Positions 1 to 64,000 of a stretch of DNA of 64,000 bases are shown here, one piece after another. Made by a program: the position numbers and the translations under genes. How positions within the stretch are numbered: position 1 is the stretch's first letter; each line of letters starts with the position of its first letter. Below the pieces are notes generated by a model. It was not told the DNA's origin. It saw nothing but the letters and a program-made list of their open reading frames with translations, and did not search any database. This DNA comes from Promethearchaeota archaeon (lineage in GTDB: Archaea > Asgardarchaeota > Lokiarchaeia > Sigyniarchaeales > SOKP01), in contig JAHPZA010000003.1 of NCBI GenBank assembly GCA_019058445.1, positions 516,919 through 580,918 of the forward strand, written 5' to 3'.

Positions 1-329
1 AGGATTTACTTGAAGGAATGAGAACCCGGGTACTTTTTAATAACTTAGAAGATAAACGATGGGCGTGTTTAGTCACAGTTGATAAAAACCAAATAAAAGT
101 GGAAGGGATTAGAAAAGAGGGTAAAGACTCTCTTAGTCGTAAAAAACTCTTCTATTGGGGCTATTGGGAATTTCCAAATCTCCAAACAATGATGGGAGCG
201 AGTAGTTGGAAATCTGGTAAATGGATTAGAAAGATGGGATCAGGGAAAGTGAAAGGGGCTTCGCAAATTGCATTAATTGGACAGATTCTAGCTTTGGCAA
301 GACCTCCAGAGCCTCCTGCAGAAAAATAA
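1..329 (+). CDS. Hypothetical protein, probably 5'-truncated by the window edge (possibly SCP2-like small domain)
   Basis: The frame is open from position 3 (DLLEGMRTRV...) to TAA at 327-329 and is followed by a T-rich tract. The family guess is weak. Confidence 0.55.
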   Translation, partial: DLLEGMRTRVLFNNLEDKRWACLVTVDKNQIKVEGIRKEGKDSLSRKKLFYWGYWEFPNLQTMMGASSWKSGKWIRKMGSGKVKGASQIALIGQILALARPPEPPAEK

Positions 330-332
330 TAA

Positions 333-381
333 TATTTTTTTATAGAGAATTTTTTTCTTTCTTTTTTTATTTTCAATTTTT
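333..381 (+). terminator. Oligo-T tract, archaeal-type terminator candidate
   Basis: Several runs of 5-8 T immediately after the stop at 329. Confidence 0.35.
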
Positions 382-492
382 CCTAAGACGCTAAAATCAC
401 AATTGATTATAGAAAAATTAGTATTTAATGTAAGCATCATTTTACTTGGTATATAAGAATTTTAATTAGATTAAAGAAAATACAGTAGTATA

Positions 493-2046
493 ATGAAAGT
501 TATTGTTATTGGCTCGGGTATATCCGGAGCAACTTCTGCAGCCTTATTAGCAAAGGAGGGGCATTCGGTGATCGTGTATGAGCAGCATGAAAAAATTGGA
601 GGAATAACAGCAACCATCGAGCAAGATGGATATAGATGGGATTGGGGACAAATGATTGTTCCAGATTTAAGTGATAATGAACCGGGGCGGCTTGTTCTTG
701 AAAAATTAGGCATTTCCGAAAAAATAAAAACAATTAAAGGCTATAGAGAAAATTATTTTCCTGATTTTAGAATTCGCAAACCTCAAAAGTTTAAAGGAAT
801 TTATTGGCGAAAAGAGTATTTTAAGGAGCTATTTCCTGAAGATGCGAAAGGTATAGATAAATATTATAAAATATACAATCGAATTCATGACCTCACTGGG
901 CTGTTTAATAAGCCAGGACTATTGGCAAAGCTTAAACTATTTTTAAAATTCCTGCCAATAATGGGCAAGAAAAATTGGAGTGCCCAACAACTTATGGATT
1001 ACTGTTTTTCAAACAAAAAGCTTCAGGCTGTTTTTATTGGGATTCTTGCGGATTATGTCGCCTCACCAGAGGTTTTTCCGGGTTTAATCATCCCCATAAT
1101 AAATGCAGAGTCTCAATATGATGAAAGAGTTCCATTAGATTATGGAAAACATGAGCATAGGTCATCATGGACATTTATTGAAAATGGATGTATAGAATTA
1201 ATAAATGCGATAGTTGGTGTGATAACAAAATGTGGTGGCAAGATAATCACTAACATGGCAGTATCAAAAATTTTGATTGAAAGCGGTAAAGGAAAAGGAG
1301 TTATTACATCTGATGGAAAAGTACATGAAGCTGATGTTGTAGTGGCAAGTGGTGGCGCAAAAGAACTGTTTTTAGATCTTATTGAAGCAAAATATCTTCC
1401 CAATGATTTTATTAACACATATATAAATAATTTATTTACCACCGAATCTGTTTTTATGGTGCATTTAGGCGTTGATTATGATCCTTCCGTCCATCAAAAT
1501 GGTGCGGCTCTCTGTTACTATTATTTAACTTATGATATTAACGAAAGTATTAAGGAATGCCAAAAAGGAATATATCATGAAGGAAAAGATGGTTTTTTAG
1601 TATATATTCCATCAGTCCATTCACCTAATATGGCCCCTCCGGGACACCATGCAGTTACAGTTTATACAATTGCTCCGAATAATCTTATCAACGGAAATTG
1701 GGAGGATAAAAAAGAAGAATGGTCTGAAAAACTCCTTGATATTGCAGAAAAACATGTTCCCGGATTACGTGAGCATACCAAGACGAAAATTATATTGACG
1801 CCGGAAGATTTCAAAAACAGGACGTATCTTAAGCATCATGCATTTGGTGGTACAGTCCCCCATTTAACAATACCCCCGCCACCGCATAAGTCGCCTATAG
1901 AGGGGCTTTGGTTTGTTGGCGCTCAAAGTGAAACTTATGGGGGGGTTATTGGAGGGATGACTGGAGCCGATAACGTGGTTAAAATGATGTTAAAAGAAAT
2001 GAATTCGAAAACAACTAAACAGACTTTCAAAAGTTTTTCTAAATAA
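493..2046 (+). CDS. Phytoene desaturase (CrtI)/retinol saturase family FAD-dependent oxidoreductase
   Basis: N-terminal Rossmann motif VIVIGSGISG...E...IGG, S-x-F-M-V-H-L-G-V, 'PSVHSPNMAPPG' and C-terminal 'LWFVGA...GGV.G'. Confidence 0.85.
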   Translation: MKVIVIGSGISGATSAALLAKEGHSVIVYEQHEKIGGITATIEQDGYRWDWGQMIVPDLSDNEPGRLVLEKLGISEKIKTIKGYRENYFPDFRIRKPQKFKGIYWRKEYFKELFPEDAKGIDKYYKIYNRIHDLTGLFNKPGLLAKLKLFLKFLPIMGKKNWSAQQLMDYCFSNKKLQAVFIGILADYVASPEVFPGLIIPIINAESQYDERVPLDYGKHEHRSSWTFIENGCIELINAIVGVITKCGGKIITNMAVSKILIESGKGKGVITSDGKVHEADVVVASGGAKELFLDLIEAKYLPNDFINTYINNLFTTESVFMVHLGVDYDPSVHQNGAALCYYYLTYDINESIKECQKGIYHEGKDGFLVYIPSVHSPNMAPPGHHAVTVYTIAPNNLINGNWEDKKEEWSEKLLDIAEKHVPGLREHTKTKIILTPEDFKNRTYLKHHAFGGTVPHLTIPPPPHKSPIEGLWFVGAQSETYGGVIGGMTGADNVVKMMLKEMNSKTTKQTFKSFSK

Positions 2047-2162
2047 ATTCCTTTACAACTTTAATCATTAAAGGTTTATAGATGAATTTTGATTAAACAG
2101 AACTATAAAAGTAAATTTTTAATTATTCAAACACAAAAGGAAATAAAAGAGGAAGAAAAGAT

Positions 2163-2990
2163 ATGGAATTAAAGTATGATCTAGAATCAATAACATCTCA
2201 TACAGTTGCAAATACAACTGGTATAGGTCGTGGAAATGCTGGAGCAATTTCTTTACGAAATTTCACAATTGCTATAGATTCCACGATATATGCCAAAACT
2301 GCCCAAATATTCCGCTATAATCTGGAGAAACATTTTAATTTGCCAATCAAATTTCTTATTTTTACCCATTACCATGCAGATCATATTTTTGGAATTGGAC
2401 CGTTTACCGATGTAGTAACAATTAGTAGTGAGCAAATGATAAGAAATATGAAATCAAAAAGCATTAAAGACCAGTATGAAATCAGGGTTAAAGAGTTTCA
2501 AAAAGAAGATCCCTTGGCTGAAGGTGTAGAATTTAAATTGCCAAATATTGGATTTAATGAGAAACTAATAATTTATGATGAAGATTTACACATCGAGGTA
2601 TTACATACAGGGGGCCACACATCTGGAACCAGTATTGTATATTTTCCCTATGAAAAAGTTGTTTTTGCTGGTGATTTGATTTTTGCTAATTATTTTCCGT
2701 ATGCAGGTGATCCTACATGCAATCCAAATAAGTATATTGAAGCCCTTGAAATAATGAAGAGCTTAAATGCAGAAATTATAATTCCAGGTCATGGAGTTGT
2801 ATTAAAGGGTAAAAACGCTTTGGATATATATATTGAATTTTTCAAAAATTTTCGAAAATCTATAAAGAATGCTATTAAAGAAAATGTTTCTCCCGAAAAG
2901 GTAGAGATTCCACATACATTTGATACTTTTCGTGATGAATTAAAAACAAGATCGATAGAGCACTGGTACAAATTCTTTCAAAATGAATAA
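2163..2990 (+). CDS. MBL-fold metallo-hydrolase (cyclase-like)
   Basis: THYHADH, GGHT, AGDL and PGHG motifs. Confidence 0.85.
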   Translation: MELKYDLESITSHTVANTTGIGRGNAGAISLRNFTIAIDSTIYAKTAQIFRYNLEKHFNLPIKFLIFTHYHADHIFGIGPFTDVVTISSEQMIRNMKSKSIKDQYEIRVKEFQKEDPLAEGVEFKLPNIGFNEKLIIYDEDLHIEVLHTGGHTSGTSIVYFPYEKVVFAGDLIFANYFPYAGDPTCNPNKYIEALEIMKSLNAEIIIPGHGVVLKGKNALDIYIEFFKNFRKSIKNAIKENVSPEKVEIPHTFDTFRDELKTRSIEHWYKFFQNE

Positions 2991-3030
2991 GATATAATGC
3001 CGAAGTGCAGCATTCATATTTGGAATTTAA

Positions 3031-4422
3031 TTAGATATTCCCTCTTTTTTCTTGATGTATTCTATCAATCTCATTTTTGATTTGTTCATATCTTTCTTTA
3101 TTGATGGGAAATTTTAACATTGATAGAACTCCGATTAATAACACAACAGCCGGAAAGATAAACATTAAACTTCGAAGCCCAAGAATAGTTTCTTCAGTAG
3201 CTAATTTGGGGTTAAATACCGTCCATCCGATAATGTTAAAAACAAAGCTTATAGATAAGAATACAGCAATTATAGTCAGTCTATTCATCAAAATTAAAGA
3301 TCCCATATATGCGCCTTCTCTTCGAATTCCCGTTATTAATTCATCTTCATCAATAATCGCAGAGGCGGCTATAATACGAAAAAACATTGCTCCAGAGATT
3401 CCCAAACCCACAAAAATGTAAGCGATAAATGCTCCTATGATATCATTAATAAACATAAAAGGAACTAAGGTTATAATAAAACTGATTAATGCTATTATCA
3501 TACCATTCTTCACTCCAAACTTTAATGATATATATCTCCAAAATACTGTAAATAGTGCAGCAGAAATAAACGAAACTCCTAAAAGGAGGGATAAGATAAA
3601 GGAATTTTCAATATGTAATACAAATCTTCCATATAAAGGAGTAATTACTGGTAAAATACCAAATACATAATAAATTGTAAAGTAGGCAACAAGATTTTTT
3701 CGAAAAGCCTTGTTATTCAATGAAATTTTTATTGAGGATATTATGGGAGGGGCTTTTTCAGAATCCTTTAAGTATTCCAATCGCTCTTTAATCCCAAATT
3801 TAATAAATATTCCACCGGAAATTCCAACAATGATCGCCATAAATATACCCGCATAAATATAGTTCACAGCGTATTTTGAATCAGTATAATTGGGAATGAA
3901 AAAGCTTGGAGCTAAATATGCAAAGATTAATGCTATTATTCCAATGATTTGAATAATATTATTGGCTCTTGCTCTTTCTTCTAAATTTTGATACATTTCA
4001 GGAAATAAAGCCATTGTATTCAAGCTATACATGTTAAAGAAAAACTCAAATAAAAAAATCATAATAAGAAAATAAATAAAGATTGTAATCTCAGGTCCTG
4101 CCGGCGGAATCCATAAAAATATTAATATGATAGAGGTGGGTATTATTCCTACAATTATATATGGTTTTCTCCTCCCCCATTTCGATTTGGTTCGGTCTGA
4201 GAGGGCTCCTAATAATGGATTATTAATTAGGTCCCATAATGACCTTAAAATAAATCCTAACGTGATCCAATTAATATTTAAGCCAACAATAGTAAAGTAA
4301 AAGGTGAATAATAAAAATGAAATAAATTGAGATGCTACAACATCGGCAAAATAAGCATTACTATATGCCAATATATCGGTGGTCGAGTGTTCCTGTTTAG
4401 TTTTATCTTTTGTAATGTTCAT
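3031..4422 (-). CDS. MFS transporter, glycoside-pentoside-hexuronide (GPH/MelB) family
   Basis: About 12 hydrophobic segments, 'NPLLGALSDRTKSKWGRRKPY' and 'IIDEDELITGIRREG'. Confidence 0.9.
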   Translation of the reverse strand: MNITKDKTKQEHSTTDILAYSNAYFADVVASQFISFLLFTFYFTIVGLNINWITLGFILRSLWDLINNPLLGALSDRTKSKWGRRKPYIIVGIIPTSIILIFLWIPPAGPEITIFIYFLIMIFLFEFFFNMYSLNTMALFPEMYQNLEERARANNIIQIIGIIALIFAYLAPSFFIPNYTDSKYAVNYIYAGIFMAIIVGISGGIFIKFGIKERLEYLKDSEKAPPIISSIKISLNNKAFRKNLVAYFTIYYVFGILPVITPLYGRFVLHIENSFILSLLLGVSFISAALFTVFWRYISLKFGVKNGMIIALISFIITLVPFMFINDIIGAFIAYIFVGLGISGAMFFRIIAASAIIDEDELITGIRREGAYMGSLILMNRLTIIAVFLSISFVFNIIGWTVFNPKLATEETILGLRSLMFIFPAVVLLIGVLSMLKFPINKERYEQIKNEIDRIHQEKRGNI

Positions 4423-4576
4423 TTATATTTACAAATTTGTTTAAATATTTTAATTGGCTAATTTTATGCATATATTTAATTAATACTATTATATTAATTT
4501 CATTTAATATAAAGTGAATAAAAATAAGAACTTAATTTTGTTCACAGAGATATGATCAAATAGAAAATAAACTAAT

Positions 4577-5470
4577 CTATTCATTCATTTGTTTTTTCAA
4601 TTTCTTTAGGTATACCTTTGCTGCTTTATCCTTTGGGTCGATTTTCAGTGCATTTTCAATGCATTCCAAGGCTTTCTGAGGATCCCCCGTATTATTATAT
4701 GCGATTCCTAAATTATAAAATGCCGTGGAATTATTAGAATCGGTCTGAATAGCCTTTTCATAACACTCGATAGCTCTTTCGATCTTGCCAATATCTTTAT
4801 AAGCAAACCCTAAATTATTCCACACTTCTGATACGTTTGGATCCAGACTTACTGATTTTTCAAAACTCTCAATAGCTTTTAATTTCTTTTCCAATCTATA
4901 ATAAGATTCTCCCATTTCATACCATATTACGGCATCATCAGGATCCAATCTAATTGATCTATTAAAACTGTCTATAGCATTCTTGAAATTTCCAGCACTT
5001 TTATAGATACGGCCTATATTTTTCCAAGCATTCACATATTTTGAATCTAGCTTAGTTACTTTATTGAAGCTCTCTACAGCTTTTTGCCCATCGTGGGTTT
5101 TGAGATATGCCAGTCCTAAGTGAAACCAGGCATTTTTGTCCTTTGCATCAAGATTCACTGCTTGTGTAAAGTATTCAATTGCTTTTTTATAATTTTCTAA
5201 TTTACTATATCCTATTCCACAATTAAACCATGCTATTTGATCTTGGGGGTTAATTGCAATAGCTTTATCGCAACTTTGAACTAACATTTTATAATTTCCT
5301 ACATTCTCATATGCTGCACCGAGATTAATCCATATATCGCTACTTTCGGGATAAATTTTAGCTGCATTTTTGAAAGCATTAATGGCCTCTTTAAACTTTC
5401 CAGAATCAAAATAATTAACTCCGGCAGTAACCCATTCTGAACCCGTTTTCCCTTCAATTTTTTTTGACAT
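4577..5470 (-). CDS. Tetratricopeptide repeat protein (about 8 TPRs)
   Basis: 34-aa periodic pattern W.N.G..Y...G....A...F..A..L.P along the whole length. Confidence 0.92.
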   Translation of the reverse strand: MSKKIEGKTGSEWVTAGVNYFDSGKFKEAINAFKNAAKIYPESSDIWINLGAAYENVGNYKMLVQSCDKAIAINPQDQIAWFNCGIGYSKLENYKKAIEYFTQAVNLDAKDKNAWFHLGLAYLKTHDGQKAVESFNKVTKLDSKYVNAWKNIGRIYKSAGNFKNAIDSFNRSIRLDPDDAVIWYEMGESYYRLEKKLKAIESFEKSVSLDPNVSEVWNNLGFAYKDIGKIERAIECYEKAIQTDSNNSTAFYNLGIAYNNTGDPQKALECIENALKIDPKDKAAKVYLKKLKKQMNE

Positions 5471-5640
5471 ATGAAATCAAAATCTCTAATAAGAATCATC
5501 TTATAAAACTTTAATTTTTTAGAAAGAATAAACTCAAAAACTGAATTTTAGGCTGGATATCACTAAGATAAAATAATAGTATACAATTTGAAAAAAATGA
5601 ACCTTATGATGGATGGAATTTAAATGACTGCTATGGATAC

Positions 5641-6366
5641 TCAAATACTTGAAATTTCATTCACTAGTGTTGCTCCACAGTGTTTGCAATATTTATCATT
5701 TAGGTTTATTCGTTTACCACAGGAAGAACAGGTTTTAAATTTAAACTGCGTTAACCACATTCTGCAAGCTATACAAAAATTAGCTGTAGCTCGATTCTCC
5801 ATTCCGCATCTAGGGCAGATAATTTTACCAGGTTGTTCTTGAAACTCTCGAGACATATCTATGCTGCTTCCAGTTTTTTTTAAAAAAATTTGTGAGGGCG
5901 GTATGTCAGATTGTTCTACTGGAAGAATACAAATAGCGTCCTTGCTATGTGTTCCGACGTTTGATATTAATCCCGTTTTTTGCAAAAAGAACAAAGCTAA
6001 GTGCCAATCCCTATATTTTTTTCCTTTTATTGGCTTCCATTTTGAAGGAAGCTGAATTACAAAACCAATTTCAATTTTTTCACCGGATTTTATAAATTGG
6101 GGATGTTCTAAACGGTATTTTTTAAGAAAGATACTTTGCTCCATCCAACGTTTACGAGTAAAAAGACTATCTGGATCATGTTCGGATAGTCTTTCATAAT
6201 GTTCGAATCTTGAAAGTAATTCTATATATACCTTTTTCAACTTTTTTTCTTTGTTTCCTGTATTACTTAGAGTAATCTTACCCGAAAGTGTATCATTAGG
6301 ATATACTATCGAAGGAGGATCATAAATCTCATATGTTATGTGTATTTTTGAAGTAATAGATCCCAC
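5641..6366 (-). CDS. Arrestin-N/SpoOM-like domain fused to a double zinc ribbon
   Basis: GTG start. 'YPNDTLSGKITL...VYIEL...F.IQLP' resembles arrestin_N. C-terminal CPRC..CIAC..CSSC..CKHC. Confidence 0.65.
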   Translation of the reverse strand: MGSITSKIHITYEIYDPPSIVYPNDTLSGKITLSNTGNKEKKLKKVYIELLSRFEHYERLSEHDPDSLFTRKRWMEQSIFLKKYRLEHPQFIKSGEKIEIGFVIQLPSKWKPIKGKKYRDWHLALFFLQKTGLISNVGTHSKDAICILPVEQSDIPPSQIFLKKTGSSIDMSREFQEQPGKIICPRCGMENRATANFCIACRMWLTQFKFKTCSSCGKRINLNDKYCKHCGATLVNEISSI

Positions 6367-6492
6367 TACTTACTGTATAAAAATCTTTTATAGAATGATT
6401 ATAAAATGGTTTTTCGAATTTATATAAATTTTTGTCAAATTTAAAATTATTTTTAAAACTTAAGGGAAAAAAAGAAAAAGTGGATTTTTATT

Positions 6493-7779
6493 CTATTTAG
6501 GTTCATAATCCTCTGGATTTAATAAAGCGAAGAATATGATGCCAACATTTTGCATTATTGCTAAGAATAAAAAGACAATAAAAAAGCTTGCAGTCATCCG
6601 AAATATTATTCCCGTAATAAAAAGTCCCAAAACTACTCCGATATTGGTAAATGCCATACAAATTGCAAAATAAGTCCCTATCATTTCAGGATGTTTTTTT
6701 GATATTTGACCTGTGACACCAGTATAACTTGAAATGCGGATGCCCATTGCAAAACCAATTAAACCGGCAAAAAAGAGCAGTACTCCAATTCCAATTAAGT
6801 TGATATCAATTAAAATTAATAATATTGTAACAGTCGATAATAAAAATGAAAGATATACACTTATTCTCCTTGAAAGAAGATCAGATAATCGTCCCCCTAA
6901 TACTGAACCAACAATTATCCCAATACTCGTAATAAGGCTTATATTAGCTTGGTACACATATAAAGATGCCTCTGTTCCTCCTAATGACAAAGATCCTCCC
7001 GGCTTTAATTCGATTAAATTCATTTGAATTAAAATATAGATCGATAAGAATATAAAAATCACTTGATTGAGCAGTGAATTAAAAATCGAGTATAAATAAA
7101 CCTTCCAATCTCTGCTGTTATTAAACATGCTTTTCATATGGGATCCTATTTGAACTTCAGGATATGTTGTTGCTACTTTTATTGTAAGTATTAAAAAAGC
7201 TACAATTATTAATAAAATTCCAACAATCACAAAAACTAATTACACAGTTAAAACTTCAAAAATAACTACTAGATAAAGGAAAATAGGACCCCCCGTTACA
7301 GTGCCTATTGCTCTTGTACCAAAACAATACCCTTGAGTTCTTCCTAATTTCTCTTTTGGACAAATATCAAGAATAAAAGCATCAGTAGCAGTATCAATAA
7401 TATACAAAGTTAAAAATATGATAAAACCCAGTATTGATATAATTACTAAAACGTTAGTAGGAGTTATCAATATAGGCAGAGCAATAAATAAAAATCCAGA
7501 TATAATTCCTGCAACTAAAATCCAAGGCTTTCGTCGACCAAGTTTCTTCGTACCAAACCTATCAGTTAATATACCATAAATGAATTTCATTAGAATAGGT
7601 GCTGCCACAATAGTCGCTAAAAAGGCTAGATCGCTGGCATCTAAGGTTCCTATAAATCCTATTAAGAAAACAGGAATAATGACTGCGAAGGTACTCATAA
7701 CTATGCCTTGCATGAGATAGTTTATGGTGAAAACTAAAGTATATGATGATTTGTATTCAATATCTTCTTCACTAGCCAT
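6493..7779 (-). pseudogene. MFS transporter (AmpG/BT1-like) interrupted by one in-frame TAA
   Basis: ORFs 7240..7779 and 6493..7230 are in the same frame and read ...FEVLTV*LVFVIVG.... Joined they give about 428 codons with 'LTDRFGTKKLGRRKPW' and 'GGRLSDLLSRR'. Confidence 0.75.
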
Positions 7780-7913
7780 CTTTAAATCTCTATTCTTGTT
7801 AGTTTATTAAATTTCATACTATAAAATTAGATAAAATTTATTTCTATTATTATTTAAAGATAACCTTTTAATGCGAGTTAAAACTTGATTTACAAAACAA
7901 TCGCTAACCAATT

Positions 7914-9338
7914 ATGACTATTATCAGACCAAAAATTCAATTGTTAGATGAGAAACATAAAGCACAAATTCTTCTAGAAGCTAAAAATATTCTTGAAACT
8001 CTCGGAGTCTATATAGAAAATGAGCAAGCGATTGAATTATTAAACAGTAATGGATTAAACCATAAAAATTCGCGCTTTTTCCTTCCATCTGATTTAGTAG
8101 ATAAGTGTTTAGGGGATGTTCCATCCGAAATTATTTTATATGATAGAGAGAGTGAAGAAAACCTCTCATTGAGAGATGATAATTCCTATTTTAATCCTGG
8201 ATCTGCTGCGATGCATATTTTAGATGATGCTACTTATCAGAGAAGAAAGGCAACTACTCAAGATTTTATCCGTTTTTCTAAAATTGTTGAGCAATTAAAG
8301 TATATTGAGGCTCAGAGTACCGCATTAATCTGTAATGATATCCACATAGAGGCTCAAGATTGGCATAGGTTATTGATCTGTTTAACAAATTGCTATAAAC
8401 CAATTATTACGGGTACATTCCGTAAAGAAAGTTTCAAAATCATGCGAGAGCTCCTTCTTGCCTGCCGATTATCTGAGGATGACTTAGCGAGAAAGCCGTT
8501 GGCTATCTTCGATGCTGCGCCTTCTCCACCTTTAAAATGGACGGATCTCACAACCCAAGCCATAATTGACGGAGCGAAAAGTAGGATTCCCGTGGAATTT
8601 GTATCAATGCCTTTAGGAGGAGCAAATGCTCCAATTACATTAATAGGTTCGATCACCCAAATCTGTGCTGAGAACTTAGCTGGGATAGTAATTTCCCAAC
8701 TAACAGCTCGCGGAGCCCCTCTCATATGGGGAGGTTCTCCATCAATGTTAGATATGAAATATGGAACACCACCAATGAGTGCAATCGAATCGATGATGGT
8801 AAATATTGGTGGTGTTGAAATGGGTAAATATTTGAATATGCCCACACATGCTTATATGAGTGTAAGCGACTCAATGATTCCGGATACTCAAGCAGGTCTT
8901 GAAGCAGGAATGGGTATATTACTTGGAGCATTAGCCGGAATAAATGTAAATTCCGGTCCTGGAATGTTAGAATTTGAAATTACTCAAAGCATTGAGAAAC
9001 TATTAATTGATAATGAAATTGTTGGTATGGTAAAAAGATTTTTATCTGGAATTGAAGATTACGGGAAGCCTTTTGCGTCAGATATTTTACAAGATTATCA
9101 AAAGAAGGAACAACTACTTACACACCCGACAACCAAGAAGTTATTTAAGACAGAATTATTTTTACCAAGTTCTATAATTAATAGAATGTCCTATAGTATG
9201 TGGAAAAATTCCGGAGAAAAATCAACAAGGAAGAGAGCTATGGAAGAAGCCTCCAAATTAATAAAAAAGCCTCCGATAAAACCCATTAAGGAAATTCTGC
9301 GAAATGAATTAAATAAAATTGCGTCTAATTATTTATAA
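7914..9338 (+). CDS. Trimethylamine:corrinoid methyltransferase (MttB) superfamily, non-pyrrolysine
   Basis: 'SPPLKW', 'GANAPITLIGS..Q..AENLAG', 'DMKYG', 'SDS...D.QAG.E', 'G.LE' and 'LLIDNE'. No internal amber codon. Confidence 0.9.
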   Translation: MTIIRPKIQLLDEKHKAQILLEAKNILETLGVYIENEQAIELLNSNGLNHKNSRFFLPSDLVDKCLGDVPSEIILYDRESEENLSLRDDNSYFNPGSAAMHILDDATYQRRKATTQDFIRFSKIVEQLKYIEAQSTALICNDIHIEAQDWHRLLICLTNCYKPIITGTFRKESFKIMRELLLACRLSEDDLARKPLAIFDAAPSPPLKWTDLTTQAIIDGAKSRIPVEFVSMPLGGANAPITLIGSITQICAENLAGIVISQLTARGAPLIWGGSPSMLDMKYGTPPMSAIESMMVNIGGVEMGKYLNMPTHAYMSVSDSMIPDTQAGLEAGMGILLGALAGINVNSGPGMLEFEITQSIEKLLIDNEIVGMVKRFLSGIEDYGKPFASDILQDYQKKEQLLTHPTTKKLFKTELFLPSSIINRMSYSMWKNSGEKSTRKRAMEEASKLIKKPPIKPIKEILRNELNKIASNYL

Positions 9339-9385
9339 TAAAAATAAAATTTTTTATAGAAATTTGATTTTAATTAAAGAGAAAG

Positions 9386-10039
9386 ATGAATATGTCTCAA
9401 GAGAACATATATAGAGAAATTTCCGCAGCAATAGTAGAGTTAAATAAAGAAAAAGCTATACAAATGGCAAATAAAGCCATAGATGAAAGGATGAATATAT
9501 TAGATGTGATTGAGAATGGTTTTGCAGAAGGTATTCGACGAGTCGGAGAGTTATGGGATGAGGGGGAATTTTTTTTACCAGAATTAATGATGGGTGCTAA
9601 AATTATGCAAGAATGTTTAGAACTTCTTATGCCCCATTTAGAGAGAGGAGTAGAAAGAAAAACACTAGGAAAAGTCGTCATAGCTACTATTGAGGGAGAT
9701 ATACATTCAATAGGGAAAACGATTGTAGCCACAATGTTAAGAGCTTATGGATTCGAAGTTTTTGATATAGGAGCAGATGTTCCAGTAGATAAAATTATAG
9801 ATACTGCCATTGAAAAAAATGCTGACGTAATTGGAATTTCAGCTCTACTTACAACAACCATGATCGGTCAAAAAAAAGTTATAGAAGTTTTAAAAGAAAA
9901 AGGAATCGCTGATAAATTTAAAGTGATTCTGGGGGGCGCACCAATAACAGGTGAATGGGTTAAAGAATGTTGTGCCGATGGCTACGCCGGAAACGCTGTG
10001 GAAGCCGTTAACCTAGTCAAATCCTTATTAAGTAAATAA
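9386..10039 (+). CDS. Methyltransferase cognate corrinoid protein (MttC/MtbC-like)
   Basis: Cap domain 'GELWDEGEFFLPEL', B12-binding GDIHSIGK, 'SALLTTTM' and 'GGAP'. Confidence 0.93.
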   Translation: MNMSQENIYREISAAIVELNKEKAIQMANKAIDERMNILDVIENGFAEGIRRVGELWDEGEFFLPELMMGAKIMQECLELLMPHLERGVERKTLGKVVIATIEGDIHSIGKTIVATMLRAYGFEVFDIGADVPVDKIIDTAIEKNADVIGISALLTTTMIGQKKVIEVLKEKGIADKFKVILGGAPITGEWVKECCADGYAGNAVEAVNLVKSLLSK

Positions 10040-10080
10040 ATAGAAGTACAGAGGAGATAAAGCTGCTTTTTTATGATTGG

Positions 10081-10950
10081 TTGAATAACGAATCTAAGGT
10101 TATTTTATTCGATGGCGCAATGGGCACAGAAATCATTAAGCGAGGAATAGAGCCTGGTAAAATTCCAGATATTTTGAATATCGAACAGCCAAATCTTATT
10201 ACAGAGATACATAAAGCATATTTTAGTGCCGGATCAGACATATGCCAGACCTGTACTTTCGGATCTACACCATTAAACTTACAGCATTATAATTTAACTG
10301 AAAAATTTAAAGAAATTAATCAAAAAGCCTTAGACAATATTCTATTAGCCCGTCCTCCTGATCGAATAATCGCGGGAGATATTGGACCAACTGGAGAATT
10401 TAAACCTCCTGTAGGAAATGCGACACTAGAACAATGGTATCAGAGTTTTTATGAGCAATCGAAAATATTAGATAAGTATATTGATGTATGGCACATCGAA
10501 ACAATGTCCGATTTGGATGAAATGCTCACAGCTGTAAAAGCAATCAAAAGAATTTCTCAAAAACCAATTATGAGTTCAATGACTTATAGGAAAACAAAAA
10601 GGGGGTATTTTACTATTATGGGAGATTCCTTGGAAAAATGTATTAAATCATTAGAAATGAGTGAGGTAGATGTAATTGGAACAAATTGTACTATTGGATC
10701 AAAAGATATGATTGGTTTAATTGAAGAATCCGTGAAAATAACCAACAAACCACTTTTAGTAAAACCCAATGCTGGTCTCCCTAGGCTCGATACAGGTGAA
10801 AAAACATATTATGATCAATCGGTTGAGGAATTTGTTGAAGATATTTGTATAATGATTGATTTAGGGGTAAAAATAGTGGGAGGATGCTGTGGAACTTCGC
10901 CAGAGACAATTAGAGAAATCCGTAAGAGCATTGACTTATTATATTCTTGA
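10081..10950 (+). CDS. Stand-alone homocysteine S-methyltransferase domain (MetH N-terminal/BHMT-like)
   Basis: TTG start. 'FDGAMGT', 'GDIGPTG', 'IETMSD', Zn ligands 'GTNC' and 'GGCCGT', and 'KPNAGLP'. Confidence 0.9.
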   Translation: MNNESKVILFDGAMGTEIIKRGIEPGKIPDILNIEQPNLITEIHKAYFSAGSDICQTCTFGSTPLNLQHYNLTEKFKEINQKALDNILLARPPDRIIAGDIGPTGEFKPPVGNATLEQWYQSFYEQSKILDKYIDVWHIETMSDLDEMLTAVKAIKRISQKPIMSSMTYRKTKRGYFTIMGDSLEKCIKSLEMSEVDVIGTNCTIGSKDMIGLIEESVKITNKPLLVKPNAGLPRLDTGEKTYYDQSVEEFVEDICIMIDLGVKIVGGCCGTSPETIREIRKSIDLLYS

Positions 10951-10991
10951 TTTTAAGTATTAAAAAGCTTATTGAACGAAGTAATTAAATC

Positions 10992-12458
10992 TTAAGCTTT
11001 AAATTTAAAATTTATTAATTCTTTTTCAGCTCTAGTAAGAATTTCATTTAATTTTTGTACGGTAGTCTCAGATAACTGTTCTGGTTGGTGAGATTCAAGT
11101 ATTTCAAGTGTTTTCTGATTTACCTTATCTCCATAAGGTTTTTTTCCTTTTTTTATCCACGATTCTGGATCTTCACGATTTAGAAATTTAGGACGCCATA
11201 ATTCTTGACGAAAGTGTTTCAAAGTATGTTCTTCAGAGAGAAAATCTCCACCTGGACCAACCTTTCGAATTACATCAATAGCCATCATTTCCTGATCGAT
11301 ATTAAAGCCGTTTATAAGCTTTTTTACATAACTTATAATCTCATTACACATAACTATTGAAGCGGGATTTCCCAACAGTCCTTGACCTAAATATCCAATA
11401 TCATGTATTAAATTGGCTCCATCAAGGGCAGATAACAATGTTCCGAATGCATGTTCCATAGCTGCCTGCTGATCAAGACAATGAGAATCAGAACCCGTTG
11501 TAGACCACATTGGAATATTATAATAGTGAAAGATATCTGCAAATGCAGAGTTTGTCAAACGAGTAGCAGGATCTCCATAAGAGAAAGTTGAGTATCTCAT
11601 ATCTAATGGAATTACTCCAAATCCTGAGATTATTGGAGCCCCCTTGTTCTTAAGTTGATGTAAAACAATCCCACTTAAAGCTTCAGCATTAGCTTGTACA
11701 ATTCCGCCGCCCAATGTAACTGGAATGCTTGCTCCAAGAATATCTCCTGGTGTATAGCATATTGGAATACTTTTCTCAGCACACAAAAATACCTTATTTA
11801 CTGCTCCATAAGAATGTGTCAAAGGAGCAGTTGGTTCAGAATAATGAATAAGAAAAGGCTTTTTTTTTAGATTTTCCTCTCCACCAGCTATAATTTCTGC
11901 CATTTCTATAATGTACGAAAGATCCTCTTTTCCAGCTGCAGTAAAGAATATAGGTTTAATGGAATTTTCCATCATCGCTTTTACACAATTAATATACATT
12001 AAATTAGACGGTACATCACTCGGTAAGCCAAAAGAAGCAATAAAATCTACATTCTCGCAATAATCCGAGACTTTAGCTGCATTAATTACGTCTTGTAATA
12101 GAGATAATCTTATTTCTTTAGTGTGTAAATCATATGTACGAATTAAGTCCGTTCCGGTCCCAAAATGGATATTCCTTCCCTCCAATTGCATTACCTTTTC
12201 TCCTTTTCTATTAAATATTGTAATTTGAGAAGGAGCACTGCGTAAACATTCTTCCACTAACCAATTAGGTATACGTACAATGTTATTATCTTCCACGATG
12301 CACTCGGAATTCTCTAATAATTTTAAACCTTGCTCGTGTGATATACGAACACCGATAGTTTCCAATATCTCCAAACTGGCTAGATGAATTTTTTTAATTT
12401 GGCTTTCTGTTAAAAGCTTAAAGTTTGGTTTACACTGTGTTTTGAAATTTTCAATCAT
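10992..12458 (-). CDS. MttB superfamily methyltransferase, non-pyrrolysine (second paralogue)
   Basis: 'IHLASLEILETIG', 'EPTAPL', 'NAEALSG', 'SDS..LDQQA', 'LIHDIGYL' and 'VGPGGDFL..EHT'. ATG at 12458 chosen because GAGGT lies 9 nt upstream; the ORF track starts at TTG 12467. Confidence 0.9.
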   Translation of the reverse strand: MIENFKTQCKPNFKLLTESQIKKIHLASLEILETIGVRISHEQGLKLLENSECIVEDNNIVRIPNWLVEECLRSAPSQITIFNRKGEKVMQLEGRNIHFGTGTDLIRTYDLHTKEIRLSLLQDVINAAKVSDYCENVDFIASFGLPSDVPSNLMYINCVKAMMENSIKPIFFTAAGKEDLSYIIEMAEIIAGGEENLKKKPFLIHYSEPTAPLTHSYGAVNKVFLCAEKSIPICYTPGDILGASIPVTLGGGIVQANAEALSGIVLHQLKNKGAPIISGFGVIPLDMRYSTFSYGDPATRLTNSAFADIFHYYNIPMWSTTGSDSHCLDQQAAMEHAFGTLLSALDGANLIHDIGYLGQGLLGNPASIVMCNEIISYVKKLINGFNIDQEMMAIDVIRKVGPGGDFLSEEHTLKHFRQELWRPKFLNREDPESWIKKGKKPYGDKVNQKTLEILESHQPEQLSETTVQKLNEILTRAEKELINFKFKA

Positions 12459-12545
12459 CTTAATCAAACCTCAGATTAGACTAATATAATAATTTTTAGT
12501 ATTAAAAACTTTTAAATAAATTCAAATCTAAATAATAATTCGATT

Positions 12546-13973
12546 ATGTTTGCAAAAGTCCTTACAAAACCACAAATTGATCAAATTCACCAGGCATCAC
12601 TTAGTATTCTAGAAAGAACTGGAGTGATAATTCCCCATGAAGAAATTTTAGCTAAGTTTGGTAAACACGGGGCAGTTGTAAATGCTAAGGAAAACCATGT
12701 AAAAATACCCTCTGAGTTAGTTATGGAACTCGTTTCAAAAGCGGGGAAAAACTTTACCCTTTATGGAAGAGATATTTCGAATAAAGCTGAATTCGGATCA
12801 GGTAAACGGAACTATAATACCACTGCTGGACAAGCTTTCTGGATCGATAATATCGGGGATAATCGAAGATACACATGTATGGATGATGTTACTACTGCCG
12901 TGAAGTTTAGCGATGCGCTAGATCAAATAACAATTCCAGGAGCAATGGCAGATCCACATGAAATACCAGTGGAGTGGAGATGCGTTGCTGTAGCAACGGA
13001 AGCCATTAAAAATACTTCAAAACCAATCATGTTTTGGTTCCATGATAGAGCTTCGGCAAAATATTTAATAGATTTGCTTATCGCATTAAGGGGAGACGAG
13101 AAAAAAGCTGAAACCTATCCTTTATTTTTTCCGTTTCTTGAACCTATAAGTCCTTTGAGCTTTCCCTTCAACGGTATAGACCTTTTATTCGAAACAGCAC
13201 GTTTAAATATTCCAGTTCCTATTGGTCCCATGGCACAGATGGGCTTATCTGCTCCATCAACATTAGCCGGAACCATGGCCCAAGAAAATGCTGAAGTATT
13301 AGCTGGGATATGTGTCACCCAACTTATACGTGAAGGGATGCCAATTTGTTATGGGGGTATATGCCATGCATTTGATATGAAAACCGTACAAATGATATTT
13401 TCAGGGCCGGAACAAGCAATTTTTAGCGTTGCGATGAGTCAGATGGGTAAATTTTATGGTTTTCCGGTATATATTAATGCGGGATTAACAGACTCGAAGA
13501 GTCCCGATGCTCAAGCAGGTTTGGAATGCGGATTAACCTTAGCAATGGGTGCTGCTGCCGGTGCTGATATCTTCGGACATATGGGGATATGTGGGATGGA
13601 TCAGGCAAGCTCTTTAGATTTTCTTATAATGCAATCTGAAATTATTTCATATGTAGAAAGTATGATGAGAACAATAAACTTCACAAAAGAAACTTTTGCT
13701 ATGGATTTAATCGATGAAACTGGACCTAAAGGCTCATTTTTACACAAACAACATACTCGTAAACATTTTAGGAAAGAACTATGGTTTCCTAGCTTGCTAG
13801 ATAGAAGAGATTATAAAGCATGGCGTGAAAAAGGAACTAAAACTATGGAGCAACGTTGTCGCGAGCGAAAAGATGAAATTATAGCAAACTATAAACCTAT
13901 GCAATTACCAAATGATATAGCACGCGAACTGGATGAGATTGTTAGGACCGCAAAGCAAAACTTAAAACAGTGA
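12546..13973 (+). CDS. MttB superfamily methyltransferase, non-pyrrolysine (third paralogue)
   Basis: 'IHQASLSILERTG', 'EPISPL', 'APSTLAGT.AQENAE.LAG', 'GLTDSKSPDAQAG.E' and 'GPKGSFL...HT'. Confidence 0.9.
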   Translation: MFAKVLTKPQIDQIHQASLSILERTGVIIPHEEILAKFGKHGAVVNAKENHVKIPSELVMELVSKAGKNFTLYGRDISNKAEFGSGKRNYNTTAGQAFWIDNIGDNRRYTCMDDVTTAVKFSDALDQITIPGAMADPHEIPVEWRCVAVATEAIKNTSKPIMFWFHDRASAKYLIDLLIALRGDEKKAETYPLFFPFLEPISPLSFPFNGIDLLFETARLNIPVPIGPMAQMGLSAPSTLAGTMAQENAEVLAGICVTQLIREGMPICYGGICHAFDMKTVQMIFSGPEQAIFSVAMSQMGKFYGFPVYINAGLTDSKSPDAQAGLECGLTLAMGAAAGADIFGHMGICGMDQASSLDFLIMQSEIISYVESMMRTINFTKETFAMDLIDETGPKGSFLHKQHTRKHFRKELWFPSLLDRRDYKAWREKGTKTMEQRCRERKDEIIANYKPMQLPNDIARELDEIVRTAKQNLKQ

Positions 13974-14043
13974 ATACAATTCAATGGCTTTATTCTTTTT
14001 CTTTTAGCATAAATATTAAATCCTTTTTAATATAAACTTACTC

Positions 14044-15420
14044 ATGTTCAAAAAGTTTGTTGGTCCTTCAAGATGGTTTAAGCTTGAAGAGATTTATGAT
14101 GAAACTACTCTTGAAACCCAGATTAATGAGGATAAAACTTTTGAAAGTAAGGTAAGAAAAGGCAAAAAAGTCCGCTTCATAGATCTAGTCTTTACAAGTC
14201 AAAATTGGCATGATTCAATATGGAAACATCGAGCCAGAATTTATATTCCTGAGAATTATCAAAAAGACGGTAATGTAGCTATTATTGGAGCTCATAAAGA
14301 TTTTTGTCCAGAAAAAAACTATATCGTGGGAGGAATTGATGGAGAAGATTTACCTCAATTCAATAGAGGTAAAATCCTAGGGCAAAACAATCAGCCAACA
14401 GAATTAAATACAGAAAGTGAATTCTGCGAGGGGACTGCCATTGATCTTGGTATACCGATAATGTTATTTAACACGCCAGGGGATATAATATTTGGACTAG
14501 ATGAATCTGATTTAATGGGTTACGGCTTAAAAAAGTTGGGAGAAACTTTCGACCTCACGTGGTTTCCATATCTTCCAATTGTAATTTCATATCTTCGAGC
14601 AATTACTCTTTTTCATTCTTTACCCGAAGTGAAAGCACAGCGAGCAGTTCTTTTCGGAAATTCAAAACGAGGTGTGTCAGTTAGTCTATCTACTGGTGTT
14701 GATCCGGACAGAGTTGCAGGTATATTATGTACCGGCGCTCATGGAGGGAATACTCTTCATATGATATTAATGAAGTTTGCGCAGTTGGGTCCTGATGTAG
14801 GTGGTCCCGCTATCGAAAGAGCAGGTCCTGGATTTTTACCAGCTGAGCGATTATTGGAAATCCTAAATTCCGCGGCAGGATTTTTCCTTCTTATGTCATT
14901 TGATCCCTACATTTGGAGGAAACAAATTAAAGCAGCATATATGATAGCCATTGGAACGAATGATGAATTCACGGGATTAGGAGCTCCCGATGGTATGATT
15001 AAAAATATGGAGGGTGACAAAGCACTCTTATATATAGATAATCTTCCTCACACGTGGACTTCACTTAAACATCTTTCTGCTTGGAGGATGCTTATCTCTC
15101 ATGCCTTTTATAATCGAGAGATTCCTCTCATTGAGGTCAATAAAAATGTCCAAAATTCGCACCTGTATGTCAACGCTAAAATAAACAATTTTAATGAAAT
15201 AAAAGGTGTGAAATTATTTTACTCATTTAATAAATCATCTGATTGGCGATTTTCCCAATGGGAATCTATTCCAATGAATTTTGAAGATGGTGAGTATAAA
15301 GCGGTACTTCAAGTAAGAAAGGATATGAAGCTAGCCTATTATGTAGAGTTAGAAAATTATCATGAAAAAGGAGGAATTGGTTATGTTAGTACACCAATTT
15401 CTTTTGAAGGATGGAATTAA
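14044..15420 (+). CDS. PqaA-like (PhoPQ-activated protein family) alpha/beta hydrolase
   Basis: 'TSQNW...WKH...IYIP', nucleophile-elbow-like 'GNSKRG', 'FDPY', 'GTNDEF' and 'NLPH'. No signal peptide seen. Confidence 0.7.
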   Translation: MFKKFVGPSRWFKLEEIYDETTLETQINEDKTFESKVRKGKKVRFIDLVFTSQNWHDSIWKHRARIYIPENYQKDGNVAIIGAHKDFCPEKNYIVGGIDGEDLPQFNRGKILGQNNQPTELNTESEFCEGTAIDLGIPIMLFNTPGDIIFGLDESDLMGYGLKKLGETFDLTWFPYLPIVISYLRAITLFHSLPEVKAQRAVLFGNSKRGVSVSLSTGVDPDRVAGILCTGAHGGNTLHMILMKFAQLGPDVGGPAIERAGPGFLPAERLLEILNSAAGFFLLMSFDPYIWRKQIKAAYMIAIGTNDEFTGLGAPDGMIKNMEGDKALLYIDNLPHTWTSLKHLSAWRMLISHAFYNREIPLIEVNKNVQNSHLYVNAKINNFNEIKGVKLFYSFNKSSDWRFSQWESIPMNFEDGEYKAVLQVRKDMKLAYYVELENYHEKGGIGYVSTPISFEGWN

Positions 15421-15424
15421 AGAT

Positions 15425-17389
15425 TTATAATGGGTTAATCGTTTCAAATAAATGAGTAAATTTAGATTTTTTTCTATAAAATACCGGTGGACTCCCAATG
15501 GAAGCTTCTATTTCATGCCATCCTTTTCCATATTCCTTATCAGACCATATGTGAATCCATTGATCTTCAGGAAGATATACTTTCCAAACAGTAATCTTAG
15601 GTTTAATAACAGGAGCCACAAGCAAATCTCTTCCCAATAAATATTGGTACTTTAATTTATGTAATTCGGGATCATTTCCATAATGGAGATAACAAGCCCG
15701 TATTGGTGAGATGCCTGTTTCTTGATATTCCTTTGAGAGTTCTTTCAAATATGGTTTCAAATGAACATGCATATTAACCATTTTGGCTAGGTGAGATAAA
15801 GTCTCCTGATCACCATCAAATTGCCAATTATTCTGAGGTCTATTACCCTCATGAGTACGCATTATCATTGAAAAGGCAGCCCATTCTGCTCCGCGTAGAA
15901 ACATCTCTTTTGTTCTTTTATATGGACCATATGTAGTGTATCCTCCAATATCATAACAGTAATAGCCTATTCCACATAATCCTACTGAAATACCACATGG
16001 AATGACCGTTGCTATTCCATTTATTTCATTCCAATCCTCAAGCTGATCCCCTGAAAAATAACACATTATATATTTAGACGCATGTGAAAATCCTGATCTA
16101 TTGAATACAAAAACATCGTGTAATTTTTGTTCCTCATCTAAAATTTCATACACGACTTTCGCAAATTCGACGGGATAATAATTATGATATTCTTCAACAC
16201 CCATATCTGAATGTATTATTATATCAGCATTTACTGGAAGGTATTCTCCATAATCATGCATCCAGCCTGAGAGTCCTATATCAAGCAAATTTTTTTTTAT
16301 TATAGTTTTGAACCATTCGAATGCATCTGGATTTGATATATCTAAGATGCAGGTTGGAAAGTCTGTGGTATATATAATTAAATCTTCGCCTTCTTTGTTT
16401 TTCACACAATACCCTTTTTTGGAAGCTTCCAAATACATGGGAGCGTCAATTGGCAAAAATTGGTTCATATACCCTAAGAACTTAATGTTCCTTTTATTTA
16501 AGGATTTTATAAACTCTGGCAAATCTGGATAACTTTTTTTTTCATATTCCCAATTCCAAAATAATTGCTGACCAAATGAGGTCATACGAATCCCTTGCCA
16601 ATCTTGACACCATGCTGCTATTACTTTAATCCCAGCATCAATTGCTTTATTGATTTTAGTCTCGACTATTTCATTTCCCCCTTGAATTCCCATGATAAGC
16701 CCATCATATACCCAGTCGGGCACTGGCGGTTGGCGACCAAAATAATCCGATAAATAACTTATTACAGAAATTGCTGTTTCAAATTTACCAATTATAATCT
16801 TCTTTGGCACTTCCCAAATAAGCAATTCATGGAATTTTTCGTTAATAAAATTAAATTCAGAATAATAGGTTGTTTCTACATGGCAGAAGTAGTTAGATTT
16901 TCCAGCTGAGATAAAAGTAGGAAATGGGAAATATGTATACTTTGTATGCCCAACGGGGGAGTGATCCTCAACCCATATAGGAATTTTATAGCCCCTCAAA
17001 TTTAATTCTGAAAATTGTGATCCGCAACCATAGATTGCCTCTTCAGATCCTGCTGAGAGTGACATCCAAAATCTATTAATAATCGGATCTTTAGCTGCTG
17101 GTATGATTTCTAAGTGATTATCCTTTATTCTACAAATGAGATTTAATATTTTATCCTTTCTTGAAAGATTAATTTTAATCTCATTATCAGTGGTATTAAT
17201 AATATTAAATTCATTAAGTTCAATCTTTTCTTCCACATTATCTTTTATCTTAAACTTATGATTTTTTAGTCTATAGAGAGCTTTTCCAATTCCAATTTTA
17301 AAGCAAGGCTTATTGGAACTGTGATGTAAAAAAAGATGACCTTTATAATATATCTTGAATTCATCCTTGGAATATTCAAGCTTTAACAT
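15425..17389 (-). CDS. yihQ: GH31 glycosidase, sulfoquinovosidase (YihQ/SqvC)-like
   Basis: 'DWVYDG..GIQGG', 'WCQDWQGIRMTSFG..L.WNW', nucleophile 'GWMHDYGEYLP', acid/base 'GDQ..DW', 'DIGGYTT' and 'RTHEGNRP..NWQFD' follow YihQ as I recall it. The sulfonate-binding Arg is replaced by Gln. Confidence 0.8.
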   Translation of the reverse strand: MLKLEYSKDEFKIYYKGHLFLHHSSNKPCFKIGIGKALYRLKNHKFKIKDNVEEKIELNEFNIINTTDNEIKINLSRKDKILNLICRIKDNHLEIIPAAKDPIINRFWMSLSAGSEEAIYGCGSQFSELNLRGYKIPIWVEDHSPVGHTKYTYFPFPTFISAGKSNYFCHVETTYYSEFNFINEKFHELLIWEVPKKIIIGKFETAISVISYLSDYFGRQPPVPDWVYDGLIMGIQGGNEIVETKINKAIDAGIKVIAAWCQDWQGIRMTSFGQQLFWNWEYEKKSYPDLPEFIKSLNKRNIKFLGYMNQFLPIDAPMYLEASKKGYCVKNKEGEDLIIYTTDFPTCILDISNPDAFEWFKTIIKKNLLDIGLSGWMHDYGEYLPVNADIIIHSDMGVEEYHNYYPVEFAKVVYEILDEEQKLHDVFVFNRSGFSHASKYIMCYFSGDQLEDWNEINGIATVIPCGISVGLCGIGYYCYDIGGYTTYGPYKRTKEMFLRGAEWAAFSMIMRTHEGNRPQNNWQFDGDQETLSHLAKMVNMHVHLKPYLKELSKEYQETGISPIRACYLHYGNDPELHKLKYQYLLGRDLLVAPVIKPKITVWKVYLPEDQWIHIWSDKEYGKGWHEIEASIGSPPVFYRKKSKFTHLFETINPL

Positions 17390-17412
17390 AATAAATTATA
17401 TAAATAAAACAA

Positions 17413-18732
17413 TTACTTAATTATTTTCCATCCTATAATTTTGGAAAACATCTCAAAAGGTTTTATGAAATCTCCATAGACAACTGAAATATGATGTGCA
17501 ATTCCATTGTGAATAATTTTATGTAATACATCTCTTATTTTTTCTTGAAATACGACTTTTGCATAAGTACCCTTTAATTCTTTTTCCATAAAAATAGCCT
17601 CTCCTTTTTGGACAAATATTCGATATTCGTCTGGAGGAGCATAATCGATTCTTAAAAGTGAAAGTTCTCCGGGTTTCATGACAAAATCTGCAGTCACTCC
17701 TTTTCCACCCGCAAAATAAGTATCTAAAGATCTGATACATTTACCATCCCACAAATTGCATGCTGCAACACCACAATGCCATAATAATCCATAATTTTCT
17801 TCAAAATTCACTTGTGAAAAATCAGCTAAAAACGGAGTTTCTGCTCCAATAGCTTTATGTGCTAACATAGATAAACTGCCTAGAATGTCTCCCTCACAAG
17901 TTAAGATTTTTCCTTCGGCTTGTAAAATAGACATCGCAGCACATGGAGATATTCCAAATTTTTGTGCAAATTCAGGCCAACATCGCACGGCTATAGAGTT
18001 TAGGTTATTCTCTTTCATAAATGTTTCAAATTTGATTACTAATTCAGCCACTTTTTCAACTTGACTAGTGTTTACTCCTGAAATGTCGAATATAGTTTCA
18101 ATTTGCGTTTTTCTTTCTGGAAGTTTATGATAATCAATGATTTGATTAAATACATCACTTAACTGATAATACTCAATTAAAATTCCTAAATGCTTGTATA
18201 AATCAAGCTCATCGACGTCTAGATTAAAAAATCCGTGAGCTCTGGAGCCTATTATCCCTACGTGAGAACTTGAAAATGCTTTGATTATCCTTATTGCATC
18301 TAACCAATCCTCGTCAATCTCATCCCCTATAACTACATGATAATTTCTTATACCTGCTTTATACAGATTAGACGCATTCAAGTTAATCCCACAGACTGAA
18401 TTGAGTCTAATTTTTCCACCATCATAGGGTAATTCATATAAACCCCACAATAGAATTGGTCGGTTGATAACTTTATTTAATTCTAAAATCAAATGCCCTA
18501 AAGCAAAAGTTCCGCTAATACAAATCAAGCCATCTATTTGCTTAGATGCTAAATGATGTGCTGCATTTTGTGCTTCTTCAATTTCGATGACTAACTCCGG
18601 GATAATTTCCCAATTTATATTTTCAATAGATTTAAGTTTCACTTGAATATCTTGATAAATCTCAAACGCCACCTCGAAATCGAATGTTTTTCTGGCAATG
18701 CACACTACTCCTATTCGAATTTCTTGCTTCAT
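17413..18732 (-). CDS. sqvD: L-fucose/L-arabinose isomerase family protein, sulfoquinovose isomerase (SqvD/SftI)-like
   Basis: 'IARKTFD', 'LWGLYE...GGKIRLNSVCG.N', 'AVRCWPEF', metal site 'CEGDILG', 'ADF' and 'LLWHCG'. Lies between the transaldolase and GH31 genes. Confidence 0.75.
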   Translation of the reverse strand: MKQEIRIGVVCIARKTFDFEVAFEIYQDIQVKLKSIENINWEIIPELVIEIEEAQNAAHHLASKQIDGLICISGTFALGHLILELNKVINRPILLWGLYELPYDGGKIRLNSVCGINLNASNLYKAGIRNYHVVIGDEIDEDWLDAIRIIKAFSSSHVGIIGSRAHGFFNLDVDELDLYKHLGILIEYYQLSDVFNQIIDYHKLPERKTQIETIFDISGVNTSQVEKVAELVIKFETFMKENNLNSIAVRCWPEFAQKFGISPCAAMSILQAEGKILTCEGDILGSLSMLAHKAIGAETPFLADFSQVNFEENYGLLWHCGVAACNLWDGKCIRSLDTYFAGGKGVTADFVMKPGELSLLRIDYAPPDEYRIFVQKGEAIFMEKELKGTYAKVVFQEKIRDVLHKIIHNGIAHHISVVYGDFIKPFEMFSKIIGWKIIK

Positions 18733-18830
18733 TAAATACCGACCTTTTCTAACTTATCTTAAAATTTTAATATATACACAGTATACTAAATAATTCCAAT
18801 TTCTCTTAAATTTTCAAACCAGATACCAGA

Positions 18831-19499
18831 TTACAATGTGCCAAGTTCGGTATCATCCCACGCATCTTGGAATATTTTTAATCCTCGATCTGTAAAGGGA
18901 TGGTCGAAACTCGCCTTGTAAACTTCAAATCCTGCCGTTACAATATCAGCTTCCATAACTGCTGCCTCCACGATCTGCTTGCCATTACGTACGGCAGCGA
19001 CAATAATTTCTGTATCGAAATCATAATTTTGATATATAGTCACAATATCTGAAATCAGTTGAGTGCAATCTACACCCGAAGCTTCTTGCCAGCCTATAAA
19101 TGGAGAACAATATGCCGCACCTATTCTTCCTACCTGTAATGCTTGTGATGCTGTAAAAACGAGCGTCACATTTACTTTAATACCCTCTTCTGTAAGATCC
19201 TTCGCTGCGATTAACCCATGCTCTGTACAAGGAATCTTTATCACAAAATTTTTAGAGATTGCTGCGATTTTCTTGGCCTCAGAGATCATATCATCTGAAT
19301 TCTGAAGGTGTGGGTCTATTTCTACAGAAATAGGAAAATCAATATTCTTAAATTCCTCAGCAAATTCTTTAATCACGTTAAAAAATGGCTTTCCCGAATT
19401 TTTGATGTGTTTCGGATTTGAAGTAACACCATCAATCTTCCAATTCTTTAAAGCATATTTTATTTCTTCTAATTTGGCACTATCAAGAAAATACTTCAT
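18831..19499 (-). CDS. sqvA: Transaldolase, 6-deoxy-6-sulfofructose transaldolase (SqvA/SftT)-like
   Basis: 'MKYFLDSA', 'GVTSNPKH', 'ISVE', Schiff-base Lys in 'FVIKIPCT', and 'NVTLVF'. It has 'SPFIGW' and 'AAVRNG' where phosphate-specific transaldolases have SPFxGR and ASxR. Confidence 0.8.
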   Translation of the reverse strand: MKYFLDSAKLEEIKYALKNWKIDGVTSNPKHIKNSGKPFFNVIKEFAEEFKNIDFPISVEIDPHLQNSDDMISEAKKIAAISKNFVIKIPCTEHGLIAAKDLTEEGIKVNVTLVFTASQALQVGRIGAAYCSPFIGWQEASGVDCTQLISDIVTIYQNYDFDTEIIVAAVRNGKQIVEAAVMEADIVTAGFEVYKASFDHPFTDRGLKIFQDAWDDTELGTL

Positions 19500-19633
19500 T
19501 TTTTTTTCCTTGAGTTCACGACTAATTGTTGTTAAAAATTAATTTCTTAAAAGTTCCTACACTTTAAACTTTTTTTAACTTTAAAATAATAAAAAAATAG
19601 GTAAAAAAAAGATAATTCAACTAAACCTTCATC

Positions 19634-21049
19634 TTAGCGATAGATACCTAATTCTTTTAACTTCTTTATTAATGCTTCCTTCTCGGCTCCCTCAAGCGTG
19701 TAGTTTTTCCTAAACATTAATCCCATCACTACAAATATAAGTCCTGGAATTAATTGAGCGTGAATTCGAATTCCCCATTGAGCTACGAGAGATTGAGTTG
19801 CATGTGGATCAGGATTGTATGCAGTAAGAATGTGTATTGTTGGAATGATAATCCCAACTGCTACAAATGCGAGACGAAAGAAAAATGTTCTTACTCCAAC
19901 CAAACTTGCATCAACACGTTTTCCCATTTTTGATGCAACTAAATCATAGGTATCAGAAGCAACAGGTTGTAGCATGGTAACTTCACCAGAATAAAATATG
20001 GCACCTATAAAAGCAATTATGACGAGTATGATATAAAATAAAGGAAATCCATATTCTCTTAACACAAATAACGCAGATAAGATAAAAATCCCGTGACAAA
20101 TAAATGTAAGCCAATATGTCTTCTTAAAGCCATGCTTCCGAGTATAATTACTCCAGAATGGTACAGCAAATACAAAAGCTGCTACACCTAACAATGTAGG
20201 CAGAATTGCATATGTTAAGGGTAATTGCCAAACATCTTTATACATATAAATACTGGATACCCCCTGTAATGCTATTGCAATACTATAACATGTATATCCT
20301 GCTAATGATACTCTAAAATTCTTTGTTTTAAGCGCTGTTTTCATTGTCCCATAAAAACTGCTTTCTTTTTCTACATAACCCCGTAGAAACATTTGTTTCA
20401 TCTTATCTGATTCTTTTATTCCAAGTAAAAGAAATACATTATATATTACCAGAAGGATAATCATTATTGTTGCAAATGTAACAAACGAGGTCCTATCTCC
20501 ATATACTATAATTGCGTTTCCTATTACGGTCATAGTAGTCATTAAAATACCCATTAAAATCGTTGCTATCGCAAATGATCTTCTACGCTCGTATTCTGAA
20601 GGGAATTGGTTAGTGTAACCTCCATAAACATGGTCATTATAAATAGAGAAAAAAGTATCGAAAAGACATGTTATAACTATAAACCATATAAATAAAGTCA
20701 TCTCACTTGCTCCTTCAGGTGGGACCCAAATAAGAAAATAAAATAACAAAATCGGGAAAGCCGTAATTACAACCCAAGGAGCTCGTAAACCCCATCTCTG
20801 TGTCCATTTAAGAGGTTTATCTGTAAGATACCCTAATAGGGGATCATTTATCATGTTCCATATTGCAAATATAACGTACGCGACCCCTAATAGCGCAACT
20901 GATATACCAATCTCGACTTCATAATAGTAAAACACGAGAGAAAAGCCACGCATTAACAAAAAATTTATAATAAGGTAGCCAAATGCATATGATAACATTT
21001 TACCTGTAGATGCGATTTCCCATTCACTTAAATCTTCTTGAACAGCCAT
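19634..21049 (-). CDS. GPH-family MFS sugar transporter (array paralogue 1)
   Basis: About 12 TM segments, 'WNMINDPLLGYLTDKP' and 'ASDTYD'. GGTGA ribosome-binding site at 21056-21060 on the minus strand. Confidence 0.9.
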   Translation of the reverse strand: MAVQEDLSEWEIASTGKMLSYAFGYLIINFLLMRGFSLVFYYYEVEIGISVALLGVAYVIFAIWNMINDPLLGYLTDKPLKWTQRWGLRAPWVVITAFPILLFYFLIWVPPEGASEMTLFIWFIVITCLFDTFFSIYNDHVYGGYTNQFPSEYERRRSFAIATILMGILMTTMTVIGNAIIVYGDRTSFVTFATIMIILLVIYNVFLLLGIKESDKMKQMFLRGYVEKESSFYGTMKTALKTKNFRVSLAGYTCYSIAIALQGVSSIYMYKDVWQLPLTYAILPTLLGVAAFVFAVPFWSNYTRKHGFKKTYWLTFICHGIFILSALFVLREYGFPLFYIILVIIAFIGAIFYSGEVTMLQPVASDTYDLVASKMGKRVDASLVGVRTFFFRLAFVAVGIIIPTIHILTAYNPDPHATQSLVAQWGIRIHAQLIPGLIFVVMGLMFRKNYTLEGAEKEALIKKLKELGIYR

Positions 21050-21148
21050 TTATTTTCACCTTTTATTTGAAAGAATTTGATTAGATTTTGATAAGAAATT
21101 GAATGTTTACTGAAAAGTATATATTTTATTTTACTATGGATCTTGTGA

Positions 21149-21166
21149 TATATTTAAAGTTTTTGA
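21149..21166 (-). promoter_or_regulatory. Putative BRE/TATA promoter of transporter paralogue 1
   Basis: Minus strand reads AAAAAC-TTTAAATA about 100 nt upstream of the ATG. The same TTTAAATA occurs upstream of paralogues 2 and 3. Confidence 0.4.
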
Positions 21167-21321
21167 AGTAGATTAATAGAAATCAGTAATCAATCCCTTT
21201 TTCCTTTTCTGAAAATCTTTTGTTCTTTTCCTTAAATATAAAGGAATTTAACAATAAAACTCCTTAAGATATTTAAGTAATTAAAAAAATAAAAAAGATT
21301 TTTAATTTATTCATCTCCTTT

Positions 21322-22725
21322 TTAATATAACCCCATTTCCTTAAGCTTTTTCACCATTTCTGCTTTTCTTTCTCCCTCTAATGTATACCATTTATATACA
21401 ATAAGGGAAATCGTTAACATTAATAGCGCAGGAATTAATCCAGCATGAATTCGTATTCCTATAATTGCTAGCGGCGTCTGTGTTGCATTTGGATCCGGAT
21501 TATAGTTCGTCACGATATGTATCACGGTGATTACTACTCCTTGAACTACGATAGCAATTCTAAAGAAAAAATTCCTTATTCCCTGAAGTGTTCCGTCTTG
21601 GCGTCTGCCCATTTCCGTAGAGACCTCGTCCATAGTGTCGGAAGCTACTGGCATTGTCATGAGAGTATAACCCGCATAGGGAATTCCCCCTATAAACGTA
21701 AAGATAACAGCTTGCCATATATTCGTTATGAATAATGTGGGGATATAACAAATGCCAGCAAAAAACAGAGCTGTGTAGTATGTTTTTTTAAAACCGTGTT
21801 TTCTGGCATAATTAGACCAGAATGGAATCGAAAGCATATAGCCCGCGAAACCTGCAAGTGCTGTGAGTACTGCATATGTGTAAGGTACTTTAAATACATC
21901 TTTCAGCATATAAATCCCTGAAGCGGTTGCTAAGGTCTGAGCTGTAATGATAGTGGTATATGTGGTAAGAGAGATTGCAAAATTCCTTTTTTTAATTGCT
22001 GTTTTCATGATACCAAAAAAGCTGGTATCTTCGGCAGTTTCGAATCCCTTGATAAGCTTTTCTTTTAATTCATCAGATTCTTTAATTCCAAGAAAGAGAA
22101 AAATATTACATATCGCAAGAATTATTACTACAACTAAGGCTGATACCGCAAAGGAACTCTTGTTTCCATACTCTATAATAAAAGGCGGGATTATTGCTAT
22201 ACCAACCACTCCGATTCCTGCGACTGCTATGATTACGGCAAATCCCCTTCTTCGCTCATATTCTGTGCGAAATTGGTTTGTAAAACCTCCATAGACATGA
22301 GTATTGAAAATAGAGAAGAATGTATCAAATAGAGCAGTAATTATTAGCATGTAAAAAAATATAGTTAACGCATTTTCCTTAGGGTCAATGTTAGGCGGAG
22401 TAAAGATTAAAAAATAACAAATTAAAATTGGAAAACTAGAAAGAACAACCCAAGGAGCTCTAAATCCATATTTCCTCGTCCATTTTCTTGGTTTATCGGT
22501 AAAGTATCCTAAAAGGGGATCATTAAACATGTTCCATATTGCATACAGCACAAAAGCAATGCCTACGAATAAGACGGGTAACCCTACTTCCACTTCATAG
22601 AAATAAAAAACGATCGCAGAATATGCACCTAGTAAATAAGCAATAATAAGGTACCCAAATCCGTAGGATATCATTTTAGAGGTTGGTGCTATTTCCCACT
22701 CACTTAAATCTTCTTGAATAGCCAT
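21322..22725 (-). CDS. GPH-family MFS sugar transporter (array paralogue 2)
   Basis: Same N-terminus (EDLSEWEIA), 'WNMFNDPLLG' and 'GRRQDG'. Confidence 0.9.
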   Translation of the reverse strand: MAIQEDLSEWEIAPTSKMISYGFGYLIIAYLLGAYSAIVFYFYEVEVGLPVLFVGIAFVLYAIWNMFNDPLLGYFTDKPRKWTRKYGFRAPWVVLSSFPILICYFLIFTPPNIDPKENALTIFFYMLIITALFDTFFSIFNTHVYGGFTNQFRTEYERRRGFAVIIAVAGIGVVGIAIIPPFIIEYGNKSSFAVSALVVVIILAICNIFLFLGIKESDELKEKLIKGFETAEDTSFFGIMKTAIKKRNFAISLTTYTTIITAQTLATASGIYMLKDVFKVPYTYAVLTALAGFAGYMLSIPFWSNYARKHGFKKTYYTALFFAGICYIPTLFITNIWQAVIFTFIGGIPYAGYTLMTMPVASDTMDEVSTEMGRRQDGTLQGIRNFFFRIAIVVQGVVITVIHIVTNYNPDPNATQTPLAIIGIRIHAGLIPALLMLTISLIVYKWYTLEGERKAEMVKKLKEMGLY

Positions 22726-22786
22726 TTATTTCACTATTAGTTTTTTTCAATATTTTTGTTTTAAATTGCGAATTTCCTAAATAATT

Positions 22787-22803
22787 ATTATTTAAATGTT
22801 TAA
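22787..22803 (-). promoter_or_regulatory. Putative BRE/TATA promoter of transporter paralogue 2
   Basis: Minus strand reads AAAACA-TTTAAATA, with the TATA at 22789-22796. Confidence 0.35.
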
Positions 22804-22879
22804 AATTAAAAAGGTATCTTTTTAATAAGAAATGATAAATAAAATAAGTTTAAAAAAAAAAGAAATTTAAATTTTAAAA

Positions 22880-24289
22880 TTAACGATAGATACCCATTTC
22901 TTTTAGCTTTTTTACCAGCGCTTCTTTCTCTTTTCCTTCAAGAGTATAATATCTTTTAAATAGCAACCCCATGATAATCATCATGAGTCCCGGTATCAAT
23001 GCGGTATGAATACGGATACCTAATAGAGCTGTGGCAGTTTGATCTGCTGGCCCAAAAGCATTTGGATCGGTATTATACCCTGTTAAGAGATGGATGGGGA
23101 GTATTACAAGAAAAATAACAAGAAATGCTACACGAAAGAAAAAGGTTCTTATCCCAACCATGCTCGCGTCTACGCGGAATCCCATATGACTAGAGACCTC
23201 ATCATAGGTATCTGAAGCTACGGGCATGAGCATCGTGGTCAACCCAATCCCGTTTATTTGGAAGATAATATAACAGATTAAATGGGCCCAAAAGTTAGGA
23301 GTGAAAAAGAACTGTAGATATAAAATGCCTTGAAGTAAATAAGTTACCCAATAAGTTTTCCTGAATCCATGCTTTCGAGAATAGTTATACCAGAATGGTA
23401 TAGATAATATAGCAGCTGCGGTACCTAATAACGCGAGTAAGGTGTTCATTGCATAAGGCACCCCATACACATCCTTTAACATATATGCCATAGACGCGAG
23501 ATAGATGGTTTGAGCAGTTACCTGTATCGTATAACCCGCTAAGGATACCCGGAAATTTTTTGTTTTAAGGGCAGTTTTCAATGTACCAAAAAAACTAGCC
23601 TTCTCTGCTTTCTCATATGCGTTGATAAACATCTGTTTCATTTGTTCCGACTCTCTTATTCCAGGAAAAATAATTATACTGAAGATGGCCATAAGGATTA
23701 TCATCACCAAAGCACCTACTGCAAATGACGCTGGGTTTCCGAATTGTATTATTAAAGACCCGATAATAACCATACCGGTTATTACTAAAAACATTATAAT
23801 CGTTGCTATCGCAAAGGACCTACGGCGTTCGTATTCTGAAGGGAACTGGTTGGTGTAGCCACCATACACGTGGTCATTATAAATTGAGAAAAAAGTATCG
23901 AAAGCGCACGTCATAAGGATAAACCATAAAAACATCACCATAGCGCCCATGCCTTGAGGGGGTACCCAGATTAAGTAGAAAAATATAAATATTAGGGGAG
24001 TGCATACCACAACCCATGGAGCTCGTAATCCATATCGTGGTGTCCATTTCAAGGGCTTATCCGTAAGGAAGCCTAAGAGCGGGTCGTTCACCATGTTCCA
24101 TAAGGAAAATACTACGCCTGCAAGTATAATATAGATAGCAGCTAACCCCATTTCGACCTCATAAAAATAGAGTAGATTTGCCAAACCATATAAGAGGATA
24201 TAGTTGACAACAACATAGCCGAAACCGTAGGATATCATTTTTCCTGTGGAAGCAATTTCCCATTGACTTAAATCTTCTTCAATTGCCAT
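22880..24289 (-). CDS. GPH-family MFS sugar transporter (array paralogue 3)
   Basis: Closest to paralogue 1, sharing 'DTFFSIYNDHVYGGYTNQFPSEYERRRSFAIATI'. Confidence 0.9.
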   Translation of the reverse strand: MAIEEDLSQWEIASTGKMISYGFGYVVVNYILLYGLANLLYFYEVEMGLAAIYIILAGVVFSLWNMVNDPLLGFLTDKPLKWTPRYGLRAPWVVVCTPLIFIFFYLIWVPPQGMGAMVMFLWFILMTCAFDTFFSIYNDHVYGGYTNQFPSEYERRRSFAIATIIMFLVITGMVIIGSLIIQFGNPASFAVGALVMIILMAIFSIIIFPGIRESEQMKQMFINAYEKAEKASFFGTLKTALKTKNFRVSLAGYTIQVTAQTIYLASMAYMLKDVYGVPYAMNTLLALLGTAAAILSIPFWYNYSRKHGFRKTYWVTYLLQGILYLQFFFTPNFWAHLICYIIFQINGIGLTTMLMPVASDTYDEVSSHMGFRVDASMVGIRTFFFRVAFLVIFLVILPIHLLTGYNTDPNAFGPADQTATALLGIRIHTALIPGLMMIIMGLLFKRYYTLEGKEKEALVKKLKEMGIYR

Positions 24290-24448
24290 TACTAATCACT
24301 TTGATTGATTTTAATTGCTTTTAAATATTGGATATTTTTTTTAAAATTGATGTTAATTTAACATTTTCGTTAAGTTCTATTTAAATATTTGTAAAAAAAC
24401 TACCTATCAAATTTCTAATATCCTAAGAAACCTAAGATCTCAATAAAG

Positions 24449-24489
24449 AAAAAAAGCAATCTTACCATTAAAAAAGAGCAATTCTTACC
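24449..24489. repeat. Imperfect direct repeat in the divergent intergenic region
   Basis: aaaaaaagcaatcttacc (24449-24466) and aaaaaagagcaattcttacc (24470-24489). Confidence 0.4.
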
Positions 24490-24522
24490 TAATTATTGGA
24501 AAAAAATTGAGATAATTAGTAA

Positions 24523-25020
24523 TTCTGATCATATATTGAAAAAAAATACGGGCATGTAAAAACGATGAAATTCGGTTCCTTATTGGTTGCAATTGCATTA
24601 ACTCCCGGAATGTGGATAACAACACTATGGGAAACCATATTATTTCAATTTTTAGGTGGGATCGCTTTTGGCGGCTTTATAATTATGATAGGACCGAGAA
24701 CTGCAGATGTAAATGATGAATTTACTGTTACTACAGGAAGAAATCAAGAAGAAATACTCGCGGGAATTCGCACGTTTTTCTTTCGATTTGCACTTATCTT
24801 TCAAGCGATAATTCTTACAACTGTACATGTCTTAACGGAATATAATCCCGATCCTCATGCAGTACAGACTCCTTTAGCTCAATGGGGAATACGTATACAT
24901 CTTGCTTTAATCCCTTCTTTATTAACATTATTGGGATTTTTCATCCTATATTTCTTTTATGATCTTAAAGGAGAAAAAAAAACATTTATTAAATCTCAGT
25001 TGCGTGAATTAAAACTATGA
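24523..25020 (+). pseudogene. C-terminal relic of a GPH transporter paralogue
   Basis: Only the last third of the protein is present. Upstream of the ATG at 24565 the frame reads F*SYIEKKYGHVKT, matching FWSNVSKKYGHATT of paralogue 5 (TGG to TGA at 24526-24528). Similarity stops further upstream. Confidence 0.85.
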
Positions 25021-25201
25021 TGTTTATTTATTCTTAGAATTACATTAGTAAATCCTCTTCAAAAATAAGATAAGTATTGCAAAATAAACCTTTTTATATT
25101 GGTTTGATCTAATTCTATATTTAATTAGCATTGCTATTTTACATACTATATTGTAAAAAACACTTAAGGAAGCAATGGAATAATAAAATAAATGTGATAT
25201 A

Positions 25202-26614
25202 ATGATGAGTGAAGAAAATGAGACTGATTTTTCAGAATGGGAGCAAGCATCCACAAAGAAAATGTTATCCTTTTCCTTTGGATATCTTCTTGTATTTTTT
25301 ATGGGAGGTCAATTTAATGTTTACGTATTTTATTATTACGAAGTAGAGATTGGCTTACCTGTTGTGATGCTGGGATTTGCTTTTATTATATTTGCGGTTT
25401 GGAACATGATCAATGATCCTCTTGTAGGATTTTTAACCGATAAGCCTTTTAAATGGACCAAAAAATGGGGAATGAGATTTCCCTGGATGGTCTTGGGTGT
25501 AATACCATATATTATCTGCTGGTATTTTCTTTTCGCAGCTCCCGAGGCTTTAGTTGAAAATTCTGATCCATGGCCCATTTTTTGGTATTTTGTGATTATG
25601 GCATGTCTGTTAGACACTTTTTATTCCCTTTTTACAACTCACATAAATGCTGCATTTACAACCCATTTCCGCACCGATGCAGAACGCAGAAAAGCTCAGT
25701 TAATAAACAATACCATCCCACAGGTTTTGCAGCTTTTTATAGGTTTTACAGTACCCCTCATTTATATCTATGGTAATAGGAATTCAATGATTCTTGCACA
25801 AACTATAGTAGTTTTACTAATGTTTGTTGCCATGCTTATTATGATCCCTGGTGTACGCGAGTCAAATGAATTAAAAGAGCGCTTTCTTCGGGGTTATGAG
25901 AAACAAAAGAGAGATCCTTATTTTAAGTCATTAAAATTAGCTTTTGGTCGTAGGAATTTTACGTCAACTCTTATAGTATATATGTTATTGTCATTCGGAG
26001 CAATTATTTACGCTGCATCAGGGGTTTACTTCTTTAAAGATATTTTAGGAATCCCATATTCATACGCTATATTCACTGGTTTAGCGGGTTTTGTAGGTTT
26101 TGTAGGTTCTGTACCTTTCTGGGTTTGGATGTGTAAAAAGATAGGACATGGAAATGTAATGAAATTAAGCCTTTTTTTAATAACTCTTGTATATCTGCCT
26201 GTGTTGTGGATGACAACTTTAATTGAAGCTATAATATACGGTTTTTTCGGCGGAATAGCGAGTGCGGCCTTCTGGACGCCACTTGGGCCGGTCACAGCAG
26301 ATGTTTATGATGAATCTACTATATCGACGGGAAAACACCAAGAAGCGATGTATGAGGGAATTAGAACTCTTTTTAATCGTCTTGGTTTTGTCTTTGTAGG
26401 AATAGTACTTCCAATAGTTCATATTTCTACAGGATACAACCCTGATCCTCATGGTACACAAACTCCACTAGCTATATGGGGAATACGCATTCATATGGGA
26501 TTAATTCCAAGTCTTTTAGCGTTAATATCATTTGTAGTTATGATAAAATGGTACGATTTAGCAGGAGAAAAACAAAAGGCACTCAAAATAAGGTTAAAAG
26601 AAATGAATCTCTGA
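25202..26614 (+). CDS. GPH-family MFS sugar transporter (array paralogue 4)
   Basis: 'DFSEWEQAST', 'WNMINDPLVG' and 'ADVYDE...TGKHQEAMY'. Confidence 0.9.
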   Translation: MMSEENETDFSEWEQASTKKMLSFSFGYLLVFFMGGQFNVYVFYYYEVEIGLPVVMLGFAFIIFAVWNMINDPLVGFLTDKPFKWTKKWGMRFPWMVLGVIPYIICWYFLFAAPEALVENSDPWPIFWYFVIMACLLDTFYSLFTTHINAAFTTHFRTDAERRKAQLINNTIPQVLQLFIGFTVPLIYIYGNRNSMILAQTIVVLLMFVAMLIMIPGVRESNELKERFLRGYEKQKRDPYFKSLKLAFGRRNFTSTLIVYMLLSFGAIIYAASGVYFFKDILGIPYSYAIFTGLAGFVGFVGSVPFWVWMCKKIGHGNVMKLSLFLITLVYLPVLWMTTLIEAIIYGFFGGIASAAFWTPLGPVTADVYDESTISTGKHQEAMYEGIRTLFNRLGFVFVGIVLPIVHISTGYNPDPHGTQTPLAIWGIRIHMGLIPSLLALISFVVMIKWYDLAGEKQKALKIRLKEMNL

Positions 26615-26812
26615 AAAATCTAATACTAAAAAAAAATTTTATTTTCTTTTTTCTTAATAATTGAATGTTATTCTATTAAAATTGATTTAGTACTATAAAC
26701 GGTTATAGGGAGCTTTTAAATATTAGTATAACTCAATTAATATATTAATTCTCAAATTACTAATTTGTAAAAGAGACATAAAAAAAAATAATAGAATGAA
26801 GGTGAAATTCTA

Positions 26813-28222
26813 ATGAATGAAGAATCTGAAATGGATTTATCAGAATGGGAGCTGGCTTCTACAGAAAAAATGATTTCCTATTCTTTTGGATTTCTCCTCG
26901 TATATTTTATGGCAAGTCAATTTAACACATATGTGTTTTATTATTATGAAGTAGAAATAGGTATACCTGTTGTAATGTTGGGATTTGCTTTCATTATTTT
27001 CGCGGTTTGGAATATGATAAACGACCCGCTTTTAGGCTATCTTACTGATCGCCCTTTTAAGTGGTCCCAAAGATGGGGTTATAGAGCACCTTGGATGGTA
27101 ATTGGAGCTATTCCTTATTTAATATGCTGGTGGTTTTTATTCGCAGCTCCCGAGGCTTTGATTAATTTATCAGATCCCTGGCCAATTTTTTGGTATTTTG
27201 TAATAATGGCATGTCTATTTGACACATTTTACTCATTATTTAGCATCCATCTTAGTGCAGGTTATATTATCCATTTCCGTACTGATGCTGAACGCAGGAG
27301 AGCAAGTGCGATTAATGCAACAATTCCACTAATATTGGCTCTCTTTATAAGCTTTATAGTTCCTATAATTTATATTTACGGAATGAGAGACACTATGATG
27401 TTAGCGCAAACAATGGTAGTTTTATTGTTAGCCATTTGTGTTCTTATTTTATTACCTAGTATACGAGAATCAGATGAAGTGAAGGAGCGTTTTCTCCGAG
27501 GGTATAATAATACGGAACGAGATTCTTTCTTTAAATCAATGAAATCAGCTTTTAAACGGAATAATTTTCGTAGCACTATGCTGATTGTGCTGCTTGCGAC
27601 TTTAGGAAGTACATTATACTATGCCTCTGGGGTTTACTTTATGAAGGATATCTTAAGATTACCACTTTCTTACGCAATATTTACAAGTTTAGCAGGCTTT
27701 ATAGGATTGATTATATTTATACCATTCTGGTCTAATGTTAGCAAAAAATATGGCCATGCAACAACCTTTAAATTAAGTCTTCTTTTAATAACCCTTCTTT
27801 ATCTTCCATTTTTATGGATTACGACAATATGGGAGGCAATAATTTTTAATTTTATAGGAGGCTTTATTGTGGGAGCTTATTATATTTCTCTAGGACCTGT
27901 TGTAGCAGATGTGTATGATGAATGTACAATTTCAACCGGAAAACATCAAGAAGCTATGTATGCCGGAATCCAAACATTTTTTATACGTATTGCAATTATC
28001 GTTCAAGCAATTATTTTTGTAATGGTTCATCTTGCCACAGGATATAATCCAGATCCGCAAGTAAAGCAAACTAATTTAGCCATTTGGGGAATTAGGATTC
28101 ATATGGCATTGCTTCCATCTCTCTGCTCTTTTATGGCTTTTCTTATTATGCTGAAATTTTATGATTTAATAGGAGAGAAACAAAAAGCGATTAAACGCCA
28201 GTTAATGCAAATGAAACTTTAA
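26813..28222 (+). CDS. GPH-family MFS sugar transporter (array paralogue 5)
   Basis: Closest to paralogue 4, sharing 'SDPWPIFWYFVIMACL'. AGGTGA ribosome-binding site just upstream. Confidence 0.9.
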   Translation: MNEESEMDLSEWELASTEKMISYSFGFLLVYFMASQFNTYVFYYYEVEIGIPVVMLGFAFIIFAVWNMINDPLLGYLTDRPFKWSQRWGYRAPWMVIGAIPYLICWWFLFAAPEALINLSDPWPIFWYFVIMACLFDTFYSLFSIHLSAGYIIHFRTDAERRRASAINATIPLILALFISFIVPIIYIYGMRDTMMLAQTMVVLLLAICVLILLPSIRESDEVKERFLRGYNNTERDSFFKSMKSAFKRNNFRSTMLIVLLATLGSTLYYASGVYFMKDILRLPLSYAIFTSLAGFIGLIIFIPFWSNVSKKYGHATTFKLSLLLITLLYLPFLWITTIWEAIIFNFIGGFIVGAYYISLGPVVADVYDECTISTGKHQEAMYAGIQTFFIRIAIIVQAIIFVMVHLATGYNPDPQVKQTNLAIWGIRIHMALLPSLCSFMAFLIMLKFYDLIGEKQKAIKRQLMQMKL

Positions 28223-28331
28223 ATAATAGATGATTTTTATCGATACTTTATCTTTTTTTATTAGAAATCTGGGTTGCCAACAATAATACTCAGATAAACA
28301 TTTTTATTATAATTTAAATTGAATATAATCA

Positions 28332-29108
28332 ATGAGAATAATTGACTCGCATACCCATTTATTTAATCATCCTAATTATTTAGACAATTTAATCCAAACA
28401 ATGGATGATTGTGGAATAGAAAAATGTTGCATTAGTGGACTTGGCAAACTCTTCATGTGTGTAGATAATGGAGGATTACAAGCTGCTATTGATAAATATC
28501 CTAATAAATTGATCGGCGCATTTTATATTCGTCCAGGAAAGAATGAACCTAAAGATATTAAAGAAGCATATGAAAGTGGATTTAAAATGCTCAAAGTTAC
28601 CCTCCCACACAAAGCTTATGATGATCCCTCATATTTTCCTCTTTGGGAAAAGGCACAGGAATTAAAAATGCCTATTTTGTTTCATACGGGAGTAGTAACA
28701 ACCTTAAAAAAAGCTCCCGAAGAAAGAATATCCTCATGGTTTATGCATCCTATGCGAATTGAGCCAATTGCCAATGCATTCCCTGATCTAAACATGATTA
28801 TCGCTCATTTAGGAGTCCATTGGAATGATGATGCTGCCGAAGTAATTCGAATGAAGCCAAATGTATATGCCGACTTATCGGGAGCTCCAACTGGATGGCG
28901 CGTAAGGGTTGATAGAATTGGAATAACACACTGGTTATGGTGGCCAGGAGCATTTAAAAAAGTAGTATTTGGTTCAGATGTCATATTTAATCAGATTCCT
29001 CAAATTCTTGCCGAAGATAAAGCTCGATTGAATAAATACAACGTTGATCAAAAAACCCGCGAACTAATATTTGCTAAAAATATACTAAAGATATTGGGAG
29101 AGAAATAA
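28332..29108 (+). CDS. Amidohydrolase family (Amidohydro_2) metal-dependent hydrolase
   Basis: 'IDSHTH', 'PILFHTG', 'IIAHLG' and 'VFGSD'. Confidence 0.85.
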   Translation: MRIIDSHTHLFNHPNYLDNLIQTMDDCGIEKCCISGLGKLFMCVDNGGLQAAIDKYPNKLIGAFYIRPGKNEPKDIKEAYESGFKMLKVTLPHKAYDDPSYFPLWEKAQELKMPILFHTGVVTTLKKAPEERISSWFMHPMRIEPIANAFPDLNMIIAHLGVHWNDDAAEVIRMKPNVYADLSGAPTGWRVRVDRIGITHWLWWPGAFKKVVFGSDVIFNQIPQILAEDKARLNKYNVDQKTRELIFAKNILKILGEK

Positions 29109-29110
29109 GT

Positions 29111-29959
29111 ATGCTCAATAGGAAAAAAGAAGTTCATGAATTAATGCAATTAACTCCTACACAGGTAGTAGATAGAGCTGGTGATCATTTAATTGTCTGC
29201 GAGAATTTGGATGATCTTCACCATCATTTTGCTGAGAGTATCGCCTCAGAGATACGTAATAATAACGCTAAAAATATACCCACAAGATTGATTTTACCAG
29301 TAGGGCCGATTGGTCAATATCCAATCTTAGCTGAGATAATTAATAAAGAACGCTTATCCCTCAAATATATTTGGATATTTTTCATGGATGAGTACTGTGA
29401 CGAGAAAGGTAAGGCACTTAAGGTTGATCACCCGCTAAGCTTTAAACGGATCGCTGAAGAAAAGTTCTTAAGTCTAATAGGACAGGAGTATTTTCAGGTT
29501 TTTAAGAGAATTTTTATCCCCAATGAATCAAATTTAAAAGAATTATCAGAAAAAATCGAAGAAATTGGCGGCATCGATGTTTGTTTTGGAGGAATTGGAA
29601 TTCATGGACATGTAGCATTTAATGAACCTGAATCTGGAATTTCTAATACTGATTTTAGAAAAGTTCAACTCAATAATTTTACAATTACCATTAATTCAAT
29701 TCGAGCTCAAATTGGCGGCAATTTAGAGAATTTTCCAAAATGGGCATTTACAATTGGAATGAAACAAATATTAAATGCCCGAAAAATAAGATTGTATTGT
29801 CGAAATGGAACACCATATGATTGGGCGAATACCATCTTAAGAATTGCATTATTTGGAGAACCAGGAGATGATTATCCAGTTACTCATATTAGAAATCACC
29901 CCGATTATATGATTATTACTGATAATGATACATTAAACACTCCAAAAGTTAAATTGTAG
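29111..29959 (+). CDS. Glucosamine-6-phosphate deaminase/isomerase (NagB)-like protein
   Basis: 'FFMDEY', 'HPLSF', 'GGIGIHGHVAFNEP' and 'AFTIGMKQIL'. Atypical 'LPVGP' loop. Starts 2 nt after the amidohydrolase stop. Confidence 0.8.
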   Translation: MLNRKKEVHELMQLTPTQVVDRAGDHLIVCENLDDLHHHFAESIASEIRNNNAKNIPTRLILPVGPIGQYPILAEIINKERLSLKYIWIFFMDEYCDEKGKALKVDHPLSFKRIAEEKFLSLIGQEYFQVFKRIFIPNESNLKELSEKIEEIGGIDVCFGGIGIHGHVAFNEPESGISNTDFRKVQLNNFTITINSIRAQIGGNLENFPKWAFTIGMKQILNARKIRLYCRNGTPYDWANTILRIALFGEPGDDYPVTHIRNHPDYMIITDNDTLNTPKVKL

Positions 29960-30267
29960 AATTATTTATATTTTGATCATATAAATAAAAACAATGTCTT
30001 TAGTACTCTTTAAAATTTAATATGATCAGATTCTCTCATAAGGAAAATTAAATAGAATAATTTGGAAATTTAAATAAAACTTTTTTCTTTTTTTTACTTT
30101 ATTAAAGAAAAATATCTAAATTGAATATATCAATAGCTTATAAACTTCATTAAATATATAATAGGATATTTTTATATATTATTCAATTTCAAAAGAAAAT
30201 TAATACAAAATTATTTTTATTGAATTATAATATTTCTTGAAATTAATGGAAATTTTAGGGTTTATTA

Positions 30268-31131
30268 ATGGTTAATGTTCAAATTATATGCCCAGTCTGT
30301 AAAAAAAAAGGAAATATTGAAGTATCTGAGGATTCTATGAAAGAATTTTCAAGAGGAATTTTAGCCATTAATATTGCAGAAAAAACCATTTGTAAAGACA
30401 GTTTTGTTGCTTATTTAGACAAAAATCTTAAGGTTCGAGATTATTTTATCGTTGATTTTAAACTTGAACTTCCCGATTTTATTTCTGAAAAAGATAAGAA
30501 ACTAGAATCGGAAAAAAAATTCATTGTTGAAAAAATTCTAGATTTAGATCTGATAAAATATAATATGTCCCCAAACCTTTTAGCCTATACATTAAAAGTT
30601 ATTCTTCTGGGAAAGAAATTTTTATTAATCTTAGACGATCAACAGTCCTTTCTCATTGACCATCTGATAAATTTTTATAAATATATCACTCAAAACTCTT
30701 TTAAATATGAGCTAAATATAATTTTACAAAAAGAATATAATGATAAAAAAAAGAATTATAAAGATTACATAGTTTTTGATAATAAAGAGATAATTTATGA
30801 TAGAGATAAATTTTTAAATCCCAAAAAGATCGCAGTGGAAAAGAGAATTATTCAAAAGTTTATTGCTGAAACTGACCAAAATTTAAGTCTCTTAATAATT
30901 AAAAACGATATCCAAAAAGCTTTTGATTTGTCTAAATTTGTTACTGATTATCTCAATAAAGTCGAGTCGATAAAGAAAATAGATATTACAGAAATTTATA
31001 AGGATTTACAAGAGCAATTTCATACAAATATATCTTCGATTTATTTAAGTTTTTTACTTGAAATCGTTGAAAACTATCATAAGGTTGAGATCCCCGGAAG
31101 TTTAAAAAGACTATTAAAAATTATTTTCTAA
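30268..31131 (+). CDS. Hypothetical protein with N-terminal CPxC zinc-binding motif (Lokiarchaeia-type family)
   Basis: 287-aa ORF, 'ICPVCKKKG...ICKDSFVAYLDKNLKVRDY'. Confidence 0.7.
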   Translation: MVNVQIICPVCKKKGNIEVSEDSMKEFSRGILAINIAEKTICKDSFVAYLDKNLKVRDYFIVDFKLELPDFISEKDKKLESEKKFIVEKILDLDLIKYNMSPNLLAYTLKVILLGKKFLLILDDQQSFLIDHLINFYKYITQNSFKYELNIILQKEYNDKKKNYKDYIVFDNKEIIYDRDKFLNPKKIAVEKRIIQKFIAETDQNLSLLIIKNDIQKAFDLSKFVTDYLNKVESIKKIDITEIYKDLQEQFHTNISSIYLSFLLEIVENYHKVEIPGSLKRLLKIIF

Positions 31132-31225
31132 CATGATTTTATCTTGGTTTTTTACTTGTAAAGTATATTTAGTTAATCTTTTTTTATAAAAAATTTATAA
31201 TTTGAAAGAAAAAAAAATTTAGGAG

Positions 31226-31954
31226 CTATGTTTTTAAACTGAATTTAGTAACACCATAAGTAAACATAATTAATCCAGTAATCTTGAAAATAAATAACAA
31301 GAAATACATTGTTATCTGAATCTCCGAACCATATAATGCTCTTAAAGGAATTAGAACAGGTTCAATTACTAAATTGGAACCTATTGCATAAATTATTATT
31401 CCAAATGCTATAAGAAAAGACGATTTTCGCAACCCAGGTATCTTAATCCCTGTGTAGAAAAAAATTAGAGGTACAATTATCGCAACAATATTTCCAAAAA
31501 TACCAATTACTCCAAGCATTTCAAAATCTTCTGCAGTATTCACAGGATAAAAAAATTGAATAGAAGTAGCAATAATCATCAACCAAGCTAATAATCCTTT
31601 AAGTTTAAAGTTCAATATCTCTTTATCTATTGAATATAAAATAACAACAAAGCCAATACTAGAAGAAAGAGCGGCAAATTTCCATACGATTATATTTGGA
31701 TATAAATGGGCTTTTGATGTATCGAATTGCGTTAAATAAAAATCAAAAATAGCATATAATAATCGAGAAATGAATAGACAAAACATGAGTATGCAAATGC
31801 TTACTAAGAAATCAAAATTTAGAGTTCCCGTTTCTTTTTTTCTAATTCTTACCTTATTCAAGAGATATAATGTTAAAAATAACTTAACTATTAAGATTAT
31901 AATAGTTAAAATTAAAAAAAGATTAAATTCGAAAGTATTTGGTGAAATTATCAT
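31226..31954 (-). CDS. Seven-transmembrane hypothetical protein
   Basis: Seven hydrophobic helices counted by eye, with intramembrane K (TM1), R (TM2) and K (TM7). Confidence 0.7.
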   Translation of the reverse strand: MIISPNTFEFNLFLILTIIILIVKLFLTLYLLNKVRIRKKETGTLNFDFLVSICILMFCLFISRLLYAIFDFYLTQFDTSKAHLYPNIIVWKFAALSSSIGFVVILYSIDKEILNFKLKGLLAWLMIIATSIQFFYPVNTAEDFEMLGVIGIFGNIVAIIVPLIFFYTGIKIPGLRKSSFLIAFGIIIYAIGSNLVIEPVLIPLRALYGSEIQITMYFLLFIFKITGLIMFTYGVTKFSLKT

Positions 31955-32155
31955 AAATACTGAGTTATAATAGGTATATTTAAATATTTCTTATTACCAA
32001 TAATGAAAATTAGAATTATATTGTTATTTTGATCGTCATATTTCTTAAATTATCTTTTTATTTTGTTCATTTGAAAATTTTATTAAAGATATGAAGTATA
32101 AATCCAATGTTCAAATAAAGGAATTCTTAATTCCTATATATTAAGAATAGGAAGA

Positions 32156-32383
32156 TTATTTATTTGCTTTACATATCGCTACAGCTACATTTGAATCTGC
32201 ACATCCATAATAAAGTAACCATTAATCTTTGAAATATATTATTCCTCCAATAATAACCGTTCCTTCAGTGTATTGTCTAATTATTTCGTAAGGTTCCTCT
32301 AGGTTGAAAAATGCTTTTACAGTTCTAGCAATAAGTTGGGTAGGATCCTTTTTATTAAATAAAGCTTGTCAAACGCTATGAGA
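32156..32383 (-). pseudogene. Degraded C-terminal relic of a GH130-type (beta-propeller) glycosidase
   Basis: Manual translation: SHSV*QALFNKKDPTQLIARTVKAFFNLEEPYEIIRQYTEGTVIIGGIIYFKD*WLLYYGCADSNVAVAICKANK*. The 'LYYGCADS' and 'DPTxLIAR' motifs are present, with two internal stops. Absent from the ORF track. Confidence 0.75.
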
Positions 32384-32415
32384 ACAATCTTTTTTTATTT
32401 TTATAAGGTTTATAC

Positions 32416-35028
32416 TTATTTTTTTAATAAATCATATAATGAACCTATTCTAATTGAATCTTTAATATTTTGATCTGTGAATTCAGTATTGGAATCTAAT
32501 GGATTGAATTCATTCAGTATAATAATGCGCGATTCATTTGGTTCCATTGAGAAAAAATTATCCGAAGCAATAAAATCAAACTTATCAGAATCTATAAAAA
32601 CATAGAGAGCAATACCCTTACTTTTGATAATAAAGTTAAAAGTGTTAATCTCGTTGGAAGCTCTTTCGCATGCAAAACTCAACCCAGGATCGCTAATCTT
32701 GAAATGTTTTGGTGAATCAAACAACCGAAATCCGTGGTAAATTATTTCATTTCCTTTTAGCTTATCCCTTAATTTATAGAAAATGATATTTTGTTGCATT
32801 TTTTCCTTTTCTTGATTAATATCACTTACATCTATAGTTTCACATTTCAATGAAAAACAGGGAGATATTTTTGTCTCATAAAATCCCTTCTTAAGGATTT
32901 TACCTTCTGAATCCAGAATTTTCCATTCAAAATTTACTTCCTTTGGGATTGCCAAGTCATTTGTAATCCAAAATTCTACATTTTGTATATCTTCTTTTAC
33001 ACTAGGAAATAAAGGTTGGTAAAAACGTTTAGCATAATAATGCAGTGCCTTCCAGCGGCTAAAATAATCAATAGAACTCCAACTTGCTACAGGCCAACAA
33101 TCATTTAATTGCCAGTATAGTGATCCCATACAATGAAAATCATTTCGATTCCGGCGCCAGTGTTCTACTCCATATTCAATTGCTTCTGCTTGAGTAATTT
33201 GAGATAATATTACTTGTTGCTCAAATTTCTTAGGAATTGTAAATCTTCTTCTCATATATCTCATTATTTTTTTATTACCGGCAGAGTTTTTTTGGTGGTT
33301 TTTCATAATAGGAGAGAAGAAATCAAATTGTTCGGGTGGACAGAAAGTTCTTATTGTTTTTATTGAAGGAAAAGATTCAAATCCATATTCGGACATAAAG
33401 CGTGAATTAAATTTTCTATATTCACTAAAAGGAGCACCACCATGCCAAACATTCCAGAAATGTGAATCACCTTTATCAGGGGAATTTGGGTCCATATATT
33501 TCTTTTGACTGCTAAAACCAACACTTGAGGGTGAACTTGGCCAATATGAACGGGTTGAGTCATATTTAGCTATTAAATCCGGAAAACTTTTCTCAAACAT
33601 ATTTACATAACTGGATTTTAACTCTTGTATTGTATCTGAGTCATCGATTTTCGATATCGCGAGTAATAACTTCCATAAATATTCAATCTCATTGTTTCCA
33701 CACCATAGAGCAAGACTTGGATGATTTCTTAACCGTTTAATATTTTCTATTAGTTCTTTCTTCACTTCTTCACTAAATTTTTGATATTTTGGATATATAG
33801 CACAGGCAAAAGGAAAGTCCTGCCACACTAATAAACCAATATTGTCACAAATTTCATAGAAAAGATCAGATTCATATATACCCCCTCCCCAAATTCTTAT
33901 TATATTCATGTTTGCTCGTTTAGCTTGATTTAAGGTTTTTTCGTAGAGCCCTAATTTTTTCCCTCTTAGGATAAAATTATCAATCGGAATCCAATTAGCC
34001 CCTTTTGCAAAGATAGGTACTCCGTTTAACAGAAAGTAAAATGTTTCACCCCATTTATCAGAATTTCTTATGAGACGAATATCTCTAATCCCTATTTTTT
34101 GAGTAAATGTATCAATTATATTATCTTTTTCAAGAGAAACTGACAATTCATAAAGATTAGGTTCACCAAGATCATGAGTCCACCAAAAGTGAGGATTGTC
34201 AATATTTAGTTCAATATATTGATTTTTAGATTTAAGCATTGTGTTCTTTGATATTTTATTACCATCAGGAGCAGTCAAATTAATCTTTATGCTATAAGTG
34301 AGATCTTCAAGATCATCTTTATCAGCATCAAATTCAAAATTTACTCGTAAATTGACCGAATTTACCTTTATTGTAGAAATCTCTTCGGGATTTGTAATTT
34401 TTAATGGGTCCTTATTATATTTGAATGTTTGAACAGTATAAATTGAATTAATTTTTACACTATCATAACCAATTAGTTCTATTGGATAAATTGAGATGTC
34501 TGGTAATTGAGGTCCCCAATCCCAGCCAAAAGAATATTGTGCTTTTCGAATATATGGTACCCCTGGAAGTGCCTCCATACCCGTAGTTAATTTTATTCCA
34601 TGTTTTTTTATATCCTCAAGAGCTTTTATAGTCGGACTTTCTATTATTATTTTTAAGCGATTAGAAACTGTTTTTAATTTAGATTTAACCTCAAAATCAT
34701 AAGTAAGGAACATATTATCTGTAGTCCCGAGTAACTCATCGTTTAGATATACTTCTGAGAACGTATCTATCCCTTGGAAGCGAAGAATAATTTTAGAATG
34801 CTCTAAGAAATCGGGATTTACATCAAATTGAGTTTGATAAATCCAATTTGAATTATAAACCCATGACATTTTGTGCTCATTTTCGCCATAAAATGGATCT
34901 TCAGTAACCATATTTTCTATTAATGCTTCGAAGACAGAACCAGGTACTTCTGCATCAATATTAATTGATTTTTCTTCATTTTGTAATTTCCATATGCCAT
35001 TTAAAGTGATTTTTTCAACTTTTTTCAT
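32416..35028 (-). CDS. GH2 beta-mannosidase
   Basis: 'IRKAQYSFGWDWGP', 'KGANWIP', 'RIWGGG.YE', 'WQDFPFAC', 'WCGNNE', 'SEYGFES' and 'YWQLNDCWP'. ATG 35028 preferred over TTG 35040. Confidence 0.92.
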   Translation of the reverse strand: MKKVEKITLNGIWKLQNEEKSINIDAEVPGSVFEALIENMVTEDPFYGENEHKMSWVYNSNWIYQTQFDVNPDFLEHSKIILRFQGIDTFSEVYLNDELLGTTDNMFLTYDFEVKSKLKTVSNRLKIIIESPTIKALEDIKKHGIKLTTGMEALPGVPYIRKAQYSFGWDWGPQLPDISIYPIELIGYDSVKINSIYTVQTFKYNKDPLKITNPEEISTIKVNSVNLRVNFEFDADKDDLEDLTYSIKINLTAPDGNKISKNTMLKSKNQYIELNIDNPHFWWTHDLGEPNLYELSVSLEKDNIIDTFTQKIGIRDIRLIRNSDKWGETFYFLLNGVPIFAKGANWIPIDNFILRGKKLGLYEKTLNQAKRANMNIIRIWGGGIYESDLFYEICDNIGLLVWQDFPFACAIYPKYQKFSEEVKKELIENIKRLRNHPSLALWCGNNEIEYLWKLLLAISKIDDSDTIQELKSSYVNMFEKSFPDLIAKYDSTRSYWPSSPSSVGFSSQKKYMDPNSPDKGDSHFWNVWHGGAPFSEYRKFNSRFMSEYGFESFPSIKTIRTFCPPEQFDFFSPIMKNHQKNSAGNKKIMRYMRRRFTIPKKFEQQVILSQITQAEAIEYGVEHWRRNRNDFHCMGSLYWQLNDCWPVASWSSIDYFSRWKALHYYAKRFYQPLFPSVKEDIQNVEFWITNDLAIPKEVNFEWKILDSEGKILKKGFYETKISPCFSLKCETIDVSDINQEKEKMQQNIIFYKLRDKLKGNEIIYHGFRLFDSPKHFKISDPGLSFACERASNEINTFNFIIKSKGIALYVFIDSDKFDFIASDNFFSMEPNESRIIILNEFNPLDSNTEFTDQNIKDSIRIGSLYDLLKK

Positions 35029-35054
35029 AATAATCAGCAAAACTTATTAAAGAA

Positions 35055-35864
35055 TTAAATCCTAGAGATATCATATTTAAATTTACCATCATCAATAATC
35101 CAAGAGCGCATAAAGTCATTTTTCACTCTAGTATCCCATATATTCTCAATATTCTCAATTCCTTTATGGAGATCCTTGAGAAGTTCTAATCCTACAACAT
35201 ATTCCTCATGTGAAGGATAAATTTCAATATATTCCTGTTTTTCACATAAATTAATTAATTTAGATAAGGTAGAAAGAAAGTCTGGTAATAATTTTTTCTT
35301 AGGTAAATATGGAGTACCATAATGTGCGGTATCACCTGTAAATAATTCATTTCGATTGGTCAGTAGACAAATTGATCCCGGTGAATGACCGGGTGTATGG
35401 ATAACTTCAAGAGTAAGATCACCTAAATCTATGATATCTCCATCTTTTAACGGCTTAACAGAATTCGCTGGAGGTAGTGAATAATTATATTTCTCATACC
35501 TCTTGACCACATCTTTAGGAGAGCTTTTCAAAATTGAAATGTTAGTAGGTCTTGAGATTGTCAATTTTTCAATTTCATGTATATAAATCTCATCAAATTC
35601 ATGATTAGAGCCCACATGATCCCAATGACAATGAGTATTCAAGACCTTTAAATCTCTCTTTCCAATCAATTCATTAATGATGGGTTTAAGAGGAAATAAT
35701 CCAGCACCCGTATCAATTAATAATGCTGTTTTAGAGCCAAGGAGTAAAAACAAATTTGTATAATAACTATTATAGCGGGGATCTATTTCAGCTAATTTTT
35801 CGCGAATGATATACAAATCATCTTTATGTTTTATAATCTCAAACCATTCATTATGAGTAGCCAT
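35055..35864 (-). CDS. MBL-fold metallo-hydrolase
   Basis: THCHWDH, HTPGHS, TGD and PSH motifs. Confidence 0.85.
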   Translation of the reverse strand: MATHNEWFEIIKHKDDLYIIREKLAEIDPRYNSYYTNLFLLLGSKTALLIDTGAGLFPLKPIINELIGKRDLKVLNTHCHWDHVGSNHEFDEIYIHEIEKLTISRPTNISILKSSPKDVVKRYEKYNYSLPPANSVKPLKDGDIIDLGDLTLEVIHTPGHSPGSICLLTNRNELFTGDTAHYGTPYLPKKKLLPDFLSTLSKLINLCEKQEYIEIYPSHEEYVVGLELLKDLHKGIENIENIWDTRVKNDFMRSWIIDDGKFKYDISRI

Positions 35865-35950
35865 TAATAAAAAAATACTGAAAATTTATTTAATTTTATT
35901 TAATATCATGATGCAATATATTTAACTAAAAAATAAATATAAGAATAACA

Positions 35951-37321
35951 ATGGATCAATACAGACCTTATGGTAAACTAACGCAGAGAGAAAGAATAGG
36001 TTACGCTCTTGGAGCTGCTCCAGGAGGAGTTTTAGCCTATGTTTTCACTTTTAAGTACATCGAATTATTTTTCAACGATTTGAAGTTACTTCCTACGTAT
36101 TTCATTATTGGACAAATAATCTATTTGATAATTAATGCCGTAAACGATCCTCTTTTAGGGCAACTTACAGACAGGACTAATCCTAAGAAATGGGGGAGTA
36201 GGAGAATCATATATATTAAATATGGAGGTCCAATTTGGGCACTTACTTTTATTCTTGTGTGGTTTCCGTGGAGTTACGACAATCAAATCATTATTTTTCT
36301 CCACTATGTAATTAGTATCTGTATTTTCGATAGCATGTTAACTCTCGTTATCATAGCTTGGATGGCGCTACTTCCCGAAATGACAAATGATACAGGGGAG
36401 CGTTCTCTTGTTATTCTCATTGTTATACTTATAGGAATTTTGGCAATAGTTCCTGTACTATACATAATCGGCCCCATGAAACCAACTTCGCAGGATTTTC
36501 AAATATTAATGCTAATAATAGCGGTTGTGTCCTCCATACTAATGTTAATTGTCGCGAGGGAGTGTTTTGAAAGACCAGAATTTCATAATGACCAAATCTT
36601 TGCCTTAGGAGAGTCATTAAAAGAAACTTTAAAGTCGAAATCTTTTTTGATTTATACCGGCTTTAATTTTTGCAATATTTTTTTGGGAGGGATTGGTTTG
36701 AGCTACCTCTTTGTTTATGCTTTAGTATTAGGGGAAAATTTTGGAGAAGCAGTTGGATATTTTATTTTAATAAGCATTGTTGTGGCATTCATTTCAAACA
36801 TCTATTGTGCTCAATTAAGGCCGAAGTGGGGTATGAGAAAAATTGTTTTAAGATTTGGGATATTAAGGGCATTAGGTGCTCTAGTATTATTTGTAATTAT
36901 ACTCAATCCAGTGCCTTTATGGGTAATTTGGACAGGTTTTATTATACACACTTTTCTTGGAGGATATGGAGTTTTTTCAACTCCACTATTGTATTTATCA
37001 ATAGATGAAGATGAATTGAAGCACGGTTCTCGTAGAGAAGGTATGTTTTTGGGTATGAATGCTCTTTTTACTAAACCTGCATTAAGCCTCGGTCCAATCA
37101 TTGCTACTATTATATTAATATCATATGGCTACATTCAAGGTTCAGACAACCAACCCCAATCTGCATACTTTGGAATTAAAATATTGTTTTTTCTAGTTCC
37201 TGCTATTGTCCTTTTTATAAGTATGATATTTATCTATTTTCATCCATTATATGGAGAAATATTAGCCCAAATGGAAGAAAAGCTGGAAACTTTGCATAAA
37301 GAAAAAGCTAAGAGAAGTTAA
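35951..37321 (+). CDS. GPH-family MFS transporter
   Basis: 'NAVNDPLLGQLTDRT' and 'SIDEDELKHGSRREG'. Confidence 0.9.
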   Translation: MDQYRPYGKLTQRERIGYALGAAPGGVLAYVFTFKYIELFFNDLKLLPTYFIIGQIIYLIINAVNDPLLGQLTDRTNPKKWGSRRIIYIKYGGPIWALTFILVWFPWSYDNQIIIFLHYVISICIFDSMLTLVIIAWMALLPEMTNDTGERSLVILIVILIGILAIVPVLYIIGPMKPTSQDFQILMLIIAVVSSILMLIVARECFERPEFHNDQIFALGESLKETLKSKSFLIYTGFNFCNIFLGGIGLSYLFVYALVLGENFGEAVGYFILISIVVAFISNIYCAQLRPKWGMRKIVLRFGILRALGALVLFVIILNPVPLWVIWTGFIIHTFLGGYGVFSTPLLYLSIDEDELKHGSRREGMFLGMNALFTKPALSLGPIIATIILISYGYIQGSDNQPQSAYFGIKILFFLVPAIVLFISMIFIYFHPLYGEILAQMEEKLETLHKEKAKRS

Positions 37322-37397
37322 AAAAAATAAAGATAAGTTTTTTTATTATTTACAAACTCAACATATTATATAGGTTTTCAAACTGGTAGTGATCGAT

Positions 37398-37958
37398 TCA
37401 CATAGTAATAATATTTTGGACATTAAGGAAGCATGATTTTTTTAATAAATCCTTTAAGTCATCATAGCCATATGCAACTACAGGAAGTCTGAGAGTCTCG
37501 TGTTCTTTCTTATCAACAATTTTACCTCCTAAAGTCTCATAAAAAGCACGATAAGGATTATTTTCTAAAACCCAAACGAGCATATTATTAATCTCCATTT
37601 TTATTAATTCTTCTATTATTTTCCGAGTTAGAGCTTTTCCAATCCCTTGTCTCTGGTATTCTTTTAGAATATATATACCCATTAATTCTCCCTTATAATT
37701 TGGATGATTACTCCTTTCTAACCCTCCGATGGCAAACCCAACGATTCTATCTTTATCTCTTTCAGCAACAAAGAAGTTATTATCTTTCATCATAATCTTT
37801 AGTTGATTTTGCCAAGTTTTATGTTGAGTTCTAATAATGAAACTTTGGATATAATTGTCTGGAACCACTCCTTTATAAGCAGTCTTCCATGTTTCAACAT
37901 GAACGTTTATTATTCCCGTTAAATCTGAGTTTTCTGCATTTCTTATGATTATCTTCAT
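37398..37958 (-). CDS. GNAT N-acetyltransferase
   Basis: 'IYILKEYQRQGIGKAL' and 'N....FYETLG'. Confidence 0.88.
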   Translation of the reverse strand: MKIIIRNAENSDLTGIINVHVETWKTAYKGVVPDNYIQSFIIRTQHKTWQNQLKIMMKDNNFFVAERDKDRIVGFAIGGLERSNHPNYKGELMGIYILKEYQRQGIGKALTRKIIEELIKMEINNMLVWVLENNPYRAFYETLGGKIVDKKEHETLRLPVVAYGYDDLKDLLKKSCFLNVQNIITM

Positions 37959-37996
37959 AAATTATCTTTTCATTATTTGAAAATATTATTTTTAAT

Positions 37997-39106
37997 TCAA
38001 GACTTAAATATAGGAATAACTTCATTACTTAGGATTCGGGACACATCCCAATAAGTAAATGGAGCATTTTTACTAGAGGCTCCGTTTTGAATCTCTAAAA
38101 CAAAATACTGTGCGCCGATATCGACATATTTCTGAATTTTTTCAATAATTTCTTCTTTGGTTCCAAACATAATATTATTACGAACAACCTCATCAGGAAC
38201 GTGATCAATTATGATTGAGAGTTTATTTAAATCAAATTTACCTATATCCTCACGATCTACTTTTAATAGACTTATCTCCTCACATTTATAGCCTGTTGCT
38301 TCGCAGAATAAGTCATCAAAATCATCTTTCCAATATCCTAATTCCTTTATGACTAATGGCTGCATTACCATTGCCATTTTAACCCCTCTCACTTGCTCAT
38401 CGACTTTTTGCTCATCATCATTCATAAAAACTCGATTAAAAACGCCATATGTAAATTTAGAAGCATCTCGACCCTCTTTTTGTAAAACCTCGTTTATTTT
38501 ATCGATTCCAACTTTATAAAATTTAGTGGAAACTCCCAATGGAAGCCAACCATCAGCTACCTTTCCTGTCATTTCAATCGTTTTCGGACCATTTGATGCT
38601 ACCCAAATGGGGATCTCTGAGATTGGTTTCGGTAATAGCACTGCTTTTTTTGTTTGATAAAAATTACCTTTAAAAGTTATTCTCTTCCCTTTTTTCCAAA
38701 ATTGCTTCATTAATTGTATAGTTTCTAACATTTTCGAGAGGGCATGATCGAAGGGGATGTTGTAGGCTTTTAAGTTCATCCCTTCTCCTGCTCCTATTCC
38801 AAGAATAAATTTCCCTCCAGTGATATGATTAATTGTAGTCGCTATTTGAGCTAAAACTGCGGGATGCATTCGATGAGGATCAGTAACACACGATCCAAAT
38901 GTTTTTTCTTTCGAAATTTCTGAAAATGATCCAAACATCGGCCATAAGCTTAAAAAATCATCTATAGCTGCCCCTGGAATCCCACTTAAATGATCTGGCA
39001 GCCAAATAGAATCCCAATTCTCTTTATTTGCTTCAATAAATTTGTTCCGTATAAAACTATACGATTGAGAGTAAAACAATTGCGTACCAAATTTAATATC
39101 TACCAC
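37997..39106 (-). CDS. Luciferase-like (LLM) flavin/F420-dependent oxidoreductase
   Basis: GTG start. 'SIWLPDH', 'VTDPHRMHPAVLAQ', 'ILGIGAGE..N' and 'G.VADGW'. Confidence 0.85.
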   Translation of the reverse strand: MVDIKFGTQLFYSQSYSFIRNKFIEANKENWDSIWLPDHLSGIPGAAIDDFLSLWPMFGSFSEISKEKTFGSCVTDPHRMHPAVLAQIATTINHITGGKFILGIGAGEGMNLKAYNIPFDHALSKMLETIQLMKQFWKKGKRITFKGNFYQTKKAVLLPKPISEIPIWVASNGPKTIEMTGKVADGWLPLGVSTKFYKVGIDKINEVLQKEGRDASKFTYGVFNRVFMNDDEQKVDEQVRGVKMAMVMQPLVIKELGYWKDDFDDLFCEATGYKCEEISLLKVDREDIGKFDLNKLSIIIDHVPDEVVRNNIMFGTKEEIIEKIQKYVDIGAQYFVLEIQNGASSKNAPFTYWDVSRILSNEVIPIFKS

Positions 39107-39267
39107 TTTTCAAGTTCCCTTTTATGATAAAATTAAAAGATAAATATAATAAATTAAAGTAAATTTTAATTGTTCATCATTTTTCCTTACAAAATTTTAA
39201 AACACTATTTAATAAGCAGTATTCATTTTCATTTAATTAAATATAGTTCTCAATAGAGTTTAAAACA

Positions 39268-41559
39268 ATGAGCGATAAAAATTCTGACCCTAATAGTGAA
39301 AATATTAAGATTGTAAATACTGGGTGTTGTCATGACTGTGGAGGGCGCTGTGTGCTTAGGGCTCACGTGAAAAATGGAAAAATAATTCGATTTGAGACGG
39401 ATAATAGTGAAGAAACTACATTACGAGCTTGTGCACGAGGGAGAGCATACCGTCAACGAGTATATTCAGATTTACGTTTAAAATATCCATTACGCCGTAT
39501 TGGCGAACGTGGAGATGGTGAATTTGAACAAATATCTTGGGATGATGCACTTGACGAGGTTGCCTCAAAACTTATTGAAGTAAAAGAAAAATATGGGAAT
39601 GCTTCAATTCTTTTAATGGCAGGTAGTGGAAATCAAGGAATGCTTCATGGAATTGTCCCTGTAGCGCTAATGCTCCATCAATTCGGAGGGTATACACGAT
39701 TTTGGGGGGCACCATCCTACGAAGGAGCTCTTTTTGCTTCAATGGCTACCTATGGAACCATTAAGACTGGTAATGCTCGTGAAGATTTGCTTAACACTAA
39801 ATTAATTATCATGTGGGGGTGGAATCCTGCGAATTTGATTTGGGATCCAGAAACCCGTTTGATGCTTGCTAAAGCTCGTGAGAAAGACATTAAAATAATT
39901 GCTATTGATCCTATATACACCGATTCAGCTGCGATATTTGCTCATCAATGGATTCCAATTCGACCAGGTACTGATGCTGCAATGTTAATTGCCATGGCCT
40001 ATGTTATAATTACAGAAAATCTTCAAGATCAAGCATTCATAGACAAATATACCGTTGGTTTCGATAAATATAAGGAATATGTATTAGGTCTTGAAGATGG
40101 TTTACCAAAGACACCTGAATGGGCTGAAAAAATTACTAAAGTCCCAGCAGAAACAATAACGAATCTAGCTCGGGAATATGCAACTACTAAGCCAGCAGCA
40201 CTGATAGTTGGATGGGGGGCTGCCCGAACAGCAATGGGTGAACAATATTCGCGTGCTGGCAATGTTCTTACTGCCATAACGGGCAATATAGGAATTAAGG
40301 GAGGTTATGCAGCCGGATTTATGAGAGCATATTCAAGTCGGGAAACAATAATGTCGAGACAGAAAAAAAAGAAAAAAGAGGGATCTATCGTTGAGAAAGA
40401 GCAACCGTCAAAGCCAAGAGCTCAAGATAATCCCGTCGATTTTGGAGCTCCTCCACGTAAATATAGCTTATATAAACTTCGAGGAGGTACAAATCCCGCT
40501 AGCACTCGTGTTCATATCAATGATCTTTATAATTTAATTTTAAAAGGGTGCGATGGAGGATATCCCGCAGATATTAAGATGGCATATGTAGTGGCAACTA
40601 ATCGCTTAAATCAATATTGCAACACAAATAAAGGAGTTGAAGCTTTAAAAGCTCTTGATTTTATCGTAGTCCATGAACAATTTATGACCCCAACCGCTAA
40701 ATTTGCTGATATTATTCTACCTGTAAATACTTTTATGGAACGTAATGATGTTGCAGTTCCTTGGCTAGGTTCACCATATTATATCTATTTGAATAAGGCC
40801 ATAGACTCATTATTTGATACTAAATCAGATTTAGAAATTTGTCAAGAATTATGTAAAAGATTGGAGCTTCCTGGTGACCTTCTTAATTTACCTGAGGATC
40901 AAATTTTACGTCTTTTAACAGCTCCGAGAAGAGATATAAAAAGTTATAATAAAATGAAAAAAGATGGTTTCTATAAAGTTAAAGTTGCGGAGCCGTTTAT
41001 CGCCTTTAGAGAACAAATAGAAGACCCAGATAATCATCCGTTCCCTACATTATCAGGAAAAATTGAAATTTATTGCGAGCATATGGCGGAGTTGAATCAT
41101 CCCTTAATGCCTCCTATCCCCAAGTATTTTAGCCATAATGAGCATTATGATTCACCAAAAGCAGAAAATTATCCATTGCAGTTGCTTACACCGCATAATA
41201 AACGGCGAACACATTCCAGCTTGCATCATATGCCATGGTTAGAAGAAATCGAGCCTCATGCTGTCTGGATAAGCTCTGTTGATGCTTCCCAACGTGGAAT
41301 TAAAAATAGAGATCTTGTTGATGTGTATAATGATCGAGGAAGGATTCGTATTCCTGCAAAGGTGACTGAACGAATAATTCCTGGTGCTGTTTGTGTTTAT
41401 CAAGGTGCGTGGTTTAATCCTGATAAGGATGGTGTTGATATTGGAGGATGTGCAAATACTTTAACCAACGATAGTTATTCTCCCGGCGGTGCTCTCCCTA
41501 TGAACAGCGCTCTGGTTCAAGTAGAATTATCGCCTAAAACACAAATGGAGGAGTCGTAA
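39268..41559 (+). CDS. DMSO reductase family molybdopterin oxidoreductase, catalytic subunit (DmsA-like, no Tat signal)
   Basis: Fe-S motif 'CHDCGGRC...RACARG', 'RLKYPL', 'IRPGTD.A', 'TPTAKFADIILP' and 'RTHS'. Confidence 0.88.
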   Translation: MSDKNSDPNSENIKIVNTGCCHDCGGRCVLRAHVKNGKIIRFETDNSEETTLRACARGRAYRQRVYSDLRLKYPLRRIGERGDGEFEQISWDDALDEVASKLIEVKEKYGNASILLMAGSGNQGMLHGIVPVALMLHQFGGYTRFWGAPSYEGALFASMATYGTIKTGNAREDLLNTKLIIMWGWNPANLIWDPETRLMLAKAREKDIKIIAIDPIYTDSAAIFAHQWIPIRPGTDAAMLIAMAYVIITENLQDQAFIDKYTVGFDKYKEYVLGLEDGLPKTPEWAEKITKVPAETITNLAREYATTKPAALIVGWGAARTAMGEQYSRAGNVLTAITGNIGIKGGYAAGFMRAYSSRETIMSRQKKKKKEGSIVEKEQPSKPRAQDNPVDFGAPPRKYSLYKLRGGTNPASTRVHINDLYNLILKGCDGGYPADIKMAYVVATNRLNQYCNTNKGVEALKALDFIVVHEQFMTPTAKFADIILPVNTFMERNDVAVPWLGSPYYIYLNKAIDSLFDTKSDLEICQELCKRLELPGDLLNLPEDQILRLLTAPRRDIKSYNKMKKDGFYKVKVAEPFIAFREQIEDPDNHPFPTLSGKIEIYCEHMAELNHPLMPPIPKYFSHNEHYDSPKAENYPLQLLTPHNKRRTHSSLHHMPWLEEIEPHAVWISSVDASQRGIKNRDLVDVYNDRGRIRIPAKVTERIIPGAVCVYQGAWFNPDKDGVDIGGCANTLTNDSYSPGGALPMNSALVQVELSPKTQMEES

Positions 41560-42116
41560 TGAGGCAACTTGGATTTTATTTTGATCAATCCCGATGTATC
41601 GGGTGCTATACATGCTCTGTTGCTTGTAAAGATTGGCATGATATTGATGCAGAACCCGTTAATTGGAGACAAGTAAAAATTATTGAAAGAGGGACTTTTC
41701 CTACTCCATTTGTAGCATATTTATCAATCAGCTGTAATCATTGTGAAAATCCTCCGTGTATACGGGTTTGTCCTGAAAAAGCTATTTCTAAAAGAGATAC
41801 CGATGGAATTGTAGTGGTAGATCAGAAAAAATGTTTGGGCAATGAAGCTTGTGAAATGCATTGTCTTAAAGCATGCCCTTGGAACTGTCCGCAATTTAGC
41901 ATAGAGAGCAATGCAAAAATGCAAAAATGTAATTTCTGTGTTGACCGATTAGAGCAAGGTCAAAATCCAATCTGCGTTGAGGCATGTCCTATGTATGCGT
42001 TAGATTTTGGGCCATTGGATGAACTGATGGAAAAGTATGGAAATACTGTAGAAGCTGAAGGATTTGAATATAAAGATAAATTCAAGCCCTCTATCATATT
42101 CAAACCGAAAACATAA
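41559..42116 (+). CDS. 4Fe-4S dicluster subunit (DmsB-like)
   Basis: 'CIGCYTCSVAC', 'CNHCENPPC..VCP', 'C...C...C..ACP' and 'KCNFC..R...P.CV..CP'. TAATG overlap with the catalytic gene. Confidence 0.9.
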   Translation: MRQLGFYFDQSRCIGCYTCSVACKDWHDIDAEPVNWRQVKIIERGTFPTPFVAYLSISCNHCENPPCIRVCPEKAISKRDTDGIVVVDQKKCLGNEACEMHCLKACPWNCPQFSIESNAKMQKCNFCVDRLEQGQNPICVEACPMYALDFGPLDELMEKYGNTVEAEGFEYKDKFKPSIIFKPKT

Positions 42117-42176
42117 TGTAAATACATTATTTTTATAAATCCTAATAATAATGATTTTAAAGAAGAGTATTCATAA

Positions 42177-43547
42177 ATGGTCGAAAATTTAAAAGTTGTA
42201 AGAGAAAGAAACTTTAAATCCATATGGCGTCTATATTTTATGCTAGCTTATTGCCTAGGGATTTTACCTGTAAATATTGAAAACCTATTGATCTATCTAC
42301 CAGGAGCTACTCCATCTGGGATAGGATTGGCAGCAGCTAGTCGTTTAGCCGTTGGAATCGTTAGTGTTTTGGTCTTTGGATATTTTGGAGAAAAATTAGC
42401 TGAAAAATTTTCAAGAAGAAAAATTTTCCTATGCACAAATTTAGTATGGATTATTTCATATGGGCTGATTTCTATTTCAATAGACTTCAATTTCTATTTT
42501 ATTTTAGTAGTAATATCTGCCATTGGTGCCGGAGCTTTTGTACCGATTGGATTCTCAATTTTAGCAGACTCATTTGAACCAAAAGAAAGGGGAAGTAAGT
42601 ATGGTCTTATGTCATTTGGTATGATTATTGGTGGTGGAGCTGGAATTATATTTGGGGGTTTATTAGGAAATTATGCTGGACCTCTAGGTTGGCGACTTGC
42701 CTATGCCTTGGGAGGTATAATAGGAATTCTAGCCCTAATTAGTTATTATAATTCTGCAATAGATCCGGAGAGGGGTCGTATAGAACCAGAATTTAAAGAT
42801 TTTGAAGGTTCAATTAATTATAACTATAAAATCACTTATCATCAAGTTACTCAATTATTAAAGAAGAAATCAATATTAGGGTTATTTCTATATGTGTTAT
42901 GTGCTGGTATTGCAAATACTACTTTAGGTATCTGGGCTATTTTCTATATATCTACTAAAATTAATGATATCAATGCGGGATTATATGCCACTACTATTTA
43001 TATATTCGCAGGAATAGGTGCAATTCCGGGAACCATATTGGGGGGAAAATTTGGTGATTCCTTATATCATTCTGGAAAATTACGAGGGCGCGTCATAATC
43101 TCATCTATTGGTATAATAGTGGGGACATTATGTTTCTTAGGATTTTATTTAATCCCTTTTAAAATGGATACCCCTTTAGAAATCGCATTATCTTGGATAT
43201 TTTTTATAACAATTGGTTTTTTTGGATTTTTTCTTACGTCTCTCTGTAATGGAAATATCTTTGCAATATATTCAGAAGTTTGTGTTCCCGAGGCGAGAAG
43301 TACTGCCAATTCCTTGAACGGTTTGATGTCAAATTTAGGCGGAATTATTGGAAATTTACTTCTCTCAGCCTTGATCATTAACGATTTAGGGGTACTTCCT
43401 TTTGCAATAAGCTTGTTATTATATATTTGGTTATTATCATCAGTTCTATGGATTATCCCTTATATTTATTATCCGAAAGAATATAAAGAATGCCGAGAAT
43501 TAATGTCAAAAAGAAGATTTGAGATGGAGAATAATAAAAAATATTAA
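42177..43547 (+). CDS. MFS transporter
   Basis: About 12 TM segments, 'LADSFEPKERG' and 'VPEARSTA'. Confidence 0.85.
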   Translation: MVENLKVVRERNFKSIWRLYFMLAYCLGILPVNIENLLIYLPGATPSGIGLAAASRLAVGIVSVLVFGYFGEKLAEKFSRRKIFLCTNLVWIISYGLISISIDFNFYFILVVISAIGAGAFVPIGFSILADSFEPKERGSKYGLMSFGMIIGGGAGIIFGGLLGNYAGPLGWRLAYALGGIIGILALISYYNSAIDPERGRIEPEFKDFEGSINYNYKITYHQVTQLLKKKSILGLFLYVLCAGIANTTLGIWAIFYISTKINDINAGLYATTIYIFAGIGAIPGTILGGKFGDSLYHSGKLRGRVIISSIGIIVGTLCFLGFYLIPFKMDTPLEIALSWIFFITIGFFGFFLTSLCNGNIFAIYSEVCVPEARSTANSLNGLMSNLGGIIGNLLLSALIINDLGVLPFAISLLLYIWLLSSVLWIIPYIYYPKEYKECRELMSKRRFEMENNKKY

Positions 43548-44329
43548 TCTCCTTTATATTTACCTTGACGTTTCCTAAAAAAGGCTCTCACACCCTCTGC
43601 AAAATCTTTTGATCCTAATGTTAAGAGCAATTGATCCATATCCATATGCATGATGGCTCGATCTAGTGCGGAGCTAATATGATTTATGCTTTTTTTAATC
43701 ATTTGCGCTGGAATCGGTGGCATTGCTGCGTATTGTTTCGCGATTTCAATTGCCCGGTTGATTAATTGATCTTTAGGGACCACCTCACTCAAAAAACCCC
43801 ATTTTAAAAGAGTGCTTGCATCATTATTTTTACCTAAAATTACCATTTCTTTTGCATATGTTGGCCCAATTAAATGGACAACTGAGGGAAGTGAATTCCA
43901 ACTTAAGCTCATCCCCAATCTACTCTCTGGAAAGCCCGCATAACAATTTTCCTCTCCTATTCGAAAATCTAAAGCTAAAGCAATACATGCCCCTCCTCCA
44001 AAAGCGCCCCCATTTATGGCAGCGATTGTAATTTGCTCGATCTCTTGAAGTTTGTGAAACATACGTGGACCGATTTGCCTATCTCTTTGGCTTCCTAGTA
44101 AGGTTGTTTGAGGTTGATGCTCAGTCAAATCTACTCCTGCACAAAAGTGTTTACCTTCTCCTGTGAAAATTATCACGCGGGTTTCTAAATCCTCATGAAA
44201 TTCTTCAGTTACACGTTCAATTTCCCTCATTAATGCAGAATTAAGAGTGTTAAGATTCTCAGGACGATTTAACCTCACAATAGCTATATGGTCCTCCCGT
44301 TTTTCTATGATAAGATGTTCATATTTCAT
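43544..44329 (-). CDS. Enoyl-CoA hydratase/isomerase (crotonase) family
   Basis: 'LNRPE.LN', 'FCAGVDL', 'IAAINGGAFGGG' and 'FPESRLG'. Confidence 0.9.
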   Translation of the reverse strand: MKYEHLIIEKREDHIAIVRLNRPENLNTLNSALMREIERVTEEFHEDLETRVIIFTGEGKHFCAGVDLTEHQPQTTLLGSQRDRQIGPRMFHKLQEIEQITIAAINGGAFGGGACIALALDFRIGEENCYAGFPESRLGMSLSWNSLPSVVHLIGPTYAKEMVILGKNNDASTLLKWGFLSEVVPKDQLINRAIEIAKQYAAMPPIPAQMIKKSINHISSALDRAIMHMDMDQLLLTLGSKDFAEGVRAFFRKRQGKYKGD

Positions 44330-44486
44330 GTTTATTTCTCTTAATACAATTCTAAATTTTGAAATATAGAATATTCTCTACTATTTAAATCGCTAAGTTA
44401 TCAATTACTTAAGATTTTTTAGAATAAAATAAAAAAAAGAGGAAGTTAAAACTATTAAATCATCAATAGCTTAGATAATATCTTAT

Positions 44487-45176
44487 TTATTCTCCAGCAA
44501 TCATTTCTATAATAATCATAAAGATTCTTATAATTACGTTTATCATATCTAAAAAGATATCTATCACTGCGATCATCCAATATCCCTCTTCAATAGTATT
44601 GGGCAGCCTGCTTCCATCCCAGAGAATTACTGCGAAAAACCAAATCAATACAAGAATACTGGTAATTAATATATACGGATTATATCCAAAAATTAATATT
44701 AAAGACAATTCTATTCCAAAAAGCAAAATTCCAAACAAAACTAAAGGATAAATAAGCTTATGACTGATTTTTCCTCTAAAAAGTAAACCTAGAATCAATA
44801 ATCCAACCGTGACCCCAATTCCTATAAAGAACGCAGCAAAGAAAATACCCAATACCAAATCTATTCGGATTATCGTAGAAGCATAAATTAGCAATGTCGA
44901 ACTCAGTAATCCTGAGGTGATGCTGGCCCCAAAAAATGAAATCATTGAAAAAAGATTTTGCCTCTTAAAGGCAAGAATAATTGTTAAAATCCAAAAAAAT
45001 AAATAAAGTACTACAGAAATAATGATCACTGTAAATGTTAACGAAATGGCTGAAGCACCTAAGAAGCCACTAAATAATAGTGTAAAAACTGTCCATAGAA
45101 TAATACCTACTGTAAGTACCGGTAATGTCTTATACCAAAAATCATTTCCTAAAATTCTTTGACTCAAGATAATCAA
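44487..45176 (-). CDS. Bax inhibitor-1/YccA (TMBIM)-like membrane protein
   Basis: About 7 TM segments, Asp in 'ILWDG' and C-terminal 'IFLDMINVIIRI' resembling the TMBIM LxLDxINLF motif. Confidence 0.65.
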   Translation of the reverse strand: MIILSQRILGNDFWYKTLPVLTVGIILWTVFTLLFSGFLGASAISLTFTVIIISVVLYLFFWILTIILAFKRQNLFSMISFFGASITSGLLSSTLLIYASTIIRIDLVLGIFFAAFFIGIGVTVGLLILGLLFRGKISHKLIYPLVLFGILLFGIELSLILIFGYNPYILITSILVLIWFFAVILWDGSRLPNTIEEGYWMIAVIDIFLDMINVIIRIFMIIIEMIAGE

Positions 45177-45322
45177 CCAACTAAATTTTTATTTCGTTGA
45201 AATTCAATATTATGAAATATATGTAATTTTAGATATATAAATTTACAATTCGCAAGAAAAATTAAAAATTATAATAAATTTGCTTATTAAAATTACTTTA
45301 ATTTCTATAATAATCAAGAATT

Positions 45323-46141
45323 ATGAACAAACTCAAATTACCTAATGGAGAAGATATATTTTATATTGATGAGTTAACTGCGTTATATGTATATAATGAA
45401 ATTTTTGTTGAAAATGAATATTTAAGAAACGGTATAGCTGTTAAAGATGGGGATATTATCTTTGATGTGGGGGCTAATATCGGGCTTTTTACTCGATTTA
45501 TTGCCAACCAAGCCCAAAACTTGAAAATCCTTACTTTTGAACCCATTAATACTATTTTTGAGGTCCTAGAAGCCAATCTTGCAGGTCTCCCTCATGAGAT
45601 CAAAGATTATAACATTGGTTTGTCAGATAAGAACGAGAGTATTGAGTTTTTTTACTATCCTAAGGTAAGTGCAGATTCGACTGCCATTCCCTTCGATTGG
45701 GATTTGAAAGTGAATCAATATGTTAAAAACTATAAGGAAGCAGTATGTAAGGACATACCAATTGCCCGAATTGTGCCAAAATTTTTGCGAAAGCGCGTAG
45801 TGCGAGCAGGACTTAAAAAAATTTATGAAAGTGAAAAGGTATTATGTCAACTAAGACCACTAAATGAAATTATAAAAGAAAATAATTTAGAGCGAATTGA
45901 TTTGTTAAAAGTTGATGCAGAAAACTATGAACGACACGTTCTAGCGGGCATATCTGATAATGACTGGGATATCATTAGTCATATATCAATGGAAGTTCAT
46001 GAGCATATAAAGGGTGGGGAAAACTTGTTAAGTGAAATCATTGAATTATTAGAAAGTAAAGAATTTGAAGTTACTACAGGAGAAGAAAACCTTAGTACTA
46101 GATTAGGTGTTTATATGGTATATGCCATAAAAAAAAATTAA
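45323..46141 (+). CDS. FkbM family SAM-dependent methyltransferase
   Basis: 'FDVGANIG', 'FEP' and 'IDLLKVDAE..E'. Confidence 0.9.
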   Translation: MNKLKLPNGEDIFYIDELTALYVYNEIFVENEYLRNGIAVKDGDIIFDVGANIGLFTRFIANQAQNLKILTFEPINTIFEVLEANLAGLPHEIKDYNIGLSDKNESIEFFYYPKVSADSTAIPFDWDLKVNQYVKNYKEAVCKDIPIARIVPKFLRKRVVRAGLKKIYESEKVLCQLRPLNEIIKENNLERIDLLKVDAENYERHVLAGISDNDWDIISHISMEVHEHIKGGENLLSEIIELLESKEFEVTTGEENLSTRLGVYMVYAIKKN

Positions 46142-46190
46142 GTAATTAGGGAAAAAAATGAAAAAAATTGTTAAAATTCATAGTGGACAT

Positions 46191-47279
46191 TCATTTAACT
46201 AAATTTTCTTCCAGCATTTTTTTATTAACTTCTACTCCTAAACCTGGTTTATCTATTGCTGAAACCCAACCCTTTTCTGCTTTTATTGGTTCTTCAAGCA
46301 ATTGATATTCATCAGGAATAAATGGGAATTCGCACCAATCGCACCTTGTTGACATGACAAGGTGGAGGTTCGCAGCTAAAATATGGCCAAAGCCAAATAT
46401 ATGGGGTATGCAACGTACACCTTTCACTTCAGCCATTGCATCAATCTTTTTTAATTGTAAATATCCACCGCTTCTAGTTACATCGGGTTGGATAATATCA
46501 AAACTCTCTGTTGATAAAATATCCTCAAAGCGAAACATACCAAAATCATTTTCACCGCCAGCTATCTCAACCGGTGATTTTTCTCGAATCTTTGCAAGAC
46601 CTTTGAGATTATCTGTGGAAATGGGTTCTTCCAACCATGCAACTCTGTATTTATCGCAAATATTTGCGACTTTAAGAGCCTCACTAACGGAAGTATATCC
46701 TGAATTTGCGTCCACCATGATATCTATATCAGGAAATGCATCTCTCACGTTTTTTATTATTTCTTCGTCTTTTTTGGGACCATTTCCGATTCGAAGTTTA
46801 ACGGCCTCGAAACCACCTAGTTCGGGTTCTAATGCCGCTTGTACTGCTCCAACAGCCGCTTTTGCAGAATATCCTCTGGGCATTGATGCATATGCTTTAA
46901 TTTTGTTTTTCCTTCCTCCTATAAGTTTATAGATAGGTTGTTTCGTAGCTTTTCCAATAATATCCCAACATGCTATCATAATCGCAGACGTTGATTGGGG
47001 AATACCAAACAAAATGCGATTGGTATTTTGGTATAGTTCTTGGAAAATTTCTTCAATCATGAAGGGATCTTTTTTTATTACTAGTCTTTTTATAGCTTCA
47101 TCAATAAATTGTTTTTGTGCTAAATTACTTAAATTCCAGTGGGATAATGCCCAGCCATCTATGCCCTCATCAGTAATAATATTAGTATATAATCCGGTTG
47201 CTTTAAACCTCGGCATTGAACCGATTTTAATTTTAAAATCAAGCTCTAATAAATATGTCTTAACATCGGTTATTATCAT
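46191..47279 (-). CDS. Mandelate racemase/muconate lactonizing enzyme family (enolase superfamily)
   Basis: 'WDIIGK', 'KLR', metal ligands 'VDAN', 'LEEP' and 'GGEN', plus 'QPD' and 'PH'. Confidence 0.88.
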   Translation of the reverse strand: MIITDVKTYLLELDFKIKIGSMPRFKATGLYTNIITDEGIDGWALSHWNLSNLAQKQFIDEAIKRLVIKKDPFMIEEIFQELYQNTNRILFGIPQSTSAIMIACWDIIGKATKQPIYKLIGGRKNKIKAYASMPRGYSAKAAVGAVQAALEPELGGFEAVKLRIGNGPKKDEEIIKNVRDAFPDIDIMVDANSGYTSVSEALKVANICDKYRVAWLEEPISTDNLKGLAKIREKSPVEIAGGENDFGMFRFEDILSTESFDIIQPDVTRSGGYLQLKKIDAMAEVKGVRCIPHIFGFGHILAANLHLVMSTRCDWCEFPFIPDEYQLLEEPIKAEKGWVSAIDKPGLGVEVNKKMLEENLVK

Positions 47280-47399
47280 CGTAGTTCATTTTAAGATATT
47301 TTTATTATTAATTATGATTTTATAGTTAAACTTTTAGAATAAGGATTATTAATTTTTTTGTTCCTATTAAAATCAAATTACTATGTGATATGGTACCCA

Positions 47400-48434
47400 T
47401 TGGTCGACCTTAATAACTCTAAACACTCAGAAGAGAAACATATAGAAGAAGTTGTTATAGTTTATGTGTTGTATTTTGATGAGGCAAGAGGACATATACC
47501 ACTTTTGATTTATCCAGATGATAAATATAAAGATGACAAAAAATATATGCGACCAGTTAAATATCATAGTATCTGGTTTTTATCTTCTGATGACCTATCT
47601 GCTTTAGATCACATAGATTTAGAATATAAGGGTTTTACTTATTTTGGAAAGAAAATCTTCACAAAATCAAAACGCAAAAAAAGAAGAGCGGGGCTTGAAG
47701 AGGAAACTCCTGAGACCATTGTAATTATTGTCTCCTTGCCAAATGACATTGAAATCTTTGGGGACGGGCTCATCCGAAAATTAACTGAGGAAATTCAAGA
47801 AAAGTATGATGAGCAGTTATATAAGATTATTGAATGTGAAATTGCTAAAGAGCAGGTAATTAAAACCGAAAAAATAAAGAGTTGTATTCAAGAGGGAACT
47901 ATAATAAAAGAAGAATTAAGATCGTTAATTTCCAAACTAATTAATGATTATTTTGCCTCAGTGGTAAAGCAAAAAGATAGCACCTCAATTAAACAGCAAA
48001 AAGCCATCTCGTTTCTTTCCCTTATAGGGCATGATGTGTCCCATATTATAAGTGGTGTCAGTGATTTTTCATTTTCGAATATTAAGTTATTCGATCCCTC
48101 AAAGTCTGAATCTGATAAAGGTGAGTTGACCCTTAAAGTCCCTCTTTCAATTTCGAGTATTCATATGATCGAAGATAGTAAAGAAATTGAAATCATCGTA
48201 GAAAATAAAACTGACAAGGAATTCAAGAATGTAAGAGTAAAAATCACGCATGTAAAAGAATTTTTTGAAAAAGAAATAATGGATCAATTCATTGATATTT
48301 GGTTTCCACGAGAAGAACTTTTATTTATATCTCCTATTTTACCACAAATAAATGAATACCTCTTTTTTATTATTGATGATAAAAATAAAGATAGATTACT
48401 CTCAAAAAGGATAGATATAAATTTATTAACTTAA
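47400..48434 (+). CDS. Hypothetical protein with possible uDENN/longin-like N-terminal domain
   Basis: 'VYVLYFDEARGHIPLLIYP' resembles the uDENN/longin 'FD...G.....YP' pattern. Start uncertain (TTG 47400 or 47358). Confidence 0.55.
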   Translation: MVDLNNSKHSEEKHIEEVVIVYVLYFDEARGHIPLLIYPDDKYKDDKKYMRPVKYHSIWFLSSDDLSALDHIDLEYKGFTYFGKKIFTKSKRKKRRAGLEEETPETIVIIVSLPNDIEIFGDGLIRKLTEEIQEKYDEQLYKIIECEIAKEQVIKTEKIKSCIQEGTIIKEELRSLISKLINDYFASVVKQKDSTSIKQQKAISFLSLIGHDVSHIISGVSDFSFSNIKLFDPSKSESDKGELTLKVPLSISSIHMIEDSKEIEIIVENKTDKEFKNVRVKITHVKEFFEKEIMDQFIDIWFPREELLFISPILPQINEYLFFIIDDKNKDRLLSKRIDINLLT

Positions 48435-48460
48435 ATAAAAATAAAGTAAGGGAAAAAAAT

Positions 48461-48958
48461 ATGGAAGAACAAGACGAGGAATATGTTGACAAACATGATA
48501 TTATAATCAGAAATTACAGAACTTCTGATTATCAAGCAACATTAGAAATTTTAAGGCAACTCCATAATACATATGATATAGGTTTAAATGAACAAAGATG
48601 GAAAGAATCGTCAGGTCTCCGACAGTTTAAACCAAATCTAAAAAGAATAACACTCATAGCAGAATATAAACCTAATGGCGAGGTTGTTGGAATGGGCATG
48701 CTTGAGGCTGTAAAAAATAATTTAGGTCAATATATTGGTTATTTAGATAATTGGGCTACGAAACGGGAATATATAGGCAAACGAGTAGGCGAAATTCTTG
48801 CAAAACGAGCAATATACATTTTAAAATCATGGGGTTGTGAGTCTGTACGCATTAATATCGGCTATAATGCTGATAAAAAATTAATAAATGTTATTGGAAA
48901 AGTAGGTTTCAATCCAATACTAATTGTACTTGAGAAGAAAATAACTGAAGAAGACTAA
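48461..48958 (+). CDS. GNAT-fold acetyltransferase
   Basis: 'IRNY', 'EVVGMG', 'REYIGKRVGEIL' and 'KVGF'. Confidence 0.7.
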   Translation: MEEQDEEYVDKHDIIIRNYRTSDYQATLEILRQLHNTYDIGLNEQRWKESSGLRQFKPNLKRITLIAEYKPNGEVVGMGMLEAVKNNLGQYIGYLDNWATKREYIGKRVGEILAKRAIYILKSWGCESVRINIGYNADKKLINVIGKVGFNPILIVLEKKITEED

Positions 48959-49183
48959 TCATTATTATCTTTTTTTATAATTTTTAACTATTTTTTGTAT
49001 TTAAATCTCACTTCTAAAAGATTTCGTAAACCAATTAACAATTATCAATTGAAATTTAATAACTTTCGAAATTTTGTTGTCATTTAAATCAAAAGAAATA
49101 TTTTTATCATTTAACATTTCGATTTAATACAATTAAAAATTTTAAATAAAAAATTAAACGTAATCAATAAAAGGTGAAAAATT

Positions 49184-50623
49184 ATAATCGGTATTAAGTC
49201 TTGGGGCGCTTACCTTCCCCGCTATCTATTGCCAAGAGATTTAATCAGTAAAGCATGGGATTTCCCAGCGGTGCCTGGCACTAAAGCAGTTGCCAGTGCT
49301 GATGAAGACTCTATTACAATGGCGGTAGAAGCTGGCTTAGATTGTTTGGTTGGGATTGATCCCAAGAGTATTGATGGTTTATACTATGCTACCACTACAC
49401 AAGTCTACACTGAAAAAGATTCAGCATCACTGATTGCCACTGTACTAGATATGAGGGAGGATATAATAACTACAGATTTTACAGATTCTCTGAAAGCAGG
49501 AACAACTGCTGTATGTAGAGCTGTAGATACAATAAAAGCAAATAAAGATATTAAAAGTATCCTCATACTTGCAGCAGACACGAGAAAACCAGAGCCCTCT
49601 ACGATGTGGGAATTTGGATTTGCTGACGGAGCTGCAGCACTTCTTGTTGCTGAGGGAGACGTCTTACCTGTCTCAATAGAGGATTATTACTCCATTTCTG
49701 CAAATTCGACTGGTCCGTGGAAAAGGACTGAGAAAGACTCATTTATAAGAACTTTTGAGGTAAAAGTGGATGCCCGAATCTATTCCGAAAATATAACTAA
49801 AGTCATGTCTGAACTATTAAAAAGAAATAATTTACAACCAGGAGATATCGGAGCCGCTGCTTATTACTATAATAATCCAAGATTACATGGTAGAATTGCG
49901 AAAATGATGAAATTTGCTGGGGGAGTTGCTCAAAATAGTGTGTTCTTCCAGTTGGGAGACCTTGGAACTCCTATGTCTTTTATTCTTCTAATCTCAGCAT
50001 TGCGAAGACCAAAGCCTGATGCAAAAGTGATTCTAGCAGGATTTGGAGATGGCGCGGATGCAATCTTACTTCAAGTTCGTGATAGAGCCATGTTAAAAGA
50101 TGTGAATAAAAACAGAATGGGTGTTTCAGCACATCAAAAATCAATGATTACCCTCAATAATTATGATTGGTATCTTGAAAATAAAGAACTTCTCGAAAAA
50201 GATAGATATTCTAGAAAAAGCTCAGCCGTTATCCATTGGCGAGAGGCCCCATCTCTTTATAAAATGTACGGAATTAAATGTACAAATTGTGGAACAATCC
50301 AATATCCCCAACAATTCCGATCTTGCTATAAATGCCGTGCAGATGACCAATTTGAGCCAGTAAAACTATCATTAAAAGGCACAATCTTTACGTATACTTT
50401 AGATCATTTAGTCGGTGGAAACTATTATGACACACCTGTACCTCGTTGTGTCATTGATCTTGATGGAGGTGGACGGATTCTCTTAAATATGACGGAAATT
50501 GAAAAACCACAAGAAAATGTACAAATTGGTATGCGCGTAGAATTGGTTTTCAGAAAACAACATGAAAGTGCCGATTTTGTCAATTATTATTGGAGTTGTA
50601 GACCAGAAAGAGGTAGAAAATAA
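49184..50623 (+). CDS. HMG-CoA synthase/FabH-like domain fused to DUF35 (Zn-ribbon + OB-fold)
   Basis: The frame upstream of TTG 49229 encodes the family N-terminus IGIKSWGAYLPRY. Also 'DEDSITMAVEA', 'GAAA', 'CTNCG...CYKC', 'GTIFTYT.D' and 'VELVFRK'. Probable ATA start after AGGTGA. Confidence 0.85.
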   Translation: MIGIKSWGAYLPRYLLPRDLISKAWDFPAVPGTKAVASADEDSITMAVEAGLDCLVGIDPKSIDGLYYATTTQVYTEKDSASLIATVLDMREDIITTDFTDSLKAGTTAVCRAVDTIKANKDIKSILILAADTRKPEPSTMWEFGFADGAAALLVAEGDVLPVSIEDYYSISANSTGPWKRTEKDSFIRTFEVKVDARIYSENITKVMSELLKRNNLQPGDIGAAAYYYNNPRLHGRIAKMMKFAGGVAQNSVFFQLGDLGTPMSFILLISALRRPKPDAKVILAGFGDGADAILLQVRDRAMLKDVNKNRMGVSAHQKSMITLNNYDWYLENKELLEKDRYSRKSSAVIHWREAPSLYKMYGIKCTNCGTIQYPQQFRSCYKCRADDQFEPVKLSLKGTIFTYTLDHLVGGNYYDTPVPRCVIDLDGGGRILLNMTEIEKPQENVQIGMRVELVFRKQHESADFVNYYWSCRPERGRK

Positions 50624-50636
50624 AGGAGGGATAAAA

Positions 50637-51824
50637 ATGGTTAAAAAAGGTATTGCAAATCAAGTTGCCATTATTGGTTGTGATATGACCAAATATGGTG
50701 AATTATGGGATAAAAGTCAATATGATCTGCTCTTCGAAGCTGTTCAAGGTGCTACGAAAGACGCCGGAATCGTTAAAGATGACATTGATGCTGCCTGGTG
50801 TGGTATATTTTATTATTTTACAGGCATGTCAGGGGCAACTGTTGAAGATATGCTAAGATTAGATGGGAAACCAGTTACAAGAACAGAAAATTACTGTGCA
50901 TCGGGAATGGACGCGTTTCGTAATGCTTGTTTTGGTGTTGCAAGTGGAGCATATGATGTAGTACTTGCTTGCGGTGTTGAGAAATTAATGGATGAGGGAA
51001 GCTCTGGATTACCGGGTTTTAAGATTTTTGGACATCCAGTCTTACCTATTCCTTCGGCCCCAGCGATGTTTTCCATGGCCGCAACAAGGAGCTTTCATGA
51101 ATATGGGTGGAATAAGGAGGATTTAGCAAGAGTAGCGGTTAAAAACCATGACAATGGTTCTTACCATCCTAAAGCTCATTTTCGAAGCAAAATCACCATT
51201 GATCAAGCACTAAGAGCTCCTATGATTGCTGACCCACTTGGAAGATTTGACTGTTGTGCTATGAGCGATGGATCAGCAGCTCTCATATTAACAAGAGTGG
51301 AAGATGCTCCCAGCTATGCTCACGGTGATGATTATATCGTTGTAAAAGCAAATGCGATTTCATGCTATACAAATACTCCTTGGTATGTTCCACAAGGTGC
51401 CGTAGGTTGTGATTTTACCCACTTTCCTGCGACAGAAAAGGCAGCTGCAGCGGCTTATAAAGAAGCAGGTATTACAGACCCAAGAAAGGAAATTGATTTA
51501 GCAGAAGTTCATGATTGTTTTACTATCACTGAATTACTAAATTGCCAAGATTTACAATTTTGCGACCGAGGTCAAGCAGCTGAGGAATTAAAGAACGGAA
51601 CTTTTAATTGGGATGGAGAAACAGCTGTAAATCCCTCCGGAGGATTAAAATCTTTTGGTCATCCCATCGGTAGTACTGGCTGTAGAATGTTAACTGAAGT
51701 TACTAAACATCTCCAGAATCGAGCCGAGGGTAGACAAGTTCCTGATGCAAAAATCGGTTTAGGTCATAATCTGGGTGGAGCATTTAGTGTGTGCAGTGTA
51801 AGTATTTTAGGACAAGCTAAATAA
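50637..51824 (+). CDS. SCP2-type/archaeal thiolase (acetyl-CoA acyltransferase)
   Basis: 'ENYCASG', 'GVEK', 'SDGSAA', 'EVHDCF', 'NPSGGL..FGHP' and 'HNLGG'. ATG 50637 follows a GGAGG ribosome-binding site. Confidence 0.9.
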   Translation: MVKKGIANQVAIIGCDMTKYGELWDKSQYDLLFEAVQGATKDAGIVKDDIDAAWCGIFYYFTGMSGATVEDMLRLDGKPVTRTENYCASGMDAFRNACFGVASGAYDVVLACGVEKLMDEGSSGLPGFKIFGHPVLPIPSAPAMFSMAATRSFHEYGWNKEDLARVAVKNHDNGSYHPKAHFRSKITIDQALRAPMIADPLGRFDCCAMSDGSAALILTRVEDAPSYAHGDDYIVVKANAISCYTNTPWYVPQGAVGCDFTHFPATEKAAAAAYKEAGITDPRKEIDLAEVHDCFTITELLNCQDLQFCDRGQAAEELKNGTFNWDGETAVNPSGGLKSFGHPIGSTGCRMLTEVTKHLQNRAEGRQVPDAKIGLGHNLGGAFSVCSVSILGQAK

Positions 51825-51835
51825 TCTTAATTCTT

Positions 51836-51870
51836 AACTCTTTTTTTCTTTTTTTTGTTTATCTTTTTTA
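51836..51870 (+). terminator. Oligo-T terminator candidate after the thiolase
   Basis: Three T-runs of 6-8 nt directly downstream of the stop. Confidence 0.4.
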
Positions 51871-52455
51871 TTAAGCGAATTTTCAACATTATCACTTGTC
51901 GTGTTAATCGGTATTTTATGAATATATCCTTTAACTATAACATAATGGTAATTAGTTTGCTTTGTCATGAGTTCTTAAAAATAAAGATAATGGTTTAAAG
52001 ATTAGGAGGGTTAAAAATTTGAGAATAAATTGATAATTAAAATTATTATATTAATAGATCAAATATCAGAAATTATGGCTTTATTCTCTTGTTTGAGTGA
52101 AAACTTTCTTACAAGCATATTATAAGAAATACATTTCATCCAGAACATTAAATAAATCTATAATTCCCCGATATAATAAGAATTGATTAACATATCAATA
52201 AGTTTTAGATGTTTAAATCTTAATATTATTATTTAAATAGAAATTCGTGTAACTATATTTTAACAAATCAGAGCTGCAATTATTGCTAATCAAAGGATAA
52301 AAAATTATCCCCTTTTTTTTGAATGGCTTAAAAGTAAGAATTTTAAATCTTTGGTTATTTTGCTATTTAGTATAAAAAATAAGAAATTAATCTTATATTT
52401 CATAGTAATTAATACATATAATATCAAAGCTTATCTAATTTATAAAAGAGGAAAA

Positions 52456-52674
52456 GTGGAAAAATTGCCGAATTGTTATTTATGTGATAAACCTGCTGAA
52501 ATAATGTGTCTTAAATGTAATCAGGATGTGTGTAAAGATCATTTTACCCAAATGGGTATTTGTACAGACTGCTATGAAAGGAGATTAAAGCAAGTAAAAA
52601 ATGTTATGACTGCCATCATTATCCTTGCTTTAATAGGAATTCCCGTGATTTTATTTAGTGTATTTTTTCTTTAA
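52456..52674 (+). CDS. Small zinc-finger (B-box-like) protein with C-terminal membrane anchor
   Basis: CYLC-x7-CLKC-x4-CKDH-x6-CTDC followed by a hydrophobic tail. Start at GTG 52456 or TTG 52465; the upstream part of the ORF-track call is AT-rich and probably non-coding. Confidence 0.65.
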   Translation: MEKLPNCYLCDKPAEIMCLKCNQDVCKDHFTQMGICTDCYERRLKQVKNVMTAIIILALIGIPVILFSVFFL

Positions 52675-52823
52675 ACATAATTGTAAGAATAAAAAAATTA
52701 TATTTCTATCCTTTAGATCTCATTAGAATTCAATCTAACTACATTAGTTTATATATACTCCCTACTAATTATCTTATAGAAAGTTAAGGTTTTTATTATC
52801 TTAAGTTTAATCTGAAAATCGTA

Positions 52824-53330
52824 ATGAGCATGCCTGATTGTAGGTATTGTGGTAAAAATACGGGATATTTACCATTTATATGTAAATTTTGTGGTATGTC
52901 CTTTTGTAAATCGCACAGATTGCCAGAGAACCACGATTGTCCTTTCGATATCATGTCAAAAGATGGGAATGTTGACAAAAACTATATTCTTTATCAAGAT
53001 GCTTTTGAATTAATGAATAATGATCTTACAATAGATAAGATCTTTTATTATGTCCAATCTAAACAATTAAACAAGAAAGAAGCTACGCACCTGTTAAATT
53101 CGTTTCTAGAGAATAGTAATGAGGTCGAAGTGCGAAAAATATGTCTCATGGCAATTAAGTTACTGGAGCTTAAGACCGATAAAGCTTATATAATTCTTGA
53201 AAATTGCTTATTTTCTGATGAAGATCCCGAGGTGAGACGTGTAGCAGCACGTGTATTAGCATCTAATTTTCCCAAAAAAAGCAAGGATGCCTTAAAATGG
53301 GCTTATGAACATGATAAAAGCCTTTCTTGA
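52824..53330 (+). CDS. AN1-type zinc finger + HEAT-like repeat protein
   Basis: 'CRYC...LPFICKFCGMSFCKSHRLPENHDC' and 'SDEDPEVRRVAARVL'. Confidence 0.85.
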   Translation: MSMPDCRYCGKNTGYLPFICKFCGMSFCKSHRLPENHDCPFDIMSKDGNVDKNYILYQDAFELMNNDLTIDKIFYYVQSKQLNKKEATHLLNSFLENSNEVEVRKICLMAIKLLELKTDKAYIILENCLFSDEDPEVRRVAARVLASNFPKKSKDALKWAYEHDKSLS

Positions 53331-53447
53331 ATAAAAAATCGAAAATTTGGGGTAGTCAGTTGATTTTATAACCATAAATCATTTTTTTACAATGCGAGAG
53401 TTTTCAATTTCATATCTAATGTAAAAATTCTGAAATTATAGATACAA

Positions 53448-53744
53448 ATGATAAAAAAACATCGTTCTGGTAAAATTAAGCTACCGGTATTTGAATATAG
53501 TTGGTCGAAAGAGATTGATAAAGAAGTACCTAATATCAAGGTGATTCAAGATCAAATAAATACTTTTTTATTCGTGATTCAAAAAAAAGAGAACTTTAAG
53601 ATAAATGATTTAAGAAATGAGTTTAAATCATTTGTGAAATTAATGGTTAGGCGAGGTCATATAACAAGATTAGAAGAAAACTATCAAGATAAATTTTTAG
53701 AAATAACTAACTTTGTAAAAGAATATTGGTATAATAAAACCTAA
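53448..53744 (+). CDS. Hypothetical protein
   Basis: 98-aa ORF filling the space between genes, with no motif recognised. Confidence 0.5.
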   Translation: MIKKHRSGKIKLPVFEYSWSKEIDKEVPNIKVIQDQINTFLFVIQKKENFKINDLRNEFKSFVKLMVRRGHITRLEENYQDKFLEITNFVKEYWYNKT

Positions 53745-53762
53745 AAATAGTTGTAAAGCATG

Positions 53763-54317
53763 TTATTGAGCGCTTAGTCCCTTATATTTATGATATAATT
53801 CTTTAATAAGAGTTTGGAACGCTTTAATAACGTCTTCCCCTGTCTTAGCAGAAGTTTTATAGTACCCTATAAACCCATATTTCTTTAGGATTTTTAGAAC
53901 TTTTTTTTCTTTCAGTTTCTTTTTATCTATTAAATCAACTTTATTTCCCAATAAAATAATTGGTACATCACCACAATATAATTTGATATCCTCGTACCAT
54001 TCGTCGACATGTTCAAAACTTTTCTTTCCATGACTCGAATCTTCAATAGAATATACAACGATTGCCGCTCTACTCCCTTGATAAAAAGCAGGACGTAGGA
54101 AATGAAACGTATCTTGACCTGCTATATCCCAAAAAAATAATTCGATTTTATCTCCATTTATCTCATCCTCAAAGCTTGATAATTGCGCACCTATCGTCTG
54201 AATATAATTTTCTTGAAAAGTGCCTTGAGTAAACTTCATAATTAATGAAGTTTTACCTACTGCGGAATCTCCAACCACGACAATTTTGAAAACAAATTTG
54301 TCTTTATTATCAGTCAA
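53763..54317 (-). CDS. Rab-like small GTPase (Ras superfamily)
   Basis: G1 GDSAVGKTS, G2 TIG, G3 WDIAGQ, G4 NKVD, G5 TSAK. TTG start. No C-terminal prenylation cysteines. Confidence 0.93.
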   Translation of the reverse strand: MTDNKDKFVFKIVVVGDSAVGKTSLIMKFTQGTFQENYIQTIGAQLSSFEDEINGDKIELFFWDIAGQDTFHFLRPAFYQGSRAAIVVYSIEDSSHGKKSFEHVDEWYEDIKLYCGDVPIILLGNKVDLIDKKKLKEKKVLKILKKYGFIGYYKTSAKTGEDVIKAFQTLIKELYHKYKGLSAQ

Positions 54318-54534
54318 TAAATCACACTTCTAAAATTGTATCATGAAAATTTAAGTATTTGAAATACAAATTATTTTTTAAATAAAGTTAGATAACATTG
54401 ATAAAAAAAATCTTTTCTTTCTTAAATATTTATAAGACTGTTTTCTTGGCTATTTATTTATTTGTATTCATTTTATAAAAATAATTGAAACATAAAAACG
54501 AAAGATCTAATTTAGAATAAAAAAGGGATGGTTT

Positions 54535-55305
54535 ATGCCAGAAAGATTAAGTTCAAATATGGAAGTTTATTTTGGTTTATTTGGGGCTCTTACAACAGCG
54601 ATCTGTGTATTCACTGCTGCGCTTCTTACGCCCGATTATGATTTTACCATATATTATGTAAGCGATTTAGGATCCATGCAATTTAAATCATTATTCAGTA
54701 TTGGGTTTGTTATTGGTGGTGCATTAGGGATCCCATTTTTTATTTACCTCGAGAGAGAATTGATTAATGTAAATCATTCAATTAGAAGACTGGCGACTGG
54801 CGCGTCTATATTTACATCTGTTTGTGTTGCATTAGTAGGAATCATACCTGATGAGACCTATCTTCAGATTTTTCTCATATTTCATGGCTTTGTTGCATCC
54901 ATTGCCTTTATTGGCTCTTGTATTTACATCAGCCTTTATAGCTATTTAATGTATAAGGGTCCTAAATCTAAACTGTACACAGGCCCCATGTTTAAGAAAA
55001 TATTAGCCTATTTCGGTTTCAGTATTAATATCCCCTTGGTTCTCTTTTATATGACCTGGTCATCTGTGATAGAATGGATTTTGTTTGTTGTAATATTTTT
55101 GTGGGTGGTACTGACAGCGATTACATTATTAGAATTCCGGTTTTTCAATATCGCAGGGGTTTACTATAGACGTGGAAAATTCCCCGAGGCGCTCGAAAGG
55201 TTTGAAGAATCTCTCAAAATATTGAATAAGTTAGACTTAAAAGAACATCCAATAGCAGAGACAATTAAAGAAAATATTGAATATCTCAAGAAAAAAGTAA
55301 CCTAA
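54535..55305 (+). CDS. DUF998/Frag1-DRAM-like membrane protein with C-terminal TPR-like helix pair
   Basis: 'YVSDLG', 'H...A.IAF' and 'EW' in 6 TM helices, then 'NIAGVYYRRGKFPEALERFEESLKI...HP'. Confidence 0.7.
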   Translation: MPERLSSNMEVYFGLFGALTTAICVFTAALLTPDYDFTIYYVSDLGSMQFKSLFSIGFVIGGALGIPFFIYLERELINVNHSIRRLATGASIFTSVCVALVGIIPDETYLQIFLIFHGFVASIAFIGSCIYISLYSYLMYKGPKSKLYTGPMFKKILAYFGFSINIPLVLFYMTWSSVIEWILFVVIFLWVVLTAITLLEFRFFNIAGVYYRRGKFPEALERFEESLKILNKLDLKEHPIAETIKENIEYLKKKVT

Positions 55306-55421
55306 TAATAATAAACCTTCTTTTTCAATTAATTTCAGCAAAGATTATTTGAAAAACGAATTCTTTTTAGGAATTATTACAATAAAGCTTAATATTGATA
55401 ATTTCTCATTAAATTCTTGGA

Positions 55422-56336
55422 ATGATACAATTTGTAATAAACAACTTTCTCTGTCTAAAATTAGAAAATAATAGAACAAATATTTATGTCAATAAAGAAT
55501 TGTTTTTACAATGTAAATATCTCTTACTTAATCTATCTGAGAGTGAATTAAAATCCACTACTTTAATAAATTCTATCGATGAAGCGGCAGGATTATTAGA
55601 TAAGTCCTTAGAAAGGCATAATCATTCTATTGAGTTATTAACTCCAGAAGCTCAATTTTGGGGACATTGCTCAAATTTACAGGCATGGTATGAAAATGAT
55701 TATGATACACGTTTACTTCATAGTAATTTAGCATTTCCGTTATTAAAAAAATTGGCCGAAGCGGGTGACACACGAGCAAAAAAAGTTTTTAAAGATGAAA
55801 TTGCTAAAAGATTTGAGAAAGGAAACTTAAATTCAGTTAGATATTTCCTTGAAAATGGTTATTTAACTTACCTAAATAAAGAAGAATTGGAATGTCTCTT
55901 GGAACAAACAACTTTTAATTTAACTGCTAATATTATCATTGAGCTCCAATCAGTATGGGATGAACTTTCAGATAAAAAGTATTTGAAAATTGGAAGCATT
56001 ATAGAAATTCTCTTATTTTTTGCTTTAAAATGTAATATAAATAATTTTTTTCAAATCATTGAACGCTTACCAGAAAATATGAAAGAAGAGTTTGTAAAAC
56101 GAATAATACTTTTTTTAAATTACCAGGAATTTGACCATTATAAAGTTCCCTATGGTAGATTTTTTCTTTTTTTTGAAAAATTTCTAAATTATGTCTATGA
56201 TAATTTTCCAAAAATCTATAAGTACCTCAATTTAATCAATAGTGGATATCTTAATGGCACACTTTCTAAAGATGATAAATTTACAATTGGTACTAAATTC
56301 TCTTATCCCTCTAATAGTTCACTTTCAAATTATTGA
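55422..56336 (+). CDS. Lokiarchaeia-type conserved hypothetical protein (domain often attached to LRRs)
   Basis: 'LKLE..TNIYV...F.QCKYLLL', 'SIDEA' and 'FWGHCSNLQAWYENDYDTRLLHSNLAFPLLKKL'. Family recalled from memory. Confidence 0.7.
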   Translation: MIQFVINNFLCLKLENNRTNIYVNKELFLQCKYLLLNLSESELKSTTLINSIDEAAGLLDKSLERHNHSIELLTPEAQFWGHCSNLQAWYENDYDTRLLHSNLAFPLLKKLAEAGDTRAKKVFKDEIAKRFEKGNLNSVRYFLENGYLTYLNKEELECLLEQTTFNLTANIIIELQSVWDELSDKKYLKIGSIIEILLFFALKCNINNFFQIIERLPENMKEEFVKRIILFLNYQEFDHYKVPYGRFFLFFEKFLNYVYDNFPKIYKYLNLINSGYLNGTLSKDDKFTIGTKFSYPSNSSLSNY

Positions 56337-56391
56337 ATTTTTATTAATTATTGTCAAAAACTATTTAATTTTAAAATAATTTGTTTTAATT

Positions 56392-57246
56392 ATGAGTAAT
56401 ACTGAGTTTAATCAGTTCAAGGGGAATGTTAACACAGAACGAGTTCGTTACATTGCCGATCCTCAGTTAAGAAATATTGTCAACGTCTCTATCGCTCTAG
56501 CGAGACCTCTTCTCGTAAAAGGGGAACCAGGTACAGGAAAAACATTATTATCTCATGCTATAGCGGAAGCCCTCGGTAAGCAATTGATCATTTGGAACAT
56601 AAAGAGTACAACTGAAGCAATTGACGGTTGCTATATGTACGATACAGTCCAAAGATTAAATGACAGTCGATTTGGGTGCGAAGATAGGGATGTTGATAAC
56701 ATTAAAGACTATATTACCCTTGGACCCTTAGGCGAAGCATTTGTGTCAGACGAACAGGTTGTTCTTTTGATTGATGAAGTTGATAAGGCAGATATCGAGT
56801 TTCCAAACGATTTATTACAAGAACTTGATGTAATGGAATTCTATATTAAAGAAACCAAAGAATTTATAAAGGCGAAACATAGACCTATCGTGATCATTAC
56901 ATCTAATAACGAAAAAGAGTTACCTGATGCCTTTTTAAGAAGATGCGTATTTCACTGGATTGAATTTCCCTCAAAGGAATTTATGGCTGAAATTTGCAGA
57001 TTGCATTATCCGAATTTGAAACAAAATTTACTGGATCAATGTCTTAAGAATTTTTATCTTTTAAGAACCATAACCAAACTTAGAAAAATGCCATCTACAT
57101 CAGAATTACTGGATTGGATTGGAGTGCTCTTGAAATCTGGTATAACTGTCGAAGAATTGAAAAAAGGTATACCTTTTCTAGGTGTTTTAATTAAAAAAGA
57201 AAAGGATTTGGAAATTGCCATTGAAAAAGCTAAATTTCCTTCTTAA
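56392..57246 (+). CDS. MoxR family AAA+ ATPase (CoxD-like)
   Basis: Walker A GEPGTGKT, Walker B LLIDEVDK and 'ELPDAFLRRC'. Confidence 0.9.
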   Translation: MSNTEFNQFKGNVNTERVRYIADPQLRNIVNVSIALARPLLVKGEPGTGKTLLSHAIAEALGKQLIIWNIKSTTEAIDGCYMYDTVQRLNDSRFGCEDRDVDNIKDYITLGPLGEAFVSDEQVVLLIDEVDKADIEFPNDLLQELDVMEFYIKETKEFIKAKHRPIVIITSNNEKELPDAFLRRCVFHWIEFPSKEFMAEICRLHYPNLKQNLLDQCLKNFYLLRTITKLRKMPSTSELLDWIGVLLKSGITVEELKKGIPFLGVLIKKEKDLEIAIEKAKFPS

Positions 57247-57291
57247 TTCTTTATATTTTTTCAAATAATTAAATAAAAGAAGAATTTTTTC

Positions 57292-58632
57292 TTAAATTTT
57301 AAATTCCTCAGCTTCTATTTCTCCTTTTGCAAAAACTTCCGGATAGGCTTTTATATCGATAAATACAAGCATTAAAAGGATGACAATAGTAAATACACAT
57401 GTTAATCCAATCAGGAAATAAGCATCGAAATCGAATCCCATAGAAGAAACCATCCAAATTTCTAAATACCAATATGCTAATAAAGGGGCAATAATTTGAG
57501 CAATCGACATCATATTGACGGCATACCCTGATACTAACCCTTGCTTATCCTCATCTACTGCTTTAGAAAGATTTGTCATAAGTATAGAACGTGTGAAAAT
57601 GTGCGAAATCATGTAAGGAACAATGAAAATATAGAGATACCACAACTCATAGAGGAAAGGATAAATCATAAATACTGCCATTGCCAAAAGTAGGGCAAAT
57701 AGGAGCGTTATTTTCTCGCCGAGTTTTTTTACTGTTGGTCTTATTAGAAATCCTCCTGTAATAATCATTATGATCCCGGCAATTGATGCAAATAATCCAA
57801 TCACAGCGACGTTTGCGTTATACCGCAGCGTCATTACTAATGGAAAGCTTGAATTTATAATAATAAACGCAAAGATCAGCAGAAACAATTCTGCTAAACG
57901 GAGAACAACGACTTTTGTGAGCACAGGAGATTTCTTACCGCCATTTTGTTCTTTCTTTAACATCCTCCGCTCTCTCAAGTCCGAAACCCTCTGCTTGGGC
58001 ATACTCTCAACCAGAAATTTAGAGGTAAGTATTATTGTAAGTATTGAAAGTAAGCATGCAACAAATACAGGATACCGCCAATTAAGTATTCCAAGTAAAC
58101 CCCCTATCGCAGGTCCGAATATCATGCCGAAAGCCATTGCAGCTGTAATTTTACCAACTTCAGTGGACCGAGTTTCCTCATCAGTAATGTCCATTATATA
58201 CGCTCTAATAACAGGGATGTTTCCTCCAAAAATACCGTCTAATATTCTTGAATAAAATACAATTTCAATTGAATCAGATAACCCTAATACTAAAAAGGCG
58301 GCAAGAGTTCCTGCTTGAGATATAATTAGTATAGGTTTCCTTCCGTATCGATCACTTAACTTTCCCCAAATGGGGGCAAAAATAAATGCAAATAAAGCAT
58401 TGGAAGCAATTAGGAGACCGATCGTGAAGTTTGTCGCTCCAAAGGTCTTTAGTGCAATTGTTGGGAGTAGTGGTAATATCATAGAATAGCCTAATACATC
58501 AATAAATATTGCAAGCATTATAGTGAGTTTTGCTATTCTTTTGTCAATATTGTACATTTTCAGTTTTTCTTCATGATTCATTTTTTTAGCTGGTTCGTTT
58601 TCCTTTAAATTATCCTTGGGGTGATTTTCCAT
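57292..58632 (-). CDS. MFS transporter, TetA/DHA1-like
   Basis: 'WGKLSDRYGRKP', 'RILDG..GG' and 'GPAIGG'. Start moved to ATG 58632 so that it does not overlap the GH32 gene. Confidence 0.88.
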   Translation of the reverse strand: MENHPKDNLKENEPAKKMNHEEKLKMYNIDKRIAKLTIMLAIFIDVLGYSMILPLLPTIALKTFGATNFTIGLLIASNALFAFIFAPIWGKLSDRYGRKPILIISQAGTLAAFLVLGLSDSIEIVFYSRILDGIFGGNIPVIRAYIMDITDEETRSTEVGKITAAMAFGMIFGPAIGGLLGILNWRYPVFVACLLSILTIILTSKFLVESMPKQRVSDLRERRMLKKEQNGGKKSPVLTKVVVLRLAELFLLIFAFIIINSSFPLVMTLRYNANVAVIGLFASIAGIIMIITGGFLIRPTVKKLGEKITLLFALLLAMAVFMIYPFLYELWYLYIFIVPYMISHIFTRSILMTNLSKAVDEDKQGLVSGYAVNMMSIAQIIAPLLAYWYLEIWMVSSMGFDFDAYFLIGLTCVFTIVILLMLVFIDIKAYPEVFAKGEIEAEEFKI

Positions 58633-58770
58633 TTTCTTAATCCCAATATTATTTTTGTACCTAACGGTTTTGCAGTAAAGGTTAGCAAATTTAAAATATT
58701 TTATCATATTTTTTATAAAAAAACCCCATATATGATAATTTTATTAAAAATTAAATCCATTTTCTCTAAG

Positions 58771-60177
58771 ATGAATAATCTCCAAAATGTTATGGAAAGT
58801 ATTGAAAAAGCGAGAAAAATTACAAAAAAATGTCCATTTCGTCCTAAATTCCACTTTTTGGCGCCTGCAAATTGGATGAATGATCCTAATGGCCCTATTT
58901 TTTATAAAGGGGAATATCACCTTTTCTATCAACATAATCCATATAATGATGATTGGGGATACGTACACTGGGGCCATGCGAAAAGTAAAGACTTGGTCCA
59001 CTGGGAACATCTTCCTATAGCGTTAGTTCCTTCAAATGAATTAGGTGAAGAACATTGTTATTCTGGGTGCTGTGTCGATAATAATGGCGTTCCTACTATT
59101 ATTTATACCAGTATTGGTCCTAAAAAATTACCATCAACAGGTGCAGAGCAATGGCTTGCTACGAGTATAGATGATATGATTACTTGGCAAAAAACTCCTT
59201 ATAATCCAATTATGACACTTGATTTACATGGAGAGTTAGATGTACGGGAGTGGAGAGATCCTTATGTTTGGAAGGAAGGGGATTATTGGTATATGACGTT
59301 AGGAGGTCATATTCATAACTCTCAAGCGGGAATTGCATTATTATATCGATCTTGTGATCTTTTGAAATGGGAATACTTAAATCCTCTATGTCAAGGGGAA
59401 AAAAAAAGTAAAATGACAGGGTTGAACTGGGAATGTCCTAACTTTTTTCCTCTTGGAGATTATCAAGTATTAATTATATCTCCCCATAGAAAAGTAGTTT
59501 ATAGTGTAGGAAATTATAAGAATCATACCTTTTCAGCTGATTATTGGAGGTATTTAGATCATGGTCGAGCTTTTTATGCTCCAAACACGATGTTTGATAG
59601 ACAAGGGAGGGTAATTATGTGGGCTTGGATACAAGGTGGGGGAACAGGTGGATGGAATGAATGTTTATCTTTACCCCGGATTTTAACTTTAGATAATAAG
59701 AGCAAATTACAAATCCACCCTGCTCCCGAACTTCAGATTCTACGAGAATCTCATATTCATATGGAAAATATAAAGCTATCACCCCAATCAAACTGTATTC
59801 TAGAAAATGTGAAAGGAAAATGTTTGGAAATTATTGCAGAGTTCGAAGTAAACACTCCAACGTCCTTCGGGTTTAAGGTTTTTCAATCAAACAATCAGAG
59901 AGAATTTGAAACCATTGGATATGATAATGAGAAAAATAGGCTTTGGGCAGGCAAAGAAAAGGGTAAAATTGATTATCCCCCAAACAAACCACATGTACTT
60001 TTTCATATATTTATAGATAAATCCGTAATAGAAGTATTTCTTAATTATAGTGAATGTTTAACGAGTCGAATATATCCAAAATCAGATGATTCAGAGGGAA
60101 TTGATCTTTTCGCTTCAAATGATGATATAAAACTGACACGTTTAGATATATGGAAATTAAAATCTATTTGGAAATAA
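58771..60177 (+). CDS. GH32 beta-fructofuranosidase/sucrose-6-phosphate hydrolase family
   Basis: WMNDPNG, 'HWGHA.S.DL.HW', RDP and WECP motifs. Start moved to ATG 58771. Confidence 0.92.
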   Translation: MNNLQNVMESIEKARKITKKCPFRPKFHFLAPANWMNDPNGPIFYKGEYHLFYQHNPYNDDWGYVHWGHAKSKDLVHWEHLPIALVPSNELGEEHCYSGCCVDNNGVPTIIYTSIGPKKLPSTGAEQWLATSIDDMITWQKTPYNPIMTLDLHGELDVREWRDPYVWKEGDYWYMTLGGHIHNSQAGIALLYRSCDLLKWEYLNPLCQGEKKSKMTGLNWECPNFFPLGDYQVLIISPHRKVVYSVGNYKNHTFSADYWRYLDHGRAFYAPNTMFDRQGRVIMWAWIQGGGTGGWNECLSLPRILTLDNKSKLQIHPAPELQILRESHIHMENIKLSPQSNCILENVKGKCLEIIAEFEVNTPTSFGFKVFQSNNQREFETIGYDNEKNRLWAGKEKGKIDYPPNKPHVLFHIFIDKSVIEVFLNYSECLTSRIYPKSDDSEGIDLFASNDDIKLTRLDIWKLKSIWK

Positions 60178-60285
60178 AAATTTTGAATTTATTTGTTAAT
60201 CTAGAAAAAAGATTTTTAATTCCTCAAGATAAATTATTATATCGTTCTATAATTTAAATTAAAATTGATAATTTGGTGAAAAAAT

Positions 60286-61968
60286 ATGGAATTACCAGAA
60301 TATATAAAAAATCCTATTTGGAAAGATCATATGCCACCTGGGCTCACTTTAGAAATAGATCTGCCTGAAGACATGTCTTTAGGGGATGTATTTAAAATGG
60401 GAGCTGATGATTACGGAGAAAAGGTTAACATTGTATTTGCGGGGAAAGAGTATACCTTCCAGGAGGTATATGACCTCACTATAAGGTTTGCAAATGGTTT
60501 GCTAAACTTAGGAGTTAAAAAAGATGATGTAGTGGCAATTTGGTTGCCTAATTGTCCCCATTTCGCTATTAGTTATTTTGCTACTTTAAGTATTGGAGCG
60601 ACTGTTACTGCCATTAGCCCATTATATGTCGGTCGAGAAATGGCCTATCAGGTTAAGGATTCAGGAGCGGAATACGTAATTGTAATTGATAGATTTATAA
60701 AGCAGTATAAGAAGGCAGAAAAAGAACTGCAGCTAAAGAAGACAGTTATTGTAAATATAGAAGGAGGAGTACCGGAAGAGCCAGAAACGGATAAATTAAT
60801 CCATTTTAATACCATAATGAATGAGAATCCAGACCCTAAACCGCTTCCTGAAATTAAGGTCAATCCCAAAGAAGATGTAGCTGTTATTCAATATACAGGT
60901 GGAACAACAGGACTTCCGAAGGGGGCGGAGTTATCCCATTATAATATTGTATCAAATATTCTCCAAATTAAGCAGGTTTCTGTGTATATGAAAGAAAATT
61001 ATTTAAAGGAAGACATAGTTTCTATATCCGTACTTCCTTGGTATCATATTTACGGACAAACTTGCGAAGTAGCACTTGCTCCATTTATCGGATCGAAAGG
61101 ATTTATCCTTCCGACTTTTGATATGGGAAGAATCTTTGAAATTATGAAGAATCAAAAACCAAATACAATGCTTGGAGTACCTACTATGTTCCTCAATCTT
61201 TTAAATTCACCGCTAGCTAAGGATGCTGATTTTTCTTGTTTGAAGTATGTCAATGTAGGAGCTAGTGCTATGCCAATAGAGGCAGCTAAAGAATGGGAGA
61301 AAAGATCAGGATTTGCTATGGGCGAAGGTTATGGTCTTAGTGAAACTAGTCCCGGAGTAACGAATTCTCCACCATGGGCAAAGAAAAAAGATGGGAGCTG
61401 CGGCACACCAATGGCAAGTACCTTTGTTGGGATAATAAATGAAGACTTAGAATTTTTACCAATAGGTGAAGCAGGTGAACTTGTTGTATCCGGACCACAG
61501 GTTATGTTAGGTTATCATAACAGACCAGAAGAAAATAAACTGGTATTTTTTGAAGCTGGAGGGTATAGATGGTTAAGAACTGGAGATTTCGCTAGACTTG
61601 ATGACGAAGGATATATCTTTATCTTAGATAGAGTCAAGGATTTAATCAAATATAAAGGACATAGTGTATATCCTAGAGAAATTGAGGAAGTTCTTTACGA
61701 ACACCCCGCTGTTCAAGAATGTAGCGTTATTGGAGTGAAGGATCCTGTTAAAGGGGAGGATATTAAAGCATATATTATTCTTCGAAAAGAATACCAAAAG
61801 AAAATTACAGAACAGGAAATTATTGACTGGTCTAAAGAGAATCTTGCAGCTTATAAATATCCTAGGATGGTAGAATTTGTTCGTAGTTTGCCAAAAAGCT
61901 CGGTAGGTAAGGTTTTAAGAAAAAATCTTAGAGAAAAAGAAGCAAAAAAGAAAAAAAAGAGTAAATAG
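60286..61968 (+). CDS. Long-chain fatty acid-CoA ligase
   Basis: 'YTGGTTGLPKG', 'EGYGLSE', 'RTGD', 'DRVKD' and 'LPKS.VGK'. Confidence 0.92.
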   Translation: MELPEYIKNPIWKDHMPPGLTLEIDLPEDMSLGDVFKMGADDYGEKVNIVFAGKEYTFQEVYDLTIRFANGLLNLGVKKDDVVAIWLPNCPHFAISYFATLSIGATVTAISPLYVGREMAYQVKDSGAEYVIVIDRFIKQYKKAEKELQLKKTVIVNIEGGVPEEPETDKLIHFNTIMNENPDPKPLPEIKVNPKEDVAVIQYTGGTTGLPKGAELSHYNIVSNILQIKQVSVYMKENYLKEDIVSISVLPWYHIYGQTCEVALAPFIGSKGFILPTFDMGRIFEIMKNQKPNTMLGVPTMFLNLLNSPLAKDADFSCLKYVNVGASAMPIEAAKEWEKRSGFAMGEGYGLSETSPGVTNSPPWAKKKDGSCGTPMASTFVGIINEDLEFLPIGEAGELVVSGPQVMLGYHNRPEENKLVFFEAGGYRWLRTGDFARLDDEGYIFILDRVKDLIKYKGHSVYPREIEEVLYEHPAVQECSVIGVKDPVKGEDIKAYIILRKEYQKKITEQEIIDWSKENLAAYKYPRMVEFVRSLPKSSVGKVLRKNLREKEAKKKKKSK

Positions 61969-61999
61969 ATTTTATAATTTTTTTTTAAGTCATTTTTAT

Positions 62000-62374
62000 T
62001 TAAACATCGAGTCCCATTCTTGTTGCAAGTTTGACTATTATAAAGATTACGAAAGCCACAATTACAAAAGTTATCACAACCCCTATAAAATGCCCGACTC
62101 GAAACACACTAATTGTAATTTCTTCCCAAGCAACACCAGGAACAAATAATTCCACAATAGGCATTATCATATCATCTACCAGTGCCTGTATTACAGCACC
62201 AGTATAGATTGCCATAATAAATGCTACGGCAAGCGCTAACACACGATACTTTTTGATAAAAATTTTAAATTCGTCAATGAAATTTTTAGGGACAGGTTCG
62301 GGCGGTGGAGTAAGTAGCTTTCTAATTTGTTTTAATTCCTCTAACATATCATCTTCTTTGGTCATATCTCCCAC
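62000..62374 (-). CDS. mscL: Large-conductance mechanosensitive channel MscL family
   Basis: 'EFK.F...RVLALAVAFIM......IQALVDDMIMP' and 'GHFI..VITFVIVAF'. Confidence 0.85.
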   Translation of the reverse strand: MGDMTKEDDMLEELKQIRKLLTPPPEPVPKNFIDEFKIFIKKYRVLALAVAFIMAIYTGAVIQALVDDMIMPIVELFVPGVAWEEITISVFRVGHFIGVVITFVIVAFVIFIIVKLATRMGLDV

Positions 62375-62502
62375 TATTTTTTGATAAAATTAGGATAGTT
62401 TAGATAACATTAGAAATTTCTACGTTAAATCTGAGATTTTATCGTCTAAAAACTTATTTAAATCTTATTCTTAGAAATTATAAAAAAAAGTAAAAAATAG
62501 AG

Positions 62503-63918
62503 TTAAACCCTCATTTTCTTTTCTTCATGAAGTTTCTGAAGTTTTTCCTTTACGGATTGTAAATACTCGCCATCTAAAGGATATTTATAAATTGCTAAAA
62601 TGGCAATAACCAATGCTATAATCGGAAAGATACACATTAACATTCGAAGCCCAAAGATAACATCTGGGGTTACGTTCTCAGGTTCGTACACAGTCCATCC
62701 TACATTAGTAAACACGAGATTTATGGCTAAAAACACAAAAATTGTAGCTGTTCTTTGAAAGAATATCAATACTCCATAATAAGATGCTTCCCTTCTGGTT
62801 CCAGTATTTACCTCATCCTCATCAATAATATCAGCCACAATTAAATCATAAATATATAGTGACCCAGCTAATCCAATTCCTATAACAAAGAATACAATTA
62901 ATCCGGACACTAAATCTCGAATAAACAATAATGGAATAAGAGTTAAAATCCAAATCGATTTCGAGATAAGCCACGTTTTTCGAAGTCCGATCTTTTGTAC
63001 TACAGGTTTCCATAGAATATTCATAAAGAGTGCTGCAGAAATAAATGTTAATCCTAGCAACAATGCTAAGAATATTGATTCTCCTTCACCTATACCAAGG
63101 ACAAACTTACCATATAGAGGGACAATAGTAGGGAGCATCCCATATACAAACCAACTCCCGATTTCTATCGGCAAAAACCACCTGAAGCTTTTGTTTTTAA
63201 GGCATAGTTTAATTGATTTCCCGAAGCTTGGAGCACTTTTATACTCATCTTGAAATTCGGCTTTTTCTTTTGGTGTGAATTTTAAGAAAATAATACCACC
63301 TAAAACTATAATAATCGCAACGGCAATTCCATAAAGTTGGTAGTTTATTAAATATTTTCTATTAGTTAAATCTGGAATAAATAAAGTTGGCAAAACAAAA
63401 GCAAAAATCAATCCGATAATAGCAAATGTTTGTCTAAAGTTATTTGCCCTCGTTCTTTCTTCAGTAGTAATAAATACTTCCGGAAGCAAGGATATGTAGT
63501 TGATATCAAACATAGAAAAAAACAATTCAAAGAGAATAATGATTATCATAAAGTATAAAAAATTAGTCATCTGATCTTCTGTGCCAAAAGTAAGTGGTGG
63601 AGTAAATAATAAAACCATAATGATTGCAATAGGAATTAAAGAAAACATAAGCCAAGGAAGACGACGCCCCCATCTGGTATGAGTCCTATCTGACAACGTA
63701 CCTAAAAATGGGTCATTTGCACTATTCCAAATTGACCATATAATAAATCCCAAAGTAATTAATACGACATTAAGTCCCACTACCGTAAAATAAAATGTAA
63801 ATATGAGAAATGTAAATCCTTGGTACGATATTATAACCGGTAATTGACCAAAACTATAGGCGGTTGCTTTTTTATTTGAAAAACCGAGATCTTCAATTTT
63901 TTCTTCTCTCTTACTCAT
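62503..63918 (-). CDS. GPH-family MFS transporter
   Basis: 'NDPFLGTLSDRTHTRWGRR' and 'DIIDEDEVNTGTRREA'. Similar in type to 3031..4422. Confidence 0.9.
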   Translation of the reverse strand: MSKREEKIEDLGFSNKKATAYSFGQLPVIISYQGFTFLIFTFYFTVVGLNVVLITLGFIIWSIWNSANDPFLGTLSDRTHTRWGRRLPWLMFSLIPIAIIMVLLFTPPLTFGTEDQMTNFLYFMIIIILFELFFSMFDINYISLLPEVFITTEERTRANNFRQTFAIIGLIFAFVLPTLFIPDLTNRKYLINYQLYGIAVAIIIVLGGIIFLKFTPKEKAEFQDEYKSAPSFGKSIKLCLKNKSFRWFLPIEIGSWFVYGMLPTIVPLYGKFVLGIGEGESIFLALLLGLTFISAALFMNILWKPVVQKIGLRKTWLISKSIWILTLIPLLFIRDLVSGLIVFFVIGIGLAGSLYIYDLIVADIIDEDEVNTGTRREASYYGVLIFFQRTATIFVFLAINLVFTNVGWTVYEPENVTPDVIFGLRMLMCIFPIIALVIAILAIYKYPLDGEYLQSVKEKLQKLHEEKKMRV

Positions 63919-64000
63919 AAAATTACCTTTATGAATTTAATTTTTGGATTATAAATTGTGCTTAACATATACTTTATTGCCAAGTTATATAAATTTTTAA

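Follow-up and report, generated by a model that had tools for sequence, protein, structure and literature searches.

Sulfoquinovose is a sulfur sugar abundant in the membranes of plants and algae, with a production of ∼10 billion tons per year. Whether archaea take part in its breakdown is the question raised by a locus in a 64,000-nucleotide stretch of DNA (hereafter the window) from a Promethearchaeota archaeon (GenBank assembly GCA_019058445.1, contig JAHPZA010000003.1), in which three adjacent genes were initially annotated, from the letters alone, as the core of a sulfoglycolytic transaldolase pathway. According to a 2026 review, the known degradation pathways are all bacterial, and none has been characterised in archaea or eukaryotes (PMC12890257). 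In agreement with the review, no description of archaeal sulfoglycolysis was found in the searchable literature, within which the novelty claimed for Asgard archaea by the initial annotation holds.

Organization of the Locus

ORF coordinates placed three co-oriented genes at 15425-19499 on the minus strand, separated by gaps of 98 and 23 bp and lying directly downstream of three GPH transporter genes on the same strand, exactly as first described. Domains were assigned by Pfam and NCBIfam profile searches of the window proteins, which gave the following features.

18831-19499, minus: predicted sulfofructose-type transaldolase (SftT/SqvA-like), 222 aa; TAL_FSA, ∼65% identity to 8BC3, clade residues, tree
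17413-18732, minus: SftI-like isomerase (aldose-ketose type; fucose-isomerase superfamily), 439 aa; Fucose_iso_C, NF048012, gene linkage
15425-17389, minus: YihQ-clade GH31 glycosidase, 654 aa; three GH31 domains, PRK10426/YihQ, residues, tree
19634-21049, 21322-22725 and 22880-24289, minus: three tandem GPH:cation symporter paralogues; MFS_2/GPH
24565-25020, plus: GPH fragment, 151 aa, divergent orientation
25202-26614 and 26813-28222, plus: two full-length GPH paralogues, divergent orientation
28332-29108, plus: Amidohydro_2 protein
29111-29959, plus: NagB/6-phosphogluconolactonase-like protein
32416-35040, minus: GH2 beta-mannosidase-like glycosidase
35055-35864, minus: MBL-fold hydrolase
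53763-54317, minus: Ras/Rab-like small GTPase, of a type characteristic of Asgard archaea; Ras, 156 bits

All of the short motifs noted earlier were present in the translations, namely SVE (E60), SPFIGW (F134, W137), and AAVRNG (A169, R171) in the transaldolase and ARKTFD near the N terminus of the isomerase. The same three enzyme families and the same kinase-free logic are found in the sulfo-TAL systems of Priestia (Bacillus) aryabhattai SOS1 and P. megaterium DSM 1804 (SftG/I/T, SqvD/A) and of Eubacterium (Agathobacter) rectale, Clostridium symbiosum, and Enterococcus gilvus. The bacterial sulfo-TAL/sulfo-SFT pathway has been described (Frommeyer 2020, PMC7491151) and reviewed (PMC12890257).

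Transaldolase

The transaldolase contains a Pfam TAL_FSA domain (158 bits) and scored 318 bits against BmSF-TAL (8BC3), to which it is ∼65% identical, compared with 170 bits against the best ordinary transaldolase. Residues D6, N28, E60, and F134 were present; these we take to be catalytic from established knowledge of transaldolases. The lysine at position 88 aligned with Lys89 of the B. megaterium sulfofructose transaldolase, which forms the Schiff base in that enzyme (PMC12890257).

Clade-discriminating positions were defined by comparing 81 sulfo-type sequences (33 archaeal and 48 bacterial) with 12 ordinary ones, and the window protein was in the sulfo state at 17 of 17. The phosphate-binding Arg of ordinary TalC-type enzymes is replaced by Trp (W137) and the Ser by Ala (A169); Trp and Ala were invariant in all sulfo-type sequences, and Arg and Ser occupied these positions in the 12 ordinary ones. 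The downstream Arg is retained (R171) and is shared with the enzyme that was solved with sulfofructose bound. The tree placed the window transaldolase inside the sulfo-type clade with support of 100. By sequence, the protein groups with the characterised sulfofructose enzyme and not with ordinary transaldolases, which agrees with its original designation as SqvA-type.

Isomerase

The isomerase matched Pfam Fucose_iso_C with 30 bits, and its sole NCBIfam match, over the full length, was to NF048012 (SftI) with 236 bits, a score below the 700-bit equivalog threshold. The same genome encodes two unlinked paralogues that also matched this model, at 146 and 100 bits. Identity to canonical SftI (E. 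rectale type) was ∼26%, and identity to a type that occurs in Caloramator, Gemmiger, Spirochaetota, and Planctomycetota was 51–60%. This isomerase subfamily also adjoins sulfo-type transaldolases in bacteria that carry the labels Bacillota, Spirochaetota, and Planctomycetota and in a few bins labelled Bacteroidota; the two genes are likewise adjacent in 25 of 32 archaeal loci. The protein is best classed as a divergent SftI relative of a separate subfamily. The SqvD-like assignment made at the outset was accordingly upheld as far as the exclusive SftI match and the ARKTFD motif are concerned but not as membership of SftI proper, the score being far under the cut-off.

GH31 Glycosidase

The third protein passed the PRK10426/YihQ equivalog model (735.5 bits against a cut-off of 553) and scored 579–614 bits against four solved sulfoquinovosidases compared with 149 bits against YicI. 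Over its full length, it is 40% identical to E. coli YihQ (5AED/5OHT), with which it shares both catalytic Asp residues (D405/D472 equivalents, which serve as nucleophile and acid/base in GH31). Of seven further signature residues, six were retained, including Q262, Q288, W304, Y508, and H537, all likewise common to YihQ. The 17 Asgard GH31 proteins formed one clade in the tree, sister to a group that includes YihQ from E. coli and enzymes of the E. rectale type. All three products of the locus are closest to sulfo-TAL enzymes and not to ordinary paralogues, and the score differences of the transaldolase and the glycosidase, with SftI as the only isomerase match, support the original reading of the trio.

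The Q/E-RWY motif (Q288, R301, W304, Y508) of sulfoquinovosidases recognises SQGro and its sulfonate (PMC12780224). In the window enzyme, Q288, W304, and Y508 are intact, but the motif is incomplete, as the Arg301 position is occupied by Gln (SFGQQLFWNW, compared with SFGKRVMWNW in the YihQ type), and sequence comparison revealed no basic residue that might compensate. Of the YihQ-type sulfoquinovosidase initially proposed, the model match, the clade, and the catalytic Asp residues therefore stand, whereas the sulfonate-binding Arg does not. Gln301 was found in 10 of the 17 Asgard GH31 proteins and in 25 of 37 bacterial GH31 proteins encoded beside sulfo-type transaldolases. Phe508 was present in 9 of the 17, and the protein from Ca. 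Lokiarchaeum ossiferum lacks the expected residues at both positions. Positions 301 and 508 are thus variable in the Asgard clade, unlike in the sulfoquinovosidases YihQ, A. tumefaciens 5OHY, E. rectale SftG (6PNR), and 8R56. Because Arg occupies position 301 in every characterised YihQ-type enzyme compared, the natural Gln301 variants are of relevance to enzymology.

These substitutions bear on the identity of the substrate. The same pathway logic of glycosidase, isomerase, and kinase-free transaldolase could serve another C6-modified sugar, such as the glycoside of a different sulfosugar, a hexoside sulfated at O-6, or a 6-deoxy hexoside, in which case the altered GH31 pocket, degenerate across the Asgard clade, and the low identity of the isomerase to canonical SftI would reflect a new specificity. 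Sulfatase genes near the transaldolase in eight related loci are consistent with such a substrate. However, the transaldolase carries every sulfo-type residue together with Arg171, the bacterial clusters in which Gln301 is the majority state otherwise resemble sft clusters, and activity has been demonstrated for one GH31 sulfoquinovosidase that lacks the RWY motif (PMC12780224). A different substrate is consequently considered unlikely, and the locus is probably the core of a sulfo-TAL/sulfo-SFT module in a Lokiarchaeia-type Asgard archaeon.

Distribution among Asgard Genomes

The sulfo-type transaldolase was found in 38 of 400 Asgard species genomes, GH31 being present in 33 and the isomerase in 35 of these, compared with 20 and 12, respectively, of the other 362 genomes; on the opposing side, nine Asgard genomes contain the isomerase-GH31 pair without this transaldolase. 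Transaldolase identity was bimodal, at 65–100% in the 38 genomes and ≤45% in all others, without intermediate values. In the comparison of synteny suggested at the outset, the order transaldolase-isomerase-GH31 occurred in 16 of 32 archaeal loci. Cultured Ca. L. ossiferum (strain B-35; transaldolase UYP45182.1) is among the 38 and also contains GH31 and the isomerase. Across the Asgard loci, identity to the window proteins was 65–93% for the transaldolase, 57–80% for the isomerase, and 43–82% for GH31, usually with the same order.

The trio might instead comprise ordinary neutral-sugar genes (an α-glucosidase, a fucose/arabinose-type isomerase, and a housekeeping transaldolase or fructose-6-phosphate aldolase) that are chance neighbours in a sugar-utilisation island. 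The window is indeed rich in sugar genes unrelated to the trio (GH2, GH32, and at least eight GPH/MFS transporters), public annotations name these proteins simply “transaldolase,” and the window gene is the only TAL_FSA gene in its genome, so that a housekeeping role would be possible on gene content. Against this, the phosphate-binding Arg and Ser are replaced, and the ordinary TalC-type genes form a separate clade in ∼130 other Asgard genomes, some of which contain both types. More than half of the 400 genomes have no transaldolase of any type, and the gene is therefore not essential. The gene order is also conserved, and a YihQ-clade GH31 co-occurs with the gene. Together, these observations render a neutral-sugar function improbable.

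Host and Origin of the Module

The host is an Asgard archaeon, as originally supposed, and is of the Lokiarchaeia type. Ras-family matches numbered 87 in the genome; 16 lie on the contig carrying the window and one lies inside the window, 34 kb from the cluster, with more on the same 315-kb stretch. The genome also gave six actin matches (best, 441 bits) and contains ribosomal protein S8e, and its nearest relatives carry the titles Promethearchaeia/Promethearchaeota. Mis-binning or mis-scaffolding of a bacterial contig, which the bacterial affinities of all three genes and the MAG-like assembly (estimated contamination, 4.3%) might suggest, can be dismissed given these GTPase genes, a window free of any N with the nearest scaffold gap 160 kb away, tetranucleotide correlations of >0.97 with all contigs, and the recurrence of the module in >30 independent Asgard assemblies, including the closed Ca. 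L. ossiferum chromosome, where it adjoins Vps4 and ESCRT-II genes. In trees, the archaeal genes branch with or inside bacterial ones, a placement suggestive of transfer from bacteria; most likely, the donors were anaerobic bacteria and the module later spread among Asgard lineages.

Transporters and Terminal Steps

The five GPH symporters are members of the family that includes YihO/YihP and SftA, with ∼22% identity to E. coli YihO/YihP, a family-level likeness. The three tandem genes are 52–57% identical among themselves, and the divergent ones are 35–43% identical to these. A sugar:cation symporter also adjoins the enzymes in bacterial sulfo-TAL clusters, but in the window the transporters are multiplied, with three in tandem and two divergent; another locus (L008) has five such genes upstream of the transaldolase. 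The three tandem symporters are candidate importers of a sulfoglycoside or sulfosugar and possibly exporters of a C3-sulfonate.

Apart from its archaeal host, its isomerase subfamily, and Gln in place of Arg301, the locus differs from bacterial sulfo-TAL clusters in having no SftR/SftD, SftE, SftX, or regulator, none of which was recognisable in the genome. A tblastn search of the genome (92.6% complete; E ≤ 1e-5) gave no match to a YihU-type sulfolactaldehyde reductase, and PF03446 matches were ≤31 bits, with no recognisable reductase among them. A sulfolactaldehyde dehydrogenase (SlaB/SftD) was likewise not recognisable in the genome, which yielded one weak ALDH match, and neither the cluster nor the genome contains a recognisable TauE-type exporter or a DUF4867 gene; the only Mem_trans homologue lies 66 kb away in an unrelated context. 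By contrast, and in favour of the sulfo-TAL assignment, a YihU-family dehydrogenase directly follows the transaldolase, with a Mem_trans permease nearby, in five relatives and Ca. L. ossiferum, and in several Asgard relatives both genes lie between transaldolase and isomerase. Given these absences, Gln301, and the divergent isomerase, the hedge of the initial annotation, “or a related sulfosugar,” is apt.

Proposed Pathway

We infer the substrates, direction of flux, and fate of sulfolactaldehyde as follows. At least one GPH symporter would import a sulfoquinovosyl glycoside, for example sulfoquinovosyl glycerol from algal or plant sulfolipid, from which the YihQ-clade GH31 would release sulfoquinovose. 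The SftI-like isomerase would convert this to 6-deoxy-6-sulfofructose, and the transaldolase, via a Schiff base at Lys88, would transfer the C1–C3 dihydroxyacetone unit to glyceraldehyde-3-phosphate, yielding fructose-6-phosphate for glycolysis and 3-sulfolactaldehyde. One of the 5 Fe-alcohol dehydrogenases or 11 aldehyde:ferredoxin oxidoreductases encoded in the genome may turn sulfolactaldehyde into DHPS or sulfolactate for subsequent export.

On genomic evidence, the locus would add an Asgard member to a known pathway. It is also reasonably likely, although less so than the assignment of the locus itself, that sulfoglycolysis operates in Archaea, with about one-tenth of Asgard species genomes, including that of cultured L. 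ossiferum, fermenting sulfoquinovose from the sinking sulfolipid of algae and plants by a bacterial-derived transaldolase route and the C3 sulfonate feeding sulfite- or sulfonate-respiring sediment partners. Catabolism of a sulfosugar would then be known for the first time from Archaea, and Asgard archaea would have a concrete link to syntrophic partners. A working module would provide these archaea with a defined substrate and a role in the sediment organosulfur cycle, make DHPS or sulfolactate a plausible cross-feeding product for sulfite-/sulfonate-respiring partners, and make sulfoquinovose a candidate growth substrate for very slow-growing Asgard cultures.

Neighbouring genes are also conserved. 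The Amidohydro_2 and NagB-like pair recurs near the transaldolase in 8–9 other Asgard loci, and its products are at most candidate pathway members. The GH2 glycosidase and MBL-fold hydrolase genes are conserved neighbours in 6–7 Asgard loci, with 52–59% identity to their counterparts in loci L011, L018, L022, L023, and L026.

Organization of the Gene Cluster

The initial annotation described three co-oriented genes, separated by gaps of 98 and 23 bp and lying downstream of transporter genes, as the core of a sulfoglycolytic transaldolase (sulfo-TAL) pathway for the breakdown of sulfoquinovose or a related sulfosugar. The three-gene observation itself was confirmed: the ORFs matched exactly, and the motifs SVE, SPFIGW, AAVRNG and ARKTFD were all found in the translations. 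The features are as follows.

15425-17389, minus strand: GH31 ORF, 654 aa; three GH31 domains; 735.5 bits to PRK10426 (YihQ model; cut-off, 553)
17413-18732, minus strand: isomerase ORF, 439 aa; weak Fucose_iso_C match (Pfam); NF048012 (SftI) is the sole NCBIfam match
18831-19499, minus strand: transaldolase ORF, 222 aa; TAL_FSA (Pfam)
19634-24289, minus strand, co-oriented with and upstream of the trio: three transporter ORFs, GPH/MFS_2
24565-28222, divergent from the cluster: two further GPH genes and a fragment

The sulfo-TAL reading of the trio is supported by the closest relationships of the transaldolase and GH31 protein, which are to sulfofructose transaldolase and sulfoquinovosidases, respectively, and by conserved gene linkage; the isomerase is divergent. 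On evidence that is all genomic, the Asgard module appears to be an archaeal member of an already known pathway. Caveats to this reading are a putative sulfoquinovosidase without Arg301, the divergent isomerase and the lack of a recognizable sulfolactaldehyde reductase or dehydrogenase in the genome.

The statement that sulfoglycolysis is undescribed in Asgard archaea agreed with the full-text literature, in which searches combining sulfoquinovose with Asgard or lineage names returned N-glycan papers only. A 2026 review likewise describes the known sulfoquinovose pathways as all bacterial, with none characterized in archaea, and names Firmicutes, Thermotogae and Chloroflexi as the groups with sulfo-TAL (PMC12890257). 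NAD-dependent sulfoquinovosidases have been reported in “a small number of archaea.” Public annotation of the Asgard proteins reads “transaldolase” only.

The Transaldolase Groups with Sulfofructose Transaldolases

The strongest evidence for the putative sulfo-TAL function is provided by the transaldolase. Among all PDB sequences, its best matches were the Bacillus megaterium sulfofructose transaldolase structures 8BC2-4 (312-319 bits and about 65% full-length identity), compared with 170 bits for the top ordinary transaldolase. In an alignment with relatives from archaea (32) and bacteria (48) and with 12 ordinary TalC/FSA-type enzymes (eleven Asgard sequences and E. coli FsaB), 17 positions split the sulfo-type from the ordinary enzymes; the sulfo-type residues were defined by clade-specific conservation, and the window transaldolase had them at all 17. 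These two classes were also separated with a support of 100 in a maximum-likelihood tree. Trp-137 replaces the phosphate-binding Arg of ordinary enzymes, and Ala-169 is found where these have Ser. Lys-88 aligns with Lys-89 of the B. megaterium enzyme, whose Schiff-base adduct with sulfofructose has been trapped (PMC12890257).

In 400 species genomes from the phylum, transaldolase identities were bimodal, with a copy at 65-100% identity in 38 genomes, copies at 38-45% in about 130 and none between; several Asgard genomes contain both types together. A housekeeping role, which would suit the sole TAL_FSA gene of a genome, is an improbable alternative; against it, the majority of the 400 Asgard genomes lack a TAL_FSA-type transaldolase altogether.

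The GH31 Protein Resembles Sulfoquinovosidases but Lacks Arg301

For the predicted sulfo-TAL glycosidase, scores of 579-614 bits were obtained against the solved sulfoquinovosidases 8R56, E. rectale SftG (6PNR) and E. coli YihQ (5AED), and 476 bits against that of A. tumefaciens, versus 149 bits for YicI of the next GH31 subfamily. The protein is 40% identical to E. coli YihQ (from NC_000913) and retains the nucleophile Asp-405, the acid/base Asp-472, Gln-262, Gln-288, Trp-304, Tyr-508 and His-537 (YihQ numbering). However, YihQ Arg-301 is replaced by Gln (SFGKRVMWNW in YihQ, SFGQQLFWNW in the window). Gln-288, Arg-301, Trp-304 and Tyr-508 constitute the motif that recognizes SQGro and its sulfonate (PMC12780224), so one defining feature of sulfoquinovosidases is absent from this protein. 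Activity has been shown for another GH31 sulfoquinovosidase that lacks the RWY motif (PMC12780224), so the missing Arg-301 lowers confidence in a sulfoquinovoside substrate without ruling it out.

Gln-301 is present in 10 of 17 Asgard GH31 sequences and in 25 of 37 bacterial GH31 genes adjoining sulfo-type transaldolases; all seven Asgard proteins with Arg-301 have Phe at position 508. The 17 Asgard sequences form a single clade (support 100), sister (100) to a group with the E. coli YihQ, Caloramator and E. rectale types, and the bacterial Gln-301 types occupy the other half of the GH31 tree. No basic residue compensating for Arg-301 was found in the GH31 sequences: the sole Lys/Arg-enriched column, 515, is uninformative, as E. 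coli likewise has Lys there.

Assignment of the Isomerase

The SftI model NF048012 covers the whole isomerase, at 236 bits (cut-off, 700), and also gives 146 and 100 bits with two unlinked paralogues encoded by this genome. Its identity as an SftI-like isomerase is thus assigned mainly by gene context. In 25 of 32 archaeal loci, an orthologue is encoded no more than 8 kb from the transaldolase gene, and forms 51-60% identical to it are neighbors of sulfo-type transaldolases in Caloramator, Gemmiger, Spirochaetota, Planctomycetota and others. The form found in E. rectale-type clusters is the canonical one, 25-30% identical to the window protein.

Gene Linkage across Asgard Genomes

Sixteen of 32 archaeal loci share the same-strand order transaldolase-isomerase-GH31, and many of the others stop at a contig edge. 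Genomes with a sulfo-type transaldolase encode a YihQ-like GH31 (E ≤ 1e-100) in 33 of 38 cases and the isomerase (E ≤ 1e-60) in 35 of 38; among the remaining 362 Asgard genomes the numbers are 20 and 12, respectively. These counts are descriptive and carry no statistical test because related genomes are not independent.

A YihU-family β-hydroxyacid dehydrogenase gene lies directly between the transaldolase and isomerase genes in five relatives, and a Mem_trans permease gene is found near the locus in eight. From this context the dehydrogenase may be a sulfolactaldehyde reductase; the models that it matches best are those of tartronate-semialdehyde reductase and not that of sulfolactaldehyde reductase.

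Nine Asgard genomes contain the isomerase and YihQ-like GH31 without a sulfo-type transaldolase, the two genes being side by side in six. In one of these (locus L114, genome G185), the single locus examined upstream, an MFS transporter gene lies just upstream of the pair. Sulfo-EMP kinase and aldolase and sulfo-TK transketolase genes were absent near the pair in L114 and in L116 (genome G270). A luciferase-like gene directly adjoins the pair in the latter (L116:6353-7186).

Sulfatase genes (PF00884) occur within 8 kb of the transaldolase gene in eight archaeal loci, and GH4 glycosidase genes do so in six (both among L008-L044). The orthologous sulfatase gene in the window's own genome is 218 kb distant.

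The Host Is an Asgard Archaeon

The window (contig C3:516919-580918) belongs to a 4.61-Mb genome in 10 contigs (92.6% complete, 4.3% contamination). It contains no N, and the closest scaffold gap is 160 kb away. Pairwise correlations between the tetranucleotide profiles of the contigs all exceed 0.99; against every contig, the window gives 0.99 and the cluster 0.97-0.98. Host taxonomy was assigned from signature proteins and the titles of relatives' records: the genome has six actin matches (best, 441 bits), ribosomal protein S8e and 87 Ras-family matches, of which 16 are on C3 and one is inside the window at 53763-54317, and the nearest transaldolase relatives are titled Promethearchaeia, Promethearchaeota, Hodarchaeota and Hermodarchaeota. 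The genome yielded no archaeal SSU rRNA, and the window no tRNA. The Asgard host proposed initially was upheld.

In the cultured relative Ca. Lokiarchaeum ossiferum B-35, the transaldolase UYP45182.1 is encoded on a closed contig of 6,035,313 bp, is 69% identical to the window protein and has all signature residues. The gene order there (L121, C1:1776000-1794000) is transaldolase, YihU-family dehydrogenase, Mem_trans permease and isomerase. This locus directly adjoins ESCRT genes (Vps4, ESCRT-II and EAP30/Vps36-like), which excludes a mis-binned bacterial contig as the explanation for the clade. The L. ossiferum GH31 gene lies 1.2 Mb from the locus and encodes neither Arg-301 nor Tyr-508.

Downstream Steps

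No YihU-type reductase was detected in the window's genome (tblastn, E ≤ 1e-5), in which PF03446 matches did not exceed 31 bits and aldehyde dehydrogenase gave one weak match only. DUF4867 (SftX) also gave no match in the genome, in a search run without a positive control. A stretch at C3:458-477 kb was considered as a reductase/exporter island and rejected, since its SDRs, 3-hydroxyacyl-CoA dehydrogenase and AEC permease have an unrelated context. The genome encodes five Fe-alcohol dehydrogenases and eleven aldehyde:ferredoxin oxidoreductases, any of which might dispose of sulfolactaldehyde.

Origin of the Cluster

In the transaldolase tree, 33 archaeal sequences and one SAR324 sequence are nested within bacterial diversity. 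Anaerolineae-type sequences adjoin the archaeal ones; Caloramator, a Clostridia MAG, Spirochaetota and Planctomycetota lie one node further out, and gut Clostridia still further. Support at these joins is moderate (82-94). The archaeal GH31 sequences are one clade in their own tree. Such a pattern would be consistent with one or more transfers from anaerobic bacteria and a later spread among Asgard lineages.

Transporters and Neighboring Genes

The three upstream GPH genes are tandem paralogues (52-57% identical). The GPH transporters at 19634-28222, which are recent paralogues, are ∼22% identical to E. coli YihO/YihP, a likeness of family that does not imply orthology; the fragment (151 aa) is at 24565-25020. 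The density of GPH/MFS sugar transporters is unusual: at least eight full GPH genes lie within 3031-63918 (at 3031, 19634, 21322, 22880, 25202, 26813, 35951 and 62503), besides further MFS genes.

An Amidohydro_2 and NagB/6-phosphogluconolactonase-like gene pair (28332-29959) recurs near the transaldolase gene in 8-9 Asgard loci; the proteins match no known sulfoglycolysis step. A GH2 β-mannosidase-like and MBL-fold hydrolase pair (32416-35864) recurs upstream of the transaldolase gene in 6-7 other Asgard loci, to which the window pair is 52-59% identical. Between these pairs, G+C content falls to 23% at 30001-32000, compared with about 33% around it, and the ORFs there (30268-31131 and 31226-31954) have no family match.

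Three MttB-family methyltransferase genes (7914-9338, 10992-12467 and 12546-13973), all full-length and free of in-frame stops, are accompanied by genes for a corrinoid-binding protein (9386-10039) and a protein with an S-methyltransferase domain (10081-10950). The region 7914-13973 resembles a module for quaternary-amine demethylation of the non-pyrrolysine type and directly adjoins the putative sulfosugar genes. Elsewhere in the window are genes for a luciferase-like oxidoreductase (37997-39106), possibly F420-dependent, and a molybdopterin oxidoreductase with a 4Fe-4S subunit (39268-42116). A GH32 (fructan/sucrose hydrolase) gene at 58621-60177, between MFS and GPH genes, marks another sugar module of the island.
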